Positions 1 to 59,935 of a stretch of DNA of 59,935 bases are shown here, in pieces. The stretch lies in assembly GCA_053919585.1 (NCBI GenBank), contig JBSSHM010000304.1. One strand, written 5' to 3'. The stretch comes from Euprymna scolopes. Taxonomy: Eukaryota. A program made the position numbers and the translations under genes. A model generated the notes under the pieces. That model was not told the DNA's origin and did not search any database. It saw only the letters and a list, made by a program, of their open reading frames with translations. The number at the start of each line of letters is the position of its first letter. The first letter of the stretch is position 1.

Positions 1-3000
1 GTATTAGTTGGTTTGGATTTCTCTATAGATGTGTTGCCAAAAGCATTGGGCTCATTCTCATATAATCCATCTACTGCTGTAGCCATTATTGAGGACGTAG
101 TGGATCCAGTAGTTGTTATTGCAGCATTAACAACTACAGCAAGTGAGGATGTTGCGAATAATAGTTTACGTTTCAAAGTACAGCTTCAAAGTAAGATTAG
201 TACAGGCAATTTGGTTAACTTAGTGAATCAAACTCGGACACCCATTCAAGTTGTTTTAGAGATTGTTTCTACAGCTGGTTTCGGATTAGCGACTAGTTCG
301 GATGTACGTCCAGTTGTTAGTGGTGGTATATCACTACAATATCCAACAGCCACGATTGGTGTTAACTCTTCTGCTTCTGAGTTGGTTTTTGAAGTGGTTG
401 ATGATCTTCTTCTTGAGGCTACGGAGAAGTTGAAATTAAAAATTACGACATCTACTCATTCGTTAGTAAATGTTTATGCTCCTAACAGTGAAGCAGAAGT
501 CACAATTTTTGATAATGAAGTTGCTTTTGTAAATTTAGAGTTGCTAGCTAATGGTCATGAAAATGGATCACCTCTTTTAATAAAAGTTGCTTTGGATTCA
601 AAAAATAGCAAAAATCAGGTTCAGTATGGTAGCTTTAATCAAGCATTGGTTAATGAGACGGGTACTTCCATTACGGTTGCTTTTAACTATCCTGTACCTA
701 AGCAAGGCAAACACCAAGCGATTCCAGGTGTAGATTTTTCTGAGATAAAAAATATTGCTATTGCTCCAGGGGAATCTTCAACAACTCTATCACTGAGTGT
801 ATTGACTGATAATTTATGGGAAGATGAAGAGCCTGTAGAGGTAGAGATTTCAACGGTTAGCCACCCATCGGCTAATGTTAGCCGAGGAGGAATGACATCA
901 CTGCCGTTTGCGAATGGATCTTTGGCATATATTTATGATAGCCAAAACGCAACAAATAGCATAAAAGTTACTTTGGATACAAAAAATGGTGCATATAATT
1001 CAGCACAGGATGTTGATCTAAATGTCTCCTTAGCAAGAACAAACTTTACTGGACGAGATGTAGAGCTTGCTGTTGAGTTGGTTGGTTCAAATCAAGCTTT
1101 GGATGTTTATTCAACCACAGACTTTGTGATAGTAATTGCAGAAAACAGCAGTGAAACAACCTTTACTTTGGCAGTTAGAACAAATTCTTTTAGTGCGGTT
1201 ACTCCAGTTCCTATATCTGCTCAGATAACAAATGTTAACAGCAATCATCAAGCTTTAGATACTAGAGGGTCTAGTGTTACATGGAATATTTTTGAGCAAG
1301 GTAGAAACTTACTTGTAGCAACCTTTAGTGCAAGCAATGCAAAAGAAAGTGCAGGAAACTCTGCATTAATTGAAGTCAATATTGATAATCCATTCTCTGA
1401 GACAGTGACTTATTCTGTTAATGCGGTGTTTGATGGTTTGGCAAGCGTGGCAGATTTAAGCACAACGGCTTTATGGTATGACATTGTTGTACCAGCTGGT
1501 GCAACATATGGAAGCACCTATATTCATATCATTGATGATAATTTATTTGAGCAAGATGAGACTTTCACAATTTTAAATTCAAATGTACGTTTTGTGAGTA
1601 CAGGAGCCCTACCAGCAGTTCAAGTTGCTAATCGAAATTTGACAGTAAGTATAGAAGACAATGATTTCACAACTGTATCAATTAGTATTAATAGACCAGC
1701 TGTTGCTGAGGGAAGCAGTGCGATATTAACGGTCAGTTTAGATAAGATTAATAATACAGGAAGTGGTTTTTCCATAGAGTTGGCTGATAACCTGGATGCA
1801 GGCTCTCGTGCTAGATTTGCAGATATTATTGAGACAGTTAATAGCGTGCTGATACCGAATAAAGGATCAATAGCAACGGCTACAATTACTGCTGATAAGG
1901 ATAACTTCTTTGAATTAGATGAAAAATTAAACATCAGAGTTGCTGGATTTGGTCCACGTTTATTTGCTCAAACTGTGAAACGAATCAATACCTCTCATGC
2001 ATCTGCCACACTTACAATACTTGATGGTGATGATAAAGACCTCACCTATAGGTTAAGCTTTACTCATAATCGCTTTATTGAGGGTACGATTCTGACTCTA
2101 ACTTTAGATATGAGTAAGAGAAATGAAACAGGGCAGGCGGTTGTCTTTGATCCAAAATTTATCAAAGGAGTTGGACATACAGCATTAGATAATCTTGACG
2201 TTAATCTTCCATCTTCTAATATATCAATTCAGACAGGAAGTCAAGAAGTTGAATTTGAAGTGAAGTATCTTGAGGATACACTCTATGAAGGTATTGAGAA
2301 CTTTAATGTTGCTGTTGATATTGGTCAGGCATGGTCACAATATTTCATAACGAAGACAACAAGTGCGGAATTCTTTATAGAAGATAAGCAGGTTAAAGAT
2401 GGAATTGGTGTGGTCTTTAATTTAGCTGACTTTAAAGAAAGTGGTGTAGGTAGTGTTACGAATTTAACAGCAACATTATATCCAATTACTAACGGCAGAA
2501 TAAATACAGCTGTTCCGCCAGTAGTGAATAATACCAGTGAAACTCTGTTTATTTCACTAGATTATTCTGGACGGGCAAAAGTAGGCGTTGATTACAGCAC
2601 GTCTGCAAGCACCATTGATATTCCTGTAGGGCAATCACAAGGTCAGATTGTACTAACAGGTATTAGTGATAATTTGTTTGAAAATGATGAGAGCATAATA
2701 GTTTCCTTTGCTTCAGCGAAAGGTGCCGTGCCAGAGGCGTTGAATAATTATAAATCTGCTATGAGTTCTGCTTCTGTTGTCGTTATTGATGATGATAATG
2801 CACCTAATAGCATTAAGTTGACACCATTGCCAATATTTGGCACAGAAAATTCAACAAATGCAGAGATTGTCTTTGTATTGGCAAGCACAAATCATACGGA
2901 GTCTGATATTGAGCTAGACTTAAGTTATAGCTCAAACAGTGCTCGTTGGGGTTCATCAATGTCAAACCCACATATAGATATCTATGCAGATAAGAAAGTT

Positions 3001-6000
3001 TACATCAAGGTTGGAGAAAAACAAACAACAGTAGTTATGACAATCATTAATGATGAATTGTTTGAGGATACCGAACACAGTGATATTCAAATTGTAAAAG
3101 TATCCGATCCGGCAGTTATTTCAGGGCAAAGTACTCGAGTACAGATATTTGATGATGAAGCATTAGATGGCGTTTACCTAGAGTATACATTGAAGTCAGT
3201 TGGTACAGAGGGAGGCACCTCAATGGTTACAACTTTTGAGATGATCAATTTTGATGGTACTAAGCGTTATACAAATGAGACATCACAAACGATTACATTG
3301 AGATTTGGTCAGTTGGGAGGCAGAGCTATAAAAAATAGTGACTTCTTCTATGATCGGTTTAATTCGACTGGTGTTAAAGTGGTCGTGGGCAAAGGTGAAA
3401 AAGGTGGTCGTATAGAAATAGGTGTTTATAATGATTTGCTATTTGAATCAACCGAAACAATTATTTATGGTCTAGTTGATAAAAGCAATAACTCAATTAG
3501 GCAGAGTACAGCTGTAGCAGATATTATAGATAATGATACAGCAACGATTGTTCTTGCACCGTATACAAAGGGTGTGGAGGATGCTTCTGGATCAAAACCT
3601 ATTACATATAAGCTGTCGTTATATTTACTATCTGACTTGACTACGCCGACGGTGAACCACAGTTCAGGGGCATTACAGTTTGGTGTTAAGGCAGTTGGTG
3701 GTGTAGCAATCAATCGTTCAGGATCAAATCTTGGGGATTATGAGTTATTGAGTGCAAACATTATAGAAATCCAAGAAGGCTCTAGCTCGGGTATACTGAG
3801 CATTCCAGTCAATGATGATTCGTTATTTGAATTAGAAGAAAGTGTAGAAATAGAAGTGGATGTACATAGCACAGCCTTGCCATTAAATGATTTAATTGTT
3901 GCAAATACACCAACTGCTTACACAACAACTAACTTTATTGTTGATAATGACACAATAACGGTAACTATCTCAACAATTACTGATGGTGCTGAGGGTGGAA
4001 CAACTTCACCTGTAGTTATTCAAGTTAGCTTGGGTCTTATTAATGACACATCACAGACTTTATTAGTGCCTTTATCAATGAGTTCAACAGTCGGTAATGC
4101 GATATATTTCACGGGTGCTAATGCTACCGAGGCAGATTATGGTGGCATTGCTACAGCAACTATTTTAATTGGGAAATCTACGGCAGATGTTACTTTTACA
4201 GTAATAGATGATAATCGACTAGAGTTTAGGGAGTATTTTGATGTTAATATTGCGGGTTTATATAGTGCAAAAGGACAGAAAATCATCAATAGTATAGCAC
4301 TTGTTAGCACAGATGTTAAGAAGGCAAGTATTATGGATAATGAATCCACGCGTGTTATAGTGAGCATTATTAATGGTAGCGAGCGTCCTTCTGATGCTGA
4401 ACTACGTATTGCTTTGGATTCTGGTGTGGTTAGTGGATTAGTAAGCTCAATGGTATTTAAAGTAGATTTGAGTTCTAATGCTGGTGATCATGGTGTACCT
4501 GGATTTGGTTTACACTTTAGTACAAATTCAATAACGAGCACCTTCACAGATATTACGAATGTTCCTGAATATATAGAAATAGGTTTTGGTGAAAACACCC
4601 ATGCATACAGAATGCCGGTAATTGATGATCCGTATTTTGAAGGCGAAGAAACATTATTGTTAAAATTTAACGCAACTGGCATGATTTCTGGAAAAATAAA
4701 TCTTAATTCAACAACTATGGCATTAGGTGTCAGAGATAATGATGATTTAGCAAATTCTATAGAAACAACCATGACAATGCTTATTGATACAGCGTATGAG
4801 CCAAACTCAACAGATCAAATTGTTTGGTCAGTATCTTTAGCAAAAATCAATTACACAAAAAGCACAATAACGGTTGGCTTTAGCTATAAAGGTGCAGCCA
4901 TTGCAGATACAGACTTCAGTAGTGCGGTGGCAACCATCGCGATAGGTGATAAAAATACTCAAGTATCCATTCTTCCTATAGATGACTTATTGGTTGAGTC
5001 AACAGAAACAATTGAGATTCAGTTTAATGCAAAAAGTAATCAAGCATTATCATTTGATAGACAGCAAAGAAATATTGGTCCATTGAAGGCAGCTATTGGT
5101 GATGATGATATTCAACGGATGACAATTATTCCAGTCACAACACCTTTAGTTTTAACAGAGCAAGGTGGGGCAAAAGATTTCTTATTTGAGATGGTTGATA
5201 TAACTAATACGGCAATTAAGCTATACAATGGTCTATCTGCACCAATGAAGTTTGATTTAACATACAGTGGTCGGGCTAGTCGTAATGGTGCAGGAGTCGA
5301 TTATTCAGCTCCAGATAGTATTTTTATAGCAATTGCAAACAGTACAATGTCATTAAAAATCATTCCTGTGGATGATGTGCGTTTTGAAGGTGATGAAGAT
5401 ATTAAAGTATCATTTACTAATTCTTTAGCATCACAAAAGATTTTCACGACTCAAACGATTGTTCTTGAGGACAGTGATGATAAAAATGTTACGGCAACAA
5501 TTAGTATACAAAAACTTCCAGTAGAAGGTGTTACAACAGGGGTATTAGTGGTGAGCTTACCAGTCATAAATGAGACCACATCTTCTGTAATATTGAGCTT
5601 GTCATCATCGGGAAGCGTGGGTTCAGACGAAGTAAAATTAAGTACCTCGGTAATAAACATTCCTCCAGGTAGCGATAAGCAACTGGTAGAAGTCTTTACA
5701 GGCAATGATAGGCTCTTAGAATCTACGGAATATCGTTCAGTATGGGTAAGTAAGGTGTTATCGAATCATAGCATTCACATGCTTGCTTCAACCTCAGTTC
5801 CAGTTATTGATGATGAGTTAATTAATACAAGAATTCAATCAAGCATATCTATGGGATATGAAAATGGAACCCCTGTCACAGTTGTCGCACATTTAGTTGA
5901 TATACGGGATCTTAGCACCGTCACCTATGCGATTATCGGACAAGATTTGAGGGTTTCTCCAAGTATTGATTTCTCAACAAATCAAACTCAAATTGATTCA

Positions 6001-9000
6001 AGAGATGTGAATGAAGGGGCATTTATTCCTAGATCATTTAGCCTTCAAGATACTACAGAGGTTACATTGATATTGCCAGTTATTAAAGATAGTTTATTTG
6101 AAACCATTGAGTCAGTAGTGATTAATTTAACTGCAGAAATCGTACCTTTTGTTGGTGTAAACAAACTTTCAACCAAGACATTATTAACACAAATACAGGA
6201 TACCCTTCCAACACCCAAATATTCTATAGAATTTAGTGCAGATAGTAGCGTAGTGAAAGAGACCTCTCTTACAGCGTCATACGTAGTTTCTTTGAAAAAT
6301 GGACAACAGAATATCGTAAACAATACCTCAAAAGATATTATCCTTGCTATAGACTACTTAGGTAATGCAACCTTAGGCGAGGATTACAGTACGTCGATGA
6401 ATTATGTAACTATTGCTAAAGGTCATTCAACAGGAGCTTTGGTTCTATCTATAATTGATGATAATTTATATGAAAAAGATGAAGAAATTGTATTGTCATT
6501 AAATAAACAAAAAAATAGTGGCTTATCTGCATACTTCTTGCTAGATAGCTCATTCACAACAATCATTTTAGATAATGAAAGTCGTAGGGATTTAGAGGCA
6601 ACCTTTGTATTATCATCAACCTCCTTATCTATCAACGAGTTAAGTTTATTACCTGTTGATATTGATGTAATTCTCTCATCAACTAATAATATCGGCTCAG
6701 ATTTATTACTGAATGTTGTTTCTCTAGGTAATGCTGTAATTAATAAAGATTTTGAAGTGCTCTCTACTCAAGTTAGAATTGCTAATAATAGTCGAGTTGG
6801 AAAAATAACTTTGCAGTTAAAAGATGATAAGCTAATTGAAATGAATGAGAGGATTGTGTTAGCTGTTGACAGTCTTTCATTTGGTTCATTGCGTAATACA
6901 GGAAGTAGTGCGGTGATAACGATTATTGATGATGATTATCTAGCAAAAGTTGGTGTAAAATTTTCTGTCCTCCAAGTTGGGAAAGAAAGCACAACAGTGT
7001 TTAATTTAAGCTCAGAAACGGCAACAATTCAAAATAACAGTGTAGATATTATTCTACAGGCCAAACTGCATAAGGCTAATTCAGTGAGTTCTTTGATTGG
7101 TAATGGATTTAACAGCACATTAAGTGTTTTAGTCTATCGTTCATCAGATTCAGTGGCATCAATTCATGATGTATCTATACCAAGTACGACAGCTTTTTAC
7201 TTTGCACCAAACTCATCATTATCAACATTGAGATTAACGGTACATGATGATATATTATTTGAAGGCAATGAAATTGTCACTATTCGATTAAGTTCGCCAA
7301 CATTAACCACGCCTTTTGCTAGCTTACCAGTTGGTTCTCGTTCTTCTATAACTAGTGGCTTTAACCGATTACATCAACGGTATGTGGAAGCAATTATTGA
7401 GGATAATGAAGCACTATCAGGCATTCCAGTAACTTTTACTACGAAAAGCAATGGGGTGGAGGGAGCATCTTTAGGTAATGTATTAATTAACCCTATACCG
7501 CTCACTTTTGAAGTACAGATGGCATTAGCAAATCACACCAATAAACCGATTGATATACCAGTAGGCTATACGGGAGGTACAGCAATAGGATCATCCACAT
7601 CAGGATTTGGTGTTGATTACAGCAATGCAAATACAAGTCTTATTGTTCCTATTGGTTCAGACAAGGCGATTCTAACAGTACAAGTCTTTAATGATGAATG
7701 GCAAGAAAAAGATGAAACCGTATTTATTTCCTTTAGCAATACTTATAAAAACATATTGAAATTTACTAATTCATCCGTGATTGGTTTAATCAAAGATGCA
7801 GGAACAGATACAGATGGTGATCGTCTTCCTGATATTTACGAAGCGGCTTTCGGAAGTAATCCAAATGTTAAGGATACTGATGGCGATGGTTTGAATGATG
7901 GCGACGAGTATATGAATTTTGTTGCAACAAATTCAACACCAAAATTAAATATATTGATTGCTGATACTGATGGTGATGGTATCTTAGATGGCGATGAAGA
8001 TTTTGATGGTGATGGTTTAACAAATAGCGAGGAAATTGCAAATAAAACCAATCCATATTCTTCTGATACAGATGGTGATCGCCTAACAGATGCACAAGAA
8101 ATTAAGATCACAAAAACAAGCCCAATTCTTGCAGATAGTGATAATGATGGAATATCTGATGCAGATGAAGATTTGGACTATGACTCATTAACCAACTGGG
8201 AAGAATTTAATATTTATGGTTTAAGTCCAGTTAAATTAGACACCAATGAAGATGGGGTGACGGACTTTAATGAAGACGCTGATGGTGATGGGGTAAAAAA
8301 TGGTAATGAAAGGGCCGTGAATCTTTTCGCCCAACAAGTTGCCTCAGGTGTCTTTGATGCAAAAGTGAAGTTGAATGATGATATTGATAATGATGGTTTA
8401 GTTTATGGTGTTGATCCAGATAGTAACAATGATGGTATTATTGATAGTGCTTATGACTTTGATAAAGACGGTTATCCTGATAATTATGAAATTGCTATAG
8501 GAAGAGAAGGGGATCCTCTAGATCCTGCTATACCAGCTCAATTTACCACTTTCCTTAAACTATTGAAAGATCAAGATTTTGATGGTGATGGTTTAATGAA
8601 TCTATGGGAAGTTCAGCATGGATTAGATCCCAAAGTTGCAACCATGGCAGATAGAGACTTTGATGGTGTCCCAGATGTAGTAGAATCCTACATCTCCTGT
8701 AGTCGGACAACGGGTACGCTCACACAATGGCCAGAGATAATGTATGGTTGTAGCTCTACATCAAATGTCACATTAGATACCGATACGGATGGAGATGGCT
8801 TGCCTGATTTTTCAGAAGTGATATTAGGAAGTGATTTTGCTGATAATCAAAGTCCACCGAAGATTATATCAACGAATGGTTTAGAGAGTTCTATTAATCA
8901 ATATTTGTCAAAATATAATGTCATTGCAACAGGTATTGATTCAGATGCTGATGGAGATGGCTTTACTGACTTAGAAGAAGCAAAACTTGGCTTGAATCCT

Positions 9001-10116
9001 GCTGTCCATTCACAGCCAGTTATATGGATAGATGTCTCGCAAGAAAATGTTGGCGGTGTTAGTGCTATCAGACAAAATAGAGGCTTTGTGGTTGCACATG
9101 TGCTAATAGGAGGCAGACAGCAGATGGTTGATGTTGATTGGAATGGTAGTAGCCAAGAGGTTAAATCAGCTATTACTGGCAAGAGTGCTTGCACGCAAGC
9201 TGATGGTTTGGCTCTTCAGTGTAAGAAGATCATACTTGATAGTAGCAAGTTATCTGCAGGGCAGAAGTTAAAATTTGTTGTCAGTGCGTATCGTTATAAT
9301 CAGGGTAGAACGAAGAGAACGCCAACATCAATATATGAACTAACCATTCCTGTAGTTAGAACAACGGTTGAGAAAGATCTCATTATCGATGCTAATTTTG
9401 ATGGTCGTCCAGATAGCAAATTTGTTAAGAAAGATAATATCGTGGTATCTAATGAGGAGATTGTTCGATTTGGCGAGGCCACAGCTATCGGTGCCTCAGG
9501 TATTTTGATGAGATATGGTGATGTGGCTCGTTTATTTAATCCAAGCATTGGAGTAAGTGTATCAGAAAAAGCTTTTGTAGATTTTTACGGTAAAGGAGAT
9601 GATGAATTTATCTTTACTGTCAGTCCATATAACCTGCAAGTAATTTCTCTACCAGAGGTTGGCAGTAAAGTGTCGATTATTTACAAGCTTTCTAGCAACT
9701 TGCCAATAGGTACGAATATTGCTAGAATCAGGACAACTAGGGGATGGGTTGATTTCACGCCTACTGTGAGTGATCGTGTTTACTCATCAAGAATATCAGG
9801 CAATTCTGACTGTCCAACACTTCCTACTGCCTATAGTGTGGGTATGGTTTCTGGAGCAAATTGTATCAAACTAGATATCACAGATGGAGGAATAAATGAT
9901 GAAGATGGACAGCGAAATGGTAGTGTGCGTAATAGCTTCTCTGTAGGTACTTTTGATGCAGAAATTGTAGTTTCCAGTGGACTTGGTGGAGATGGTTTTG
10001 ATGGTAGTGGTTGTTCATTAGGTGGTAATCAAGGTAAATTTGATTGGGTATGGGTATTGTTATTGTTAGGAGCAATACTTGTTCACTTAATCAATCGTCG
10101 TAGAGCGAACAAATAA
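1..10116 (+). CDS. Giant surface adhesin-like protein, 5'-truncated by the window: about 20 Calx-beta-like repeats, TSP3-like Asp-rich repeats, choice-of-anchor-U-like domain, C-terminal sorting anchor
   Basis: Frame 1 is open from base 1 (GTA TTA GTT GGT TTG), so the real start lies upstream. A (D/N)DxLxExxE...IxDxD motif recurs about every 125-130 aa. Many DTDGDG/DFDGDG motifs occur at about 7800-9000. The C-terminus reads CIKLDITDGGINDEDGQRNG, then a Gly-rich linker, GCSL, a hydrophobic helix and RRR. Confidence 0.85.
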   Translation, partial: VLVGLDFSIDVLPKALGSFSYNPSTAVAIIEDVVDPVVVIAALTTTASEDVANNSLRFKVQLQSKISTGNLVNLVNQTRTPIQVVLEIVSTAGFGLATSSDVRPVVSGGISLQYPTATIGVNSSASELVFEVVDDLLLEATEKLKLKITTSTHSLVNVYAPNSEAEVTIFDNEVAFVNLELLANGHENGSPLLIKVALDSKNSKNQVQYGSFNQALVNETGTSITVAFNYPVPKQGKHQAIPGVDFSEIKNIAIAPGESSTTLSLSVLTDNLWEDEEPVEVEISTVSHPSANVSRGGMTSLPFANGSLAYIYDSQNATNSIKVTLDTKNGAYNSAQDVDLNVSLARTNFTGRDVELAVELVGSNQALDVYSTTDFVIVIAENSSETTFTLAVRTNSFSAVTPVPISAQITNVNSNHQALDTRGSSVTWNIFEQGRNLLVATFSASNAKESAGNSALIEVNIDNPFSETVTYSVNAVFDGLASVADLSTTALWYDIVVPAGATYGSTYIHIIDDNLFEQDETFTILNSNVRFVSTGALPAVQVANRNLTVSIEDNDFTTVSISINRPAVAEGSSAILTVSLDKINNTGSGFSIELADNLDAGSRARFADIIETVNSVLIPNKGSIATATITADKDNFFELDEKLNIRVAGFGPRLFAQTVKRINTSHASATLTILDGDDKDLTYRLSFTHNRFIEGTILTLTLDMSKRNETGQAVVFDPKFIKGVGHTALDNLDVNLPSSNISIQTGSQEVEFEVKYLEDTLYEGIENFNVAVDIGQAWSQYFITKTTSAEFFIEDKQVKDGIGVVFNLADFKESGVGSVTNLTATLYPITNGRINTAVPPVVNNTSETLFISLDYSGRAKVGVDYSTSASTIDIPVGQSQGQIVLTGISDNLFENDESIIVSFASAKGAVPEALNNYKSAMSSASVVVIDDDNAPNSIKLTPLPIFGTENSTNAEIVFVLASTNHTESDIELDLSYSSNSARWGSSMSNPHIDIYADKKVYIKVGEKQTTVVMTIINDELFEDTEHSDIQIVKVSDPAVISGQSTRVQIFDDEALDGVYLEYTLKSVGTEGGTSMVTTFEMINFDGTKRYTNETSQTITLRFGQLGGRAIKNSDFFYDRFNSTGVKVVVGKGEKGGRIEIGVYNDLLFESTETIIYGLVDKSNNSIRQSTAVADIIDNDTATIVLAPYTKGVEDASGSKPITYKLSLYLLSDLTTPTVNHSSGALQFGVKAVGGVAINRSGSNLGDYELLSANIIEIQEGSSSGILSIPVNDDSLFELEESVEIEVDVHSTALPLNDLIVANTPTAYTTTNFIVDNDTITVTISTITDGAEGGTTSPVVIQVSLGLINDTSQTLLVPLSMSSTVGNAIYFTGANATEADYGGIATATILIGKSTADVTFTVIDDNRLEFREYFDVNIAGLYSAKGQKIINSIALVSTDVKKASIMDNESTRVIVSIINGSERPSDAELRIALDSGVVSGLVSSMVFKVDLSSNAGDHGVPGFGLHFSTNSITSTFTDITNVPEYIEIGFGENTHAYRMPVIDDPYFEGEETLLLKFNATGMISGKINLNSTTMALGVRDNDDLANSIETTMTMLIDTAYEPNSTDQIVWSVSLAKINYTKSTITVGFSYKGAAIADTDFSSAVATIAIGDKNTQVSILPIDDLLVESTETIEIQFNAKSNQALSFDRQQRNIGPLKAAIGDDDIQRMTIIPVTTPLVLTEQGGAKDFLFEMVDITNTAIKLYNGLSAPMKFDLTYSGRASRNGAGVDYSAPDSIFIAIANSTMSLKIIPVDDVRFEGDEDIKVSFTNSLASQKIFTTQTIVLEDSDDKNVTATISIQKLPVEGVTTGVLVVSLPVINETTSSVILSLSSSGSVGSDEVKLSTSVINIPPGSDKQLVEVFTGNDRLLESTEYRSVWVSKVLSNHSIHMLASTSVPVIDDELINTRIQSSISMGYENGTPVTVVAHLVDIRDLSTVTYAIIGQDLRVSPSIDFSTNQTQIDSRDVNEGAFIPRSFSLQDTTEVTLILPVIKDSLFETIESVVINLTAEIVPFVGVNKLSTKTLLTQIQDTLPTPKYSIEFSADSSVVKETSLTASYVVSLKNGQQNIVNNTSKDIILAIDYLGNATLGEDYSTSMNYVTIAKGHSTGALVLSIIDDNLYEKDEEIVLSLNKQKNSGLSAYFLLDSSFTTIILDNESRRDLEATFVLSSTSLSINELSLLPVDIDVILSSTNNIGSDLLLNVVSLGNAVINKDFEVLSTQVRIANNSRVGKITLQLKDDKLIEMNERIVLAVDSLSFGSLRNTGSSAVITIIDDDYLAKVGVKFSVLQVGKESTTVFNLSSETATIQNNSVDIILQAKLHKANSVSSLIGNGFNSTLSVLVYRSSDSVASIHDVSIPSTTAFYFAPNSSLSTLRLTVHDDILFEGNEIVTIRLSSPTLTTPFASLPVGSRSSITSGFNRLHQRYVEAIIEDNEALSGIPVTFTTKSNGVEGASLGNVLINPIPLTFEVQMALANHTNKPIDIPVGYTGGTAIGSSTSGFGVDYSNANTSLIVPIGSDKAILTVQVFNDEWQEKDETVFISFSNTYKNILKFTNSSVIGLIKDAGTDTDGDRLPDIYEAAFGSNPNVKDTDGDGLNDGDEYMNFVATNSTPKLNILIADTDGDGILDGDEDFDGDGLTNSEEIANKTNPYSSDTDGDRLTDAQEIKITKTSPILADSDNDGISDADEDLDYDSLTNWEEFNIYGLSPVKLDTNEDGVTDFNEDADGDGVKNGNERAVNLFAQQVASGVFDAKVKLNDDIDNDGLVYGVDPDSNNDGIIDSAYDFDKDGYPDNYEIAIGREGDPLDPAIPAQFTTFLKLLKDQDFDGDGLMNLWEVQHGLDPKVATMADRDFDGVPDVVESYISCSRTTGTLTQWPEIMYGCSSTSNVTLDTDTDGDGLPDFSEVILGSDFADNQSPPKIISTNGLESSINQYLSKYNVIATGIDSDADGDGFTDLEEAKLGLNPAVHSQPVIWIDVSQENVGGVSAIRQNRGFVVAHVLIGGRQQMVDVDWNGSSQEVKSAITGKSACTQADGLALQCKKIILDSSKLSAGQKLKFVVSAYRYNQGRTKRTPTSIYELTIPVVRTTVEKDLIIDANFDGRPDSKFVKKDNIVVSNEEIVRFGEATAIGASGILMRYGDVARLFNPSIGVSVSEKAFVDFYGKGDDEFIFTVSPYNLQVISLPEVGSKVSIIYKLSSNLPIGTNIARIRTTRGWVDFTPTVSDRVYSSRISGNSDCPTLPTAYSVGMVSGANCIKLDITDGGINDEDGQRNGSVRNSFSVGTFDAEIVVSSGLGGDGFDGSGCSLGGNQGKFDWVWVLLLLGAILVHLINRRRANK
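390..7800 (+). repeat. About 20 diverged protein-level Calx-beta-like repeats, period roughly 380 nt
   Basis: DDLLLEATE, TDNLWEDEE, DDNLFEQDE, KDNFFELDE, EDTLYEGIE, SDNLFENDE, NDELFEDTE, NDLLFESTE, DDSLFELEE, DDNRLEFRE, DDPYFEGEE, DDLLVESTE, DDVRFEGDE, NDRLLESTE, KDSLFETIE, DDNLYEKDE, DDKLIEMNE, DDILFEGNE, NDEWQEKDE, plus one degenerate unit. No obvious DNA-level identity between units. Confidence 0.8.
7801..9000 (+). repeat. Bacterial thrombospondin type 3-like Ca2+-binding repeats
   Basis: DTDGDRLPD, DTDGDGLNDGDE, DTDGDGILDGDE, DFDGDGLTN, DSDNDGISD, DADGDGVKN, DFDGDGLMN, DTDGDGLPD, DADGDGFTD, often followed by (G/T)xNP. Confidence 0.8.
9976..10116 (+). other. JDVT-CTERM-like C-terminal protein-sorting signal
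   Basis: SGLGGDGFDGSGCSLGGNQGKFDWVWVLLLLGAILVHLINRRRANK*: Gly-rich, GC(S/T), about 8-residue spacer, FD, TM helix, basic tail. Confidence 0.6.
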
Positions 10117-10209
10117 CCGATATTTCCCCATTTTTCTTGTATATATTGCTTTTGGGCAGTATAGTTTCTTTCTGTAGTTTTCTCTTTCTTATGCAAGCTA
10201 TTTTTCATT

Positions 10210-11135
10210 ATGAATAAATATATCCAACAGGCAAAGATAGGTTTTATTGGCTTGGGTATTATGGGCTTTCCTATGGCTAGTAATTTATTAAAAGCGGGTT
10301 TATCTGTGATAGCCTTTGCGAGAAAGCAAGAGGTGTGTCAGCAATTTATTTCTTTAGGTGGGCAGTGTCAGGTTTCTCCTTATGAAGTTGGCAAGTGTGT
10401 TGATATACTCATCACGATGGTTCCGGATAGCCCGCAAGTCAAAGAAGTGCTGTTCGCAGAAAATGGTGCATTAAAAGGGTTAAAACAAGATACATTAGTT
10501 ATTGATATGAGTACAATAAGCCCTGTTGAATCTTTGCTCATAGCACAGGAGCTTGAAAAAAAAGGTGTACGCATGTTAGATGCTCCAGTTTCTGGAGGTG
10601 ATGTTGGAGCAAAAGCAGGAAGTTTATCTATAATGGTTGGTGGTGATAAAAAGATGTTGCTCAAGCCATGCCTATTTTTCATATTTTAGGAGAAAACATT
10701 ATTCATGTTGGCGAGAAATCATCTGGACAAATATGTAAAAGTTGCAATCAAATGCTTGTTGCTCAGTTATTAAATGCCGTTTCAGAGACTTTGTATTATG
10801 CGGAAAAGACGGGGGTTGATGCCTATAAGGTTAGAGAGGCATTAATGGGAGGTTATGCAGGCAGTAGGGTATTAGAAATTCATGGCTTAAAAATGTTGCA
10901 AAGAGATTTTCAAGCAGGTTTTAAATCATCTTTGCATCTCAAAGATATGCATATTGTTAAACAAGCTCTGCAATATTATGATGTGGAGTCAATATCCACA
11001 GAAGTTGCTACAAAAAAAATTGCCACTGTTGTTGAGCAGGGCAATGGTCATTTAGATAACAGTGCTATTCATCAAATCACTCACAATAATAGTGATAAAT
11101 CTTGTGAAAAACAGCAGGGATTTAAACCTTTATGA
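10210..11135 (+). CDS. glxR: 2-hydroxy-3-oxopropionate (tartronate semialdehyde) reductase, HIBADH family; split by a 1-nt frameshift at about 10648-10652
   Basis: IGFIGLGIMG Rossmann motif, DMSTISP, DAPVSGG, CKSCNQ. Adding one A to the A5 run joins 10210-10689 and 10668-11135 into 308 aa (..GGDKKDVAQAMPIFHILG..). Confidence 0.75.
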
Positions 11136-11166
11136 ACAAATAATCTATATCTATCATTAAAACCAA

Positions 11167-11508
11167 TTATTGTGGTTCTTTAGGTATTTCTGCATCAATA
11201 TTATTTTTTTCTAACTTACTGACAACATTTTGTTGATCAAAATATACAATAAGATGTTTGCGGAAAAAGTCCCCATTGGATAAGCGAAGTTGATAAACGT
11301 AGATCCATTGATTACGATTTAAAGGGTTATACAAAAGCGGTAACCCAAGATAGGATTGTACCTGTTCTTTTGAATCACCTATTTGGATTTTATTCACCTG
11401 TTCTTTTTCAATAATATTTCCTTGTTGTCGTTGAGGTTTATACAGGCATCCTGATGAGATGAGGATTGCGACACAAAGAATAGTTGAGGTGATTCCTCGT
11501 ATAATCAT
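11167..11508 (-). CDS. bamE: Outer membrane protein assembly factor BamE (SmpA/OmlA lipoprotein)
   Basis: Lipobox ISSGC, QQGNII, SKEQVQSYLGLP, WIYVY. Confidence 0.9.
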   Translation of the reverse strand: MIIRGITSTILCVAILISSGCLYKPQRQQGNIIEKEQVNKIQIGDSKEQVQSYLGLPLLYNPLNRNQWIYVYQLRLSNGDFFRKHLIVYFDQQNVVSKLEKNNIDAEIPKEPQ

Positions 11509-12527
11509 AGATGGCTAGCGATTAGTTCCTCGGCAATTTGGATTGCATTCGTTGCTGCTCCTTTACGAACATTATCGGCAACTACCCACATATTTAATTC
11601 ATTTGGATGGCTAAGCCCTGACCGAACTCTTCCGACAAAAACATTATCACAATGAGCAGAGTCTAATGCTGTAGGGTAGGTATTAGAAGATAGATCATCT
11701 AATACGGTAATGCCTTCTGCTTGTCTAAGAAGCCCGATGGCTTGTTCTTTATTGATGGGTTTTTTTGTTTGGATATGTAGTGCTTCACTGTGTCCATAGA
11801 CTACTGGTACTCTTACAGTAGTTGGGTTAACTAAAATAGCATCATCTGCAAATATTTTTTTTGTTTCATTAACCATTTTCATTTCTTCTTTGGTGAAGCC
11901 ATTATCAAGAAAGACATCAATGTGTGGTATGCAATTAAAAGCAATTTGTTTAGTATAGACTTGTGGTTCGCTCACAGGAGTGTGATTAATTACTTGTTTG
12001 GTTTGCAGCATCATTTCATCAATTGCTTTTTTTCCAGAGCCAGACACAGCTTGGTATGTGGCAACATTTATACGTTCAATACCAACGTGATCATAGATTG
12101 GCTTAAGTGCTACAACCATTTGAATAGTGGAGCAGTTGGGGTTAGCAATAATACCTGTTTTTTTGTAATCACCGATACAATGTTTATTCACTTCAGGAAC
12201 AATTAATGGAATATCTTCGTGCATACGGAAGTGAGAAGTATTATCAATAACAACACACCCAGCTTGTGCGGCCTTAGGGGCATAATGTTCAGATACGCTT
12301 CCACCGGCAGAAAATAGTCCAATTCTTGCCAAGCTAAAATCAAATTCGGCAATATCAATAACCTCTATTTGCTGTTCACCAAATTGCAGCTTCTTACCAG
12401 CAGAGTTGATGCTTGCTAACGGATAGATTTTTTCAACCGGAAAGTTTCGTTCATGCAGTTGTTGCAAGAGAGTTCTGCCTACAGCACCAGTGGATCCGGC
12501 AATACAAACTGTATATTTTTTAGTCAT
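11505..12527 (-). CDS. asd: Aspartate-semialdehyde dehydrogenase
   Basis: GSTGAVG, IDNTSHFRM, IIANPNCSTIQ, YQAVSGSG, DNVRKGAATNAIQIAE. Confidence 0.95.
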   Translation of the reverse strand: MTKKYTVCIAGSTGAVGRTLLQQLHERNFPVEKIYPLASINSAGKKLQFGEQQIEVIDIAEFDFSLARIGLFSAGGSVSEHYAPKAAQAGCVVIDNTSHFRMHEDIPLIVPEVNKHCIGDYKKTGIIANPNCSTIQMVVALKPIYDHVGIERINVATYQAVSGSGKKAIDEMMLQTKQVINHTPVSEPQVYTKQIAFNCIPHIDVFLDNGFTKEEMKMVNETKKIFADDAILVNPTTVRVPVVYGHSEALHIQTKKPINKEQAIGLLRQAEGITVLDDLSSNTYPTALDSAHCDNVFVGRVRSGLSHPNELNMWVVADNVRKGAATNAIQIAEELIASHL

Positions 12528-13005
12528 TAGATTGGGAGAGTTTTAATGTTTTCTGTGCTTCTTTTGATTTGTTTTCATCAATTTCAGCATCAATGATTTG
12601 GCTTTTTTCCAAGTGTACCTTGACTTGTTTAGGGAGGATGCGGTAGAAATCTTGGCTATCAGCTTTATGGCTATAGCCAGTAAATAATGCACCGGTTTCG
12701 AAATTAATATTTTCAGTTTTCACTTCACCATGCACTTCACCACCGGATTTTATTTCTAAAAACTGGCAGTCTATTTGTCCATTAAACTTACCACTAATAA
12801 TAATATTTTTAGCAAGAATAAAGCCAGTAACATTACCGCTTTGACCAATGGTTATATTATTTGTAGAGAAAATACTGCCCTCAAAATAGCCATCAATATG
12901 GCAATCTGCATTCAGTTCGATTTCTCCTCGTATGGAACACCCATTTGAAAGGATGCTTTTTCCTTTATGTATTGTATTCTTATTAGGTTGGTTAAAAATT
13001 GCCAT
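12520..13005 (-). CDS. Bactofilin (CcmA-like polymer-forming cytoskeletal protein)
   Basis: MAIFN N-terminus and beta-helix repeats SILSNGCSIRGEI..HIDGYFEGSI..ITIGQSGNVTG..GALFTG. Confidence 0.9.
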   Translation of the reverse strand: MAIFNQPNKNTIHKGKSILSNGCSIRGEIELNADCHIDGYFEGSIFSTNNITIGQSGNVTGFILAKNIIISGKFNGQIDCQFLEIKSGGEVHGEVKTENINFETGALFTGYSHKADSQDFYRILPKQVKVHLEKSQIIDAEIDENKSKEAQKTLKLSQSND

Positions 13006-13829
13006 GGCACAGACTTAACGTTATAGAAAATAGAAGAGTAATTAATATTATTCCACTTAAGAAAATATTTTGGATTAAGATGCTTGTCGTTAAAGAAAAC
13101 TTCGTATTGTAAATGCGGACCAGTAGAGGTTCCAGTATTACCAACTAAGCCAATTAGTTGTTCGTATTTTACACGATCCCCTCTCTTAACTTTATACTCG
13201 CTTAGATGGGCAAACAATGTTTTAAAACCATACTTGTGTCGAATAATTATAGTTTTTCCATATCCATTTTGAGTACCTACATATTTTACCACACCTTCAG
13301 CAGGGGCATAGAGAGGAGTTCCGGTAGGACTAGCTAGATCCACGCCATAATGAAAGTGTCTAATTTTTTTTATTGGATGTATGCGATAGCCATATGGACT
13401 GGATATACGTGTAGGTTGTTTAATAGGGTAGCCATTTGGAATGACTTGAAATATAAGTTTCTTCTCCTCTTTATTTGGGACAATTGATGCAAAAATTTTA
13501 TTTTTTGTTAGCTTGGTTGTAGCACTGTTAATTTTAACGCTATTGATTAAGGAATAGAGATGGCTGAATTGTTCTTTGTTTTCTGCCAATTGTTTGGAGA
13601 GCAGAAGATTTTTTTCTGCTAAGGCAAGATGGGTATTGTCTTTGCTGACTAACTTATTTTGCTGATCATCCAAAAGAGAATAGAGATGTGGTACTAAAAA
13701 GAGTAGGAGGGTAATAAGCAAAATAGTGAGTGCTAATAAAACAAGGATAAGCTTATAAAGTGTTGTAGACACGGCAAAGTGCCAAGACTTTTTAATTCCT
13801 GTGATGTTAACACTAAATGATTTTTGCAT
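12912..13829 (-). CDS. M23 family metallopeptidase (Csd1-like), N-terminal TM plus coiled coil
   Basis: IPNGYP, SSPYGYRIHP, HYGVD (HxxxD), GNTGTSTGPHLQYEV. Confidence 0.9.
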   Translation of the reverse strand: MQKSFSVNITGIKKSWHFAVSTTLYKLILVLLALTILLITLLLFLVPHLYSLLDDQQNKLVSKDNTHLALAEKNLLLSKQLAENKEQFSHLYSLINSVKINSATTKLTKNKIFASIVPNKEEKKLIFQVIPNGYPIKQPTRISSPYGYRIHPIKKIRHFHYGVDLASPTGTPLYAPAEGVVKYVGTQNGYGKTIIIRHKYGFKTLFAHLSEYKVKRGDRVKYEQLIGLVGNTGTSTGPHLQYEVFFNDKHLNPKYFLKWNNINYSSIFYNVKSVPWQFLTNLIRIQYIKEKASFQMGVPYEEKSN

Positions 13830-13896
13830 TAAAAAAATTTATCCACCTTGTATTATGTATGAGAAATTTTTTAGGAAGAGGCGGTTTGGTTGTGTA

Positions 13897-14967
13897 TTAC
13901 TGAATAAAATGTTTCAAAATTAAGTCGCCCATTTCTTCAGTGCCTATAAATGATGAATAATTGGAAATATCTTGAGTTCGAACATCTTTTTCAATAACGT
14001 GTTGAACAGATTTTTCTAATTTTTGTGCATAATTTTCCATGTTGAGAGATGAGCGTAGGAGCATAGCAAGAGAAAGAATGGTAGCAATGGGATTGGCTAT
14101 ATTTTTACCGGCAATATCTGGAGCAGATCCATGCACAGGTTCATAAAGTCCTTGTTTTTTTTCATTTAATGAAGCAGATGGTAACATGCCTATAGATCCA
14201 GTAAGCATAGCAGCGATATCTGAGAGAATATCACCAAACATATTGCCAGTTAAAATAACATCAAATTGCTTGGGTGCAGAGACCAATTGCATCGCAGCAT
14301 TATCAACATACAGATGACTAACTTCAACTTGTGGATATTCAGGGGCAATTTCATCAATAATCTCACGCCATAGGCGTGTTGCTTCAAGAACATTTGCTTT
14401 ATCAACAGAACAGAGTTTTTTATTACGCTGCATGGCTAAATAAAATGCCACATGGGCAATCTTACGGATTTCTTTTTCATGGTAACGATAAGTATTAAAG
14501 CCTTCTCTTTCTCCATTTTCATCAGTATGAATCCCACGTGGTTCACCGAAGTAAATCCCTCCTGTCAATTCACGGACAATTAAAATATTTAAATTCTCTA
14601 CTAAATGCAGTTTAAGGGAAGAAGCATCAGCTAGTTGAGAATGTAGGATAGCTGGTCTTAAGTTGGCGAATAACCCAAGGTTTTTACGTAGAGCAAGGAG
14701 TCCTGATTCAGGACGTTTTGCCATATCAAGATGATCCCATTTATCGCCACCTACCGCTCCAAGCAAGATAGCATCAGATTGTTTACAAAGTGTTAGGGTT
14801 TCCTCAGGTAAGGGCTTTCCACAGTGATCGATGGCAGCACCACCAATTAGAGCACATTGATATTCAATAGATTCCCCTTGAGCAATCATTACATCAATAA
14901 TTTTTTGTGCTTGAGCAACAACTTCGGGTCCAATTCCATCACCAGATAGAAGAACAATTTTTTTCAT
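13897..14967 (-). CDS. leuB: 3-isopropylmalate dehydrogenase
   Basis: [47 protein letters not shown]. Confidence 0.97.
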
Positions 14968-15088
14968 GTTGGGGTATGTTTAAATGTATTTAAATTCTGT
15001 TAAATAAAAAAGTGAATTTATCAGGTTAAGTTTTATTACCTAAATGTAGGATATAAAGGCGTTATATCAGATGATAGAGTTCGCTCAG

Positions 15089-15097
15089 TGGTATAAT
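15089..15097 (+). promoter_or_regulatory. Candidate extended -10 promoter for gspCDEF
   Basis: TGGTATAAT (TGn-TATAAT) in the leuB/gspC divergent intergenic region. Confidence 0.35.
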
Positions 15098-15135
15098 TAT
15101 GTGGATAGTTTTTCAGAATTATACAAAATAAAAAT

Positions 15136-15167
15136 CCACTATACCCACTATATATATATCCACTATA
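15136..15167. repeat. Three direct repeats of CCACTATA
   Basis: Copies at 15136-15143, 15145-15152 and 15160-15167. Confidence 0.6.
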
Positions 15168-15274
15168 GTTGAGATGAAGTGAAGCCAAGTCTGAAGTTTT
15201 TCTTTAACCTATATTATAGTCTACTTTAGTTTTATTGTGATTAAGATCAAACCATTCGTTGGATTTAAACAGCC

Positions 15275-16210
15275 ATGAATTACGCATCAATAAATTCTTT
15301 GTTTTCTGCGACTATTTCATTGATAATAATGGTTCTTGTTGCCTATGTTGGCTCACTTTTTACTTGGCAAATAGTCAACCAACAAGATGAGAATAATCCG
15401 TTTATTTCTCCGATTGCTCAGTCAAATAATAACAGTATAGAACAAGGGAATTTATTATCTATCTACCCCTTATTTGGGGTTCCCCCTGTCGTTAAGGTAA
15501 CAAAAAAAAGACGTCCACAAGCTAAAAAACGAGAAAAAGTTAGGGCGGTCGCACCAAAGGTTAAGCTTAAATTACGAGGCATTTTATCTGGAGTAGAGAG
15601 CTATGCTATTATTGAGGTTTCTGGTGATCAAGGGGTGTATGCTGAGGGGGATAATATTTCATATTTATATATTTTAGAAATTTCCAGTGATTACGTTGTA
15701 TTTGATGATGATGGTATTGAGCACAAAGTATACGTCAGTGATGAGAGCGTCTCTATTGGTGGTGGGGAGCGTAGTCAACACAGTTCTGCTAATCAAGCAC
15801 AGCCAGACTATGTAAGTAGAGTAAGTAATAATGATATTGATAACAATGCCTTGCCAACATTTGTAGCAAATTTATCTTTTAAAGAGAAAAAGGCACTACA
15901 GGATTTAAAAAAAACATTACGTACAAACCCGCTACAAGCACTAGGCAAGGTTAATGCTTTTCCATATCGTGAGAGTGGCAAATTAGTTGGTTATCAAGTG
16001 ACTCCAGGATCAGAAAGGGTATTGTTTAAAAATGCGGGCTTACAGGCTGGAGATATTATTTTAGATATCAATGGAGAGCCTTTGTCAGAAATTAAAGATT
16101 TTACAAGAGGAATGAAGTTAATGGAGCAGCTGGGTCAGACTGATGCATTAGATTTATTAATTAATCGGCGTGGTATCGAACAAAGAGTATACATTAATAT
16201 AGAGCAATAA
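15275..16210 (+). CDS. gspC: Type II secretion protein C (TM, HR and PDZ domains)
   Basis: N-terminal TM, LFG, LKLRGIL..AIIE HR domain, GLQAGDIILDING PDZ domain; lies directly before gspD. Confidence 0.85.
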   Translation: MNYASINSLFSATISLIIMVLVAYVGSLFTWQIVNQQDENNPFISPIAQSNNNSIEQGNLLSIYPLFGVPPVVKVTKKRRPQAKKREKVRAVAPKVKLKLRGILSGVESYAIIEVSGDQGVYAEGDNISYLYILEISSDYVVFDDDGIEHKVYVSDESVSIGGGERSQHSSANQAQPDYVSRVSNNDIDNNALPTFVANLSFKEKKALQDLKKTLRTNPLQALGKVNAFPYRESGKLVGYQVTPGSERVLFKNAGLQAGDIILDINGEPLSEIKDFTRGMKLMEQLGQTDALDLLINRRGIEQRVYINIEQ

Positions 16211-16285
16211 AAAAAGGTTATCTGTATGAAAAATTGTTATAGATATATCTATAAAAACAAGTAACACGAGAGATAATATAGGTAT

Positions 16286-18214
16286 ATGTTAAATTATTTT
16301 ATTCATCTTACGATTAGGAAAGCGGTTCTTATTCTTGCCTTAATTTTTCTTTTGCCGGTGAGTTACTCTCCATTACCAGTTTTGGCAAAAACAAAAAAAG
16401 GTGTTGCTTCATTAAACTTAAAGAATGCAAGTCTACGAACATTAATCAGTACGGTATCACGAGCTACGGGAAAGAATTTTCTTATTGATCCTCGTGTCAA
16501 GGGTTCTGTTACTGTAGTAATTTCTACGCCACTAGATGCCAAGGCGTTATATCAAGTTTTTTTATCCATTCTTAAGGTGCATAATTTTATTGCGGTTGAG
16601 GGTGAGTATGTGACTAAAATTTTGCCAGCAAATCAAAGCAAGACAAATAGTGCCTATGTATCAGGTGCAAATCCAGATTCGTTAGTAACAACGATTGTAC
16701 CAATTAATTACATCAATGCTCAACAGATTATTCCAGTATTGAGACCTTTTGTATCATCAAATTCTTTTTTATCTGCTTATGCTCCGACGAATGTATTGAT
16801 TATTCATGATACTAAGGCGAATTTAAATCGCCTTAAAAGATTGATTAATGCGGCAGATAAGCCAATCGATCAAGATTTTGAAATTATTCCAATTAGGCAT
16901 GCAAGTGCTTTGGAGATTAGTAAAATAGTTAGTACATTTTTGTCACGTGAAAAAAATGTGCCAGCCAAACAGCGCGTGCATCTTGCTGCTGAGGTCAGGA
17001 CAAATCGAATTATTGTTAAGGCTGATAAAGAACAGCGTTTAAAAATTCGTGCATTGATTAGTGAGTTAGATATAGAGGATATTAGAGGGAACACAAGTGT
17101 TATCTACTTAAAATATGCCAATGCAAAGTTGATTCTTCCGATTTTACAAGGTGTGTTAAAGGGGGGGGATACAAAAAAAGGTGGAAGTAGTACACATATT
17201 CAAGCAGATGAAGAAACAAATTCTATCGTTATTACTGCACCACAAGATGTGGTATTTTCAATAAAAAGCATTATTCGTCGTTTAGATATTCGTCGTGCAC
17301 AGGTTTTAATACAAGCAATTATTGCCGAGGTATCCTCTGATATTCGTGATACGCTTGGCGTACAGTGGCTATCTAACGCCCGTGTAGATGTGGGGGAAGG
17401 TAATCAGGGGGCAGCAATTGGCACCATTAATTTTGATAATTCATTGCCAAGATTGGTAACGAATCCAGCACAAGCTGCATCGTCTATTCCTCTTGGAGCA
17501 GGTATCGTGGTTGGTGAGATTCAAGACTCAGTGAATAACATAGGTTGGGGGGCATTATTAAATTTGCTTAGTTCACATGGTCAGGTTAATTTATTATCAG
17601 CCCCCTCTATTGTGACATTAGATAATGAAGAGGCAAGTATTCTAGTTGGTCAAGAAGTACCCTTTATTACTAACACGCAGCTTTCTGCAAATAATACGAA
17701 CCCATTTCAGAATTATGAGCGTAAAGATGTTGGATTGTCATTAAAGGTTAAGCCACAGATTAATGAAGGCGATGCAATCAAGCTAAGCATTGAGCAAGAA
17801 ATATCTAATATTATTGCTACGGCACAGGCAGCTGATACCGTAACATCTAAGCGAACATTAAAAACATCGGTGCTGATAGATGATGGTAAGGTAATTGTCT
17901 TAGGGGGTTTAATGGATGAATCAGGAAGTGCATCACAATTAAAAATTCCTCTTCTAGGTGATATACCATTATTAGGGTTTTTCTTTCGGTATAGTAATGA
18001 TTCCTCAGCTAAACGCAATCTCATGCTATTTATTCGCCCACAAATTGTGCGAGATGGAAAAGCGCTTAATGCCATTTCATTAGCTAAATATAATGAGATT
18101 AAAGCACAAAGATTGCAACTAAAGGAAGAGGGTACACTTCCTGCTGTTAATATCAAAATTGACGATTATATTTACACATCAACGCTTACAAGTGGCACTC
18201 CTAAAAACAACTAA
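16286..18214 (+). CDS. gspD: Type II secretion secretin GspD
   Basis: TGKNFLIDPRVKGSVTV, LDIRRAQVLIQAIIAEV, TLDNEEASILVGQEVP, KIPLLGDIPLLG. Confidence 0.95.
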   Translation: MLNYFIHLTIRKAVLILALIFLLPVSYSPLPVLAKTKKGVASLNLKNASLRTLISTVSRATGKNFLIDPRVKGSVTVVISTPLDAKALYQVFLSILKVHNFIAVEGEYVTKILPANQSKTNSAYVSGANPDSLVTTIVPINYINAQQIIPVLRPFVSSNSFLSAYAPTNVLIIHDTKANLNRLKRLINAADKPIDQDFEIIPIRHASALEISKIVSTFLSREKNVPAKQRVHLAAEVRTNRIIVKADKEQRLKIRALISELDIEDIRGNTSVIYLKYANAKLILPILQGVLKGGDTKKGGSSTHIQADEETNSIVITAPQDVVFSIKSIIRRLDIRRAQVLIQAIIAEVSSDIRDTLGVQWLSNARVDVGEGNQGAAIGTINFDNSLPRLVTNPAQAASSIPLGAGIVVGEIQDSVNNIGWGALLNLLSSHGQVNLLSAPSIVTLDNEEASILVGQEVPFITNTQLSANNTNPFQNYERKDVGLSLKVKPQINEGDAIKLSIEQEISNIIATAQAADTVTSKRTLKTSVLIDDGKVIVLGGLMDESGSASQLKIPLLGDIPLLGFFFRYSNDSSAKRNLMLFIRPQIVRDGKALNAISLAKYNEIKAQRLQLKEEGTLPAVNIKIDDYIYTSTLTSGTPKNN

Positions 18215-18237
18215 TAAACTGGTATCTACATACTGAT

Positions 18238-19695
18238 ATGCTGAGTTTTAGTTTTGCACGCAAAAATCAAATACTTGCAGAAAAAGGAAATGAAGGCTGG
18301 ATAGTTAGTTACAGTGGCGATTTCAATTTACCTATTTTTGTTGAGACACAAAGAGTTTTAGGCAATATTTCTTCTTTACAGTCCATTGAAGGTGAAGCGT
18401 TCAATCAAAAATTACAGACCTTATACAGTGGGCAAACAGAAGGCTTGGGTGAGTTAAGCGACAGCTTAGATGGTGCGGTGGATTTAGATGAACTGGTAAC
18501 GCAGTTAGATGAACCAGAAGACTTATTAGAGTCGGAAGAAGATGCACCGATTATTCGCCTGTTAAATGCTCTTTTTTCTGAGGCAATTCATTCAAATGCT
18601 TCAGACATACATGTTGAATCATATGAATCACGTAACCGAGTACGTTTTCGTATTGATGGCGTCATGAAGGAAGTCATGACTTTGCAAAAGCACATTGCAC
18701 CATTACTTATTTCACGTATTAAAGTGATGTCCAAATTAGACATTGCAGAAAAAAGAATCCCTCAAGATGGACGTATTGCCTTACGTTTAGGAGGACGTTC
18801 TGTGGATTTACGTGTCTCAACCATGCCCTCTGCACAGGGCGAAAGGGTTGTGATGCGTTTACTTGATAAACAAGCAGGGAGATTGCAGCTAAATAGTTTA
18901 GGTTTGCCAGAAAAGAGCGTTCATTTAGTGGAGCAACTAATTAATAACCCATATGGTATTATTCTAGTTACTGGACCAACTGGTTCAGGAAAAACCACCT
19001 CTCTCTACGCTGTACTTACACAACTTAATAATAATCAACGCAATATTATGACAGTGGAGGATCCGATTGAATACAATATTGAAGGCATCAATCAGACCCA
19101 AATTAATGAAAAAATTGATATGACTTTTGCTCGAGGTATCCGTGCCATTCTTAGACAAGATCCAGACGTTGTCATGGTTGGAGAAATTCGAGACACAGAA
19201 ACAGCACAAATTTCAGTCCAAGCTTCACTTACTGGACATTTAGTACTTTCGACCTTGCATACGAATACCGCAGTTGGTGCGGTGACTCGTTTGCGTGATA
19301 TGGGGATTGAATCATTTCTCCTTGCATCAAGTTTAATAGGGGTGGTAGCACAGCGTTTAACCAGACGCTTATGTGAGCATTGCAAGGCGCCTTATGAAGC
19401 ACGGGAAGAGCAAAAACTAGTAATGGGCATTCCTGAGAGTGAAAAGATTGTTTTTTACCAACCTGTTGGTTGTGAAAGTTGTGCTAAAACAGGATATTCT
19501 GGGCGTATTGGTATCTATGAAATACTCATGATTGATGAAAAAGTACGTAAGTTAATTCATGAAGAAGCAAGTGAACAACAAATTTTAGAATATGCTCGTC
19601 AACACACACCAAGTTTGCAACAAGAAGCCTTAACCTACCTCATTGAAGGAAAAACCTCTTTTGAGGAAGTCGTTCGAGTTATCCACAATATTTAG
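18238..19695 (+). CDS. gspE: Type II secretion ATPase GspE
   Basis: ASDIHVE, GPTGSGKTT, LRQDPDVVMVGEIRD, GHLVLSTLHTN, two CxxC motifs. Confidence 0.95.
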   Translation: MLSFSFARKNQILAEKGNEGWIVSYSGDFNLPIFVETQRVLGNISSLQSIEGEAFNQKLQTLYSGQTEGLGELSDSLDGAVDLDELVTQLDEPEDLLESEEDAPIIRLLNALFSEAIHSNASDIHVESYESRNRVRFRIDGVMKEVMTLQKHIAPLLISRIKVMSKLDIAEKRIPQDGRIALRLGGRSVDLRVSTMPSAQGERVVMRLLDKQAGRLQLNSLGLPEKSVHLVEQLINNPYGIILVTGPTGSGKTTSLYAVLTQLNNNQRNIMTVEDPIEYNIEGINQTQINEKIDMTFARGIRAILRQDPDVVMVGEIRDTETAQISVQASLTGHLVLSTLHTNTAVGAVTRLRDMGIESFLLASSLIGVVAQRLTRRLCEHCKAPYEAREEQKLVMGIPESEKIVFYQPVGCESCAKTGYSGRIGIYEILMIDEKVRKLIHEEASEQQILEYARQHTPSLQQEALTYLIEGKTSFEEVVRVIHNI

Positions 19696-19737
19696 ACTGC
19701 AAGTAATTTATAAAACCCATGTCTATGATTATCTATT

Positions 19738-20955
19738 ATGCCAGCTTTTGAATACACAGCACTAAATCGTAATAATAAGCAAGTAAAAGGCATCCTTGAA
19801 GCAGATTCAGAGCGACATTTACGCCAACAACTGCGAGAAAAGGCTCTTATTCCAATTGCCATTAAAAGCCCTAAAAAGAAGAAAAAAAGTGGTAAGGGAA
19901 AAAGTTTTAATTTAAGCCTATCCTCAAAAAAATTAAAAACATCGGATATGGTGATTATTACCCGCCAGTTAGCGAACTTAATTCGTGCAGCACTGCCTGT
20001 TGATGAAGCCATTCGCACTATTGCAGAGCATAATAATACAACCATACGTAAGGTACTATCTGAAACACGCTCAAGAGTGATAGAAGGAGTTTCTCTCAGC
20101 AAGGCACTAAAAGAGCAAGGGGTATTTAATGAGGAGTATAGTTCCACGATTGCTGCAGGTGAGCGTTCTGGAGAATTGGCAACAGTATTAGAAAAGATGG
20201 CAGATGATATAGAGAGAAAAGAGAAATTCTTAGGAGGAATCAAAACAGCAATGATCTATCCGGCAGTGATTGCTATTGCCTCTGTTGCCGCAGTGATTGC
20301 CTTGCTGACCTATGTTGTACCACAGGTGGTTGAGACCTTTTCCTCCTCTAACCGTCAGTTACCAACATTAACAATTATGATGATTAGCGTTAGTGATTTC
20401 CTTAGAGATTATGGAAAAATCTTACTAATTTTAATAACTATTTCAGCATTAGCTTTTAAGCTTTCTTTACGTGTTACATCTGTACATTTACGATGGCATC
20501 GATTTTTGATGAACACACCATTTATTGGAAAAATTTTCATTGGTTCTAACAATTCGCAATTTGCTCGAAATTTTAGCTTAATGCAGGCTGCTGGAGTGCC
20601 AGTAATTGATGCATTAAAGATTACAGCAAACACCCTATCTTGTTTACCCATGCAACAAGCTATTTATTCTGCTACAGAGCTGGTACGTGAAGGAAGCTCC
20701 ATTTTTAAAGCCCTAGAAAAATTTGAAGCATTGCCACCAATGACCTTATATATGTTAGCCAGTGGAGAGAAAAGTGGCAAATTATCTGAAATGATGGAAC
20801 GTGCAGCAATTAATCAAGAGCATGAACTTCAACAATTCACATCAAGTATGCTGAGTATATTAGAGCCACTGATTATGTTAATTATGGGAGGCTTTGTTTT
20901 ATTGATTGTACTGTCTATTTTGATGCCTATTTTTGAATTTAATCAATTGGTTTAG
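19738..20955 (+). CDS. gspF: Type II secretion inner membrane platform GspF
   Basis: MPAFEYTAL, AAGERSGEL, AMIYPAV, SGEKSGKL, LEPLIML. Confidence 0.95.
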   Translation: MPAFEYTALNRNNKQVKGILEADSERHLRQQLREKALIPIAIKSPKKKKKSGKGKSFNLSLSSKKLKTSDMVIITRQLANLIRAALPVDEAIRTIAEHNNTTIRKVLSETRSRVIEGVSLSKALKEQGVFNEEYSSTIAAGERSGELATVLEKMADDIERKEKFLGGIKTAMIYPAVIAIASVAAVIALLTYVVPQVVETFSSSNRQLPTLTIMMISVSDFLRDYGKILLILITISALAFKLSLRVTSVHLRWHRFLMNTPFIGKIFIGSNNSQFARNFSLMQAAGVPVIDALKITANTLSCLPMQQAIYSATELVREGSSIFKALEKFEALPPMTLYMLASGEKSGKLSEMMERAAINQEHELQQFTSSMLSILEPLIMLIMGGFVLLIVLSILMPIFEFNQLV

Positions 20956-21004
20956 GGTTTGTTCAACTGGTAACTATCGTTGAGTAGTTTAAAGCTTTTA
21001 TTAT

Positions 21005-22051
21005 TTATAACAATCTAGTTGCCTCAATAAAGTCGATAAAAGATTTAGGAAGGGGACTCTCTACCTTTATTTTATGGTTATTGACTGGATGCATAAAGCT
21101 CAATTCACTAGCGTGTAAAGCCAGTCTCCCTAGCTTAGTATGGTGAGTTTTTTCTGTTTGTATAGCTAGGGCTTGGTCCAGCTTACGTTCACCATACTTA
21201 TCATCACCAATAATGGGACAATTGTTGCTTTGGCAATGGACTCGAATTTGATGAGTTCTTCCTGTTTCTAAGCGTGCATTTAGCATCGTACAATCATTTA
21301 ATTTTTGTGCGATGTCAAAATGAGTTAGGGCATACTGCCCATTCTTATCTATCTTCACTCGGCGTTCGCCATTTGGCATCAGATAGCGCAACAAAGGTTG
21401 ATTAACGGCATGCCATTTAGGAGACCAAATGCCATGCACAATAACGGTATATATTTTTCTAACCTCATTTTGTCTAAACTGTTGATGCAGTTGTCTCAGT
21501 ATACTGCGTCGTTTAGCAACAAGTAAGCAACCAGAAGTATCTCTATCTAAGCGGTGTGCCAACTCAGCTTTGTGCCAGTTATCCACATGGTTAAGTTGCT
21601 CAATTAGACCATCTTGAGCACCTATTTTTCCACCACCATGCACTGCCAAACCATAAGGTTTATTGAACACAGCGAGATACTCATCCTCGTAAAGAATATT
21701 ATCCAGTAATTCCTTAATCAAGGTTGAATTGACTCGTGAAGAAGGAGTTTTTCTTTTCTCATCTGCCACATATGGCGGTAGGCGAACTTGGTCGCCTATT
21801 TGTAATTTATAAGAGGCTTTTATCCGTCCCTTATTAACTCGTACTTCACCGCCTCGTAACATTCTGTAAACTCGGCTTTTTGGTACAGAGCGGTAATAAC
21901 GAATAAGAAAATTGTCAATTCGTTGCTGATGTTCATCAATACTAATTTCATAGTAACTGACCTTATGATGAGCCGTTGGTAAAGCTTTTGCTTTTTCAAC
22001 GGCTTTTGAAGGAGAATGAAAGAGAGGTTTTTTTTTGATTTTTTGTCGCAT
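21005..22051 (-). CDS. rluC: 23S rRNA pseudouridine(955/2504/2580) synthase
   Basis: QRIDNFL..VPKSRVYRMLRGGEVRVNKGR S4 domain, HRLDRDTSG, TGRTHQIRVH. Confidence 0.92.
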   Translation of the reverse strand: MRQKIKKKPLFHSPSKAVEKAKALPTAHHKVSYYEISIDEHQQRIDNFLIRYYRSVPKSRVYRMLRGGEVRVNKGRIKASYKLQIGDQVRLPPYVADEKRKTPSSRVNSTLIKELLDNILYEDEYLAVFNKPYGLAVHGGGKIGAQDGLIEQLNHVDNWHKAELAHRLDRDTSGCLLVAKRRSILRQLHQQFRQNEVRKIYTVIVHGIWSPKWHAVNQPLLRYLMPNGERRVKIDKNGQYALTHFDIAQKLNDCTMLNARLETGRTHQIRVHCQSNNCPIIGDDKYGERKLDQALAIQTEKTHHTKLGRLALHASELSFMHPVNNHKIKVESPLPKSFIDFIEATRLL

Positions 22052-22056
22052 AGGTT

Positions 22057-22824
22057 TTAAATTTTGCGAATATTAAAAGCTTGTTTAAGAGTAATTTGAG
22101 TAGCATTTTTTTGATCGCATACTATTAATTCTCCCTTTGCATTGATTCCTTGAGCAATGGCATGGTAACGGTAAAAAAAATTATGTTCTTGAGCACTTCT
22201 TCTATGGGAGATAGGGGCAAGATTAGGCAATTGTTCGCTCAATTCGAAAGAGATAGCTTGGTTAAACAAACAATCATACTGTCTCCATAATTGAAAATCA
22301 ATATCTATATGAGGTGTCTCAGTAACGGCTTTGAGTATTTGGCTAACGCCCATTAGTATGTCATTATAAGTAAACCCATTTTTTTTAATATATACTTTTT
22401 GTATATGGTCTATAGATAAATTGACTCCAATACCCAACACGACTTTTGTATAATCTCTGCAAACTTTTGTTTCAATTAATAGTCCACCAACTTTAGACTC
22501 ACTTAAAGTATGTTTAATTGGTTTATTGTCCGTAGTGAACAAGATCAAATCATTCGGCCATTTAAGTTTACTATTAATGCCAAATTTAGCGAAAAAATCA
22601 GCTAATTGTAAGCCACATAAGACACTAAGGTGAGTGGGAATATTTTTCATTAACGTGGCATAAGATAATAATAAATCACCTTGGTGACTACACCAATGAT
22701 TAGCTCTTCTTCCTCTACCAGCAGTTTGTTGAGAAGCCACGCAATAGAAAGGAAGGGGGCGTTCTTGCTTAAGAGCCCATTCATTGGTAGAAGGCAATTG
22801 ATTAAAAAAATAGAAAACACTCAT
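22057..22824 (-). CDS. birA: Biotin--[acetyl-CoA-carboxylase] ligase without HTH domain
   Basis: STNEWA, QTAGRGRR, LKWPND, KVGGLLIE, GIGVN. Confidence 0.88.
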   Translation of the reverse strand: MSVFYFFNQLPSTNEWALKQERPLPFYCVASQQTAGRGRRANHWCSHQGDLLLSYATLMKNIPTHLSVLCGLQLADFFAKFGINSKLKWPNDLILFTTDNKPIKHTLSESKVGGLLIETKVCRDYTKVVLGIGVNLSIDHIQKVYIKKNGFTYNDILMGVSQILKAVTETPHIDIDFQLWRQYDCLFNQAISFELSEQLPNLAPISHRRSAQEHNFFYRYHAIAQGINAKGELIVCDQKNATQITLKQAFNIRKI

Positions 22825-23092
22825 GTTGTTATGGATAATTGGCTATCTAAAACAGTCAAATAGCTCTTAAATTTGAGGCAAACATCAGATAAGAATAGTT
22901 TGATGACAAATTCACCTGTGCACTTTACTAGATAAATTTATTTTATTTCAATAATAAAGCCCGTATAAATACTGGCTAACAATTGATAAATTTAACCTCA
23001 AGAGGAATGATGAAAAGACAATTATACTGCCTACTTCGGTTATAATTAATACGCCGATGTATTACTTTTTAAATTAATGAATTAAAAAAATT

Positions 23093-23332
23093 ATGAAATC
23101 AGACATTCATCCTGAATATCGTCAAGTAGTCTTTCAAGACATACCAACAGGTGAGACTTTTATAACCAGTTCCACGCTAAATTCTTCTGACACAATTGAG
23201 CTAGATGGTCAAACTTATCCGCTTATTCGTGTAGATGTATCCAGTGCTTCACACCCGTTTTATACCGGTAAGCAAAATGTGGGTGCAACACGTGGACGAG
23301 TTGAGAAGTTCATGGAAAAATATGGCATGTAA
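23093..23332 (+). CDS. rpmE2: 50S ribosomal protein L31 type B (no zinc-binding Cys)
   Basis: [34 protein letters not shown]; contains no Cys. Confidence 0.95.
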
Positions 23333-23367
23333 TATCGCTAAGTGAACACAGTATTCACTATTATTTA

Positions 23368-23398
23368 GCACCAGCCTCAGTTGCTGGTGTTTTTTTTT
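23368..23398 (+). terminator. Rho-independent terminator after rpmE2
   Basis: GCACCAGC-ctcagtt-GCTGGTGT followed by a T run. Confidence 0.85.
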
Positions 23399-23423
23399 GT
23401 AACAAAAACGGGAATACATTCTT

Positions 23424-24485
23424 GTGTCAGATAAAACAACTAAGCATCGTTTTCTTAAGGCGTTATTAAGAGAACCCGTCGATCGTACGCCGGTATGGAT
23501 TATGCGTCAAGCAGGTAGGTATTTACCAGAGTATCGAGAAACTCGTAAGCAGGCAGGTTCTTTTTTGGATTTATGCAAAAATCCTGAACTAGCAACAGAA
23601 GTTACTCTACAACCTTTGCGTCGATTCCCTCAATTAGATGCAGCAATTTTATTTTCTGATATTTTAACCATTCCAGATGCCATGGGTCTTGGGCTTAATT
23701 TTTCAGAAGGTGAGGGTCCTGTTTTTCGCAATCCGATTACTCATCGCCAAGATATTGATGCAATTAAAACATTAACGATTGAAAAAGATTTAGATTATGT
23801 CTTACAGGCTGTGGAGCGGATTCGTCATGAATTAGATGAGCGAGTACCGTTAATAGGCTTTTCTGGTAGCCCATGGACGTTAGCAACTTACATGGTTGAA
23901 GGAAGAGGAAAAACAGATTTTGGTAAAATAAAGCAACTAGCATACGAGCATACACAAGATTGTTTATTGCTACTAGATAAACTTGTGGATGCGGTGGCAG
24001 ATTATTTAAATGCACAAATCAGAAAGGGTGCACAAGCCATACAAATTTTTGATACATGGGGTGGTATACTCAGCACACAAGCCTATTATGATTTTTCTCT
24101 CTCCCCGATGGTTAGAGTTATGGAGCGTTTACATCGCACACATAATGGTCAACAAATTCCAATTATTCTATTTACCAAAGGAGGAGGAAACTGGTTAGAG
24201 GCAATGGCACAAAGTGGTGCAGATGCATTAGGCATTGATTGGAGTGTGGACATTAAAAAAGCGAAAAAAATGGTAGGAGATAAAGTTGCTTTGCAAGGCA
24301 ATTTAGATCCCAGTATTTTAAAATATAATACTGAAGTGGTACGCAGAGAAACCCGACAAATCATAACAGATTTTTCTTATGATGGTTCATCAACGGGCCA
24401 TGTATTTAACCTAGGTCATGGCATTACGCCAGATATAAATCCACAACGAGTCAACGATATGTTGCTTGAAATTGCTAATTCTTAA
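23424..24485 (+). CDS. hemE: Uroporphyrinogen decarboxylase
   Basis: [31 protein letters not shown]. Confidence 0.97.
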
Positions 24486-24506
24486 TCATACAAAACAGAT
24501 ACTCCA

Positions 24507-26054
24507 ATGATTGATTTTATTACCACTACTGCTCTACAAAACCAGTCATGCGATTGCATATGCATCGGCTTTTATAGTGACAAATTACAAGAAAATTTTT
24601 CTGCAAATAGTGAGTTAACTACACTACTGAGGGATGGAAATATTGAGGAAATCATTTCACAAGGTGATTTTACGGGAAAATTAGGTTTGACTCATTTAGT
24701 CTCAATGGGTAAAAACAATGCTTGTACACCACGAATTTTACTTGTGGGTTTAGGAGAATCTGAAAAATGCAGTAAAAAAAATTACCACAAAGCCATTGAG
24801 AGCATAATCTCGGCAATCAAGCCATTACCAATTAAGCACTTAGGCGTCCATCTGTTCGCAGCTTGTAAGGAAGAGCTTTCCATCACATATATGTTACAGC
24901 AGTTAGCATTTCAATTGCAGCGTCAAACTTATCAGTATAGTAAGCAGGCATTACAGCAAGGCATTGCTCTTTATACAAAAGATAATTGCAGTAAAGATAC
25001 AGACAAGCATACCCCACTAGAAAAAGTAAGCTGTATCGTTAATCAAACAATTAACGATGAGCAACAAGGAAATGACGCACTATTTCTAGGAGCATCATTA
25101 GGAATGGGGGTGAACACCACACGTTTCCTTGGAGATTTGCCAGCCAATGTTTGCACGCCAACGTACTTAGCTAATTTTGCTGAGCAAATGGGACAGCAAT
25201 ATGACTGTTTAACCATCCGAGTTAAAGATGAAGCTGACATGCAACAGTTAGGGATGAATGTATTGCTGAGTGTGAGTCAAGGCAGTAAACAAGAAGCTAA
25301 ATTTATTGAGATTGAATACACACCAGGGCAAGCAAAAAGCAATGATACGATTGTATTAGTGGGTAAAGGTGTTACCTTTGATACAGGAGGGATCTCATTA
25401 AAACCCTCTGCTAGTATGGATGAAATGAAATACGATATGTGTGGGGCAGCCAGTGTATTTGGCACCATGCATTTTCTTGCTGAAAGCATGTCCTGTCAAA
25501 CTCGAGTGGTAGCAGTCATTCCAGCAGTAGAAAATATGCCATCAGATCGGGCAACTAAACCGGGAGATATTTTCCTATCCTACTCTGGAAAAACTGTTGA
25601 AGTACTTAATACTGATGCTGAAGGTCGCTTGATTCTAGCTGATGCATTAAGCTACGCTGAAGAAACCTATCAGCCGACAAAAATGATTAATGTGGCAACT
25701 CTCACAGGGGCATGCATTATTGCATTAGGCAATCACCGAAGTGCAGTGATGTCCAATGATGATGCATTTGCTAAGGAACTTATGGAGGTTGGACAGTCCG
25801 TATGTGACCCCTGTTGGCAACTCCCTTTAGACGATGAATACGATAAGCTTCTGCACAGTAATTTTGCGGACATGGCTAATATTGGTGGACGAGCTGCTGG
25901 CAGTATTACCGCAGGTTGCTTTCTCAAACGTTTTGTAAAAAATACTACGTGGGCACATCTTGATATTGCAGGTGTGGCATGGTTAGAAGGTAAGAAAAAA
26001 GGAGCAACGGGTCGCCCTGTGCCGTTATTAGCCAATTGGATCATACAACAATAA
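24507..26054 (+). CDS. pepA: Leucyl aminopeptidase (M17)
   Basis: VGKGVTFDTGGISLK, MKYDMCG, NTDAEGRL, WAHLDIAG. Confidence 0.95.
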   Translation: MIDFITTTALQNQSCDCICIGFYSDKLQENFSANSELTTLLRDGNIEEIISQGDFTGKLGLTHLVSMGKNNACTPRILLVGLGESEKCSKKNYHKAIESIISAIKPLPIKHLGVHLFAACKEELSITYMLQQLAFQLQRQTYQYSKQALQQGIALYTKDNCSKDTDKHTPLEKVSCIVNQTINDEQQGNDALFLGASLGMGVNTTRFLGDLPANVCTPTYLANFAEQMGQQYDCLTIRVKDEADMQQLGMNVLLSVSQGSKQEAKFIEIEYTPGQAKSNDTIVLVGKGVTFDTGGISLKPSASMDEMKYDMCGAASVFGTMHFLAESMSCQTRVVAVIPAVENMPSDRATKPGDIFLSYSGKTVEVLNTDAEGRLILADALSYAEETYQPTKMINVATLTGACIIALGNHRSAVMSNDDAFAKELMEVGQSVCDPCWQLPLDDEYDKLLHSNFADMANIGGRAAGSITAGCFLKRFVKNTTWAHLDIAGVAWLEGKKKGATGRPVPLLANWIIQQ

Positions 26055-26060
26055 ATACCC

Positions 26061-28857
26061 ATGTCTATCGATAAAACTTATCAACCCAAAGCCATGGAGC
26101 AGAAGCTCTATGAACGTTGGGAAAAAGAAAATCATTTTGCTGCCGAAGATAGTTGCACCGAAAAGCCTGCTTGGTGCTTGATGATTCCGCCACCCAATGT
26201 AACGGGGAGTTTGCATATGGGACATGCCTTTCAAGATACGATTATGGATTGTTTAACTCGTTATCACCGTATGAAAGGCAACAATGCTTTATGGCAACCG
26301 GGTACCGATCATGCAGGTATTGCCACGCAAATGCTTGTTGAACGTAAGCTACTTGGGGAAGGTGTGAAGCGTACCGACCTTGGGCGAGAAAAGTTTATTG
26401 ATAAAGTATGGGAATGGAAAAATCAATCAGGTGGTAATATCTCACGTCAATTGAGACGCATGGGTGCATCTGTAGATTGGCAGCGTGAACGCTTTACCAT
26501 GGACAAAGAGATGTCGGATGCGGTAACGGAGGTTTTTGTTCGCCTGCATGAACAAGGCTTAATTTATCGAGGCAAGCGATTAGTCAATTGGGATCCTAAA
26601 TTGCTTTCTGCGATTTCTGATTTAGAAGTCATTAACAAAGAAGAAAAAGGCTTTTTATACACAGTTCGCTATCCTTTTGTTGATGGTGAAGTAGCTGGTA
26701 AAAAATATCTCTTAATTGCAACTACCCGTCCAGAAACCATCTTGGCAGATGGTGCTTTAGCCGTCAATCCAAAAGATGAAAGATATGCTGAATTTATTGG
26801 AAAAACAGTATGGGTACCGATGACGGAGCGTCAAATCCCTGTGATTGCTGATGACTACGTTGATCCTGAGTTTGGTACAGGCTGTGTGAAAATCACGCCA
26901 GCACATGATTTTAATGACTATCAAGTCGGTCAACGGCACGAAATGGAAGTCATTAATCTCTTTACCCCAGAGGCAATTATGAATGAAAATGCTCCAAGCA
27001 GGTATCAGGGGCTAGAGCGTTTTGAGGCACGGGATAAAATCGTGGAAGATTTACGCTCAGCAGAGTTATTAGTTTCCATTGATGATCATGAAATGAAGCG
27101 TCCCTATGGTGATCGCTCTGGTGTAGTGATTGAACCATATCTTACTGACCAGTGGTTTGTTAAAGCCGATGTATTAGCGAAAAAAGCCATTGAAGTAGTA
27201 AAAAATAAAGACATTCAATTTATTCCGCAAAACTGGGAAAATACCTACTTCCAGTGGTTAGAAAATATTCAAGATTGGTGTATTTCTCGCCAGCTTTGGT
27301 GGGGGCATCGTATTCCCGTGTGGTACAAAGAAGATGGCACGCATATTGTTGCAAAAGATGAAGAAGCTGCAAAAAAAATAGCTGATGAGAGTGGTTACAC
27401 AGGGTCATTAAGACAAGATGAAGATGTGTTGGATACATGGTTCTCCTCGGCATTGTGGCCATTTTCAACGTTAGGTTGGCCAGATTCAACCGATGCCTTA
27501 AAAACTTTCTATCCAACCAGTATTTTAGTGACAGGCTTTGACATTATTTTCTTTTGGGTAGCACGAATGATAATGTTTGGCGTGCACTTTACTGGTGAAG
27601 TTCCATTCAAGCAAATTTATGTACACGGTTTGGTACGTGATAGCAAAGGCGATAAAATGTCTAAATCAAAAGGTAACGTACTGGATCCTATCGATATTAT
27701 TGATGGCGTTAGCCTAGATACCTTGCTTGAAAAACGAACAACCGGATTGATGCAACCCCAACTTGCGGAAAAAATTCGTCAAGACACCATCAAAGAATAT
27801 CCAGAGGGGATTCCAACCTATGGTTGCGATGCCCTACGTTTTACCTTTATGGCAATGGCATCAACAGGTAGAGATATTCGCTTTGAACTAAACCGTTGTG
27901 AAGGCTATCGTAATTTCTGTAATAAGCTTTGGAATTCAGCTCGATTTACCATTAGCAAACATCAGCAAGTAACGGAAAATCAACAGCCAATAGCACTTTC
28001 AGAAGAGGATCAAGCCACCTTAATGCTGTGCAATCAATGGCTACATTCACGTCTGCACCAAACCGTTCAATCTATTGAAGATGCTATTGTAAAATACCGT
28101 TTTGATTTAATGGCAAATGTGCTTTATGAATTTGTTTGGCATGATTTTTGTGATTGGTACATTGAAATGATTAAGCCACTGATTAATAAATATGAAAATC
28201 AACAAGTTATTGAAGTGCTGATTAATACATTAGACAGTATCTGTCGCTTAGCACACCCGGTGATTCCTTTTATTACTGAGGAAATATGGCAACAATTACC
28301 CTTGTCTCAGCATGAAAAACAGACAAGTGCGATTATGCGTCAAGCTTATCCAGCATACGATAGTGAGAAAGTTGATTCACAAATAGAAGAAAAATTTGAT
28401 TGGCTAAAAGATTTAGTGACCACCGTGCGGAGCTTACGTGCAAAAAACAATATCAAACCATCAGCGACCATCAGTATTCTATTAGCCAATACCCACGCAC
28501 AAGATGAGCAATATCACAAGCTGTTTGCCTCGCTTATTCTCTTGCTTGGTAAAGCGAAATCTTGTGAGATATCTCAGCAAGATAGTTTGGGGATGACTGA
28601 CTTGTGTCGTCATTTTAAAATCACTATTCCCTTTGATGGTGCGATTGATTTAACTGCCGAGATTACACGCATTGAGAAAGAAATCAAACAATTAGAAAAG
28701 CAAAAAGCTACGCTAGATGGGAAAATTGAACAATCCAAATTATCTTGATAAAGCACCTGCTAAGTTAGTGGAAAAAAGTAGGCAATCTCACCAGCTTATT
28801 ACACAAAACATACAGGAATTAACCCAGCAAATTGCAAAATTAAAAAAGAGTGGCTAA
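26061..28857 (+). CDS. valS: Valine--tRNA ligase; apparent 1-nt insertion near the 3' end (about 28719-28725)
   Basis: PPPNVTGSLHMGH, KMSKS, DWCISRQLWWGH. After the shift, the alternate frame reads LNNPNYLDKAPAKLVEK..KLKKSG* (stop 28855-28857), the conserved C-terminal coiled coil. Fused length is 931 aa. Confidence 0.95.
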
Positions 28858-29554
28858 TCACCTAAATTCTATAAAAAGACACCTATGCATACTGTTTTTA
28901 TCCCTCAGTATTATAGCTATCAGTTTGCCGCTTCATGCCAAAACTTTTGTGGGTTATGTTAGTGATAACTTAACCACCGTTTTGTATGCTAATCCAGATT
29001 TGGATGCAAGCATTATTGCCTATTTAGATGCAGGGCAAAAAATTCATATTATTGCTGTCAATAACGAGAGTTGGAATCAAATTCGTCTAGAAGATGGCAA
29101 AGTTGGTTGGATTGAAAGTCAACACATCACCTCAACCCCAGGACGTCAACAACAAATATTTACTTTGAAAAAAGAACAATTGAGCTTACAAACAGAGCTT
29201 GCGGCAAATAAAAAAGAGGCGGCATTTCTACAAGAAGAAATCACCAAATATCGTCAGCAAAATCTTAACTTAAAAAAACAAATTTTCAACCAACAATCTA
29301 AGCTTACTCGCTATGAAGAAATTCTTGCAGATCCCTTAAAAATCAATCAAGAAAATCTACGCTTAAAGAAAAATATTGAATTTTTAAAATTTGATAATTC
29401 TGTGCTACAACGTAGCACCCAAGACATTCACGAGCGTAATCAATCTGAATGGCAAACGCTCGTGATTATTTTTTCCATTATTTTCTTACTCCTTGGCTAC
29501 ATTATTGGCAAGAGGCTGGCTGAAAATAAACGAGCCTTCTGGAAAAACCTCTAA
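28850..29554 (+). CDS. SH3 domain protein (YgiM/TIGR04211-like): signal peptide, SH3b, coiled coil, C-terminal TM
   Basis: YVSDNL..WNQIRLEDGKVGWIESQHI, a long coiled coil, and a C-terminal hydrophobic helix with basic tail. Confidence 0.75.
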   Translation: MANHLNSIKRHLCILFLSLSIIAISLPLHAKTFVGYVSDNLTTVLYANPDLDASIIAYLDAGQKIHIIAVNNESWNQIRLEDGKVGWIESQHITSTPGRQQQIFTLKKEQLSLQTELAANKKEAAFLQEEITKYRQQNLNLKKQIFNQQSKLTRYEEILADPLKINQENLRLKKNIEFLKFDNSVLQRSTQDIHERNQSEWQTLVIIFSIIFLLLGYIIGKRLAENKRAFWKNL

Positions 29555-29748
29555 TTAGCTTACAAGTAGAATCAATGCAAAGTGAATGGCTAAGTCAATA
29601 AGTACCTTTTCTTAGCACCGAAAAACTGAGAACGGCTTTCATCAATCGTGAAAGTCCGTGAATAATAGTGAAAACAACAAAAAACTTCTTTACAAGTTAC
29701 GAGAAAAAACTTGCAAAGTTAAAAGATTAGTGATGGTAAAGGTAGTGA

Positions 29749-29874
29749 TTAACGTTGTCTAGCCTTAAAACGACCATCAGTTTTATTGATCACAAAAATT
29801 TTGCCACGACGACGAACAATCTGGCAATCCTTATGTCTTTTCTTAGCTGACTTAAGAGAGGAAAGAATTTTCAT
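29749..29874 (-). CDS. ykgO: 50S ribosomal protein L36 type B (not in the ORF track)
   Basis: Manual translation gives [41 protein letters not shown] (41 aa). Confidence 0.95.
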
Positions 29875-30618
29875 AAAAGTATTAAGCGTAATTATCTGAA
29901 ATTAATACTGAAAGATTTTTTGTTTATTTTTAATTTAAGCAGTAATTTTAACACAAAAAGTATAGGAAATATATGAGTAAGGAGTAAAATACACAGAATG
30001 TGATGTAATTTTATGCGGTGGTTCTGATTTTATATTTCATGTCGGTTTTTTAGGTGATGGCGTGAAGGAGTCTTGATTTTATGAATAAATTTAGCAACTT
30101 AATGGATAAACCTAGAGCATTTTTTCAAAAAATGTTGATATGTTTTTATTTTGTTGATAGAATCCAATATAGAGTCACATATATATTTTTAAGGTTGAAA
30201 TTTTATTGTAACTTAGAGAATGCATTAGAATTATAGGTTTGTAGTAATTACAGATATAATTCTTCTGAAGAGTTACAATGGATAGATATTTAAATACACC
30301 TTAAACTGATGGATGTTATGTTTAGTAAGTCATTAATTTGTATTACATAGATATTATTAGAGAGCATACCAAAAGAAACTTTGGAAAAATACAAACATCG
30401 TGCTTATGTTAAGCGAGCACAGATTCGTACACAGACAGGTAAGGATATCTCTTCAAATATGGTGAGAGGTAATGTGTTCAGGCAGTTACAAATACAAAAA
30501 AAGCAATAAGCAAGTTGCTATTTGTAATTATTCTGTAGAAGGTTTTTGGAAAAGAATGGATAACCTTCTAGCAGATTCACCGTGCAAGTAAAAACAATTA
30601 GATTGCATTATTTAAGGA

Positions 30619-31258
30619 ATGAATACCATTTCCTGCTCATCTCAGTTATTTAAGGCACGTGCTATACATGATAATTACGCAGCAGCTTTAAAAGAGTTTG
30701 AGCAAACGTTTCTCGAGAGTCCTCCCATTGAGACACAAAAAATTTTGGAACAAGCACTTAGTGACCCCGAGTATCTTAATCAGATAGGTATGTCTACTGA
30801 GGGGGGTGGGTGGTAATAATAATTTGCAAAAGCTACTACTTTCTTTACAGATTTTATTTCATGATTTAATTGATTACACTGTAATTTATACTAAACAAGA
30901 AATTGAAAGAATATGTGGGTTGTATAGAAAAAGATTTATTCAGGATCATGCTAATAAAGAACTTGATGATGTGCTTGATATATTAAAGCAGTTAGATAGT
31001 GAAATTTCTATGTCAAGGAAGGTTCGTAAGTATAATAGGGATAAGAGTTATGTAAAGATTGCTGAAAATGAGTATAAACTACTTTTGCAGGCATATAAAA
31101 AATTAGAATACAAGATTATTAATCATGTTGCTGTTGCACAAGAAGATTATGATGAGAGATTCAACACAGTAAAAACAGAATTATCTAAATCTAGAAAATT
31201 AAATTGGATTCTAGGAGTGTTAACTTGCGTTAGTATTATAGTTGGGGTATCAACTTGA
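30619..31258 (+). CDS. Hypothetical alpha-helical protein with C-terminal TM, split at a G6 tract (30801-30806)
   Basis: RBS-like AAGGA immediately before ATG 30619. Removing one G fuses ORFs 30619-30816 and 30806-31258 into 212 aa ending LNWILGVLTCVSIIVGVST. Confidence 0.5.
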
Positions 31259-31293
31259 TTTTTCATTTGACATTAAAAAACAAATGCTACTCT

Positions 31294-31329
31294 CTTCAAT
31301 CTATACTTTTTTAAAAGTATAGATTGAAG
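31294..31329. terminator. Perfect 17-bp inverted repeat, probable bidirectional terminator
   Basis: CTTCAATCTATACTTTT-tt-AAAAGTATAGATTGAAG between the convergent hypothetical gene and pyrF. Confidence 0.6.
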
Positions 31330-31425
31330 CTGGTTATTTCATGAATTTTGCATTAAACAAGTCAATTCAGTATTAATACAATTGGCTTATAAGCTATCTT
31401 ACTTTTCAAAAAAAGCACATAGAAG

Positions 31426-32157
31426 CTACACAAAAACCTGACTAATCCGTTGTTGGATGTGTTCAGCAGCTTCACGTTTAGAGCTAAAGCCGTGATGTTC
31501 GCGGATGGGTCTGCCGATGACGATGTAGTCCACGCCATTATGAAAGGCTTCTTCAATATCTACCGTGCGTTTTTGATCATCGTCATTTTTGAATGGGCGA
31601 ATGCCGGGAGAGACAATGATAAAGTCGTCCCCGTAGTGATTACGTAAATCTCGTGCTTCAAGTCCGGAGGCAATAACGCCATCACAATTTAATTGAATTG
31701 CTCGTTTAGCTCGTGAGAGCACAAGGTCTTTAATATTCACTTGAAAACCTAGGTCTTTGGCATCATCATCTTCATCCATACTGGTGAGTACCGTTACCGC
31801 TAAGATTTTTAGCTCGCCTTTGACAGAGACGGCGGCTTCAAGCATGCGATCGTTACCGTGTATGGTGGCGAAAGTTGCCCCACCGGTGGCAAGATTTTTT
31901 ACCGCAGATTGAACCGTTTGCGGAATATCAAAAAATTTTAGGTCAAGAAAGAGTTTTTTATTTTTGGCAATTAGCCAGTCAATCAGTGTAAAGTAGTTTC
32001 CTGAAGTGAGTAACTGTAGACCGAGTTTATAAAATACCACAGATTCGCCCAGTTCTTCAACGATGCTTTTGGCTTCATCAATAGTAGCAACATCCAAGGC
32101 AAAAATTAATCGTTCTTCACTGGGGATATTTTTTTTTGATACATAATCTCTGTTCAT
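31426..32157 (-). CDS. pyrF: Orotidine-5'-phosphate decarboxylase
   Basis: RLIFALD, FLDLKFFDIPQT, LAVTVLTS, SPGIRP, DDQKR, IVIGRPI. Confidence 0.95.
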   Translation of the reverse strand: MNRDYVSKKNIPSEERLIFALDVATIDEAKSIVEELGESVVFYKLGLQLLTSGNYFTLIDWLIAKNKKLFLDLKFFDIPQTVQSAVKNLATGGATFATIHGNDRMLEAAVSVKGELKILAVTVLTSMDEDDDAKDLGFQVNIKDLVLSRAKRAIQLNCDGVIASGLEARDLRNHYGDDFIIVSPGIRPFKNDDDQKRTVDIEEAFHNGVDYIVIGRPIREHHGFSSKREAAEHIQQRISQVFV

Positions 32158-32195
32158 ATGTATAGTATTTTATTTACCAATATTTTAGCTATAGA

Positions 32196-32300
32196 CTATC
32201 TTGTAAATAACATCAAGATTGCAGCTAAAACTGCCGCTCCAGCTATATACTTCATGGCTGAGTTATCACCTTCCTTCAAATGTTCCGGAACATCTGTCAT
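32196..32300 (-). CDS. Putative small membrane protein or 3' gene remnant (34 aa)
   Basis: Manual translation gives MTDVPEHLKEGDNSAMKYIAGAAVLAAILMLFTR*. No clear RBS. Confidence 0.35.
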   Translation of the reverse strand: MTDVPEHLKEGDNSAMKYIAGAAVLAAILMLFTR

Positions 32301-32517
32301 TGAGGGGTAGACTTTGATTACATGTATGTAATTTAGTAATTATTAAATTATACGTTGTTACTGTATTTTTTAATACTAGAGAAGGAGGAATTTTTATGAT
32401 TAACACAACTGAAAATAATCCTAATAATAAGGATTATATGGCGATGGGAAGTGAGGCAAATAATTTTGTTAGCTTTCTATCATTTTTTAACTACAAAAAT
32501 TAAAGAAAATTAATATT

Positions 32518-32895
32518 ATGTATATAAATTCAAAAAACAAGACTTACAATGTTGGAGATATCTTGAAGGTTTTTAAATTTCCAGTATGGCATTATGGTAT
32601 TTTTGATGGTAAAGAAGTTATTCATGCTTCTAAAGAGCGTGGAAAGGTTTGTAGAGATTCTTTAAATAACTTTTTAGGCGGAGAAAAGCCTAAAATTATA
32701 AGAAAAAAGGCAAGTGATAATGATAAAAAAGAAGCAGTTAGGTATGCAAATTTACAAATTGGAAGAGAATATGCGTTATTCTCCGATAATTGTGAGCATT
32801 TTGTTAATGAATGTTATGGTGATAAGCATAGTAGCCAAGTTGCTTTTGTTACATTAGCTGCTTTTGGTATGCTTGCGTGGCTTTTTGGGAGGTAA
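32518..32895 (+). CDS. LRAT-like (permuted NlpC/P60) acyltransferase/phospholipase family protein with C-terminal TM
   Basis: GD(I), WHYGIF, VIH, YALFSDNCEHFV (H-box/NC motif), hydrophobic tail. Confidence 0.85.
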   Translation: MYINSKNKTYNVGDILKVFKFPVWHYGIFDGKEVIHASKERGKVCRDSLNNFLGGEKPKIIRKKASDNDKKEAVRYANLQIGREYALFSDNCEHFVNECYGDKHSSQVAFVTLAAFGMLAWLFGR

Positions 32896-32972
32896 GCATA
32901 CAAGATATAAAATAACGAGAGTTATATTTAGCAAGTAAGTATAATGTGTTAATATAGCTTTAATCTAGGTTG

Positions 32973-35473
<2,501 letters not shown>

Positions 35474-35532
35474 TTAGACGTAGTAGCACTGGAGCATCGT
35501 TTTTCCGCCCTGTTAAAAACCAATAATAACTC

Positions 35533-36630
35533 TTACCACCTGTGTAAAATTATACCACCGCCAAGACACCTCGTGTCTTGATATAAGACGACAGATTGTC
35601 CCGGAGCAATGGCAAACTGTGGTTCAACAAAGATGATAGTAAGAGTATCTTTCTGTGTATCAAGGTGAATATCTTTCACTTCTTGTAGCACTTGGCGATG
35701 ACGAATTCTTGCTGTTAATCTTGGAGTATTCGTAGTTGGTGGCTCACCTATCCAGTTTAATTCATTAGCACTGAGGTGATGGTGATTGAGCAAAGGGTGG
35801 TTTTCACCTTGTGCAACCATGAGCTGATTGCTAGAAACTATTTTTTCACAGACATACCAAGGTTGTCCACTGCCATCTTTTTTTCCACCTATGCCTAGAC
35901 CTTTGCGTTGTCCAATGGTATAAAAAGCTGTACCCATATGAGTGCCAATAACCTTGCCTTGCGGATCAATCATTTCACCAGTTTGTGAAGGAGTGTAGTT
36001 TTGTAGGAAACTTTGAAAAGGTTTGTTACCAATAAAACAGATTCCTGTGCTGTCTTTTTTATTATGGGTAATCAGTTTCAATTCCTGTGCTTTTTTTCGC
36101 ACGTCATTTTTATGCCAATCTGCAAGAGGAAAAAGAGTGGTGTTAAGTTGTTGTTGAGCGAGTGCGTAAAGGAAGTAGGTTTGATCTTTATTTTCATCAA
36201 TTCCTCGGTGAAGCTGAAGAGAATTTTTAGAATCTTTGATAAGCTTGGCATAATGTCCTGTGGCAAAAAAGTCTGCACCAAGATCTTGAGTTTTTTTGAG
36301 AAGAACATCAAATTTAATCTCACGGTTGCATAGAATATCTGGGTTTGGTGTTCGTCCTTGCTCATATTCATAAACAAATTTTTTGAACACTCGTTCAACA
36401 TAATCTTGAGAAAAATTATTAGCATGAAGGTGAATATCTAGCTGATCGCATATGTGCATCACATCTAAAAGGTCTTGGGTAGCAGGGCATTCGGGGGAGT
36501 CATCTTCCCAATTTTTCATAAAGAATCCTTCAACAAGATAGCCCTGTTCTTTGAGCAACCAAGCAGATAGTGATGAGTCAACACCACCAGAGAGTCCAAC
36601 AATAACCTTAGGTTTGGAGCTTTTTATCAA
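35533..36630 (-). CDS. mnmA: tRNA 2-thiouridine(34) synthase
   Basis: SGGVDSS, TPNPDILCNREIKF, ATGHY, KDQTYFL, DSTGICFIG. Confidence 0.96.
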   Translation of the reverse strand: MIKSSKPKVIVGLSGGVDSSLSAWLLKEQGYLVEGFFMKNWEDDSPECPATQDLLDVMHICDQLDIHLHANNFSQDYVERVFKKFVYEYEQGRTPNPDILCNREIKFDVLLKKTQDLGADFFATGHYAKLIKDSKNSLQLHRGIDENKDQTYFLYALAQQQLNTTLFPLADWHKNDVRKKAQELKLITHNKKDSTGICFIGNKPFQSFLQNYTPSQTGEMIDPQGKVIGTHMGTAFYTIGQRKGLGIGGKKDGSGQPWYVCEKIVSSNQLMVAQGENHPLLNHHHLSANELNWIGEPPTTNTPRLTARIRHRQVLQEVKDIHLDTQKDTLTIIFVEPQFAIAPGQSVVLYQDTRCLGGGIILHRW

Positions 36631-36662
36631 TGGAATGGATAGATAATAGTTATCCTAGAGAA

Positions 36663-37589
36663 TTAATGATAGCGAGCCTGCAATGAAGATGAGGTATTGA
36701 AGTTAAATTGGCTAATTACTTCTAAAAGTTGCTCAACAAAGTTTTTATCGGTTTCATAACGCACTAATAGGTTAGTAGAATAATTTTCAGCTTCAGTATA
36801 TAAATCACCCAGTTCATCAACTAAACCAAGGTCAATACTTTCTGCACCTAGCCAAATTAATCCAGAAAAAATGTCTGGATTTGTCTCATCTAGTTTTGAG
36901 CCACGCCCTTGTTCAACAGCAAGAATAAATTCATTATGGGACTCATCTATCAGTGCTTGTAGATGTGCACGATCTTTTTCTTTAAATTTTGTGAAAGGAT
37001 TTAATAAAGCTTTGTTTTCTCCAGCAGTGAGTAGGCGTTGTTTAATTCCTATTTTTTCCATAAGTTTGCGTAGGTCATAGCTCTCTAAACGTACGCCTAT
37101 GGAACCAATGATACTGGAATTATGGGCAATAATTTTATCTACAGCAGCAATAGCATAGTAACATCCTGATGCACACAAATCAGAGACAACGGCAACCACA
37201 GGCTTATTATATTTCTCTTTAAAGCGATAAATAGCTTCGTTAATTACTGCTGATTGCACAGGAGAGCCTCCAGGACTATTAGCATCAATAAAGACTGCCA
37301 CGGATTTTTTCTCTTTGAAAGCTTTTTCTAACAAAGGGATAAAGTTTGTAATACTGACAGGTGTTTCTTGGCTAATGATTCCGTATAGTGGGACAACGGC
37401 AATATGAGGCTTTAGTCTATCAGCATCATGCTTGCTTCCTGATAACATAAAGATAGCACTGCCACCAATGATGATGATAAATAGCCAAAAAACACGACTA
37501 ATCACACGCCAACGGCGAACAGACTTGGTTTCTTTTAAAACTTCTTTAAGGACAACAGAGGTAAGAGAATCGTTTGGGCTATGTTGCAT
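36663..37589 (-). CDS. S49 family signal peptide peptidase (SppA-like)
   Basis: N-terminal TM, NSPGGSPVQS, CASGCYY, GSIGV, GLVD. Confidence 0.9.
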   Translation of the reverse strand: MQHSPNDSLTSVVLKEVLKETKSVRRWRVISRVFWLFIIIIGGSAIFMLSGSKHDADRLKPHIAVVPLYGIISQETPVSITNFIPLLEKAFKEKKSVAVFIDANSPGGSPVQSAVINEAIYRFKEKYNKPVVAVVSDLCASGCYYAIAAVDKIIAHNSSIIGSIGVRLESYDLRKLMEKIGIKQRLLTAGENKALLNPFTKFKEKDRAHLQALIDESHNEFILAVEQGRGSKLDETNPDIFSGLIWLGAESIDLGLVDELGDLYTEAENYSTNLLVRYETDKNFVEQLLEVISQFNFNTSSSLQARYH

Positions 37590-37626
37590 AATAAACGTCT
37601 TTATTTATGAAGAGGATTGATGAAAA

Positions 37627-38604
37627 TTAAAAGGCAGATTCGAAAGGCGAGATAATTTCGCAAGTAGGGAAAGATTCTTTAATACTTTGTTCATCTTTTT
37701 TCAGAAAAACCAATTTGACATTTGGTCCAGCATCCACAGTGGCGTAGGCTTCAATCCCTTGGCTACGCAGTTGTTGAACTTTTTGAATAATCTCTAAAGT
37801 TTTTGGAAGCATGTAAATAAGGGGAGGAGAGCAGCCCATCATCGTGCCATGCATGGTTAATGCATTGCGTTCAGTAATTTCACCAACTTTAGTGAAATCT
37901 TTGACTTGTATAGCTTTTATCATTTCATCACAACAGTTTTCAGCATACTCAACCCAACCTTTATAAGTAGGAGATGTTTGTACAGTAAGTTTCATTCCAT
38001 CACGAGACGATACAGGCTTTTTTGCCCGACTAACGTATAAAATTCCCACTCTAAATTCAGACCATGTTTGCGGTAAAGTTATCACATTAAAGTCCACCCC
38101 ATTAGAGTCTATTCCTGCTTTAGCGTAGACAAAACCTCGTGATAAAGAACGAGCAGCACTGCCACTGCCAAGACGTGCAAAATGTGCTAACAAGGAGTCA
38201 TTTAACTGCCACCCAAAAAAACTGTTCATTGCTTTTAAAATAGCACCAAATGAAGAAGCAGATGAGGCCACACCAGCACCAATGGGAATATTGCTAAATG
38301 TGTGGATATATAGGCATGGACGATTATTGCCTAATAGTGAATTAATCCAAGTAAATAAGCGAGTATATTCGGCAGATTGAGTGGCAATAGGTTTGCCACC
38401 AATCATAAGCATATCACTTTCACCAATGCATATACTAGCTCGAGTGCCTAATTTGCCAAGTGAAATGCTTAGGCTGGAGTTGGTTGGTAAGTTTAACACT
38501 TCATCTCTTTTCCCCCAATATTTGCATAAGGCAATATTGGATGAGCAAAATGCTTCGGCTTTTTCTTTGCTAGCGGTATAGGACAGTGGTGCAATATTCA
38601 GCAT
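37627..38604 (-). CDS. mvaD: Diphosphomevalonate decarboxylase
   Basis: SNIALCKYWGKRD..NLPTNSSLS, GVASSAS, ARLGSGSAARS, SSRDGM, DAGPNVK. Confidence 0.93.
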   Translation of the reverse strand: MLNIAPLSYTASKEKAEAFCSSNIALCKYWGKRDEVLNLPTNSSLSISLGKLGTRASICIGESDMLMIGGKPIATQSAEYTRLFTWINSLLGNNRPCLYIHTFSNIPIGAGVASSASSFGAILKAMNSFFGWQLNDSLLAHFARLGSGSAARSLSRGFVYAKAGIDSNGVDFNVITLPQTWSEFRVGILYVSRAKKPVSSRDGMKLTVQTSPTYKGWVEYAENCCDEMIKAIQVKDFTKVGEITERNALTMHGTMMGCSPPLIYMLPKTLEIIQKVQQLRSQGIEAYATVDAGPNVKLVFLKKDEQSIKESFPTCEIISPFESAF

Positions 38605-38745
38605 ATATTTTACATTAATGATTATGAGAGTAGATAGTAATTAATTATAAACGTGTTTAGAGAATTTAGTGATTAGGAGGGGGTATTTAGGGGAGTACTC
38701 AAAATTATGGAAAGAAGGGTTTTTTAAATGGTGAGCATGAGAATA

Positions 38746-39669
38746 TTAAAAGTTGATGTGGTAGTTTGTATATTTTGGTAAAACAGTATTGGAATCAGGA
38801 GTGCCGAAAGATAGTATGCAGTCACCTAATCCAGAACCTGAAATTTTAGCACCAAGAATGCTTGGATGTTGATAGAGAGAGTTGATCATCTCATTAAGAG
38901 TGCTATCGGATATGTGTAGAGCAACCATTTGTTGCTGGTAGCGATTCATAGCAAGGGCGAGTTTGAGCGAATCTTGTTGTATTAAAGCAGTGATAAATTC
39001 CTCGGTAAGTTGTGCCATTTTTTGATAGATTTGTTGGCTTTTTTTAGGGGATGCTTGTTCAAATTTTTGGGTGATTTTTAATACTTCATCGGTGGTTGTT
39101 TTATATCCACAATAATGTAATTGCCAATTGAATGTTTGTAGTAGAGAGGAAGATATATGTTTCAACCAACCTTGAGTGGCGGTAAACACGCAAACTCCAC
39201 CATAGATTGCCGCACATAAATCTGCACCCGATCCTCTTCCTTGTGTTTGCACAACAATAGATTTGCAGTGTTTCCATAGTGTATGTTGATCAATTGTTTG
39301 GTTGACAAATTGATAAAGAGCTTTTACTGTTGCTGCCACGGTTGCTGCTGAAGAACCCATGCCAATGGTGGTGGGTATGGTTGAGTGATAATGAATATTA
39401 AATCCTTGATGGAGATGAAGATGTTCATAGCAATAAGCGATGCTGGCAAGTGCAAACTTGAAAGTATGATTTTGAGGAATATGATTAATAGGAAAACAGA
39501 GATTTCCTAAGTGAGATTGAATGGAAATTTGCTTATCATCACGAGGAGAAATAGAAGCTTGAAGTTGTTGTTTGGTCGCACTAACAACCGCTTTTGCATG
39601 ATGTAACACACTATGTTCACCTATTAACATAAGGCTACCATAGGCTGAAGCAGAAGAATGATGAAGCAT
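38746..39669 (-). CDS. GHMP kinase, mevalonate/phosphomevalonate kinase family
   Basis: LIGEHSVL, PTTIGMGSSAA, GSGADL, KISGSGLGDC; adjacent to mvaD. Confidence 0.85.
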   Translation of the reverse strand: MLHHSSASAYGSLMLIGEHSVLHHAKAVVSATKQQLQASISPRDDKQISIQSHLGNLCFPINHIPQNHTFKFALASIAYCYEHLHLHQGFNIHYHSTIPTTIGMGSSAATVAATVKALYQFVNQTIDQHTLWKHCKSIVVQTQGRGSGADLCAAIYGGVCVFTATQGWLKHISSSLLQTFNWQLHYCGYKTTTDEVLKITQKFEQASPKKSQQIYQKMAQLTEEFITALIQQDSLKLALAMNRYQQQMVALHISDSTLNEMINSLYQHPSILGAKISGSGLGDCILSFGTPDSNTVLPKYTNYHINF

Positions 39670-39897
39670 TGGATATTAAATAATAATGGGTACTATTAAG
39701 TACTAGAGAACATTGATATTAAAGCGTTATTTTTTGTTAGTTTGGTATAAAAATAGCTAAAGATCCCTTAAAGGTTTAAAATAGGTATATCTCTTCTATT
39801 ATTTATTATTTCCATATGAAATTTTCTTACTCCCATTGTACTGCAAAGTTGGACTAATGCTTGTTTAACAGCAATTCAAAGGCAATATTTAAACAAC

Positions 39898-41169
39898 ATG
39901 ATAAAAAAGCAACTATATAAATTTATACTATTAATCATTTTAATACTGTCATTTTCCATGATTAAGGCACAAGAAAGATTGGTTGAGTCTGTTGTGGCTG
40001 TGGTTAACGACAAGCCTATTTTATTGAGTGAATTTGAACAAGCTTGGCATCTGCAGGTTGCTAGCCTTGAAGGGGAAATTTCTGATGAGGAAGGATTAAA
40101 AAAACGACTCATTGAGCATTTGATTATGGTACGACTACAAAATGAGAGTGCAGAAAAAAATGGGATTCGAGTTAATGAGAGAGAGCTTAATAGTAGCATT
40201 GATGTGATTGCTAAAAATAATAATTTATCTCTAAAAGAGCTATATAGTCAAGCGGCAAGGCAAGGGTTAAGCATACAAGCATTTAGAGACAATATTCGTC
40301 AACAATTAGTGGCACAGCGACTACAACAACAATTATTTGGCAATCGTATTCAAATTAGCGATACAGAGGTTAATGAGGTGCTTGCTCGTGAGAATCAATT
40401 AAACGATCCCATGGAATATCAATTTAAGACGTTGCTTATACAACCTGATAAAAACAATAAACAAGCGTGGCAACAAGCGAAAGATACGATTGCTCAAATT
40501 CATCAAGATGTTTTATCTGGGCAATCTTTTGATGAAGCAATTGCTTTGTATTCAGATAATAGTGAGGGTTTCGGGAACAGTAATTTATTGTGGCAAGATT
40601 CCACTTCTATGCCTGATGTCTTCCATAAAGCTTTATTGAGGTTAGATAAGTCGCAACTTAGTCAACCCATCCAAACTGGAAGGGGGTATTTTTTGCTGCA
40701 ATTGATTGATAAACAATTCAAGCAAAAGATTGAGGCTTATCAATATAAATTAGAGCAAATTACCTTGCCTATTGGTAGCTATAATGAGCAGGAAATGATG
40801 CAAATAGAGGAGTATATTGAAAGAGAGTTGAATGCGAATGCTCGATCCTTTGCAGAGTTGGCTAAAAAATACTCTAAAGATCGTTATGCTACATACGGGG
40901 GGGAAACACAATGGCTCAAACCTAATGATATTGAGCCAGCTTTAGCCGCTCAATTAGGCAAGCAAGCAATAGGAAATACGTTGCATAAAATATTTTCTCA
41001 ACAGGGACGCCTGTTATATCGTTTAGTTGATAAAAAACAATATGATGCATCAGAAGAGGTAACACGCCAGCAAATCAAACAACAACTAACGTATTTCAAA
41101 GTACAATCAGAGTATCAGGAATTTTTGCGTAACTTACGGTTGCGTGCGGCAGTACAAATCAATCTTTAA
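39898..41169 (+). CDS. surA: Periplasmic chaperone/PPIase SurA
   Basis: VVAVVNDKPILLSE, SurA N-domain, two parvulin-like domains; lies upstream of pdxA-rsmA. Confidence 0.88.
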   Translation: MIKKQLYKFILLIILILSFSMIKAQERLVESVVAVVNDKPILLSEFEQAWHLQVASLEGEISDEEGLKKRLIEHLIMVRLQNESAEKNGIRVNERELNSSIDVIAKNNNLSLKELYSQAARQGLSIQAFRDNIRQQLVAQRLQQQLFGNRIQISDTEVNEVLARENQLNDPMEYQFKTLLIQPDKNNKQAWQQAKDTIAQIHQDVLSGQSFDEAIALYSDNSEGFGNSNLLWQDSTSMPDVFHKALLRLDKSQLSQPIQTGRGYFLLQLIDKQFKQKIEAYQYKLEQITLPIGSYNEQEMMQIEEYIERELNANARSFAELAKKYSKDRYATYGGETQWLKPNDIEPALAAQLGKQAIGNTLHKIFSQQGRLLYRLVDKKQYDASEEVTRQQIKQQLTYFKVQSEYQEFLRNLRLRAAVQINL

Positions 41170-41179
41170 TTTAGCGTTA

Positions 41180-42214
41180 ATGAAGCGTATAGCCATTTGT
41201 GGAGGTGAGCCTGCTGGTGTCGGTGTTGAGTTATGTTTGCGTCTTGCTAAGTGGCAGCATCATTTCTCTGATGTGGCACTTTTTGTGATTGCAGATAATC
41301 AATTACTCAAAGAGCGAGCAAAGGAATTAGGGCAGGCTATCGAAATACGTGTGATTGATAAAGCAACACTCAGTAACAGAAGTCAGTTGAATATCGTATC
41401 TAAGCAAGCAAAAGAAAACTCCCAATTACTTGTGTATCCTATTGCTATGAATAGCTCATCAATAGCTGGAGAGCTTTCAGTACAGAATGTGCCTTATGTC
41501 TTGAGTATTTTAAGCACCGCACATCAATTATGTAAGGATAAAGTTGCCGAAGGTGTGTTAACTTTACCTATTCATAAAGGTGTGATTAACACCCATTTAC
41601 AATCCTTCTCATCTGAGTTGTTTTATGGTCATACTGAGTATTTTCAGCAAGTAAATAATTGTCAAGAAGTAGTAATGATGTTGGCTTGTGAAGATCTAAG
41701 TGTAGCATTAGCCACCACGCATATTCCTCTTTCTCAAGTTGCTCAGGCGATCAATCAAGATCTAATTGAAAAGAAATTGCGGATTATCCATCAATACTAC
41801 TGTATACAAAAAAAACATGTACCAAAGATTGCAGTATTAGGGTTAAATCCACATGCTGGTGAAGGGGGATACATGGGAACAGAAGAAATTGACATCATAC
41901 AACCGGTTATTAATAAACTTCGTCAACAAGGGTTTCTTCTGAGTGATGTGATGTCTGCAGATACGGCTTTTATTCAACCCAACCTTAAAGAATTTGATTG
42001 CTTTTTTGGTATGTACCACGATCAGGTTTTACCCATTATTAAACATTTAGGTTTTCATCGTACTACTAATATTACTTTAGGACTTCCATATCCTCGTACA
42101 TCCGTTGATCATGGTACGGCACTAGATATTGCTGGAACAAATCAGGCAGATGATGGAAGTTTCCGTTACAGTATAGAAATCTTACAAAGATTACTTACAA
42201 ATGGTACAAGCTAA
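41180..42214 (+). CDS. pdxA: 4-hydroxythreonine-4-phosphate dehydrogenase
   Basis: GEPAGVG, GHTEY, GLNPHAGE, MYHDQ, RTSVDHGTA. The ATG at 41180 is a more plausible start than 41144. Confidence 0.95.
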   Translation: MKRIAICGGEPAGVGVELCLRLAKWQHHFSDVALFVIADNQLLKERAKELGQAIEIRVIDKATLSNRSQLNIVSKQAKENSQLLVYPIAMNSSSIAGELSVQNVPYVLSILSTAHQLCKDKVAEGVLTLPIHKGVINTHLQSFSSELFYGHTEYFQQVNNCQEVVMMLACEDLSVALATTHIPLSQVAQAINQDLIEKKLRIIHQYYCIQKKHVPKIAVLGLNPHAGEGGYMGTEEIDIIQPVINKLRQQGFLLSDVMSADTAFIQPNLKEFDCFFGMYHDQVLPIIKHLGFHRTTNITLGLPYPRTSVDHGTALDIAGTNQADDGSFRYSIEILQRLLTNGTS

Positions 42215-42998
42215 AAAACATTTTTCACAAAACTTTTTGCATGATAAGATAGTGATCAATCAAATTGTGCAGGCAATGAATATTCAGAAAAAAGATAAGC
42301 TATTGGAGGTTGGACCGGGAACAGGAGCATTGACAAAACAATTAAGCCTATCATGTGAAAGTTTATTGGCTTTAGAGATTGATGAGGATTTGGCAAAACT
42401 TCTCCAAGAACAATTTATTCAGCAAAGGGCTATTAGAATTCTTCATCAAGATGCCATGACCTTTTCCTACGATAAGGAGATCTCCTATCGTTTAGTGAGT
42501 AATCTGCCGTATCATCTGACGACAGCCTTAATTAGACAGTTTATTTCCGAGCGAGAACATATTATTGATATGCATTTAATGATGCAGAAAGAAGTTGCTG
42601 AGCGTTTGTTATGCAGTTATGGCAAAGCACGTGGTTGGTTGTCAGTTATCATTGAACTTTTATGTGAGGCAGAACATTTATTTGATGTGCCACCTGAGAG
42701 CTTTCAGCCAATGCCGGCAGTACAATCTTCTGTGGTGAGATTTCGGTGGAAAAAGGAAGAAAGTTATAGTGAGCAATGGCTATTATCTTTTCAAAAGTTA
42801 TTAATGCAGGCATTTTCTCAAAAAAGAAAAACTTTGTGGAATAATTTTGTGAAATCCAGATGGAAATTAAAAAAAGAAGACTGGGAAAAATTAAATATAG
42901 ATGCTTCACTGAGGGCAGAGCAACTAAGTTTAGATAAGTATGTAAAATTACATACTTACGTGATGACATTTATGGATAATGATAAAAGGTGTAATTAA
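42201..42998 (+). CDS. rsmA: 16S rRNA m6,2A dimethyltransferase
   Basis: KKHFSQNFL, EVGPGTGALT, SNLPY, MQKEVAER. Confidence 0.95.
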   Translation: MVQAKKHFSQNFLHDKIVINQIVQAMNIQKKDKLLEVGPGTGALTKQLSLSCESLLALEIDEDLAKLLQEQFIQQRAIRILHQDAMTFSYDKEISYRLVSNLPYHLTTALIRQFISEREHIIDMHLMMQKEVAERLLCSYGKARGWLSVIIELLCEAEHLFDVPPESFQPMPAVQSSVVRFRWKKEESYSEQWLLSFQKLLMQAFSQKRKTLWNNFVKSRWKLKKEDWEKLNIDASLRAEQLSLDKYVKLHTYVMTFMDNDKRCN

Positions 42999-43008
42999 AT
43001 CATGAGAT

Positions 43009-43752
43009 ATGATTTGTATGAATAATAACTATCGAATAATAAGCTTATTTTCAGGTTGTGGAGGTCTAGACTTGGGCTTTATTCGGGCAGGATTTGATGT
43101 TGTGTGGGCAAATGATTTTTTTAAGGAAGCGGTAGATACCTATAAGTTAAATATAGGCAACCATATTGTTCATGGTGATATTACTAAGATTAAAAGCTCT
43201 GAAATACCTAATGATATTGATATAGTGCTAGGTGGATTTCCTTGTCAAGGTTTTTCTATTGCCAATACCAAACGCTGCATGGAAGATCAAAGAAATTTTT
43301 TATATTTAGAGCTTATACGCTTGATAAAAGATAAAAATCCGAAGTTCTTTGTAGCAGAAAATGTTAAAGGATTATTATCCATGCATAAAGGTAAGGTTAT
43401 GGATATGATAATAAATGACTTTTGTAAACTAGGCTATGAAGTTGAATATAGATTGCTTAAAGCATCAGATTTTGGTGTGCCTCAGCATAGGGAAAGAGTC
43501 ATCATCATAGGCAATAGAATGGGATTTAAAAACCCCTTCCCTACTCCTACCCATGGGGAGAGTTCATTGTTTTGTAAGAAAATTAAACCCTATGTGAGCG
43601 TAAAAGAGGTTGTGGGACATTTATCAGCTGTACGCACAAGAGAAAAACCCTTTATGATCGATGGTAAACCTATTTATAATCATGATGCACGCACAAACGT
43701 TTCCGATAAATTTTGGGGCAGAGCGAATCGTATATGCTTTGCTGAATGGTAA
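43009..43752 (+). pseudogene. C5-cytosine DNA methyltransferase, 3'-truncated
   Basis: Motifs I (SLFSGCGG), IV (GGFPCQ), VI (ENV) and VIII (QHRERV) are present. The ORF ends shortly after entering the TRD region, and motifs IX/X are absent. Confidence 0.8.
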
Positions 43753-44311
43753 AGGCATTGGGCAACCTAATTCTTGCCCAGTTGGTTCAGATTTGTTTTT
43801 TGAAGTTGAAGATGCTTATATTCATATAGATTTAAAGACAGTTGGTGCATCGTTAGAGGGTAAAACTAATATAGGAGACTATACAAAAAACATTTTTATT
43901 GGCACTAACCAGAATAGTTATAAAGGTGAGATGATTGTCAATAGAAGGGATGATAAAGAGTATAGACATTATGCCCCAGCACTCCCTACATTCTATAATG
44001 CAGGAAAGAATGAAGAAAAGATATGCCTCACTTATTTTATTACTATTCTATATGATAAAGACAGTTTAGATATTCTTGTAATGAGTTTACTATGTATGCC
44101 AAATGGAGCATTGGAGCCTCATTATAAAACACGAGTTTTACAGGCAGGAAAAAATCTTGATAAAACACGATTTCGTTTTATCGAAACGCCAAATTTTGAA
44201 CTATTGAGTGAGGATGAGAAGAGAATAAAGGTGGTTTATTTCAATGAAAATATGGCTCACGAATATAGTAATAAATTGACTTTTTTTAAAGAGTTATTTA
44301 ACAAGCAGTAA
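43715..44311 (+). pseudogene. PD-(D/E)xK type II restriction endonuclease-like, probably 5'-truncated
   Basis: GSDLFFEVEDAYIHIDLKT resembles a PD..DxK core. It directly follows the C5 MTase, and the track's N-terminus is merely an alternate frame of the MTase. Confidence 0.55.
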
Positions 44312-44313
44312 AT

Positions 44314-44356
44314 TATGGCAACATTTGTCGTTGGTGATATTCATGGTAAATATAAG
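44314..44356 (+). repeat. Left copy of a 43-bp direct repeat (dead duplicate of the apaH start)
   Basis: TATGGCAACATTTGTCGTTGGTGATATTCATGGTAAATATAAG is identical to 45455-45497, but is followed by TAG instead of CAG. Confidence 0.95.
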
Positions 44357-44455
44357 TAGTTTTGATCAAAATAATGTTATGCTGTGGAGCATGAAAAACT
44401 TTATTAATCGTGTGTACATTCAGAAATAATGGATAAATTTTGCTGAGCATAACGA

Positions 44456-44464
44456 TGATATAAT
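44456..44464 (+). promoter_or_regulatory. Candidate extended -10 promoter of the TA cassette
   Basis: TGATATAAT, 35 nt upstream of the antitoxin ATG. Confidence 0.45.
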
Positions 44465-44499
44465 CTAAGTATTATAAAAAACTATTAAATTTTATACGG

Positions 44500-44976
44500 A
44501 TGTCTATATCAAAAATTTTGTCTATCTATCAATATATTATTGAAAATCACTCTTCAATTGATAAGATTAAAGCAATGAAATTGCCTTACATTGCTTTTGG
44601 ATTTTATGGAGCCATGCATAATAAGGATCATCTTTTTGACAATGACATTCAAGCTTGGAAACACGGACCAGTTATTCCTGATCTTTATCAACACATCAAT
44701 ACAGGGTTGCCTATTGATAATCAAGATTTGATGGTTTTAGAAACTGATGAAACTGAGTGTATTGATTTGGTGATAGAACTATATGGTAAGAAGCCCAGCT
44801 TTAAACTGGTGGATTTGACGCATCAAGCAGGCACGCCATGGCATAAAGTTTATGAGAGTGGACAAAATAATACCATTCCCAAGGAAGATGTTATCAAACA
44901 CTACTCAACAATAGTGAATAGTGCCAAATTAGCAAATAAGTTATCAAACGTATTTGAGACTTTAGCAGCACAATAA
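44500..44976 (+). CDS. Panacea (DUF4065/SocA/GepA-like) antitoxin
   Basis: KAMKLPYIA, LFDNDIQAWKHGPVIPDLY, LVDLTHQAGTPW. Confidence 0.88.
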   Translation: MSISKILSIYQYIIENHSSIDKIKAMKLPYIAFGFYGAMHNKDHLFDNDIQAWKHGPVIPDLYQHINTGLPIDNQDLMVLETDETECIDLVIELYGKKPSFKLVDLTHQAGTPWHKVYESGQNNTIPKEDVIKHYSTIVNSAKLANKLSNVFETLAAQ

Positions 44977-45440
44977 TGCTATCTAAGGAAGAAATTCAGT
45001 TAATTTTAGTTTTAGCCGAAACGTTTTTTAATCAGTTTGAAGAGTATAAAGAAGACCCTTTTCCTAAATGTTCAAGTAATGAACTAGATAAATTGTTTCA
45101 ATGTTGTGAAAGAAGTGAGAGTTTGAGCTACGATGAGGATTTGGATATATACTATAAACTTGCAAAATTAATTTACAATGTCTGTAAAGGACACTTTCTT
45201 CACAATGGGAATAAGCGAGCTGCAACATTAGTATTTATAGCTGTTGTAGTTAAAAAAGACTTAGCATATATAGAAGATTTGTTACTGTCTTCAAATGGAT
45301 TAAGAAATATGGAAAAGATTATCGATATTGTAGTGAGTATTGCAAGGAGCAATCCTAATGAAAGAGATGAAATTATAGAGAAGACAAAGAAAGACTTTCG
45401 TGCCATTTTAGAGCCACTTCATTCTACTACCTCTCATTAA
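44976..45440 (+). CDS. Doc-type Fic toxin
   Basis: GHFLHNGNKRAA (Doc-like HxxxxGNKR); 1-nt TAATG overlap with the antitoxin. Confidence 0.8.
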   Translation: MLSKEEIQLILVLAETFFNQFEEYKEDPFPKCSSNELDKLFQCCERSESLSYDEDLDIYYKLAKLIYNVCKGHFLHNGNKRAATLVFIAVVVKKDLAYIEDLLLSSNGLRNMEKIIDIVVSIARSNPNERDEIIEKTKKDFRAILEPLHSTTSH

Positions 45441-45455
45441 TAACTACAGAAGTAT

Positions 45456-46325
45456 ATGGCAACATTTGTCGTTGGTGATATTCATGGTAAATATAAGCAG
45501 TTACAAGAATTGCTTGCCTTGATTGACTTTAATCAAGATAAAGATATTTTATGGTGTACAGGTGATTTGGTTAATCGTGGTAAAAAGTCGCTTGAGGTTA
45601 TGCAGTTTTGCTTCGATCTTGGTGAGCGTTTCCTCACCGTTTTAGGTAATCATGATATTTTTTTATTAGCACTGTATCATGGTTATCAAAGCAATAAAAA
45701 AATTCCTAAATGCTTAGCAGACATTCTCCAATCTGCACAGGTTGATGATTTAATGTCATGGTTAAGCCATCAACCATTTTTTCATTATGAGAAAGAAAGT
45801 CAAGCAATTCTTGTGCATGCAGGCATTCCACCATTAAGTACATTAGAAGAATGTATACAAGCGAATAATCGATTACAAGCGTTTTTTCAATCACCTGAAC
45901 ATAGCAATGATTTAAAAGATTTTTTATGTCATCATATGATGGGTAATGAGCCGCGCTTTCCAGATGATATTGGTAGTGAGTATGATGATTATCGTTATTT
46001 CATTAATTGCTTTACTCGTATGCGTTATTGTGATTTGAAGGGGGCTCCTCGTTATGCTTTTAAGGGGAAACCCTCAAAAGCACCGTCCAAAAGAACACCA
46101 TGGTTTGCTTTGCCACAACACGGCATACTCTCTTCTCAACAGCCTAAATATTCTGCCATATTTGGGCATTGGGGAACGTTGCATAAGCAACCAATTAATT
46201 CGCCACACATCTTACATCTTGATGATGCGTGTGCATGGGGGGGGTGCTTAACAGCATTGTGTTTACAAGGATGTAAGGAAAGAGGCTATCAAGCAAAGCA
46301 ACGTTTTTCAGTCAGTTGTGCGTAA
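45456..46325 (+). CDS. apaH: Symmetrical bis(5'-nucleosyl)-tetraphosphatase
   Basis: VGDIHG, GDLVNRG, LGNHD, VHAGIPP, FTRMRY, FGHW. Confidence 0.95.
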   Translation: MATFVVGDIHGKYKQLQELLALIDFNQDKDILWCTGDLVNRGKKSLEVMQFCFDLGERFLTVLGNHDIFLLALYHGYQSNKKIPKCLADILQSAQVDDLMSWLSHQPFFHYEKESQAILVHAGIPPLSTLEECIQANNRLQAFFQSPEHSNDLKDFLCHHMMGNEPRFPDDIGSEYDDYRYFINCFTRMRYCDLKGAPRYAFKGKPSKAPSKRTPWFALPQHGILSSQQPKYSAIFGHWGTLHKQPINSPHILHLDDACAWGGCLTALCLQGCKERGYQAKQRFSVSCA

Positions 46326-46354
46326 TTGTAATAACTCATAAAAAATGAAGAAGA

Positions 46355-47842
46355 GTGAAGAATACTAATGAGCAAGATTTGCTACTTCAACAAACGCTAG
46401 TAGACATTTTTTGCACCTTCTTACCTAAAGATTCGGTACTATATCAAAAAGATGAACTCAAGCCGTATGAATGTGATTCACTGACGGCTTATACACAATT
46501 GCCACTATTAGTTGTTTCACCAACAAATGAACAAGAGGTACAAAAAATTGTATCTATTTGCCGTGACTATCAAGTCCCCATTGTGCCTAGGGGATCAGGT
46601 ACGGGACTATCGGGGGGATCAACACCACATCCTAATGGAGTCACACTGAATTTTAGTCGGATGGATAATGTGTTGGAAATTAACCCACATGATTGCACAG
46701 CAACGGTTCAGCCTGGGGTGAGAAATATTGCCATTTCTGAGCAAGCTGCTGCTTATGGTTTATATTTTGCTCCTGATCCTTCTTCACAAATTGCCTGCTC
46801 TATTGGTGGAAATTTTGCAGAAAATTCAGGGGGTTTGCATTGCCTTAAATATGGTTTGACTATTAATAATGTATTGTCTGCTAAGGTGGTATTAGCACAT
46901 GGTGAACAAATTGAGATAGGGCAAAAGTGTATGCAACAAAATGGTTATGATTTATTAGCCATGCTAATTGGCTCTGAAGGATTGTTGGGAGTGGTAACAG
47001 AAATTACGGTGAAATTAATCCCACGGGCTTTTGTGGAAAAGGTGATTTTAGCAGGTTTTAGCAGTGTAACAGAAGCGGCGGATTGTGTCGGGGCAATTAT
47101 CTCTCACGGACTAATCCCGGCTGGTTTAGAGATGATGGATAAGGCGGTGATTAATGTGGTTGAAGACTATGTGCCATGCGGTTATCCAAGAGATGCCGCT
47201 GCCATGATTATTTGTGAAGTTGATGGTTGTGAAGAGGAGGCACAGGAGCAAGTTGATTGGATACAAAAAATCATGTATCAGCATCGTGCAACCAGCTTAA
47301 AAGTATCACAAAATGATGCAGAACGTCAGCAAATGTGGTTAGGTAGAAAATCAGCGTTTCCTGCCACGGGGCTTACTTCCCCTGATTACTACTGTTTAGA
47401 TGGGACGATACCAAGACGCCATATTGGAAAAGTACTGGAGCGAATTCAAGAGCTATCTAATCACTATGGTTTGCGTGTCGTCAATGTTTTTCATGCTGGT
47501 GATGGAAACCTTCATCCCCTTATTCTTTATGATGAGAGTGTTCCCGGTGAGTTAGAAAGTTGTGAGGAACTTGGTGGAGAAATTTTACAAGCTTGTGTGC
47601 AGGTAGGAGGCACGATTTCTGGTGAGCATGGTATTGGTTTAGAAAAAATTGATCAAATGTGTTATCAATTTAGTGCTGTAGAGTTAGCACAATTTCGCAC
47701 GCTTAAGCAGGCATTTGATCCGCTTAATATTATGAATCCAGAAAAACATATCCCAACCTTGCATCGCTGTGCCGAATTTGGTGCTATGCATGTACATCGC
47801 CACGGCAAGCAGCATAAACATGCAGACATACCAAGATTTTAA
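46355..47842 (+). CDS. glcD: Glycolate oxidase subunit GlcD
   Basis: YECDSL, PDPSSQIACSIGGN, GSEGLLG, HAGDGNLHP, GEHGIG, PTLHRCAE..PRF. Confidence 0.93.
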   Translation: MKNTNEQDLLLQQTLVDIFCTFLPKDSVLYQKDELKPYECDSLTAYTQLPLLVVSPTNEQEVQKIVSICRDYQVPIVPRGSGTGLSGGSTPHPNGVTLNFSRMDNVLEINPHDCTATVQPGVRNIAISEQAAAYGLYFAPDPSSQIACSIGGNFAENSGGLHCLKYGLTINNVLSAKVVLAHGEQIEIGQKCMQQNGYDLLAMLIGSEGLLGVVTEITVKLIPRAFVEKVILAGFSSVTEAADCVGAIISHGLIPAGLEMMDKAVINVVEDYVPCGYPRDAAAMIICEVDGCEEEAQEQVDWIQKIMYQHRATSLKVSQNDAERQQMWLGRKSAFPATGLTSPDYYCLDGTIPRRHIGKVLERIQELSNHYGLRVVNVFHAGDGNLHPLILYDESVPGELESCEELGGEILQACVQVGGTISGEHGIGLEKIDQMCYQFSAVELAQFRTLKQAFDPLNIMNPEKHIPTLHRCAEFGAMHVHRHGKQHKHADIPRF

Positions 47843-47859
47843 AATGCAAGGGATACGAC

Positions 47860-48930
47860 ATGGATGATTTTACTAAAACCCTACAAGCCACTCTCAATCA
47901 GGCAATAAAAGAAAATCGCACGTTGCGTATTTGTGGAGGTGATAGCAAGAATTTTCTCACCCCAAATGCATCAAGTGAAGCTCAATTGATTTCAACACAA
48001 GCCTATCAAGGTGTTGTGAGTTATGAACCCACTGAGTTAGTAATTACTGTTAAATCAGGGACAAAGTTAACAGAGCTTGTGGGAATTTTAGACGATAAAA
48101 ATCAGCATTTAAGTTTTGATCCCCCTCTATTTTCTGAAGAAAGCACAGTAGGAGGTATGATTGCCTGTGGGATAAGTGGTACTTCTCGACCTTGGAAAGG
48201 CTTAATTCGTGATAGTTTATTAGGATGCAAAGTACTTAACGGCAAAGCAGAGGTGATGCACTTTGGTGGACAGGTTTTTAAAAATGTTGCAGGTTTTGAT
48301 TTATTTCGTCCGCAAGCGGGTGCTTGGGGGACATTAGGGATTGTGTTGGAGCTTTCATTAAGGGTGAATCCAAAACCCAAACAAACACGTTATTTTTCTT
48401 ACCAATGTTCACAGCAAGAAGCATTTAAATTGATGCAAAAATACCAACAACACCCTCATCCCATCAGTGGTTTATGTTGGTATAAAGGCGTGCTACAATG
48501 TCGCTTAGCTGGTTTTCAATCAGCAATTGAGTATTCTATTTCTCAGCTACATGAACTGCAAGAAACACCAGAGAGTGAAATATTTTGGCAACAACTTGCA
48601 AGGTATCAGTTATCCGTGATGCGAGAATCTTCTAATCAAGGGTATTATAAACTCTATACACAATGTAGTAGGCCTCTCATTCCTGAAGCCCCCGTTACGT
48701 TAATTGATTGGGGTGGTGCTATCCGCTGGTACGATTCAAGGCAATTACCCATACAGCAATCCCATCTATCGCAATACTGTTCGCATTATGAAAAATGGTT
48801 ATCACCCCCGTCACCAACCGGTATTATCTACTCACCAATGAGTACTGCCATTTGGCAACTTCATCAAAATATACGTCATGCTTTCGATCCACACAAACTA
48901 TTTAATCAACATCTTTTCCAATCTCGATGA
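47860..48930 (+). CDS. glcE: Glycolate oxidase subunit GlcE
   Basis: SYEPTELVIT, FGGQVFKNVAGFD, IDWGGAIRW, FDP. Confidence 0.92.
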   Translation: MDDFTKTLQATLNQAIKENRTLRICGGDSKNFLTPNASSEAQLISTQAYQGVVSYEPTELVITVKSGTKLTELVGILDDKNQHLSFDPPLFSEESTVGGMIACGISGTSRPWKGLIRDSLLGCKVLNGKAEVMHFGGQVFKNVAGFDLFRPQAGAWGTLGIVLELSLRVNPKPKQTRYFSYQCSQQEAFKLMQKYQQHPHPISGLCWYKGVLQCRLAGFQSAIEYSISQLHELQETPESEIFWQQLARYQLSVMRESSNQGYYKLYTQCSRPLIPEAPVTLIDWGGAIRWYDSRQLPIQQSHLSQYCSHYEKWLSPPSPTGIIYSPMSTAIWQLHQNIRHAFDPHKLFNQHLFQSR

Positions 48931-50192
48931 AGTCATCTTTACATGCTATTTTTAGTGATACCAAGCAGGGCAATCTTGCACAAAGCATAATTCAAAAATG
49001 CGTGCATTGTGGTTTTTGTAATGCCAATTGTCCAACGTATCGCTTAACAGGTGAAGAACTGGATGGACCTCGTGGGCGAATTTATCAGATTAAAAATTTA
49101 TTAGAAGAAGGCGAGGCATCTACCAATGTGCAACGACATCTTGATCGGTGTTTAACCTGCCGAAGATGTGAAACCACTTGCCCATCTTCTGTGCAATATA
49201 GCCGATTAATGGATATAGCCAAGCATTTTTTAGAGCCACGTTTAAAACGCCCATTGTCTGCTAGAATACTGCGCACATTACTATTGTGGTTGCTTCCGTA
49301 CAATAAGCGATTGTATCCTTTTATACGTTTAGGCATGTTTCTGCGTTCAGCGATGCCATCATGCATTGCTCAGCACATTCCAATTAACGAGCAAACATAT
49401 GGGCAATATGGGCAGAAAAAACATTCAATGCCTAAGAATCCAATTGCCACTGTCATTTTGCCATCTGGCTGTGTTCAATCTGTTGCTAAACCGCAAATCA
49501 ATGAAGAAACCATACAATTTCTACATAAATTAGGTTATCGTGTTGTGCCTACTGATACGGGCTGTTGTGGGGCTTTAGCTCATCATATGAGTGCCAGTAA
49601 AATCACCAATCAGCAACTTAAGCACAACATTCAATGCTGGTATGAAATACTCATGGAAGCAGAGCTAAACAAACATCCTACCTATATCGTGATCACTGCT
49701 TCAGGGTGTGGAGCGATGGTTAAAGATTATGCCTATGTGATGCAAACCAGTAATGAATCGGAGGAATGGATACAAAAAGCACAAATAATCAGCGATGCTT
49801 GTGTCGACTTAAGCGAACTCATTACGCCACAATATTTACAATCACATCTACAGCAAAATAATGTTAAAGAGCCTTGCAAAATTGCCTACCATCCCCCTTG
49901 TACGCTACAACACGGGCAAAATAATACAGGGAAAGTAGAAGCCTTATTGAAAACAGTGGGTTATGAATTATTACCGTTTGCCGATAGCGATCAATGTTGC
50001 GGTTCAGCAGGTACTTATTCTCTTTTCCAACCTAAAATTGCTAAACAACTCAGGAAAAATAAACTGAGCTATCTCAATGGCACAAACCCTGATATCATTG
50101 TTACGGCAAACATTGGTTGTCAATTATTCTTAGAAGGTGGAGCTAGCACACCGATTAAACACTGGATACAATTGATTAATCAAAGAATTTAA
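48927..50192 (+). CDS. glcF: Glycolate oxidase iron-sulfur subunit GlcF
   Basis: CVHCGFCNANCP, CLTCRRCETTCP, two CCG domains. Confidence 0.93.
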   Translation: MKSSLHAIFSDTKQGNLAQSIIQKCVHCGFCNANCPTYRLTGEELDGPRGRIYQIKNLLEEGEASTNVQRHLDRCLTCRRCETTCPSSVQYSRLMDIAKHFLEPRLKRPLSARILRTLLLWLLPYNKRLYPFIRLGMFLRSAMPSCIAQHIPINEQTYGQYGQKKHSMPKNPIATVILPSGCVQSVAKPQINEETIQFLHKLGYRVVPTDTGCCGALAHHMSASKITNQQLKHNIQCWYEILMEAELNKHPTYIVITASGCGAMVKDYAYVMQTSNESEEWIQKAQIISDACVDLSELITPQYLQSHLQQNNVKEPCKIAYHPPCTLQHGQNNTGKVEALLKTVGYELLPFADSDQCCGSAGTYSLFQPKIAKQLRKNKLSYLNGTNPDIIVTANIGCQLFLEGGASTPIKHWIQLINQRI

Positions 50193-50307
50193 TTAACTTT
50201 GTTTCTCATTTTTATTGTTTTTTGAATAACAAACAAATTAGATGTAAATGGATTAACACCTAATTGTTTTGTGTATCATTTTGGAAAAAATTTTAACATT
50301 AAAATGC

Positions 50308-51304
50308 ATGGTTGTTATAAATTTTGATCTAAGCAATGCGGCAAATTATCATTACGGACAATTTCCACCCTCAACACTGAACTACGAAAAGAAAAGTTAT
50401 TGCCCAAGCTTTTAGTCGCAACAGATGCTGTAGCACGTTATGATCAAGTATTAAAGGGTATGCATAATAGTACAATATTTTTGGCACCAATGAGAAGCCA
50501 AGAAGCGGTGGTATCATCAAGAATGGAAGGTACGATTAGTACCATGGATGAGATATTACAGTATGAAGCTAGTCGTGTTGAGGAAGGAAAAGCAGATGCT
50601 TCAAATACACGTTCTGAAGCCATTGAGACCATACTTTACCAAATAGCATTAACAGAAGCTCAGCAAGCTGTGTTATCTGGTCAGAGCATTTCCAATTCGC
50701 TTGACAGATGGATTAGAGCGGTTATATGCATATATAAATGATGAATCCTATTCAGCACTCATACGTGTAGCATTGACGCACCTTGAATTTGAAGCATTGC
50801 ATCCTTTTGAAGATGGCAATGGAAGAATTGGACGCATGCTAATTACCTTGATGATGTGGAAATTAGGCATTATCTCTGCGCCACATTTTTATATCAGTAG
50901 CTATTTTGAAGATAATAAAAATCAATATATTGATGCCATGCGAGAGGTATCTGAAAATCATGCATGGGAAGAATGGTGCAATTTTTTTTACTGCGCTTGA
51001 GCAACAAGCGATGAGAAATATAGAAATTGCCGAATCAATTAGCAATCTCTACAAAGCAATGAAAAGTGAATTTGCGTCTATTTTAGCTTCTAAGTGGAGT
51101 GTGCAGGCTTTGGATTTTGTGTTTGCTAATCCCATATTTCTTAATACTAAGTTTACAAAATATAGTGATATTCCTAACGCATCTGCTGCTCGTTTCACTA
51201 GGGCATTACTGGATAGGGGGTTGTTAGTAACTATTCGAGAAGCATCGGGAAGACGTTCAGCTATGTATTCATTTGAGCCACTAATGCGTTTGATACGTGT
51301 TTAA
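50308..51304 (+). pseudogene. Fic family protein (class II, C-terminal wHTH), fragmented
   Basis: Starts MVVINFDLSNAANYHYGQFPP. Lesions are a 5-nt tandem duplication (GAAAAGAAAAG) at about 50385-50395, an out-of-frame junction at about 50700 and a shift at T8 (50982-50989). SSRMEG and HPFEDGNGRIGR motifs remain. Confidence 0.85.
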
Positions 51305-51322
51305 GTTAGTAATGCTGTACTT

Positions 51323-51964
51323 TTATTTGCCAAGCAACACATAAACGGCACCTGTGCCGCCGTCTTTTGGCGTACAGGAACAAAATCCTCTTACTATTAA
51401 AATTTGTTCTAACCAATGTTTGATTGCCCATTTGAGAGGTGAATGGCTATCGGTACTGCGATTACCTTTTCCGTGAATAATGCGAAGGCATTGTATATCC
51501 TCATGATAGGCATATAGGAGACTTCTGATCACTTCATGTTTGGCTTCATTGACGGTGTAATGATGTAGATCCACTTCATGCTCTACTACAATGAGTCCTT
51601 TTTTTAGTTTGCGAAAAAGGGGGCAGTTAGTTCCTCGGCGATTAAATTCCAGTTTATCTAAATTTGCGTGTATTTTATTGGTATAGCCGCTCACACTATC
51701 CTCAATGCTTTCAAGTAAATCGGTAAATGTTAGAGGTACTGTTGGGGATGGAGAAACTTTAGAGATTGAATTTTGATAAATATTTTTATCAGCATGTTGT
51801 GACTGGGTAGATGGATTTTGTAAAATTGGTATTGGTGGTTGTTTTTTGTGCTGTGGTCGTGTAGGAGGGATAGTATTACTTTTTTTGATAGGGTGAACTT
51901 CTCCCACTGCTTGGCGAAACAGTTCTTCGTCGGATAATGGCAATGATTTTTTTTGCTCAGTCAT
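51323..51964 (-). CDS. Smr/MutS domain endonuclease
   Basis: LFRQAVGEV, VDLHHYT, IIHGKG, DGGTGAVYVLL. Confidence 0.9.
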   Translation of the reverse strand: MTEQKKSLPLSDEELFRQAVGEVHPIKKSNTIPPTRPQHKKQPPIPILQNPSTQSQHADKNIYQNSISKVSPSPTVPLTFTDLLESIEDSVSGYTNKIHANLDKLEFNRRGTNCPLFRKLKKGLIVVEHEVDLHHYTVNEAKHEVIRSLLYAYHEDIQCLRIIHGKGNRSTDSHSPLKWAIKHWLEQILIVRGFCSCTPKDGGTGAVYVLLGK

Positions 51965-52007
51965 CTAATCGATTTTAATCTATCTTGGTTCATCTATATT
52001 TTATTGT

Positions 52008-52754
52008 ATGCATATTCTACTTTCTAATGATGACGGTTATCAAGCACCGGGTATCAATACACTAAGGAAACATTTATTACAAGCAGGACATCGAGTCACC
52101 GTTATTGCACCTGATCGTAATCGTAGTGCGTGTAGTAGCTTGCTTACCGTTACCAAGTCTCTCATGCCGATTGAGGTTGAGAAAGATGTATGGTATGTGG
52201 AGGATGGTACGCCTGCTGACTGTATCCACTTAGCCTTAGGCGGATTATTTGATTTTGTGCCAGATATGGTGTGTGCAGGAATTAATGATTGTGCCAATCT
52301 TGGAGACGATACTATTTATTCTGGCACAGTGGCAGCTGTCATTGAGGCACGTCATATGGATATGCCAAAAATTGCTTTTTCACTTGATGGAAATAGAGAG
52401 TATGCATTTGAGGACTCTGCTAAAATTGCTTTAGAGATTATTGAATTTGTGCATCAGCAAAAAATTAGTCAAATTCTCAATGTGAATATTCCAGCAATGA
52501 CTTATGAGGAGATAAAAGGGTGGCAAATTACTCGTTTGGGTTCAAGGGTTAAATCTGCACCCATTACTTCCTCAATAAATGAGCAAGGGCAAATGGTTTA
52601 TTTTATTGGCGAGATTGGACGATGCCAAGATGACCATGCAGGAACAGATTTTGAGGCACTAGAGAAAGGATACGTAAGCATTTCACCCCTGCATACAGAT
52701 TTAAGTGATTATCAAATACTGCATAAGCTAGAGAACCAATTAGAAAATCATTAG
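52008..52754 (+). CDS. surE: 5'/3'-nucleotidase SurE
   Basis: ILLSNDDG, GTPADC, YSGTVAA, LNVNIP. Confidence 0.95.
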   Translation: MHILLSNDDGYQAPGINTLRKHLLQAGHRVTVIAPDRNRSACSSLLTVTKSLMPIEVEKDVWYVEDGTPADCIHLALGGLFDFVPDMVCAGINDCANLGDDTIYSGTVAAVIEARHMDMPKIAFSLDGNREYAFEDSAKIALEIIEFVHQQKISQILNVNIPAMTYEEIKGWQITRLGSRVKSAPITSSINEQGQMVYFIGEIGRCQDDHAGTDFEALEKGYVSISPLHTDLSDYQILHKLENQLENH

Positions 52755-52763
52755 GTAGAAAGT

Positions 52764-53456
52764 TTGATACATACACAGATACCGCCACTACTGATTGAGC
52801 GTTTTAAGAAACATATACAGCCTGCTTGTGTTGTGCAAGGGGAACTTCAGAATGCTGTATTGCAGGCGATGTTGGATGTGCCTCGTCATCTATTTGTTGA
52901 TGCTGCTATGCAACACAGGGCGTATGATAATGATGCCCTACCTATTGGCTATGCACAGACTATCTCACAACCATCTATTGTGGCTTGCATGAGTGCATAT
53001 CTTTATCAATCGCTTAACCAATCGCTAGGCTATTTTAACAATGTATTGGAAATAGGGACAGGGTCTGGTTATCAATCAGCAGTATTAGCTAAGTTATGGA
53101 AGCAGGTATATACCATTGAACGAGTTGAACATCTGCATCATAATGTGCAAAGTAAACATCAAAAAATCCATTTAAGTAATATTGAATATTTTTATGGTGA
53201 TGGGCATTTAGGTTTACCAGAAAAATCCCCTTTTGATGGGATTATTCTCACCGCTTGTTGCGTTGAAATTCCATTTTCTTTACAAGAGCAACTGGTGGTT
53301 GGTGGAGTAATTATCGCCCCTATTGAATATCAGGACACACAAGTTTTAATGCTCTATAAAAAAAAACAGGAAGAGGGTAAGATTAAATGGCAAGAGAGCT
53401 TAATTTGTGAAGTAAAATTTGTACCTATGCTAAGTGGAGTGAGAAATCAAGCTTAG
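52764..53456 (+). CDS. pcm: Protein-L-isoaspartate O-methyltransferase
   Basis: VPRHLF, LPIGYAQTISQP, VLEIGTGSGYQ, FVPM. Confidence 0.93.
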   Translation: MIHTQIPPLLIERFKKHIQPACVVQGELQNAVLQAMLDVPRHLFVDAAMQHRAYDNDALPIGYAQTISQPSIVACMSAYLYQSLNQSLGYFNNVLEIGTGSGYQSAVLAKLWKQVYTIERVEHLHHNVQSKHQKIHLSNIEYFYGDGHLGLPEKSPFDGIILTACCVEIPFSLQEQLVVGGVIIAPIEYQDTQVLMLYKKKQEEGKIKWQESLICEVKFVPMLSGVRNQA

Positions 53457-53474
53457 TTTTATAGTAGTATCCTA

Positions 53475-53504
53475 TTGCATAAAAAAACTGTTGCATAAAA
53501 AAAC
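53475..53504. repeat. 14-bp tandem direct repeat upstream of the ferredoxin
   Basis: TTGCATAAAAAAAC at 53475-53488 and 53491-53504. Confidence 0.6.
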
Positions 53505-53515
53505 ATAAAAGAATC

Positions 53516-53836
53516 ATGGCAAAAATTATCTATCAAAAAAATTCCGGTGAGCAAACGGAAGTGGAGATTTCTAACGGTCAAACCATTATGGAAGGAGCAG
53601 TTTATAATGGTATTAGTGAAATTCTTGCAGAATGTGGTGGGTCGTGTGCGTGTGCCACTTGTCATATTTATATTGAAGAGAGTTTTATTGATAAAGCTGG
53701 ACCATTAGGTGATTATGAAGATGATATGCTAGAAGAGACAGCCAGTACAAGAAAATCAAATAGTCGTCTCAGTTGTCAAGTTCGCGTGAATGATGATTTA
53801 GAGGGAATGATTGTTTATCTCCCAGAAAATCAATAA
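53516..53836 (+). CDS. 2Fe-2S ferredoxin, putidaredoxin/adrenodoxin type
   Basis: AECGGSCACATCHIY, SRLSCQ, LPENQ. Confidence 0.9.
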   Translation: MAKIIYQKNSGEQTEVEISNGQTIMEGAVYNGISEILAECGGSCACATCHIYIEESFIDKAGPLGDYEDDMLEETASTRKSNSRLSCQVRVNDDLEGMIVYLPENQ

Positions 53837-53912
53837 AAAGATCTTATTTTAAGGTGTTTCATTGCCTTATACGACTCTCTTATTTTCTAAACATTCTATT
53901 TAAACGTTTAGC

Positions 53913-54893
53913 ATGAAGAAATCCATGTCAGTATTAGCAATGATGTTGCTAATACTTCTTTCTGCTTGTTCCAATGAAGAGCAAGAGCAGATATTACACG
54001 GTCAAACAATGGGAACAACATGGTTAGTAAAATATATTGGCTCCCCGTCAATACAGCAACAGGTTATTCAACGCCATCTTGATCAGTTTAATCAAACTAT
54101 GTCGACCTATATCGAAAATTCTGAGTTATCTCAGGTTAATCGTGCTCCAGTTAGACAATGGTTAGTGATATCAGATAAACTTGCTAAAATTATTCAACTT
54201 TCCTTAGAGATCAGTAAGAATACCGAAGGAGCTTTTGATATAACGGTAGGCAAGGCGGTGAATTACTGGGGATTTGGTGCAGGGCAAGAAAACATAGAGC
54301 CGACTAAACAAGAAATTGGTTATCAGTATATACGTTTAGACGGCAATCGACTGTATAAAGAAAAAAATATCTATTTAGATTTATCAGCTATAGCAAAAGG
54401 ATATGCGGTAGATGAAACTGCCAAATTATTAGAAAATGCACAAATTAACCGCTATCTTGTAGAAATCGGTGGAGAAATTGTGGCAAAAGGAAAAAATAAA
54501 AAGCAACAGTTTTGGACCATAGCCATTGAGAAACCTGATCCAATGCAACGTATGATTATGCAAACGATTGAATTAACAAACCAAGCCATTGCCTCATCAG
54601 GTTCCTATCGAAATTTTAAACAAAAAAATGGTAAGATTATCAGCCACACTATTGACCCGAAAACAGCTAAACCGATCAAACATAACGTTATTGCCAGTAG
54701 CGTCATCGCCAATTCTGCCGCTGTGGCAGATGCTTATGCCACGGCGTTTATGGTTCTGCCTGTTTCTGCAAGTATCAGTATCAGTGATAAACAGAATTTT
54801 TCTACCCTTATTGTGACAGGGAAAATGGGTGATAATAGTACATTTAAAAAATATTATTCAACCCATTTTGAGCAGAAATATGTATCAAAATAA
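53913..54893 (+). CDS. apbE: FAD:protein FMN transferase lipoprotein
   Basis: Lipobox LSAC, GQTMGTT, DLSAIAKGYAVD, VEIGGE, ADAYATA. Confidence 0.93.
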   Translation: MKKSMSVLAMMLLILLSACSNEEQEQILHGQTMGTTWLVKYIGSPSIQQQVIQRHLDQFNQTMSTYIENSELSQVNRAPVRQWLVISDKLAKIIQLSLEISKNTEGAFDITVGKAVNYWGFGAGQENIEPTKQEIGYQYIRLDGNRLYKEKNIYLDLSAIAKGYAVDETAKLLENAQINRYLVEIGGEIVAKGKNKKQQFWTIAIEKPDPMQRMIMQTIELTNQAIASSGSYRNFKQKNGKIISHTIDPKTAKPIKHNVIASSVIANSAAVADAYATAFMVLPVSASISISDKQNFSTLIVTGKMGDNSTFKKYYSTHFEQKYVSK

Positions 54894-54988
54894 AAGATGC
54901 ATATGGTTTTAACAAACGTTAAAATAAGTGAAGATTTATTGAATGAATTTTCTGTGATGTATCACTTCCCCATTTAGAATTTAAGGCA

Positions 54989-56035
54989 ATGGTGTTAGTA
55001 AAAACTCAACAAGATCTTAGAGGAAAATTAGCCCAGCAGTGGCTAGATTCTTTAAATTGTAATTATCAATTGCATTCACCTATTGCCGATGCAAGCTTTC
55101 GTCGTTATTGGCAATTAGCAATTGATGATTGTATTTATGATAAAGTTTTATTAATGGACTGTCCTCCTGAGCAAGAAAATCTTTCACTTTTTATCGAGAC
55201 AAGAAAAATTTTTGCAAAAAATCTATTATGGAGAGTACCAAAGATTTTTCAGCAAGATAACGAACAGGGTTTCGCTTTAATTGAAAATTTTGGTGATCAG
55301 CTATTTACTAAAGCTTATCAACAAGACACATCTCAAGTAACAAGCTATATAGCATTTGCGTTGAATGCTTTGATTGGCTTACAACAACAGGGAGTGAATG
55401 CACAATTAGAAAATTATGATGAGCAAAAACTACAAATAGAAATAGAAATTTTTGCTCCATGGTTTGTTAATAAATTATGTGATTACGCCTTAAGTATAAA
55501 AGAGCAAGATATACTGATTCAGTGCCAACAACGGCTGATTAGTAATATGCTTAATCAATCACAAACAATTATTCATCGAGACTATCATTCTCGGAATCTT
55601 TTATTAATTCTAGAGGAGGAGCATCAACAATTAGGCGTAATAGATTTCCAAGGTGCATTCAATGGGGCGATTACCTATGATGCCGTTTCACTGATTAAGG
55701 ATTGTTATTGGAAATTGTCTGAGAAACAACAATATGAACTACTAAAAAATTATTGGCAAAACCTGTGCAAAAAAGTGGATAAAACACCTAATTGGCAAGA
55801 CTTTCAACGAGATTTTCATTACAGTGGAATTCAGAGACATCTCAAAGTTTTAGGTATATTTTCTCGCCTTGCCCTAGACCATGATAAACATCATTATCTT
55901 AAGGATATTCCTCTAGTATTATGGCATTTAACAACAGCTCTAGCACAGTATCCAGAATTTTCAGATCTACATAGGCTGATCAAAAAATTAATTCTACGCC
56001 TAGAAAACCAGCAAATAAAATGGGTTGATGTATAA
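54989..56035 (+). CDS. amgK: APH-family phosphotransferase, AmgK-like anomeric MurNAc/GlcNAc kinase
   Basis: DASFRRY, LMDCPP, HRDYHSRNL, IDFQG, QRHLKVLGIFSRL. Confidence 0.8.
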   Translation: MVLVKTQQDLRGKLAQQWLDSLNCNYQLHSPIADASFRRYWQLAIDDCIYDKVLLMDCPPEQENLSLFIETRKIFAKNLLWRVPKIFQQDNEQGFALIENFGDQLFTKAYQQDTSQVTSYIAFALNALIGLQQQGVNAQLENYDEQKLQIEIEIFAPWFVNKLCDYALSIKEQDILIQCQQRLISNMLNQSQTIIHRDYHSRNLLLILEEEHQQLGVIDFQGAFNGAITYDAVSLIKDCYWKLSEKQQYELLKNYWQNLCKKVDKTPNWQDFQRDFHYSGIQRHLKVLGIFSRLALDHDKHHYLKDIPLVLWHLTTALAQYPEFSDLHRLIKKLILRLENQQIKWVDV

Positions 56036-56717
56036 GGTAAATGACTAACGCATGTCTTCCCATAAATATTAAGCTAATAATACATTTATTTTGACTGCTT
56101 TGCAGAGATTTTTCTAGTTTACTTGGACGCATATCATGAAAGCGATGATAAGAAAAATACATGCCAATTAGCACCACTCCAAACCAAGGAAAAAATGGTA
56201 TTAAATCTTGTGTATATTTTGGCAAATGGAAGATAGGTTGAACAACTTGATAAAGCCAACTCATGGTTAGATAACCTTGTGCGGAACCAATTAAGATTAG
56301 TATGCCAAGAATCAAAGCACTATTTGGAAAACGGCGAAAAGCCAGCCCAAGTAAACTGGCAATGAGAATAAAGTGAATGACGCCAAAATAAATCCATGAA
56401 TTTGGAAACTGAAAAAAGGTCACAATAGAAATTAGAATACTGGCGGCACCTAACATAGTTACTCGCTTAATAATAGAATCTATGGAAATTTTTTTATCAT
56501 GTTGCAAGTTTATACTTATTCCCACTGTAAATATAAATAATGATACGATGATATAGCGAAAAATTATCCACTCAAGCTCCTGATTTTGATTAATATTCCA
56601 ATAACCAAAATAACCGTAATCATAGAAGAAATGATAAATAATCATCAACAGTACGGCAAAGCCACGTAACAAATCAATGCTATAAAATCGTTTAGTTTGT
56701 GAAGCTTCTGTCATCAA
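55980..56717 (-). CDS. DUF1624 / heparan-alpha-glucosaminide N-acetyltransferase-like membrane protein
   Basis: RFYSIDLLRGFAVLLMIIYHFFYD, IYFGVIHFI, PFFPWFG, GRHALVIYLIHQP. Confidence 0.85.
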   Translation of the reverse strand: MMTEASQTKRFYSIDLLRGFAVLLMIIYHFFYDYGYFGYWNINQNQELEWIIFRYIIVSLFIFTVGISINLQHDKKISIDSIIKRVTMLGAASILISIVTFFQFPNSWIYFGVIHFILIASLLGLAFRRFPNSALILGILILIGSAQGYLTMSWLYQVVQPIFHLPKYTQDLIPFFPWFGVVLIGMYFSYHRFHDMRPSKLEKSLQSSQNKCIISLIFMGRHALVIYLIHQPILFAGFLGVELIF

Positions 56718-56779
56718 TAGATTATGTAAGATTTGAATTTATCTAAAAATAATTAGTCAATTTTTTGTACAACCTTTAA

Positions 56780-57099
56780 TCAAGGGACGATTTTATTAAT
56801 TATTTCGCCGATCTGCACGTTTCCTGATTGAATAACTTTAGCATTTACCCCTCTTAAATTCAATGCTTTAGCTCTATCAGAATTAACAAATATTGCGGTA
56901 TCTTTACCAAAACGTTGGACAAATTTTTTACAACCAAGGTGTGGCTCGTCAGTCACTTCAATGATTGCAGTGCCAAGTTGTAGCTGAGTTCATTCACCTC
57001 AGTTCTTTGGACAATCAATTCTAGCACGCCTTTATGCTTAGGAGATTGCTCGATTATAGGCAATTCTGCTTCTAAGGATTTTTTGCTTAAATGCATCAT
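56780..57099 (-). pseudogene. MOSC-domain protein remnant with internal deletion and frameshift (not in the ORF track)
   Basis: N-part MMHLSKKSLEAELPIIEQSPKHKGVLELIVQRTEVNE is joined out of frame to TQLQLGTAIIEVTDEPHLGCKKFVQRFG..LRGVNAKVIQSGNVQIGE..VP*. Confidence 0.7.
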
Positions 57100-57105
57100 G
57101 TTGGT

Positions 57106-57915
57106 TTATTTTTGCATATGAACATCCATTTGTGGATACGGTATAGTGATATTTTCTTGATTAAAGGTGTTGTAAATGTTTTTATTCATATCAAAATATA
57201 CACCCCAATAATCTTCAGCTTTCACCCAAGCTCTTATCACAAAGTTAACAGAGCTATCTGCTAGCTCCGAAACCCCAATAAATACCTCAGGATCTTGTAA
57301 AATTCTTGAGTCATCATCACAGAGTTGTTTAATAATACGGCGAACTTTTTCTAAATCATCTCCATAACCGACACCGATTGTCCAATCCACTCTCCTTTTA
57401 GCTTCAGTAGAATAATTGGTCATTGCAGAGGTTGATAAGCCACCATTAGGAATAATAATGGTTTTATTATCTGCTGTTTTTAGAATGGTATTAAAAATTT
57501 GTATTTCAGATACAGAGCCAACATATCCTTGAGCGTCTATGACATCACCAACTTTAAAAGGTTTAAATAGCAATATCATTACACCGCCTGCAAAGTTTTG
57601 TAATGTCCCAGAAAGTGCCATACCAACTGCTAAACCAGCAGCACCAAGAATAGCAATAAAAGCTGTCATTTCAATGCCGACCATACCTAACACGCTAATA
57701 ATCAGCATGACCTTCAAGAGTATTTTCATCATGCTAATGAGAAAAGGCTTTAGAGAAGGGTCAGCCCCATTTTTTTGCATATTTTTATCGATGACTCCAA
57801 CAATAAGTTTAATCATCCAATTACCAATAATTAATACGGCAATTGCAGTAATTAATGTAGGAGCATAAGTGAATATAATGTCAGTTGCCTGATTTGAAAA
57901 TGTCTCGAAATTCAT
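57106..57915 (-). CDS. mscS: Small-conductance mechanosensitive channel
   Basis: GAAGLAVGMALSGTLQNFAGG, PFKVGD, IPYPQMDVH. Confidence 0.93.
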   Translation of the reverse strand: MNFETFSNQATDIIFTYAPTLITAIAVLIIGNWMIKLIVGVIDKNMQKNGADPSLKPFLISMMKILLKVMLIISVLGMVGIEMTAFIAILGAAGLAVGMALSGTLQNFAGGVMILLFKPFKVGDVIDAQGYVGSVSEIQIFNTILKTADNKTIIIPNGGLSTSAMTNYSTEAKRRVDWTIGVGYGDDLEKVRRIIKQLCDDDSRILQDPEVFIGVSELADSSVNFVIRAWVKAEDYWGVYFDMNKNIYNTFNQENITIPYPQMDVHMQK

Positions 57916-58466
57916 GGGGAATTTATTATCTATTATGTTTATTATGTTATAGGTTGTTTCTCTATTCTAACTGTTTTTTATGATATCAACTTTAACCTAT
58001 TAATTTTTAGGTGAAATAAATGTATTAATACGATATTTGGATGAAATTTAGGGTTAGTTATTCCTTGGCAAAGGCTTCCTATAGCATAGGGGCATGATTG
58101 TAAAAAGTAGAGAATATAACAAAAAGGGAGGAGAGAAAAAATTCAAATTAACGCCACTTTCTAAGCCCCTAAATTACAAAACTTTGATAATTTATCCTAG
58201 CGTGAGATATTATTAGAATTTTCTGTCTATAGTAGCTAATGAGATGTGGATTGTCTTACTCAGAAAGTCAAATTTATGAGTTAATTTTGTGTAGACAAGA
58301 ACAAATGTTGATGGATTAATTGATCAGATCAGCCAATTCTTTCTTGGTAAAACTTGTTAGGATACAATGGTTCGTAATTGTATATTTTTATCGTGAAGTT
58401 TTTAAACTAATTTCATCATCTTTGGTCGAAGTATTATTTAAATAGAGACAACTTAAAGGAAAAAAT

Positions 58467-59935
58467 ATAAGAATCAAGAAAATAAAGCTATTGATTCAAT
58501 TGATATAACTAGGTGTAATTTTATCAAGTCTCTTCCTGCTATTGGTGGGGCAGTTTCTATTTCGACCAACGCTCTTTTTTCCTTAAGTGCTTATGCTACT
58601 GATAAAAAGGTTAGCTATATTCCACATGCTTCTCATTACGGTCATTTTCTTGCCGTAGTTAAGCACGGTAGAATAATTGATGCATTGTCAGTAAAAGAGA
58701 TTGATGCAAAACCAACTATTATATTAACCAAGGGCATTGTTAGTAGAACCTATGATGCAACAAGGGTTAACTATCCAATGGTGAGAAAATCTTATCTAGA
58801 GACTATTGGAAAGACAGACCGCAAAACTAACTTGAGAGGTAAGGATTCATTTATTCGTGTTTTTTGGGATGTTGCACTTAATTTGGTTGCCGATCAAATT
58901 ATTACTATGGCTGAAAAGTACGGCAATCAGTCAATTTTCAATTCATCCTACGGTGGTTGGAGTCATGCAGGTGTAATGAGCTATTATCTTTTAGTTAATG
59001 ACAAGCATGATAAAAAATACACAGTAGGGTTTGATGAGTTTGCAAATCATTTAAGGGGCAAACCCCGTTACAACTTTCTGCCCAGCATCGCGCATCAATG
59101 AAATGTTATTAAACCCTAATAAAGAGTTTACCAAGAACGGAGGAGTTCATAAATTCCCAGATATAAGAATGATCTATAATGCAGGGGTAAATTTTATGAG
59201 CCATCAGCAAAATACCAATGAACTGATAGAGGGTTTAAATAGATGCCATACTGTTGTGAATCAAGACCCATGGTGGACAGCATCATCACGATTTGCAGAT
59301 ATTGTTTTACCAGCCAGTACGACACTTGAGAGAAATGATATTACCTCAGGTGGAACATATAGCAATAATAAAGTTTATGCCATGAGACAAGTTATTGAAC
59401 CTGTTGGAGAAAGTCTTTCTGATTATAAGATTTTTACTAAGCTTGCAGAGAAGTTTAATCGCAGCTATCAGTTTACTGAAGGCAAGTCAATCATGGATAT
59501 TGTTAAAGTATCCTATGCAAAGACGACCGCAGCAAAATCTGTTCCTTTTGATAAATTTTGGGAAAAGTGCTATGTAAAATTTTCTACTCCAAAAGAGGCA
59601 TATAACTGGGTGCGTCATGGTGCCTTTAGAAAAGATCCTGAGAAAAACAAACTTCATACGGAGTCTGGAAAAATTGAAATGTATAGTCGGAAAATTGCTG
59701 ACATGAAATTGGAGAGTTGTCCACCCATGCCCACATTTTTAGAGCCTTTTGAATATTTAGGTAATGCTAAAAAAGGTCAGTTGCATGTTGTGAGTCCACA
59801 TCCTTATAATCGCTTGCATTCTCAAATGGCTAATGCGAAAATAGTTCGTGAAGTTGACAATATTAAGGGGCGCGAGTTTTTACTCATCAACACACAAGAT
59901 GCTAAGCAAAGAGGCATTAAGAATGGTGATTTAGT
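58467..59935 (+). pseudogene. Molybdopterin oxidoreductase (TorA/TorZ/BisC family) pseudogene, runs off the window
   Basis: AAGGA RBS but no ATG, Tat remnant TRCNFIK, HASHYG, RVNYPMVRKSYL, SYGGWSHAG, then abrupt jumps. A second frame from about 59082 is open to the edge with ADIVLPASTTLERND, SGKIEMYS and SPHPYNRLHSQ. Confidence 0.85.

What the first reader, a model, noticed from the sequence alone, without database searches (positions are those of the whole stretch)
1..10116. Giant (>3370 aa) Calx-beta / TSP3 surface protein ending in a Cys-type JDVT-CTERM-like anchor
Seen: about 20 highly diverged Calx-beta-like units, an Asp-rich Ca-binding block, a C-terminal domain (CIKLDITDGGINDEDGQRNG, resembling choice-of-anchor U) and a GSGCSL-x8-FD-TM-RRR tail. 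Known: Cys-bearing CTERM tails (JDVT-/MYXO-CTERM) are proposed substrates of glutamic intramembrane proteases, and related GlyGly-CTERM proteins are surface-displayed through the type II secretion system. Inference: this is a very long, Ca2+-rigidified adhesin tethered by a little-studied sorting system, unusually large cargo for that route.
Basis: partly seen in the sequence, partly recalled or inferred. Interest (0 to 1): 0.7.

Follow-up and report, generated by a model that had tools for sequence, protein, structure and literature searches.

The report
Giant JDVT-CTERM-anchored bacterial adhesin
The window holds the last 3,371 residues of a roughly 15,000-residue calcium-binding surface adhesin from a bacterium living with a cephalopod; it ends in a true JDVT-CTERM sorting tail, which makes it by far the largest client yet seen for that little-studied sorting system.

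Summary
Window 1-10116 is one open frame with 20 Calx-beta-like units and a 400-residue Asp-rich TSP3 block. It then has a beta-sandwich domain and a tail that passes NCBIfam's JDVT-CTERM cut-off (30.6-38 bits against 27).

The cognate protease MrtJ is on another contig of the same bacterium (94.8 bits against 75), with its catalytic motifs intact. This is the only JDVT tail in the assembly, as is usual for the system. gspCDEF lies 5 kb downstream and gspL is on a third contig; gspG was not found.

The window is a whole bacterial contig inside a 5.9 Gb cephalopod assembly. Contig C688 (32.7 kb, wholly coding) is its upstream part. A metagenomic relative carries a colinear ortholog of at least 13,290 residues (41-56% identity). 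That ortholog also shows that about 1,120 residues are missing between C688 and the window. The gene is therefore about 15,400 codons, and the N-terminus is still missing.

C688 carries four single-base frameshifts at short homopolymers. I could not tell assembly error from recent decay, because no reads were listed.

Export by Sec, MrtJ and the type II system is inferred by analogy with MYXO-CTERM. It is a new, extreme member of a known kind.

The parts
1..10116 (+). C-terminal 3,371 codons plus stop of the giant adhesin gene. It is open at the contig start. The upstream part is on contig G000:C688, with about 3.4 kb unassembled in between.
130..7767 (+). Array of 20 diverged Calx-beta-like units (aa 44-2589). 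The array continues from 18 units on C688.
   Evidence: Pfam Calx-beta 95.5 bits; jackhmmer found 20 domains; this unit subtype occurs only on C223 and C688 in the whole assembly
7807..8946 (+). Asp-rich bacterial TSP3-type calcium-binding block (aa 2603-2982) with 16 DxDxD[GS] motifs
   Evidence: TSP3_bac 53.5 bits
9151..9990 (+). Membrane-proximal C-terminal beta-sandwich module. Its last domain (aa ~3165-3320) is choice-of-anchor-U-like and carries the DGGxNDxDGxxNG motif.
   Evidence: choice_anch_U 26.3 bits, below cut-off 32; 1,078 homologs, mostly at C-termini ahead of sorting tails; AF2 model pLDDT 81.6
10003..10113 (+). JDVT-CTERM sorting tail: a single Cys (C3338), Asp at +10, a Leu-rich transmembrane helix and an RRR cluster
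   Evidence: NF033191 scores 30.6, 37 and 38 bits against cut-off 27; predicted helix at residues 299-320 of the model
10210..11135 (+). Tartronate-semialdehyde-reductase-like gene split into two frames at an A5 run near 10645. It is not part of the system. It marks the same kind of homopolymer frameshift seen in the giant gene.
15275..20955 (+). gspC, gspD, gspE and gspF: the type II secretion genes proposed to carry the processed adhesin across the outer membrane
   Evidence: GspD 516 bits, GspE 663 bits; GspC and GspF fall just under their cut-offs

Best explanation
Window 1-10116 is the membrane-proximal end of one enormous gene of a host-associated gammaproteobacterium whose contigs sit in a cephalopod genome assembly. 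The gene is about 15,400 codons, roughly 1.7 MDa.

Architecture, from the far end inward:
- C-type-lectin and cadherin-like modules, including 4.4 near-identical 745-residue tandem repeats. These are on contig C688.
- About 47 Calx-beta-like units.
- A TSP3 calcium-binding block.
- A beta-sandwich 'choice-of-anchor' domain.
- A Gly-rich linker.
- A JDVT-CTERM tail.

Proposed mechanism:
1. The protein is exported through Sec and is held in the inner membrane by the tail's transmembrane helix, with the Arg cluster in the cytoplasm.
2. The single tail cysteine is modified.
3. The CPBP-type glutamic intramembrane protease MrtJ, encoded on contig C550, cuts just after that cysteine.
4. The type II secretion system moves the processed protein to the cell surface.
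5. There calcium stiffens the long stalk, and the distal lectin and cadherin modules bind host surfaces.

What is shown: the domain content, tail membership, presence and intact catalytic motifs of MrtJ, a single client in the assembly, presence of gspCDEF and gspL, and colinear conservation of the whole gene in a relative.

What is inferred by analogy with MYXO-CTERM/MrtX (PMC11980579): the Sec signal, cysteine lipidation, the cleavage site, type II transport and the adhesin role.
For: Tail and protease
- The tail passes NF033191 and scores higher for JDVT-CTERM (38 bits) than for MYXO-CTERM (22.2 bits).
- MrtJ (NF033192) scores 94.8 bits against a cut-off of 75 on C550. Its EExxxR, FxxxH and HxxxN motifs are invariant against two 66-73% identical homologs.
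- Only one JDVT tail was found in the assembly. This matches the 'one per proteome' rule in the Haft preprint.

Secretion genes
- gspCDEF are in the window and gspL is on C503.

Same genome
- C550, C503 and C688 share the window's tetranucleotide signature (r = 0.76-0.81, against 0.24-0.66 for other gammaproteobacteria).

One gene across C688 and the window
- C688 is coding from end to end on one strand.
- Its pieces and the window ORF align colinearly, at 41-56% identity, to a single open gene of at least 13,290 residues on a 49 kb metagenome scaffold.

Extracytoplasmic life
- The window ORF has only 7 Cys in 3,371 residues: three close pairs plus the tail Cys.

Choice-of-anchor behaviour
- Homologs of the C-terminal domain carry JDVT-type tails (42 of the 50 tails scanned, ours included) or GlyGly-type tails.
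Against: - The N-terminus is missing here and in the relative, so no signal peptide has been seen.
- Four single-base frameshifts interrupt the C688 part. If they are real, no full-length protein is made.
- mrtJ is not next to the client gene. It has lost the start codon used in its relatives and reads on from an unrelated upstream stretch.
- The nearly invariant DP of JDVT tails is DW here, one residue further from the Cys.
- gspG was not found.
- The gsp adjacency is not conserved in the relative.
- Nobody has tested JDVT-CTERM or MrtJ experimentally, and no type II substrate of anything like this size is known.
Confidence: 0.62

Rival explanations
1. The gene is freshly broken in this bacterium. 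On this reading the four frameshifts on C688 and the altered start of mrtJ are real, part of the gene decay of a host-restricted bacterium. The JDVT-tailed C-terminal part in the window would then no longer be made as part of an exported protein.
For: There are four frame changes in 32.7 kb of C688. The 50 kb of housekeeping genes sampled in the window show one. Other genes near mrtJ are split or truncated: copA is in four pieces and uvrD has lost its start.
Against: All the frameshifts that could be placed are one-base changes in runs of 3-6 identical bases: two on C688 placed exactly against sister repeat copies, and the garR one in the window. Two of them lie inside 95-98% identical tandem repeats, where consensus errors are expected. 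There is no in-frame stop anywhere in 42.9 kb. Sequence on both sides of each shift is still 54-56% identical to the ortholog. The ortholog has no frameshift outside its N gaps.
Confidence: 0.3
2. The protein is a surface adhesin but leaves the cell by another route. It could use type I secretion, like the RTX/LapA-type giant adhesins. Alternatively it could stay anchored in the inner membrane by its uncleaved tail and reach through the envelope, with the type II genes nearby only by chance.
For: Giant repetitive calcium-binding adhesins of Gram-negative bacteria normally use type I secretion (general knowledge). The gsp adjacency is not conserved in the relative. gspG was not found. There is a faint Pfam LapA hit, 14.8 bits against a cut-off of 27.
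Against: No RTX nonapeptide family was reported by Pfam or NCBIfam. The extreme C-terminus is a transmembrane helix plus an Arg cluster, which does not fit a type I signal. A dedicated MrtJ is kept with intact catalytic residues in three related genomes.
Confidence: 0.12
3. The tail is a lookalike handled by a different sorting enzyme, such as a MYXO-CTERM-type myxosortase or a rhombosortase. The MrtJ on C550 would then serve another purpose.
For: The tail also passes the MYXO-CTERM cut-off (22.2 bits against 20). It lacks the Pro of the DP motif. The same C-terminal domain is paired with GlyGly-type tails in other species.
Against: The JDVT-CTERM score is much higher (38 bits). The ortholog's tail keeps the same C-x9-DW form. 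NF033192 is reported to occur only in genomes with JDVT tails. This is the only such tail in the assembly.
Confidence: 0.05

Closest known systems
JDVT-CTERM / MrtJ sorting system (Haft, bioRxiv 10.1101/2023.06.07.544157; NCBIfam NF033191 and NF033192)
   Same: It has the tripartite tail with one Cys, an Asp in the helix, a Leu-rich transmembrane segment and an Arg cluster. There is a single client in the assembly. A CPBP protease scores over the MrtJ cut-off. The host is a gammaproteobacterium.
   Different: The client is about 15,400 residues, while the largest other JDVT-type tail among the top 150 homologs belongs to a 2,600-residue protein. The tail has DW instead of DP, one residue further from the Cys. 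mrtJ is unlinked here and in two relatives; about half of Haft's 36 cases were also unlinked.
MYXO-CTERM / myxosortase MrtX of Myxococcus xanthus (Guo, Haft & Wall, mBio 2025, PMC11980579)
   Same: The tail is Cys-bearing and tripartite, and the protease is a close CPBP relative. This is the only experimentally tested model: Cys-dependent cleavage followed by type II-dependent surface display.
   Different: Myxobacteria have dozens of clients per genome and often a GCGC motif. MrtX has a large extra N-terminal domain. The present tail scores lower on that model (22.2 bits against 38).
GlyGly-CTERM / rhombosortase clients such as VesB of Vibrio cholerae
   Same: A C-terminal tail is cleaved by an intramembrane protease and the protein is then surface-displayed through the type II system. 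The same choice-of-anchor domain precedes GlyGly-type tails in about a third of the homologs.
   Different: The protease class and tail motif differ. Those clients are small enzymes, not megadalton adhesins.
Giant proteins of marine host-associated gammaproteobacteria (Endozoicomonas genes of 15-65 kb, bioRxiv 10.1101/2025.03.06.641946; an 11,389-residue protein of Ca. Steroidedax, bioRxiv 10.64898/2026.08.06.743379)
   Same: They are repetitive proteins of more than 10,000 residues with cadherin and adhesion domains, in bacteria living with marine invertebrates. The Steroidedax protein even carries a 'myxosortase-dependent' domain annotation.
   Different: Those reports do not analyse a C-terminal sorting tail or its protease. 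Homology to this protein was not tested. LeuB places this bacterium no closer than 66% identity to any species representative.
Type I-secreted RTX adhesins (LapA, SiiE, MpIBP)
   Same: They have megadalton size, a calcium-stiffened tandem beta-sandwich stalk and ligand-binding modules at one end.
   Different: Those proteins have C-terminal RTX repeats and an uncleaved type I signal, and are held by an N-terminal plug. Here the C-terminus is a membrane anchor, so the polarity is reversed.

Membership tests
JDVT-CTERM domain (NF033191) | HMM score at or above the curated cut-off (27 bits) | tested here: met
   30.6 bits on the whole protein, 37 bits in the genome scan and 38 bits on the last 70 residues
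JDVT-CTERM domain (NF033191) | Tripartite tail at the extreme C-terminus: Cys motif, hydrophobic helix, Arg cluster, and only one Cys | tested here: met
   The tail has GSGC, then a Leu-rich 18-residue stretch, then RRRANK followed by the stop. C3338 is the only Cys in the tail. AF2 predicts a helix there.
JDVT-CTERM domain (NF033191) | Nearly invariant Asp-Pro nine residues after the Cys | tested here: not met
   Asp is at +10 and is followed by Trp, and the ortholog is the same. Among 49 related Cys-type tails the Asp is at least 90% conserved, but the Pro is present in only about half, and DW/DF/DY variants exist.
JDVT-CTERM domain (NF033191) | Typically one client per proteome, co-occurring with MrtJ | tested here: met
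   One tail at E <= 1 in the whole assembly; MrtJ is present. The bacterial genome is incompletely assembled, so further tails cannot be excluded.
JDVT-CTERM domain (NF033191) | Client gene adjacent to mrtJ (16 of 36 cases in Haft; frequent but not defining) | tested here: not met
   mrtJ is on C550, in the middle of the contig. The gene after the client is a reductase. The two closest mrtJ homologs are also unlinked.
MrtJ, CPBP glutamic intramembrane protease (NF033192) | HMM score at or above 75 bits, and the catalytic EExxxR / FxxxH / HxxxN motifs | tested here: met
   94.8 bits; Pfam Rce1-like 54.8 bits; E162, E163, R167, H202, H239 and N243 are invariant in the alignment
MrtJ, CPBP glutamic intramembrane protease (NF033192) | Intact, expressible gene | tested here: inconclusive
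   The Met used by the 188- and 201-residue homologs is Ile here, and the frame stays open about 60 residues further upstream into unrelated sequence
choice-of-anchor U domain (NF041766) | HMM score at or above 32 bits | tested here: not met
   26.3 bits, E = 1e-5. The domain family is real (1,078 homologs) and sits ahead of alternative sorting tails.
Calx-beta (PF03160) and bacterial TSP3 (PF18884) | Pfam gathering scores | tested here: met
   95.5 bits against 27, and 53.5 bits against 25
Type II secretion system | Core set GspC, D, E, F, G, L (M) | tested here: inconclusive
   GspD, GspE and GspL are over their cut-offs. GspC (101.3 against 101.6) and GspF (420.2 against 424) fall just under. 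GspG was not found with TIGR01710 or PF08334 in an incomplete assembly.
Type I-secreted RTX adhesin | C-terminal RTX nonapeptide repeats and type I signal | tested here: not met
   No RTX family was reported by Pfam or NCBIfam. The C-terminus is a transmembrane anchor.

The most novel reading that the evidence does not exclude
The gene is intact and the frameshifts are assembly errors. A folded, calcium-binding protein of about 1.7 MDa and 15,000 residues is then cleaved by MrtJ and passed through the type II secretin to the cell surface. That would be at least ten times larger than any known type II substrate. It would mean that Cys-type CTERM sorting, rather than type I secretion, can build megadalton adhesins, here with reversed polarity: the C-terminus at the membrane and the lectin tip outward. 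The protein would then be the main host-attachment organelle of a cephalopod symbiont.
Probability: 0.2. Interest if true: 0.75.

Novelty: new member of a known kind. Interest (0 to 1): 0.5.

Why it matters
JDVT-CTERM and MrtJ are known only from comparative genomics, and their clients so far look like ordinary-sized proteins. A conserved client of about 15,000 residues raises a question about the Cys-tail pathway. Either the pathway, and possibly the type II secretin, can handle megadalton rod-like cargo, or such clients reach the surface in another way.

The protein is also a concrete candidate for the host-attachment molecule of an uncultured cephalopod-associated bacterium. It is built from animal-like adhesion modules: C-type lectin, cadherin, Calx-beta and thrombospondin type 3.

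There is a practical point as well. Gene callers behind the public protein collections did not call the ortholog at all. Such giants are therefore under-counted in protein databases.

Tried and rejected
1. Direct abutment of C688 and the window. The frames fit and the two ends looked like halves of one unit. I rejected this because the ortholog has about 1,120 residues between the two points, and about 28 residues of the unit itself are missing.
2. Public reads, to settle the frameshifts and the junction. No run was listed.
3. Word search for giant proteins sharing the C-terminal 322 residues. It gave one weak hit. This is not evidence of absence, because the ortholog was never called as a gene.
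4. Search for the N-terminus. No further contig turned up in the assembly, and the word search with the first 916 residues of C688 was blank.
5. Species identification with LeuB. The best match was 66% identity, spread over many gammaproteobacterial families, so no close relative was listed among the species representatives. The sample accessions were not found in any paper.
6. Fold of the C-terminal domain. Foldseek found nothing at E <= 0.001. VIA-align's best matches were ZU5/FIIND/GAIN-type beta-sandwiches at Z 5.8-6.9, below the level at which the tool says a match can be trusted.
7. gspG was not found with two different models.
Full report
**What the window is.** The window is the whole of contig C223 (59,935 b) of a 5.9 Gb, 925-contig assembly. 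The contig is bacterial, with 35-41% GC. Its housekeeping genes are dense and mostly intact: asd, leuB, rluC, hemE, pepA, valS, pyrF and thiC. LeuB is at most 66% identical to any species representative, and the best hits are scattered over many gammaproteobacterial families.

**Checking the observation.** Frame 1 is open from base 1 to the stop at 10114-10116, giving 3,371 codons.
- Pfam gives Calx-beta 95.5 bits and TSP3_bac 53.5 bits, both over their cut-offs.
- An iterative HMM seeded on the best Calx-beta stretch finds exactly 20 units between aa 44 and 2589.
- The Asp-rich block (aa 2603-2982) holds 16 DxDxD[GS] motifs.
- The tail is GSGC-SLGGNQGKF-DW, then a Leu-rich helix, then RRRANK.
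- NCBIfam JDVT-CTERM scores 30.6 bits on the whole protein, 37 bits in the genome scan and 38 bits on the last 70 residues. The cut-off is 27. MYXO-CTERM scores only 22.2 bits.
- choice_anch_U scores 26.3 bits, below its cut-off of 32.

**The sorting enzyme.** NF033192 (MrtJ) matches once in the assembly, on contig C550, at 94.8 bits against a cut-off of 75. The ORF has a Pfam Rce1-like domain. It keeps the EExxxR, FxxxH and HxxxN motifs, which are invariant against two homologs of 73% and 66% identity from other samples. In both of those homologs' contigs mrtJ stands alone among housekeeping genes. An unlinked mrtJ is therefore the habit of this lineage. In Haft's survey 17 of 36 clients had MrtJ within 4 kb.

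Here the Met start used by the homologs is Ile, and the frame continues about 60 residues upstream into unrelated sequence. Neighbouring genes on C550 are split or truncated. C550, C503 and C688 share the window's tetranucleotide signature (r = 0.76-0.81), whereas other gammaproteobacteria give 0.24-0.66. Only one JDVT tail exists in the assembly, which is the reported norm.

**Secretion genes.** gspC, gspD, gspE and gspF lie at 15275-20955, about 5 kb downstream of the giant gene. gspL is on C503, next to msbA. gspG was not found with two different models, but the bacterial genome is clearly only partly assembled. In the relative described below, the genes downstream of the ortholog are different. 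The adjacency to gsp is therefore probably coincidental.

**The gene is far larger than the window shows.**
- Searching the assembly with the first 800 residues led to contig C688.
- All 32,749 bases of C688 are open on one strand, in four successive frames. It carries C-type lectin, cadherin-like and cadherin domains. It also has a 2,235-base tandem repeat of 4.4 copies at 95-98% identity and, at its 3' end, 18 Calx-like units.
- This unit subtype occurs nowhere else in the 5.9 Gb assembly.
- The exhaustive protein search with the C-terminal 321 residues gave one close hit, P0004, at 53% identity. It lies on a 49 kb ENA metagenome scaffold.
- I walked that scaffold through small antisense ORFs. 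The ortholog is open from the tail to the scaffold end, about 39.9 kb or at least 13,290 residues. It is interrupted only by two 100-N gaps, which I left unfilled.
- The alignment is colinear throughout. C688 piece 1 matches the relative's N-side piece at 41-50%. C688 pieces 3 and 4 match residues 73-4753 of its middle piece at 54-56%. The window ORF matches residues 5907-8744 at 48.5%, and the tail piece matches at 54%.
- C688 ends opposite about residue 4783 and the window starts opposite residue 5907. About 1,120 residues (3.4 kb, about nine units) are therefore missing between the two contigs.

An early impression that the contigs abut directly was wrong. The gene is therefore about 15,400 codons. 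Its N-terminus is missing both here and in the relative.

**The frameshifts.** C688 changes frame four times.
- Two changes are one-base deletions relative to sister repeat copies: GGG to GG near 17295, and TTTT to TTT near 18649.
- The other two sit in short stretches that contain A4 and T5 runs.
- The only split gene seen in the window, a tartronate-semialdehyde-reductase-like gene, is broken at an A5 run.
- On both sides of each shift the translation still matches the ortholog, and there is no in-frame stop in 42.9 kb.

This pattern fits consensus errors in a low-coverage contaminant contig. It fits very recent inactivation equally well. No sequencing run was listed, so I could not decide. 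I put about 0.3 on real breakage.

**The C-terminal domain.** It has 1,078 homologs at E <= 0.001, nearly always at the C-terminal end of proteins of 150-4,520 residues. Of the top 150, 49 end in Cys-type tails and 48 in GlyGly-type tails. Of the 50 tails scanned, ours included, 42 hit JDVT-CTERM. This is what 'choice of anchor' means, even though the curated model's cut-off is missed.

The largest JDVT-tailed homolog among them is 2,600 residues, so this client is an outlier by about six-fold. That margin comes with a caveat: giant genes are under-called in these collections. The AF2 model (pLDDT 81.6) shows beta-sandwich domains, a disordered Gly-rich linker and a terminal helix. Structural matches are weak, with ZU5/FIIND/GAIN-like folds at Z <= 6.9.

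**Mechanism.** No one has tested JDVT-CTERM or MrtJ experimentally. The nearest tested system is MYXO-CTERM/MrtX. There, cleavage needs the Cys, works in E. coli, and surface display depends on the type II system; lipidation of the Cys is proposed. By analogy I propose Sec export, a C-terminal membrane hold, Cys modification, MrtJ cleavage and type II transfer to the surface. Once there, calcium stiffens the Calx-beta/TSP3 stalk, and the distal lectin and cadherin modules contact the host. The scarcity of Cys, seven in 3,371 residues as three close pairs plus the tail Cys, suits an extracytoplasmic protein.

The weak points are the unseen N-terminus, the missing gspG, and the sheer size of the protein for a type II substrate.

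**Comparison and novelty.** It is a member of the JDVT-CTERM/MrtJ kind by every score-based test. It departs in the DP motif (DW at +10) and in linkage to mrtJ. Giant adhesin-like genes of 15-65 kb are already reported in Endozoicomonas. An 11,389-residue protein with a 'myxosortase-dependent' annotation is reported in a coral associate. Size alone is therefore not new. What is new is the explicit pairing of a conserved client of about 15,000 residues with a JDVT tail and its protease. I rate it a new member of a known kind, of moderate interest.

Noticed in passing
G000:C688:11080-20822 (loci L088, L089): A 2,235-base (745-residue) tandem repeat in 4.4 copies at 95-98% identity, each copy with a C-type lectin and a cadherin-like domain. 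Copies 1-2 and copies 3-4 form two subgroups (11-18 differences within a subgroup, 60-73 between). The relative's scaffold has an N gap at the matching place, so the copy number is probably unreliable in both assemblies.
   Followed up: partly
G000:C550:7448-8221 (locus L004): The mrtJ ORF reads on about 60 residues upstream of the start used by its homologs. From memory that stretch resembles the N-terminal motif of IS5-family transposases, but Pfam gave no hit for it. The neighbours look decayed: copA is in four pieces, queC appears broken near its 3' end, and uvrD lacks its start.
   Followed up: partly
G000:C550:1-4000 (locus L004): This stretch has 29-30% GC and a weaker tetranucleotide match to the window (r = 0.51) than the rest of the contig. 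It may be foreign or non-coding DNA.
   Followed up: no
window 10210-11135: A tartronate-semialdehyde-reductase-like gene directly after the giant gene is split into two frames at an A5 run near 10645.
   Followed up: partly
window 15275-20955 and G000:C503:35091-36137: The type II secretion genes are scattered: gspCDEF is in the window, followed by a convergent rluC, and gspL is on another contig next to msbA. GspC and GspF score just under their NCBIfam cut-offs.
   Followed up: partly
window 9430-9960 (aa 3143-3320): The predicted C-terminal beta-sandwich has its best structural matches to ZU5, FIIND and GAIN domains, which are self-cleaving modules in animal proteins. Z is only 5.8-6.9, below the trust level. 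Whether the adhesin could be shed by self-cleavage is an open question.
   Followed up: partly
loci L103, L116-L119 (ENA ERZ23492170 scaffold_4): The public gene calls for this scaffold list no gene on the strand of the 40 kb ortholog except its last 489 residues, and otherwise list only small ORFs, nearly all antisense. Giant proteins are thus partly invisible to protein-database searches.
   Followed up: yes
window 11505-12527: The aspartate-semialdehyde dehydrogenase is of the asd_B type (432 bits) rather than the usual gammaproteobacterial type (90 bits).
   Followed up: no
window 12520-13829: The M23 peptidase ORF (12912-13829) overlaps by 94 bases a 161-residue same-strand ORF with no NCBIfam match. 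This may be one more frameshifted gene.
   Followed up: no

What the first reader, a model, noticed from the sequence alone, without database searches (positions are those of the whole stretch)
44314..45502. Panacea-Doc TA cassette flanked by a 43-bp duplication of the apaH 5' end
Seen: 44314-44356 equals 45455-45497 (47/48 when extended). The left copy ends in a CAG-to-TAG stop, giving MATFVVGDIHGKYK*, and is followed at once by the palindrome TTTTGATCAAAA (44360-44371). The right copy starts intact apaH. The 1.1-kb interval holds only a promoter and a TA pair. Inference: attL/attR-like scars of a minimal non-autonomous element that integrates at the apaH start and restores the gene. It could excise as a circle of about 1.14 kb, with the TA enforcing retention. 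This is the best candidate here for an undescribed mobile unit.
Basis: partly seen in the sequence, partly recalled or inferred. Interest (0 to 1): 0.7.

Follow-up and report, generated by a model that had tools for sequence, protein, structure and literature searches.

The report
Resident toxin-antitoxin pair between duplicated apaH starts
A 48-base copy of the start of the housekeeping gene apaH does sit on both sides of a toxin-antitoxin gene pair in a bacterium living with a cephalopod. Comparison with relatives suggests the pair is an old resident of this spot and the repeat a young recombination scar, so there is little sign of a new jumping element.

Summary
Bases 44314-44361 and 45455-45502 match at 47 of 48 positions, and this is the only such repeat on the 60-kb contig. 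They bracket a 138-bp leader and an intact Panacea (PanA) antitoxin plus Doc-fold toxin pair. The left copy is a 14-codon apaH stub ending in TAG.

The mobile-element reading is only partly supported.
- An empty site, rsmA-12 bp-apaH, exists in relatives L011-L014.
- The same pair sits in the same slot in relative L007, but without any repeat.
- There the pair is as diverged as its neighbours: protein identity 59-61% against 59-75%, and synonymous sites saturated in both.
- So the pair looks anciently resident, while the 47/48 repeat is young.
- The repeat occurs only in the lineage that also carries a dead restriction-modification (R-M) remnant at 43009-44311.
- No tyrosine recombinase lies on the contig, and no second copy of the pair is in the assembly. 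The toxin subfamily was found nowhere else in public data.

Best reading (about 0.55): one recombination event stacked two addiction modules in the rsmA|apaH slot and left a long target duplication. This kind of event is described for R-M systems with 46-47-bp repeats.

No sequencing runs were listed, so neither the assembly nor excision could be checked. The scan also noted this stretch as s1-269015.

The parts
42201..42998 (+). rsmA/ksgA, the left border of the variable slot
   Evidence: TIGR00755 at 233 bits. It is followed by surA-pdxA-rsmA synteny in L007 and L011-L014.
43009..43752 (+). M': a 3'-truncated C5 cytosine DNA methyltransferase, part of the R-M remnant
   Evidence: PF00145 covers only profile positions 1-220 of 324. 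It matches aa 6-245 of the 408-aa methyltransferase of Vagococcus lutrae pAT03-a at 61% identity. It aligns to residues 3-166 of HaeIII and 12-194 of HhaI.
43661..44311 (+). R': a 5'-truncated putative restriction endonuclease. Homology starts at 43715, out of frame with M'.
   Evidence: It is 61% identical to aa 66-255 of the 258-aa gene next to the pAT03-a methyltransferase. It has no Pfam hit. Its stop codon lies 3 nt before the stub ATG.
44314..44361 (+). Left repeat copy: an apaH pseudo-start, with a 14-codon stub at 44315-44356 and TAG at 44357-44359
   Evidence: It shares every window-specific base of the real apaH start; relatives match at only 38-43 of 48.
44360..44371 (.). 12-bp palindrome TTTTGATCAAAA at the junction; probably of no significance
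   Evidence: not enriched over shuffles.
44362..44499 (+). 138-bp AT-rich leader of the TA pair, with an extended -10-like TGATATAAT at 44456-44464
   Evidence: No similarity to rsmA, apaH or any fetched locus. No Rfam match. No site flagged by the consensus promoter scan. GC is 0.26-0.30 here.
44500..44976 (+). PanA (Panacea/SocA-domain) antitoxin, 158 aa
   Evidence: PF13274 at 52.1 bits against a cut-off of 25.7. It is 61% identical to P0122 in L007. dN/dS is 0.21.
44976..45440 (+). Doc-type (Fic/Doc) toxin, 154 aa, with motif H73-F-L-H-N-G-N-K-R81
   Evidence: PF02661 at 25.2 bits against a cut-off of 24. AF2 model pLDDT is 90.7. The best PDB folds are P1 Doc 3k33, 3dd7 and 3kh2, at probability 1.0 and TM 0.58/0.70. 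H73, N79, K80 and R81 are invariant across 33 relatives. dN/dS is 0.18.
45455..45502 (+). Right repeat copy: the functional apaH start
45456..46325 (+). apaH, intact, 289 aa; the right border of the slot
   Evidence: NF001204 at 257 bits. It is 68-74% identical to P0002-P0005.

Best explanation
The gap between rsmA and apaH, where E. coli keeps apaG, is a variable slot in this small, deep gammaproteobacterial clade.
- The PanA-Doc toxin-antitoxin pair is a long-standing, selection-maintained resident of the slot. It is shared with at least one sister lineage.
- The window's lineage also acquired a type II R-M cassette there. That cassette is now dead, through one internal deletion.
- The 48-bp repeat is a young scar of the single recombination event that put the two addiction modules side by side.

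There are two possible routes. Either the leader-TA block entered an allele in which R-M abutted apaH, or the R-M block plus the first 48 bp of apaH entered a TA-bearing allele. The join was made at apaH +48, possibly on the 4-nt microhomology AGTT. [quoted passage not shown] The evidence cannot tell these apart.

Stacking rather than replacement is what one expects when losing either module would kill the cell.

Shown here: the anatomy, the synteny, the relative ages, and the truncation of the R-M genes. Inferred: the event type, and the role of addiction.
For: - The repeat is sharp-edged and unique.
- L007 has rsmA-33 bp-PanA-Doc-43 bp-apaH and no repeat.
- Window against L007, protein identity: PanA 61%, Doc 59%; flanks 59-75%.
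- dS is at least 1.5 or uncomputable for both TA and flanks. Third-position identity is 46-50% for the TA against 39-53% for the flanks.
- The neutral left copy differs at only 1 of 48 bases and carries all window-specific bases.
- The empty site rsmA-12 bp-apaH is present in L011-L014.
- The R-M remnant is seen only in the window. Its M' and R' homologies meet out of frame at 43715-43719.
- No tyrosine recombinase is on the contig.
- R-M insertions bounded by 46-47-bp target duplications, with no mobility genes, are documented (PMC2853133).
- Chromosomal R-M systems resist allelic replacement (PMC3874152).
Against: - No strain with either parental allele was found (rsmA-M-R-apaH, or rsmA-leader-TA-apaH without the stub). 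The two-allele step is therefore inferred.
- The vertical-descent argument rests on one fully informative relative, L007. L008 adds only a 12-aa hint.
- The TA's presence at the same nucleotide-level slot in two lineages would also fit site-specific targeting.
- A second Panacea cassette, in an unrelated genome (L016), is bounded by a 37-nt repeat containing a neighbouring gene's start. This hints at a recurrent mechanism rather than a one-off event.
Confidence: 0.55

Rival explanations
1. The leader-PanA-Doc block is a non-autonomous, CIME-like integrative cassette. Its att site is the first ~48 bp of apaH, and it is moved by a recombinase encoded elsewhere. The repeats are attL and attR.
For: - The repeat brackets exactly the TA block.
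- The empty site exists in relatives.
- The TA occupies the same slot in L007.
- The apaH start is unusually conserved, at 79-90% against 70-74% for the whole gene. Conserved sequence suits an att target.
- L016 shows a comparable repeat around another Panacea cassette.
Against: - L007 has no repeat.
- The L008 contig runs from 57 bp upstream straight through the apaH start, and no 20-mer of that start recurs on the contig.
- TA divergence equals flank divergence, with saturated dS, so there has been no recent transfer between these lineages.
- No integrase is on the contig, and no other copy is in the assembly.
- The toxin subfamily is absent from GTDB genomes and JGI metagenomes, and has only one close relative among 1.8 billion representatives.
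Confidence: 0.12
2. An intrachromosomal history. The segment [leader-TA-first 48 bp of apaH] duplicated in tandem. The incoming R-M cassette, or a deletion linked to it, then removed the first leader-TA copy and left only the 48-bp stub.
For: - The start-to-start spacing of 1141 bp equals one unit.
- A tandemly duplicated Panacea cassette is seen in L016.
- R-M systems are linked to rearrangements (PMC2853133).
Against: - It needs at least two events with a coincidentally exact boundary: the R' stop codon lies 3 nt before the stub ATG.
- No trace of a first leader or TA copy remains.
Confidence: 0.1
3. An assembly artefact. The contig is a chimera of two co-existing strain alleles, one with R-M and one with TA, joined through the shared apaH start.
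For: - The contig comes from a symbiont or contaminant population inside a 5.9-Gb host assembly.
- Read support could not be examined.
- Related bacteria do co-occur in single samples: L008 and L009 come from one run.
Against: - The left junction, apaH +48 joined to the unrelated leader, is not a homologous overlap. It must exist in reads to be assembled.
- A 925-contig, 5.9-Gb assembly implies long reads, which would span 1.1 kb.
- The T/C difference between the copies argues against a collapsed or copied repeat.
Confidence: 0.08

Closest known systems
Insertion with long target duplication of restriction-modification systems (Nobusato et al. 2000; Furuta, Abe and Kobayashi 2010, PMC2853133)
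   Same: - A small addiction-type gene unit with no transposase or integrase.
- Bounded by near-identical direct repeats of more than 30 bp. Their H. influenzae cases are 46 bp and their T. thermophilus case is 47 bp; here the repeat is 48 bp.
- The repeats overlap the end of a flanking gene and are unique in the genome.
   Different: - The bracketed unit is a toxin-antitoxin pair, not R-M. I found no paper describing this for TA pairs.
- There is no same-species empty-site genome.
- Comparative data say the bracketed genes are older at the site than the repeat, so the repeat may come from the neighbouring R-M's arrival rather than the TA's.
PanA-PanT (Panacea/DUF4065) type II toxin-antitoxin systems with Fic/Doc toxins, e.g. 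the Corynebacterium doosanense pair (Kurata et al. 2022, PMC8832971)
   Same: A PanA-domain antitoxin lies upstream of a small Fic/Doc-family toxin in the same orientation. Such pairs have been validated experimentally as translation-inhibiting TA systems.
   Different: The toxin here belongs to a very small, divergent Doc branch. Only 57 representatives reach E<1e-3, and only one reaches E<1e-30. No activity was tested here.
CIMEs and other integrase-less islands bounded by att sites and mobilised in trans (from my own knowledge of the Streptococcus thermophilus ICESt literature; not checked here)
   Same: Direct repeats derived from the end of a conserved gene flank a cargo that has no recombinase. 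The gene is kept intact by the element-proximal copy.
   Different: No cognate ICE or integrase is known here. The same cargo in L007 lacks repeats. There is no evidence of movement.
Resistance of chromosomal addiction modules to allelic replacement (Handa et al. 2001, as cited in PMC3874152)
   Same: Two post-segregational-killing modules compete for one locus. Survivors keep the resident module and gain the incomer through a rearrangement or duplication.
   Different: That work is a laboratory result for R-M systems. Here it is only an inference for a natural R-M plus TA stack.

Membership tests
PanA (Panacea, PF13274) antitoxin | Panacea/SocA domain above the curated threshold | tested here: met
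   PF13274 at 52.1 bits against a cut-off of 25.7, residues 26-115. The NCBIfam SocA equivalog scores 50.7 bits, below its cut-off of 190, so the protein has the domain but is not a SocA equivalog.
PanA (Panacea, PF13274) antitoxin | Bicistronic with a downstream toxin gene | tested here: met
   The stop and start codons overlap as TAATG at 44974-44978, and this is conserved in L007.
PanA (Panacea, PF13274) antitoxin | Neutralises its cognate toxin by direct binding | not testable with these tools
   Needs co-expression and pull-down experiments.
Doc (Fic/Doc family toxin) | Fic/Doc domain match | tested here: inconclusive
   Pfam PF02661 scores 25.2 bits, just over its cut-off of 24. TIGR01550 DOC_P1 scores 31.4 bits, under its cut-off of 38.65. 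Of 33 relatives, 26 hit PF02661.
Doc (Fic/Doc family toxin) | Doc-type active-site motif H-x-F-x-(D/N)-(A/G)-N-K-R | tested here: met
   The protein has H73-F-L-H-N-G-N-K-R81, with Leu in place of the motif's Phe. H73, N79, K80 and R81 are invariant and L75, N77 and G78 are at least 90% conserved in 33 relatives. The consensus motif itself is from my own knowledge.
Doc (Fic/Doc family toxin) | Doc fold | tested here: met
   AF2 pLDDT is 90.7 and pTM 0.85. The top five Foldseek PDB hits are all P1 Doc chains, at probability 1.0, TM 0.58/0.70 and E 0.01.
Doc (Fic/Doc family toxin) | Phosphorylates EF-Tu and arrests translation | not testable with these tools
   Needs a biochemical assay.
Insertion with long target duplication (Furuta 2010 criteria) | Flanking direct repeat longer than 30 bp, high identity, unique in the genome | tested here: met
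   48 bp at 47/48, with only two copies on the contig and no other match in the assembly.
Insertion with long target duplication (Furuta 2010 criteria) | Insert under 20 kb with no mobility gene | tested here: met
   1,093 bp lie between the repeats, holding only PanA and Doc. There is no PF00589 hit on contig C223.
Insertion with long target duplication (Furuta 2010 criteria) | A closely related genome has the target once and lacks the insert | tested here: inconclusive
   The empty site is seen only in distant relatives (ApaH 69% identical). L007 has the insert but a single target. No same-species genome was available.
Insertion with long target duplication (Furuta 2010 criteria) | Insert carries R and M genes | tested here: not met
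   The insert is a TA pair. The R-M remnant lies outside the repeats.
Site-specific integrative element, or a trans-mobilised CIME-like cassette | Cognate recombinase in cis or identified in trans | tested here: not met
   There is none on the 60-kb contig. Only two PF00589 hits exist in the whole assembly, on C240 and C503, with no known link. Action in trans cannot be excluded.
Site-specific integrative element, or a trans-mobilised CIME-like cassette | The same element with att repeats at the same target in independent genomes | tested here: not met
   L007 has the orthologous TA without a repeat. The L008 contig shows no repeated apaH start.
Site-specific integrative element, or a trans-mobilised CIME-like cassette | Excised circle and empty site detectable | not testable with these tools
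   No sequencing run was listed.
Integron gene cassette | attC-type imperfect inverted repeat at the cassette's 3' end, with an integron integrase nearby | tested here: not met
   Only 14 bp separate the Doc stop codon from the right repeat. No inverted repeat was found at the borders, and no integrase.

The most novel reading that the evidence does not exclude
PanA-type TA cassettes are themselves a class of minimal, recombinase-less mobile units. They would enter genomes at conserved gene starts with 35-50-bp target duplications, and could leave as circles. The window (48 bp at apaH) and L016 (37 nt at an EamA gene start, with tandem amplification) would be two instances. This would extend Kobayashi's 'insertion with long target duplication' life cycle from R-M systems to toxin-antitoxin systems.
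Probability: 0.12. Interest if true: 0.65.

Novelty: new member of a known kind. Interest (0 to 1): 0.3.

Why it matters
If the best reading holds, the locus is a natural snapshot of two addiction modules, an R-M system and a TA pair, competing for one chromosomal slot and ending up stacked. The stub of the neighbouring gene marks the join. This supports the idea, shown in the laboratory only for R-M systems, that post-segregational killing shapes allele replacement on chromosomes.

It is also a caution for genome scans. A clean direct repeat around a TA pair is not proof of a mobile element. Here the age of the cargo, read from a syntenic relative, contradicts the age of the repeat.

The PanA-Doc pair itself adds a rare, divergent Doc branch in an almost unsampled symbiont clade.

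Tried and rejected
- Read-level test: the look-up of sequencing runs listed no run, so read laying could not be used.
- Exact-protein look-ups of ApaH and the toxin: not on record.
- Genome-contig scans with ApaH and with the Doc alignment: no relatives.
- Metagenome contigs with the Doc alignment and with a degenerate pattern for the active-site stretch: nothing.
- P0128 and P0127 contexts: not on record.
- P0126: sits at a prophage lysis-module end, so uninformative.
- The 138-bp leader as a relic of the rsmA 3' end or of apaH: rejected, no similarity.
- The palindrome as a recombination site or operator: not above chance.
- A known RNA in the leader: none in Rfam at E up to 1.
- Sequence search of the toxin profile against PDB: only noise, with Doc 9vzc at E 0.42. 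The fold search was needed to place it.
- A decayed larger duplication: rejected, because both repeat ends are sharp.

Full report
**Observation**

The repeat is real. Bases 44314-44361 and 45455-45502 match at 47 of 48 positions. The first 43 are exact, and the one mismatch is T against C at repeat position 44. It is the only long repeat of its kind on the 59,935-bp contig.

- The left copy reads ATG GCA ... AAG TAG, which is MATFVVGDIHGKYK*.
- The right copy opens an intact 289-aa ApaH (NF001204, 257 bits).
- Both ends of the repeat are sharp. The R' 3' end and the Doc 3' end upstream of the two copies are unrelated.
- The 138 bp that follow the left copy match nothing in apaH, rsmA or any fetched locus.
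- The palindrome TTTTGATCAAAA is present but is not above chance.
- The consensus promoter scan flags nothing on the + strand of the leader. A TGnTATAAT-type extended -10 is visible at 44456-44464.
- No Rfam family matches the region.

**What the genes are**

- ORF 44500-44976 is a Panacea/SocA-domain antitoxin (PF13274, 52 bits).
- ORF 44976-45440 overlaps it by TAATG and is a divergent Doc-type toxin.
  - PF02661 scores 25.2 bits, just above threshold. TIGR01550 is below its cut-off.
  - The active-site stretch is H73-F-L-H-N-G-N-K-R81, with H73, N79, K80 and R81 invariant in 33 relatives.
  - An AlphaFold model (pLDDT 90.7) has P1 Doc chains 3k33, 3dd7 and 3kh2 as its five best PDB matches (probability 1.0, TM 0.58/0.70).
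- PanA-Fic/Doc pairs are a validated TA type (PMC8832971).
- Upstream, 43009-44311 is a dead type II R-M remnant.
  - M' matches aa 6-245 of the 408-aa methyltransferase of the Vagococcus lutrae pAT03-a R-M pair. R' matches aa 66-255 of its 258-aa partner. Each is 61% identical.
  - The two homologies meet out of frame at 43715-43719.
  - One deletion therefore removed the methyltransferase's target-recognition domain and motifs IX-X, along with the first 65 residues of the nuclease.

**Origin of the contig**

The window is a whole contig (C223) of a 5.9-Gb, 925-contig eukaryote assembly. Earlier notes of this scan call the host a cephalopod (s1-268976). I did not test that. The TA, the repeat and apaH each occur once in the assembly.

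**Relatives**

Among 5.8 billion proteins, ApaH has only four clusters at 68-74% identity. The next best are at 46% or less. Their contexts are as follows.

| Locus | ApaH identity | Context of the slot |
|---|---|---|
| L011-L014 | 69% | surA-pdxA-rsmA-12 bp-apaH, an empty slot without apaG |
| L007 | 72% | rsmA-33 bp-PanA-Doc-43 bp-apaH; no R-M and no repeat |
| L008 | 74% | Contig starts 57 bp before apaH; see below |
| L009/L010 | 68% | A T2SS-F gene lies upstream of apaH |

For L008, the last 12 codons before that start resemble the Doc C-terminus. No 20-mer of its apaH start recurs on the contig.

**Age of the cargo against age of the repeat**

Window against L007:

| Measure | PanA / Doc | Flanking genes |
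|---|---|---|
| Protein identity (local alignment) | 61% / 59% | SurA 72%, PdxA 64%, RsmA 66%, ApaH 72-74% |
| dS | 1.6 / 1.9 | 1.7-2.4, or uncomputable |
| Third-codon-position identity | 46-50% | 39-53% |
| dN/dS | 0.21 / 0.18 | 0.09-0.18 where computable |

- A GHMP kinase, a further flanking gene, is 59% identical by global alignment.
- DNA identity is 66-68% across both the TA and the flanks.
- The TA has therefore diverged between these two lineages for as long as its housekeeping neighbours, and under purifying selection.
- The left repeat copy has no function to preserve it, yet it differs from the right copy at only 1 of 48 bases. It carries every window-specific base; relatives match at 38-43 of 48.
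- So the repeat is far younger than the TA's residence in this slot.
- The repeat is found only in the one lineage that also has the R-M remnant.

**Mechanism**

The simplest account needs two alleles of the slot within this lineage. In one, R-M abutted the apaH ATG; the R' stop codon lies 3 nt before the stub ATG. The other had leader-TA-apaH. A single non-homologous or short-homology join at apaH +48 then kept both modules. AGTT is a possible 4-nt microhomology after the mismatch.

I cannot tell whether the TA block entered the R-M allele or the R-M block plus the stub entered the TA allele. The first route could be a long target duplication, a Campbell-type crossover of a circularised fragment, or homology-facilitated illegitimate recombination anchored in apaH.

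- Insertions of R-M units bounded by 46-47-bp near-identical repeats that overlap gene ends, with no mobility genes, are documented (PMC2853133).
- Chromosomal R-M systems resist allelic replacement (PMC3874152).
- Stacking rather than replacement is the expected outcome when either loss is lethal. That last step is inference.

**Why not a dedicated mobile cassette?**

- No tyrosine recombinase is on the contig.
- No inverted-repeat or attC-like ends were found.
- The toxin subfamily is tiny. Only 57 representatives in 1.84 billion reach E<1e-3, and only one (L007's) reaches E<1e-30.
- It is absent from GTDB genomes and JGI metagenomes by pattern scans.

Two things keep this rival alive, at about 0.12. 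The slot is shared, and the apaH start is unusually conserved. A second Panacea cassette, in an unrelated 2.39-Mb genome (L016), is bounded by a 37-nt repeat (36/37) that contains the start codon of a neighbouring EamA gene.

An assembly chimera cannot be excluded, because no sequencing runs were listed. It is unlikely, because the left junction is not a homologous overlap.

**Verdict**

- The mobile-unit interpretation is only partly supported.
- Novelty is modest: a TA-bracketing example of a rearrangement class known for R-M systems, plus a rare Doc branch.
- Another first-stage note on the same stretch (s1-269015, 'layered defence hotspot with no mobility gene') agrees with what I found.

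Noticed in passing
window 43009-44311: A dead type II R-M remnant. The C5 methyltransferase is cut after about aa 245 of 408 and the nuclease lacks its first 65 aa. The two are joined out of frame at 43715-43719. Both are 61% identical to the R-M pair of Vagococcus lutrae plasmid pAT03-a. Both remaining ORFs are otherwise open, so the deletion looks recent.
   Followed up: yes
L016 2435-4547: In an unrelated AT-rich 2.39-Mb circular metagenome contig, 1.7 tandem copies of a Panacea plus 123-aa membrane-toxin cassette are bounded by a 37-nt direct repeat (36/37). The repeat includes the start codon of the divergent EamA gene. The right repeat cuts toxin copy 2 after 27 nt. Arrays of 32-nt operator-like repeats precede each antitoxin gene.
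   Followed up: partly
window 45455-45502; L007, L008, L009, L011 apaH starts: The first 48 nt of apaH, which encode the GDxHG metallophosphatase motif, are 79-90% identical across lineages. The whole apaH genes are only 70-74% identical.
   Followed up: partly
L007 8455-9316: apaH is split into 164-aa and 125-aa ORFs on a contig labelled 1.87x coverage. This is probably a sequencing error rather than a pseudogene.
   Followed up: no
window 39898-46325 and L011-L014: The whole clade lacks apaG between rsmA and apaH. The clade is very poorly sampled: four ApaH clusters at 68-74% identity, then none above 46%. Two members (L008, L009) come from the same run, SRR26146373.
   Followed up: partly
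G000 C240:26162-26671 and C503:127583-128092: These are the only two tyrosine-recombinase (PF00589) matches reported in the 5.9-Gb assembly. The C503 match contains three in-frame TGA codons. Whether either belongs to this bacterium is unknown.
   Followed up: no
window 42950-42998: The RsmA C-terminal tail (…YVMTFMDNDKRCN) is longer than, and unrelated to, the tails in L007 and L011. The left border of the slot has therefore also been remodelled.
   Followed up: no
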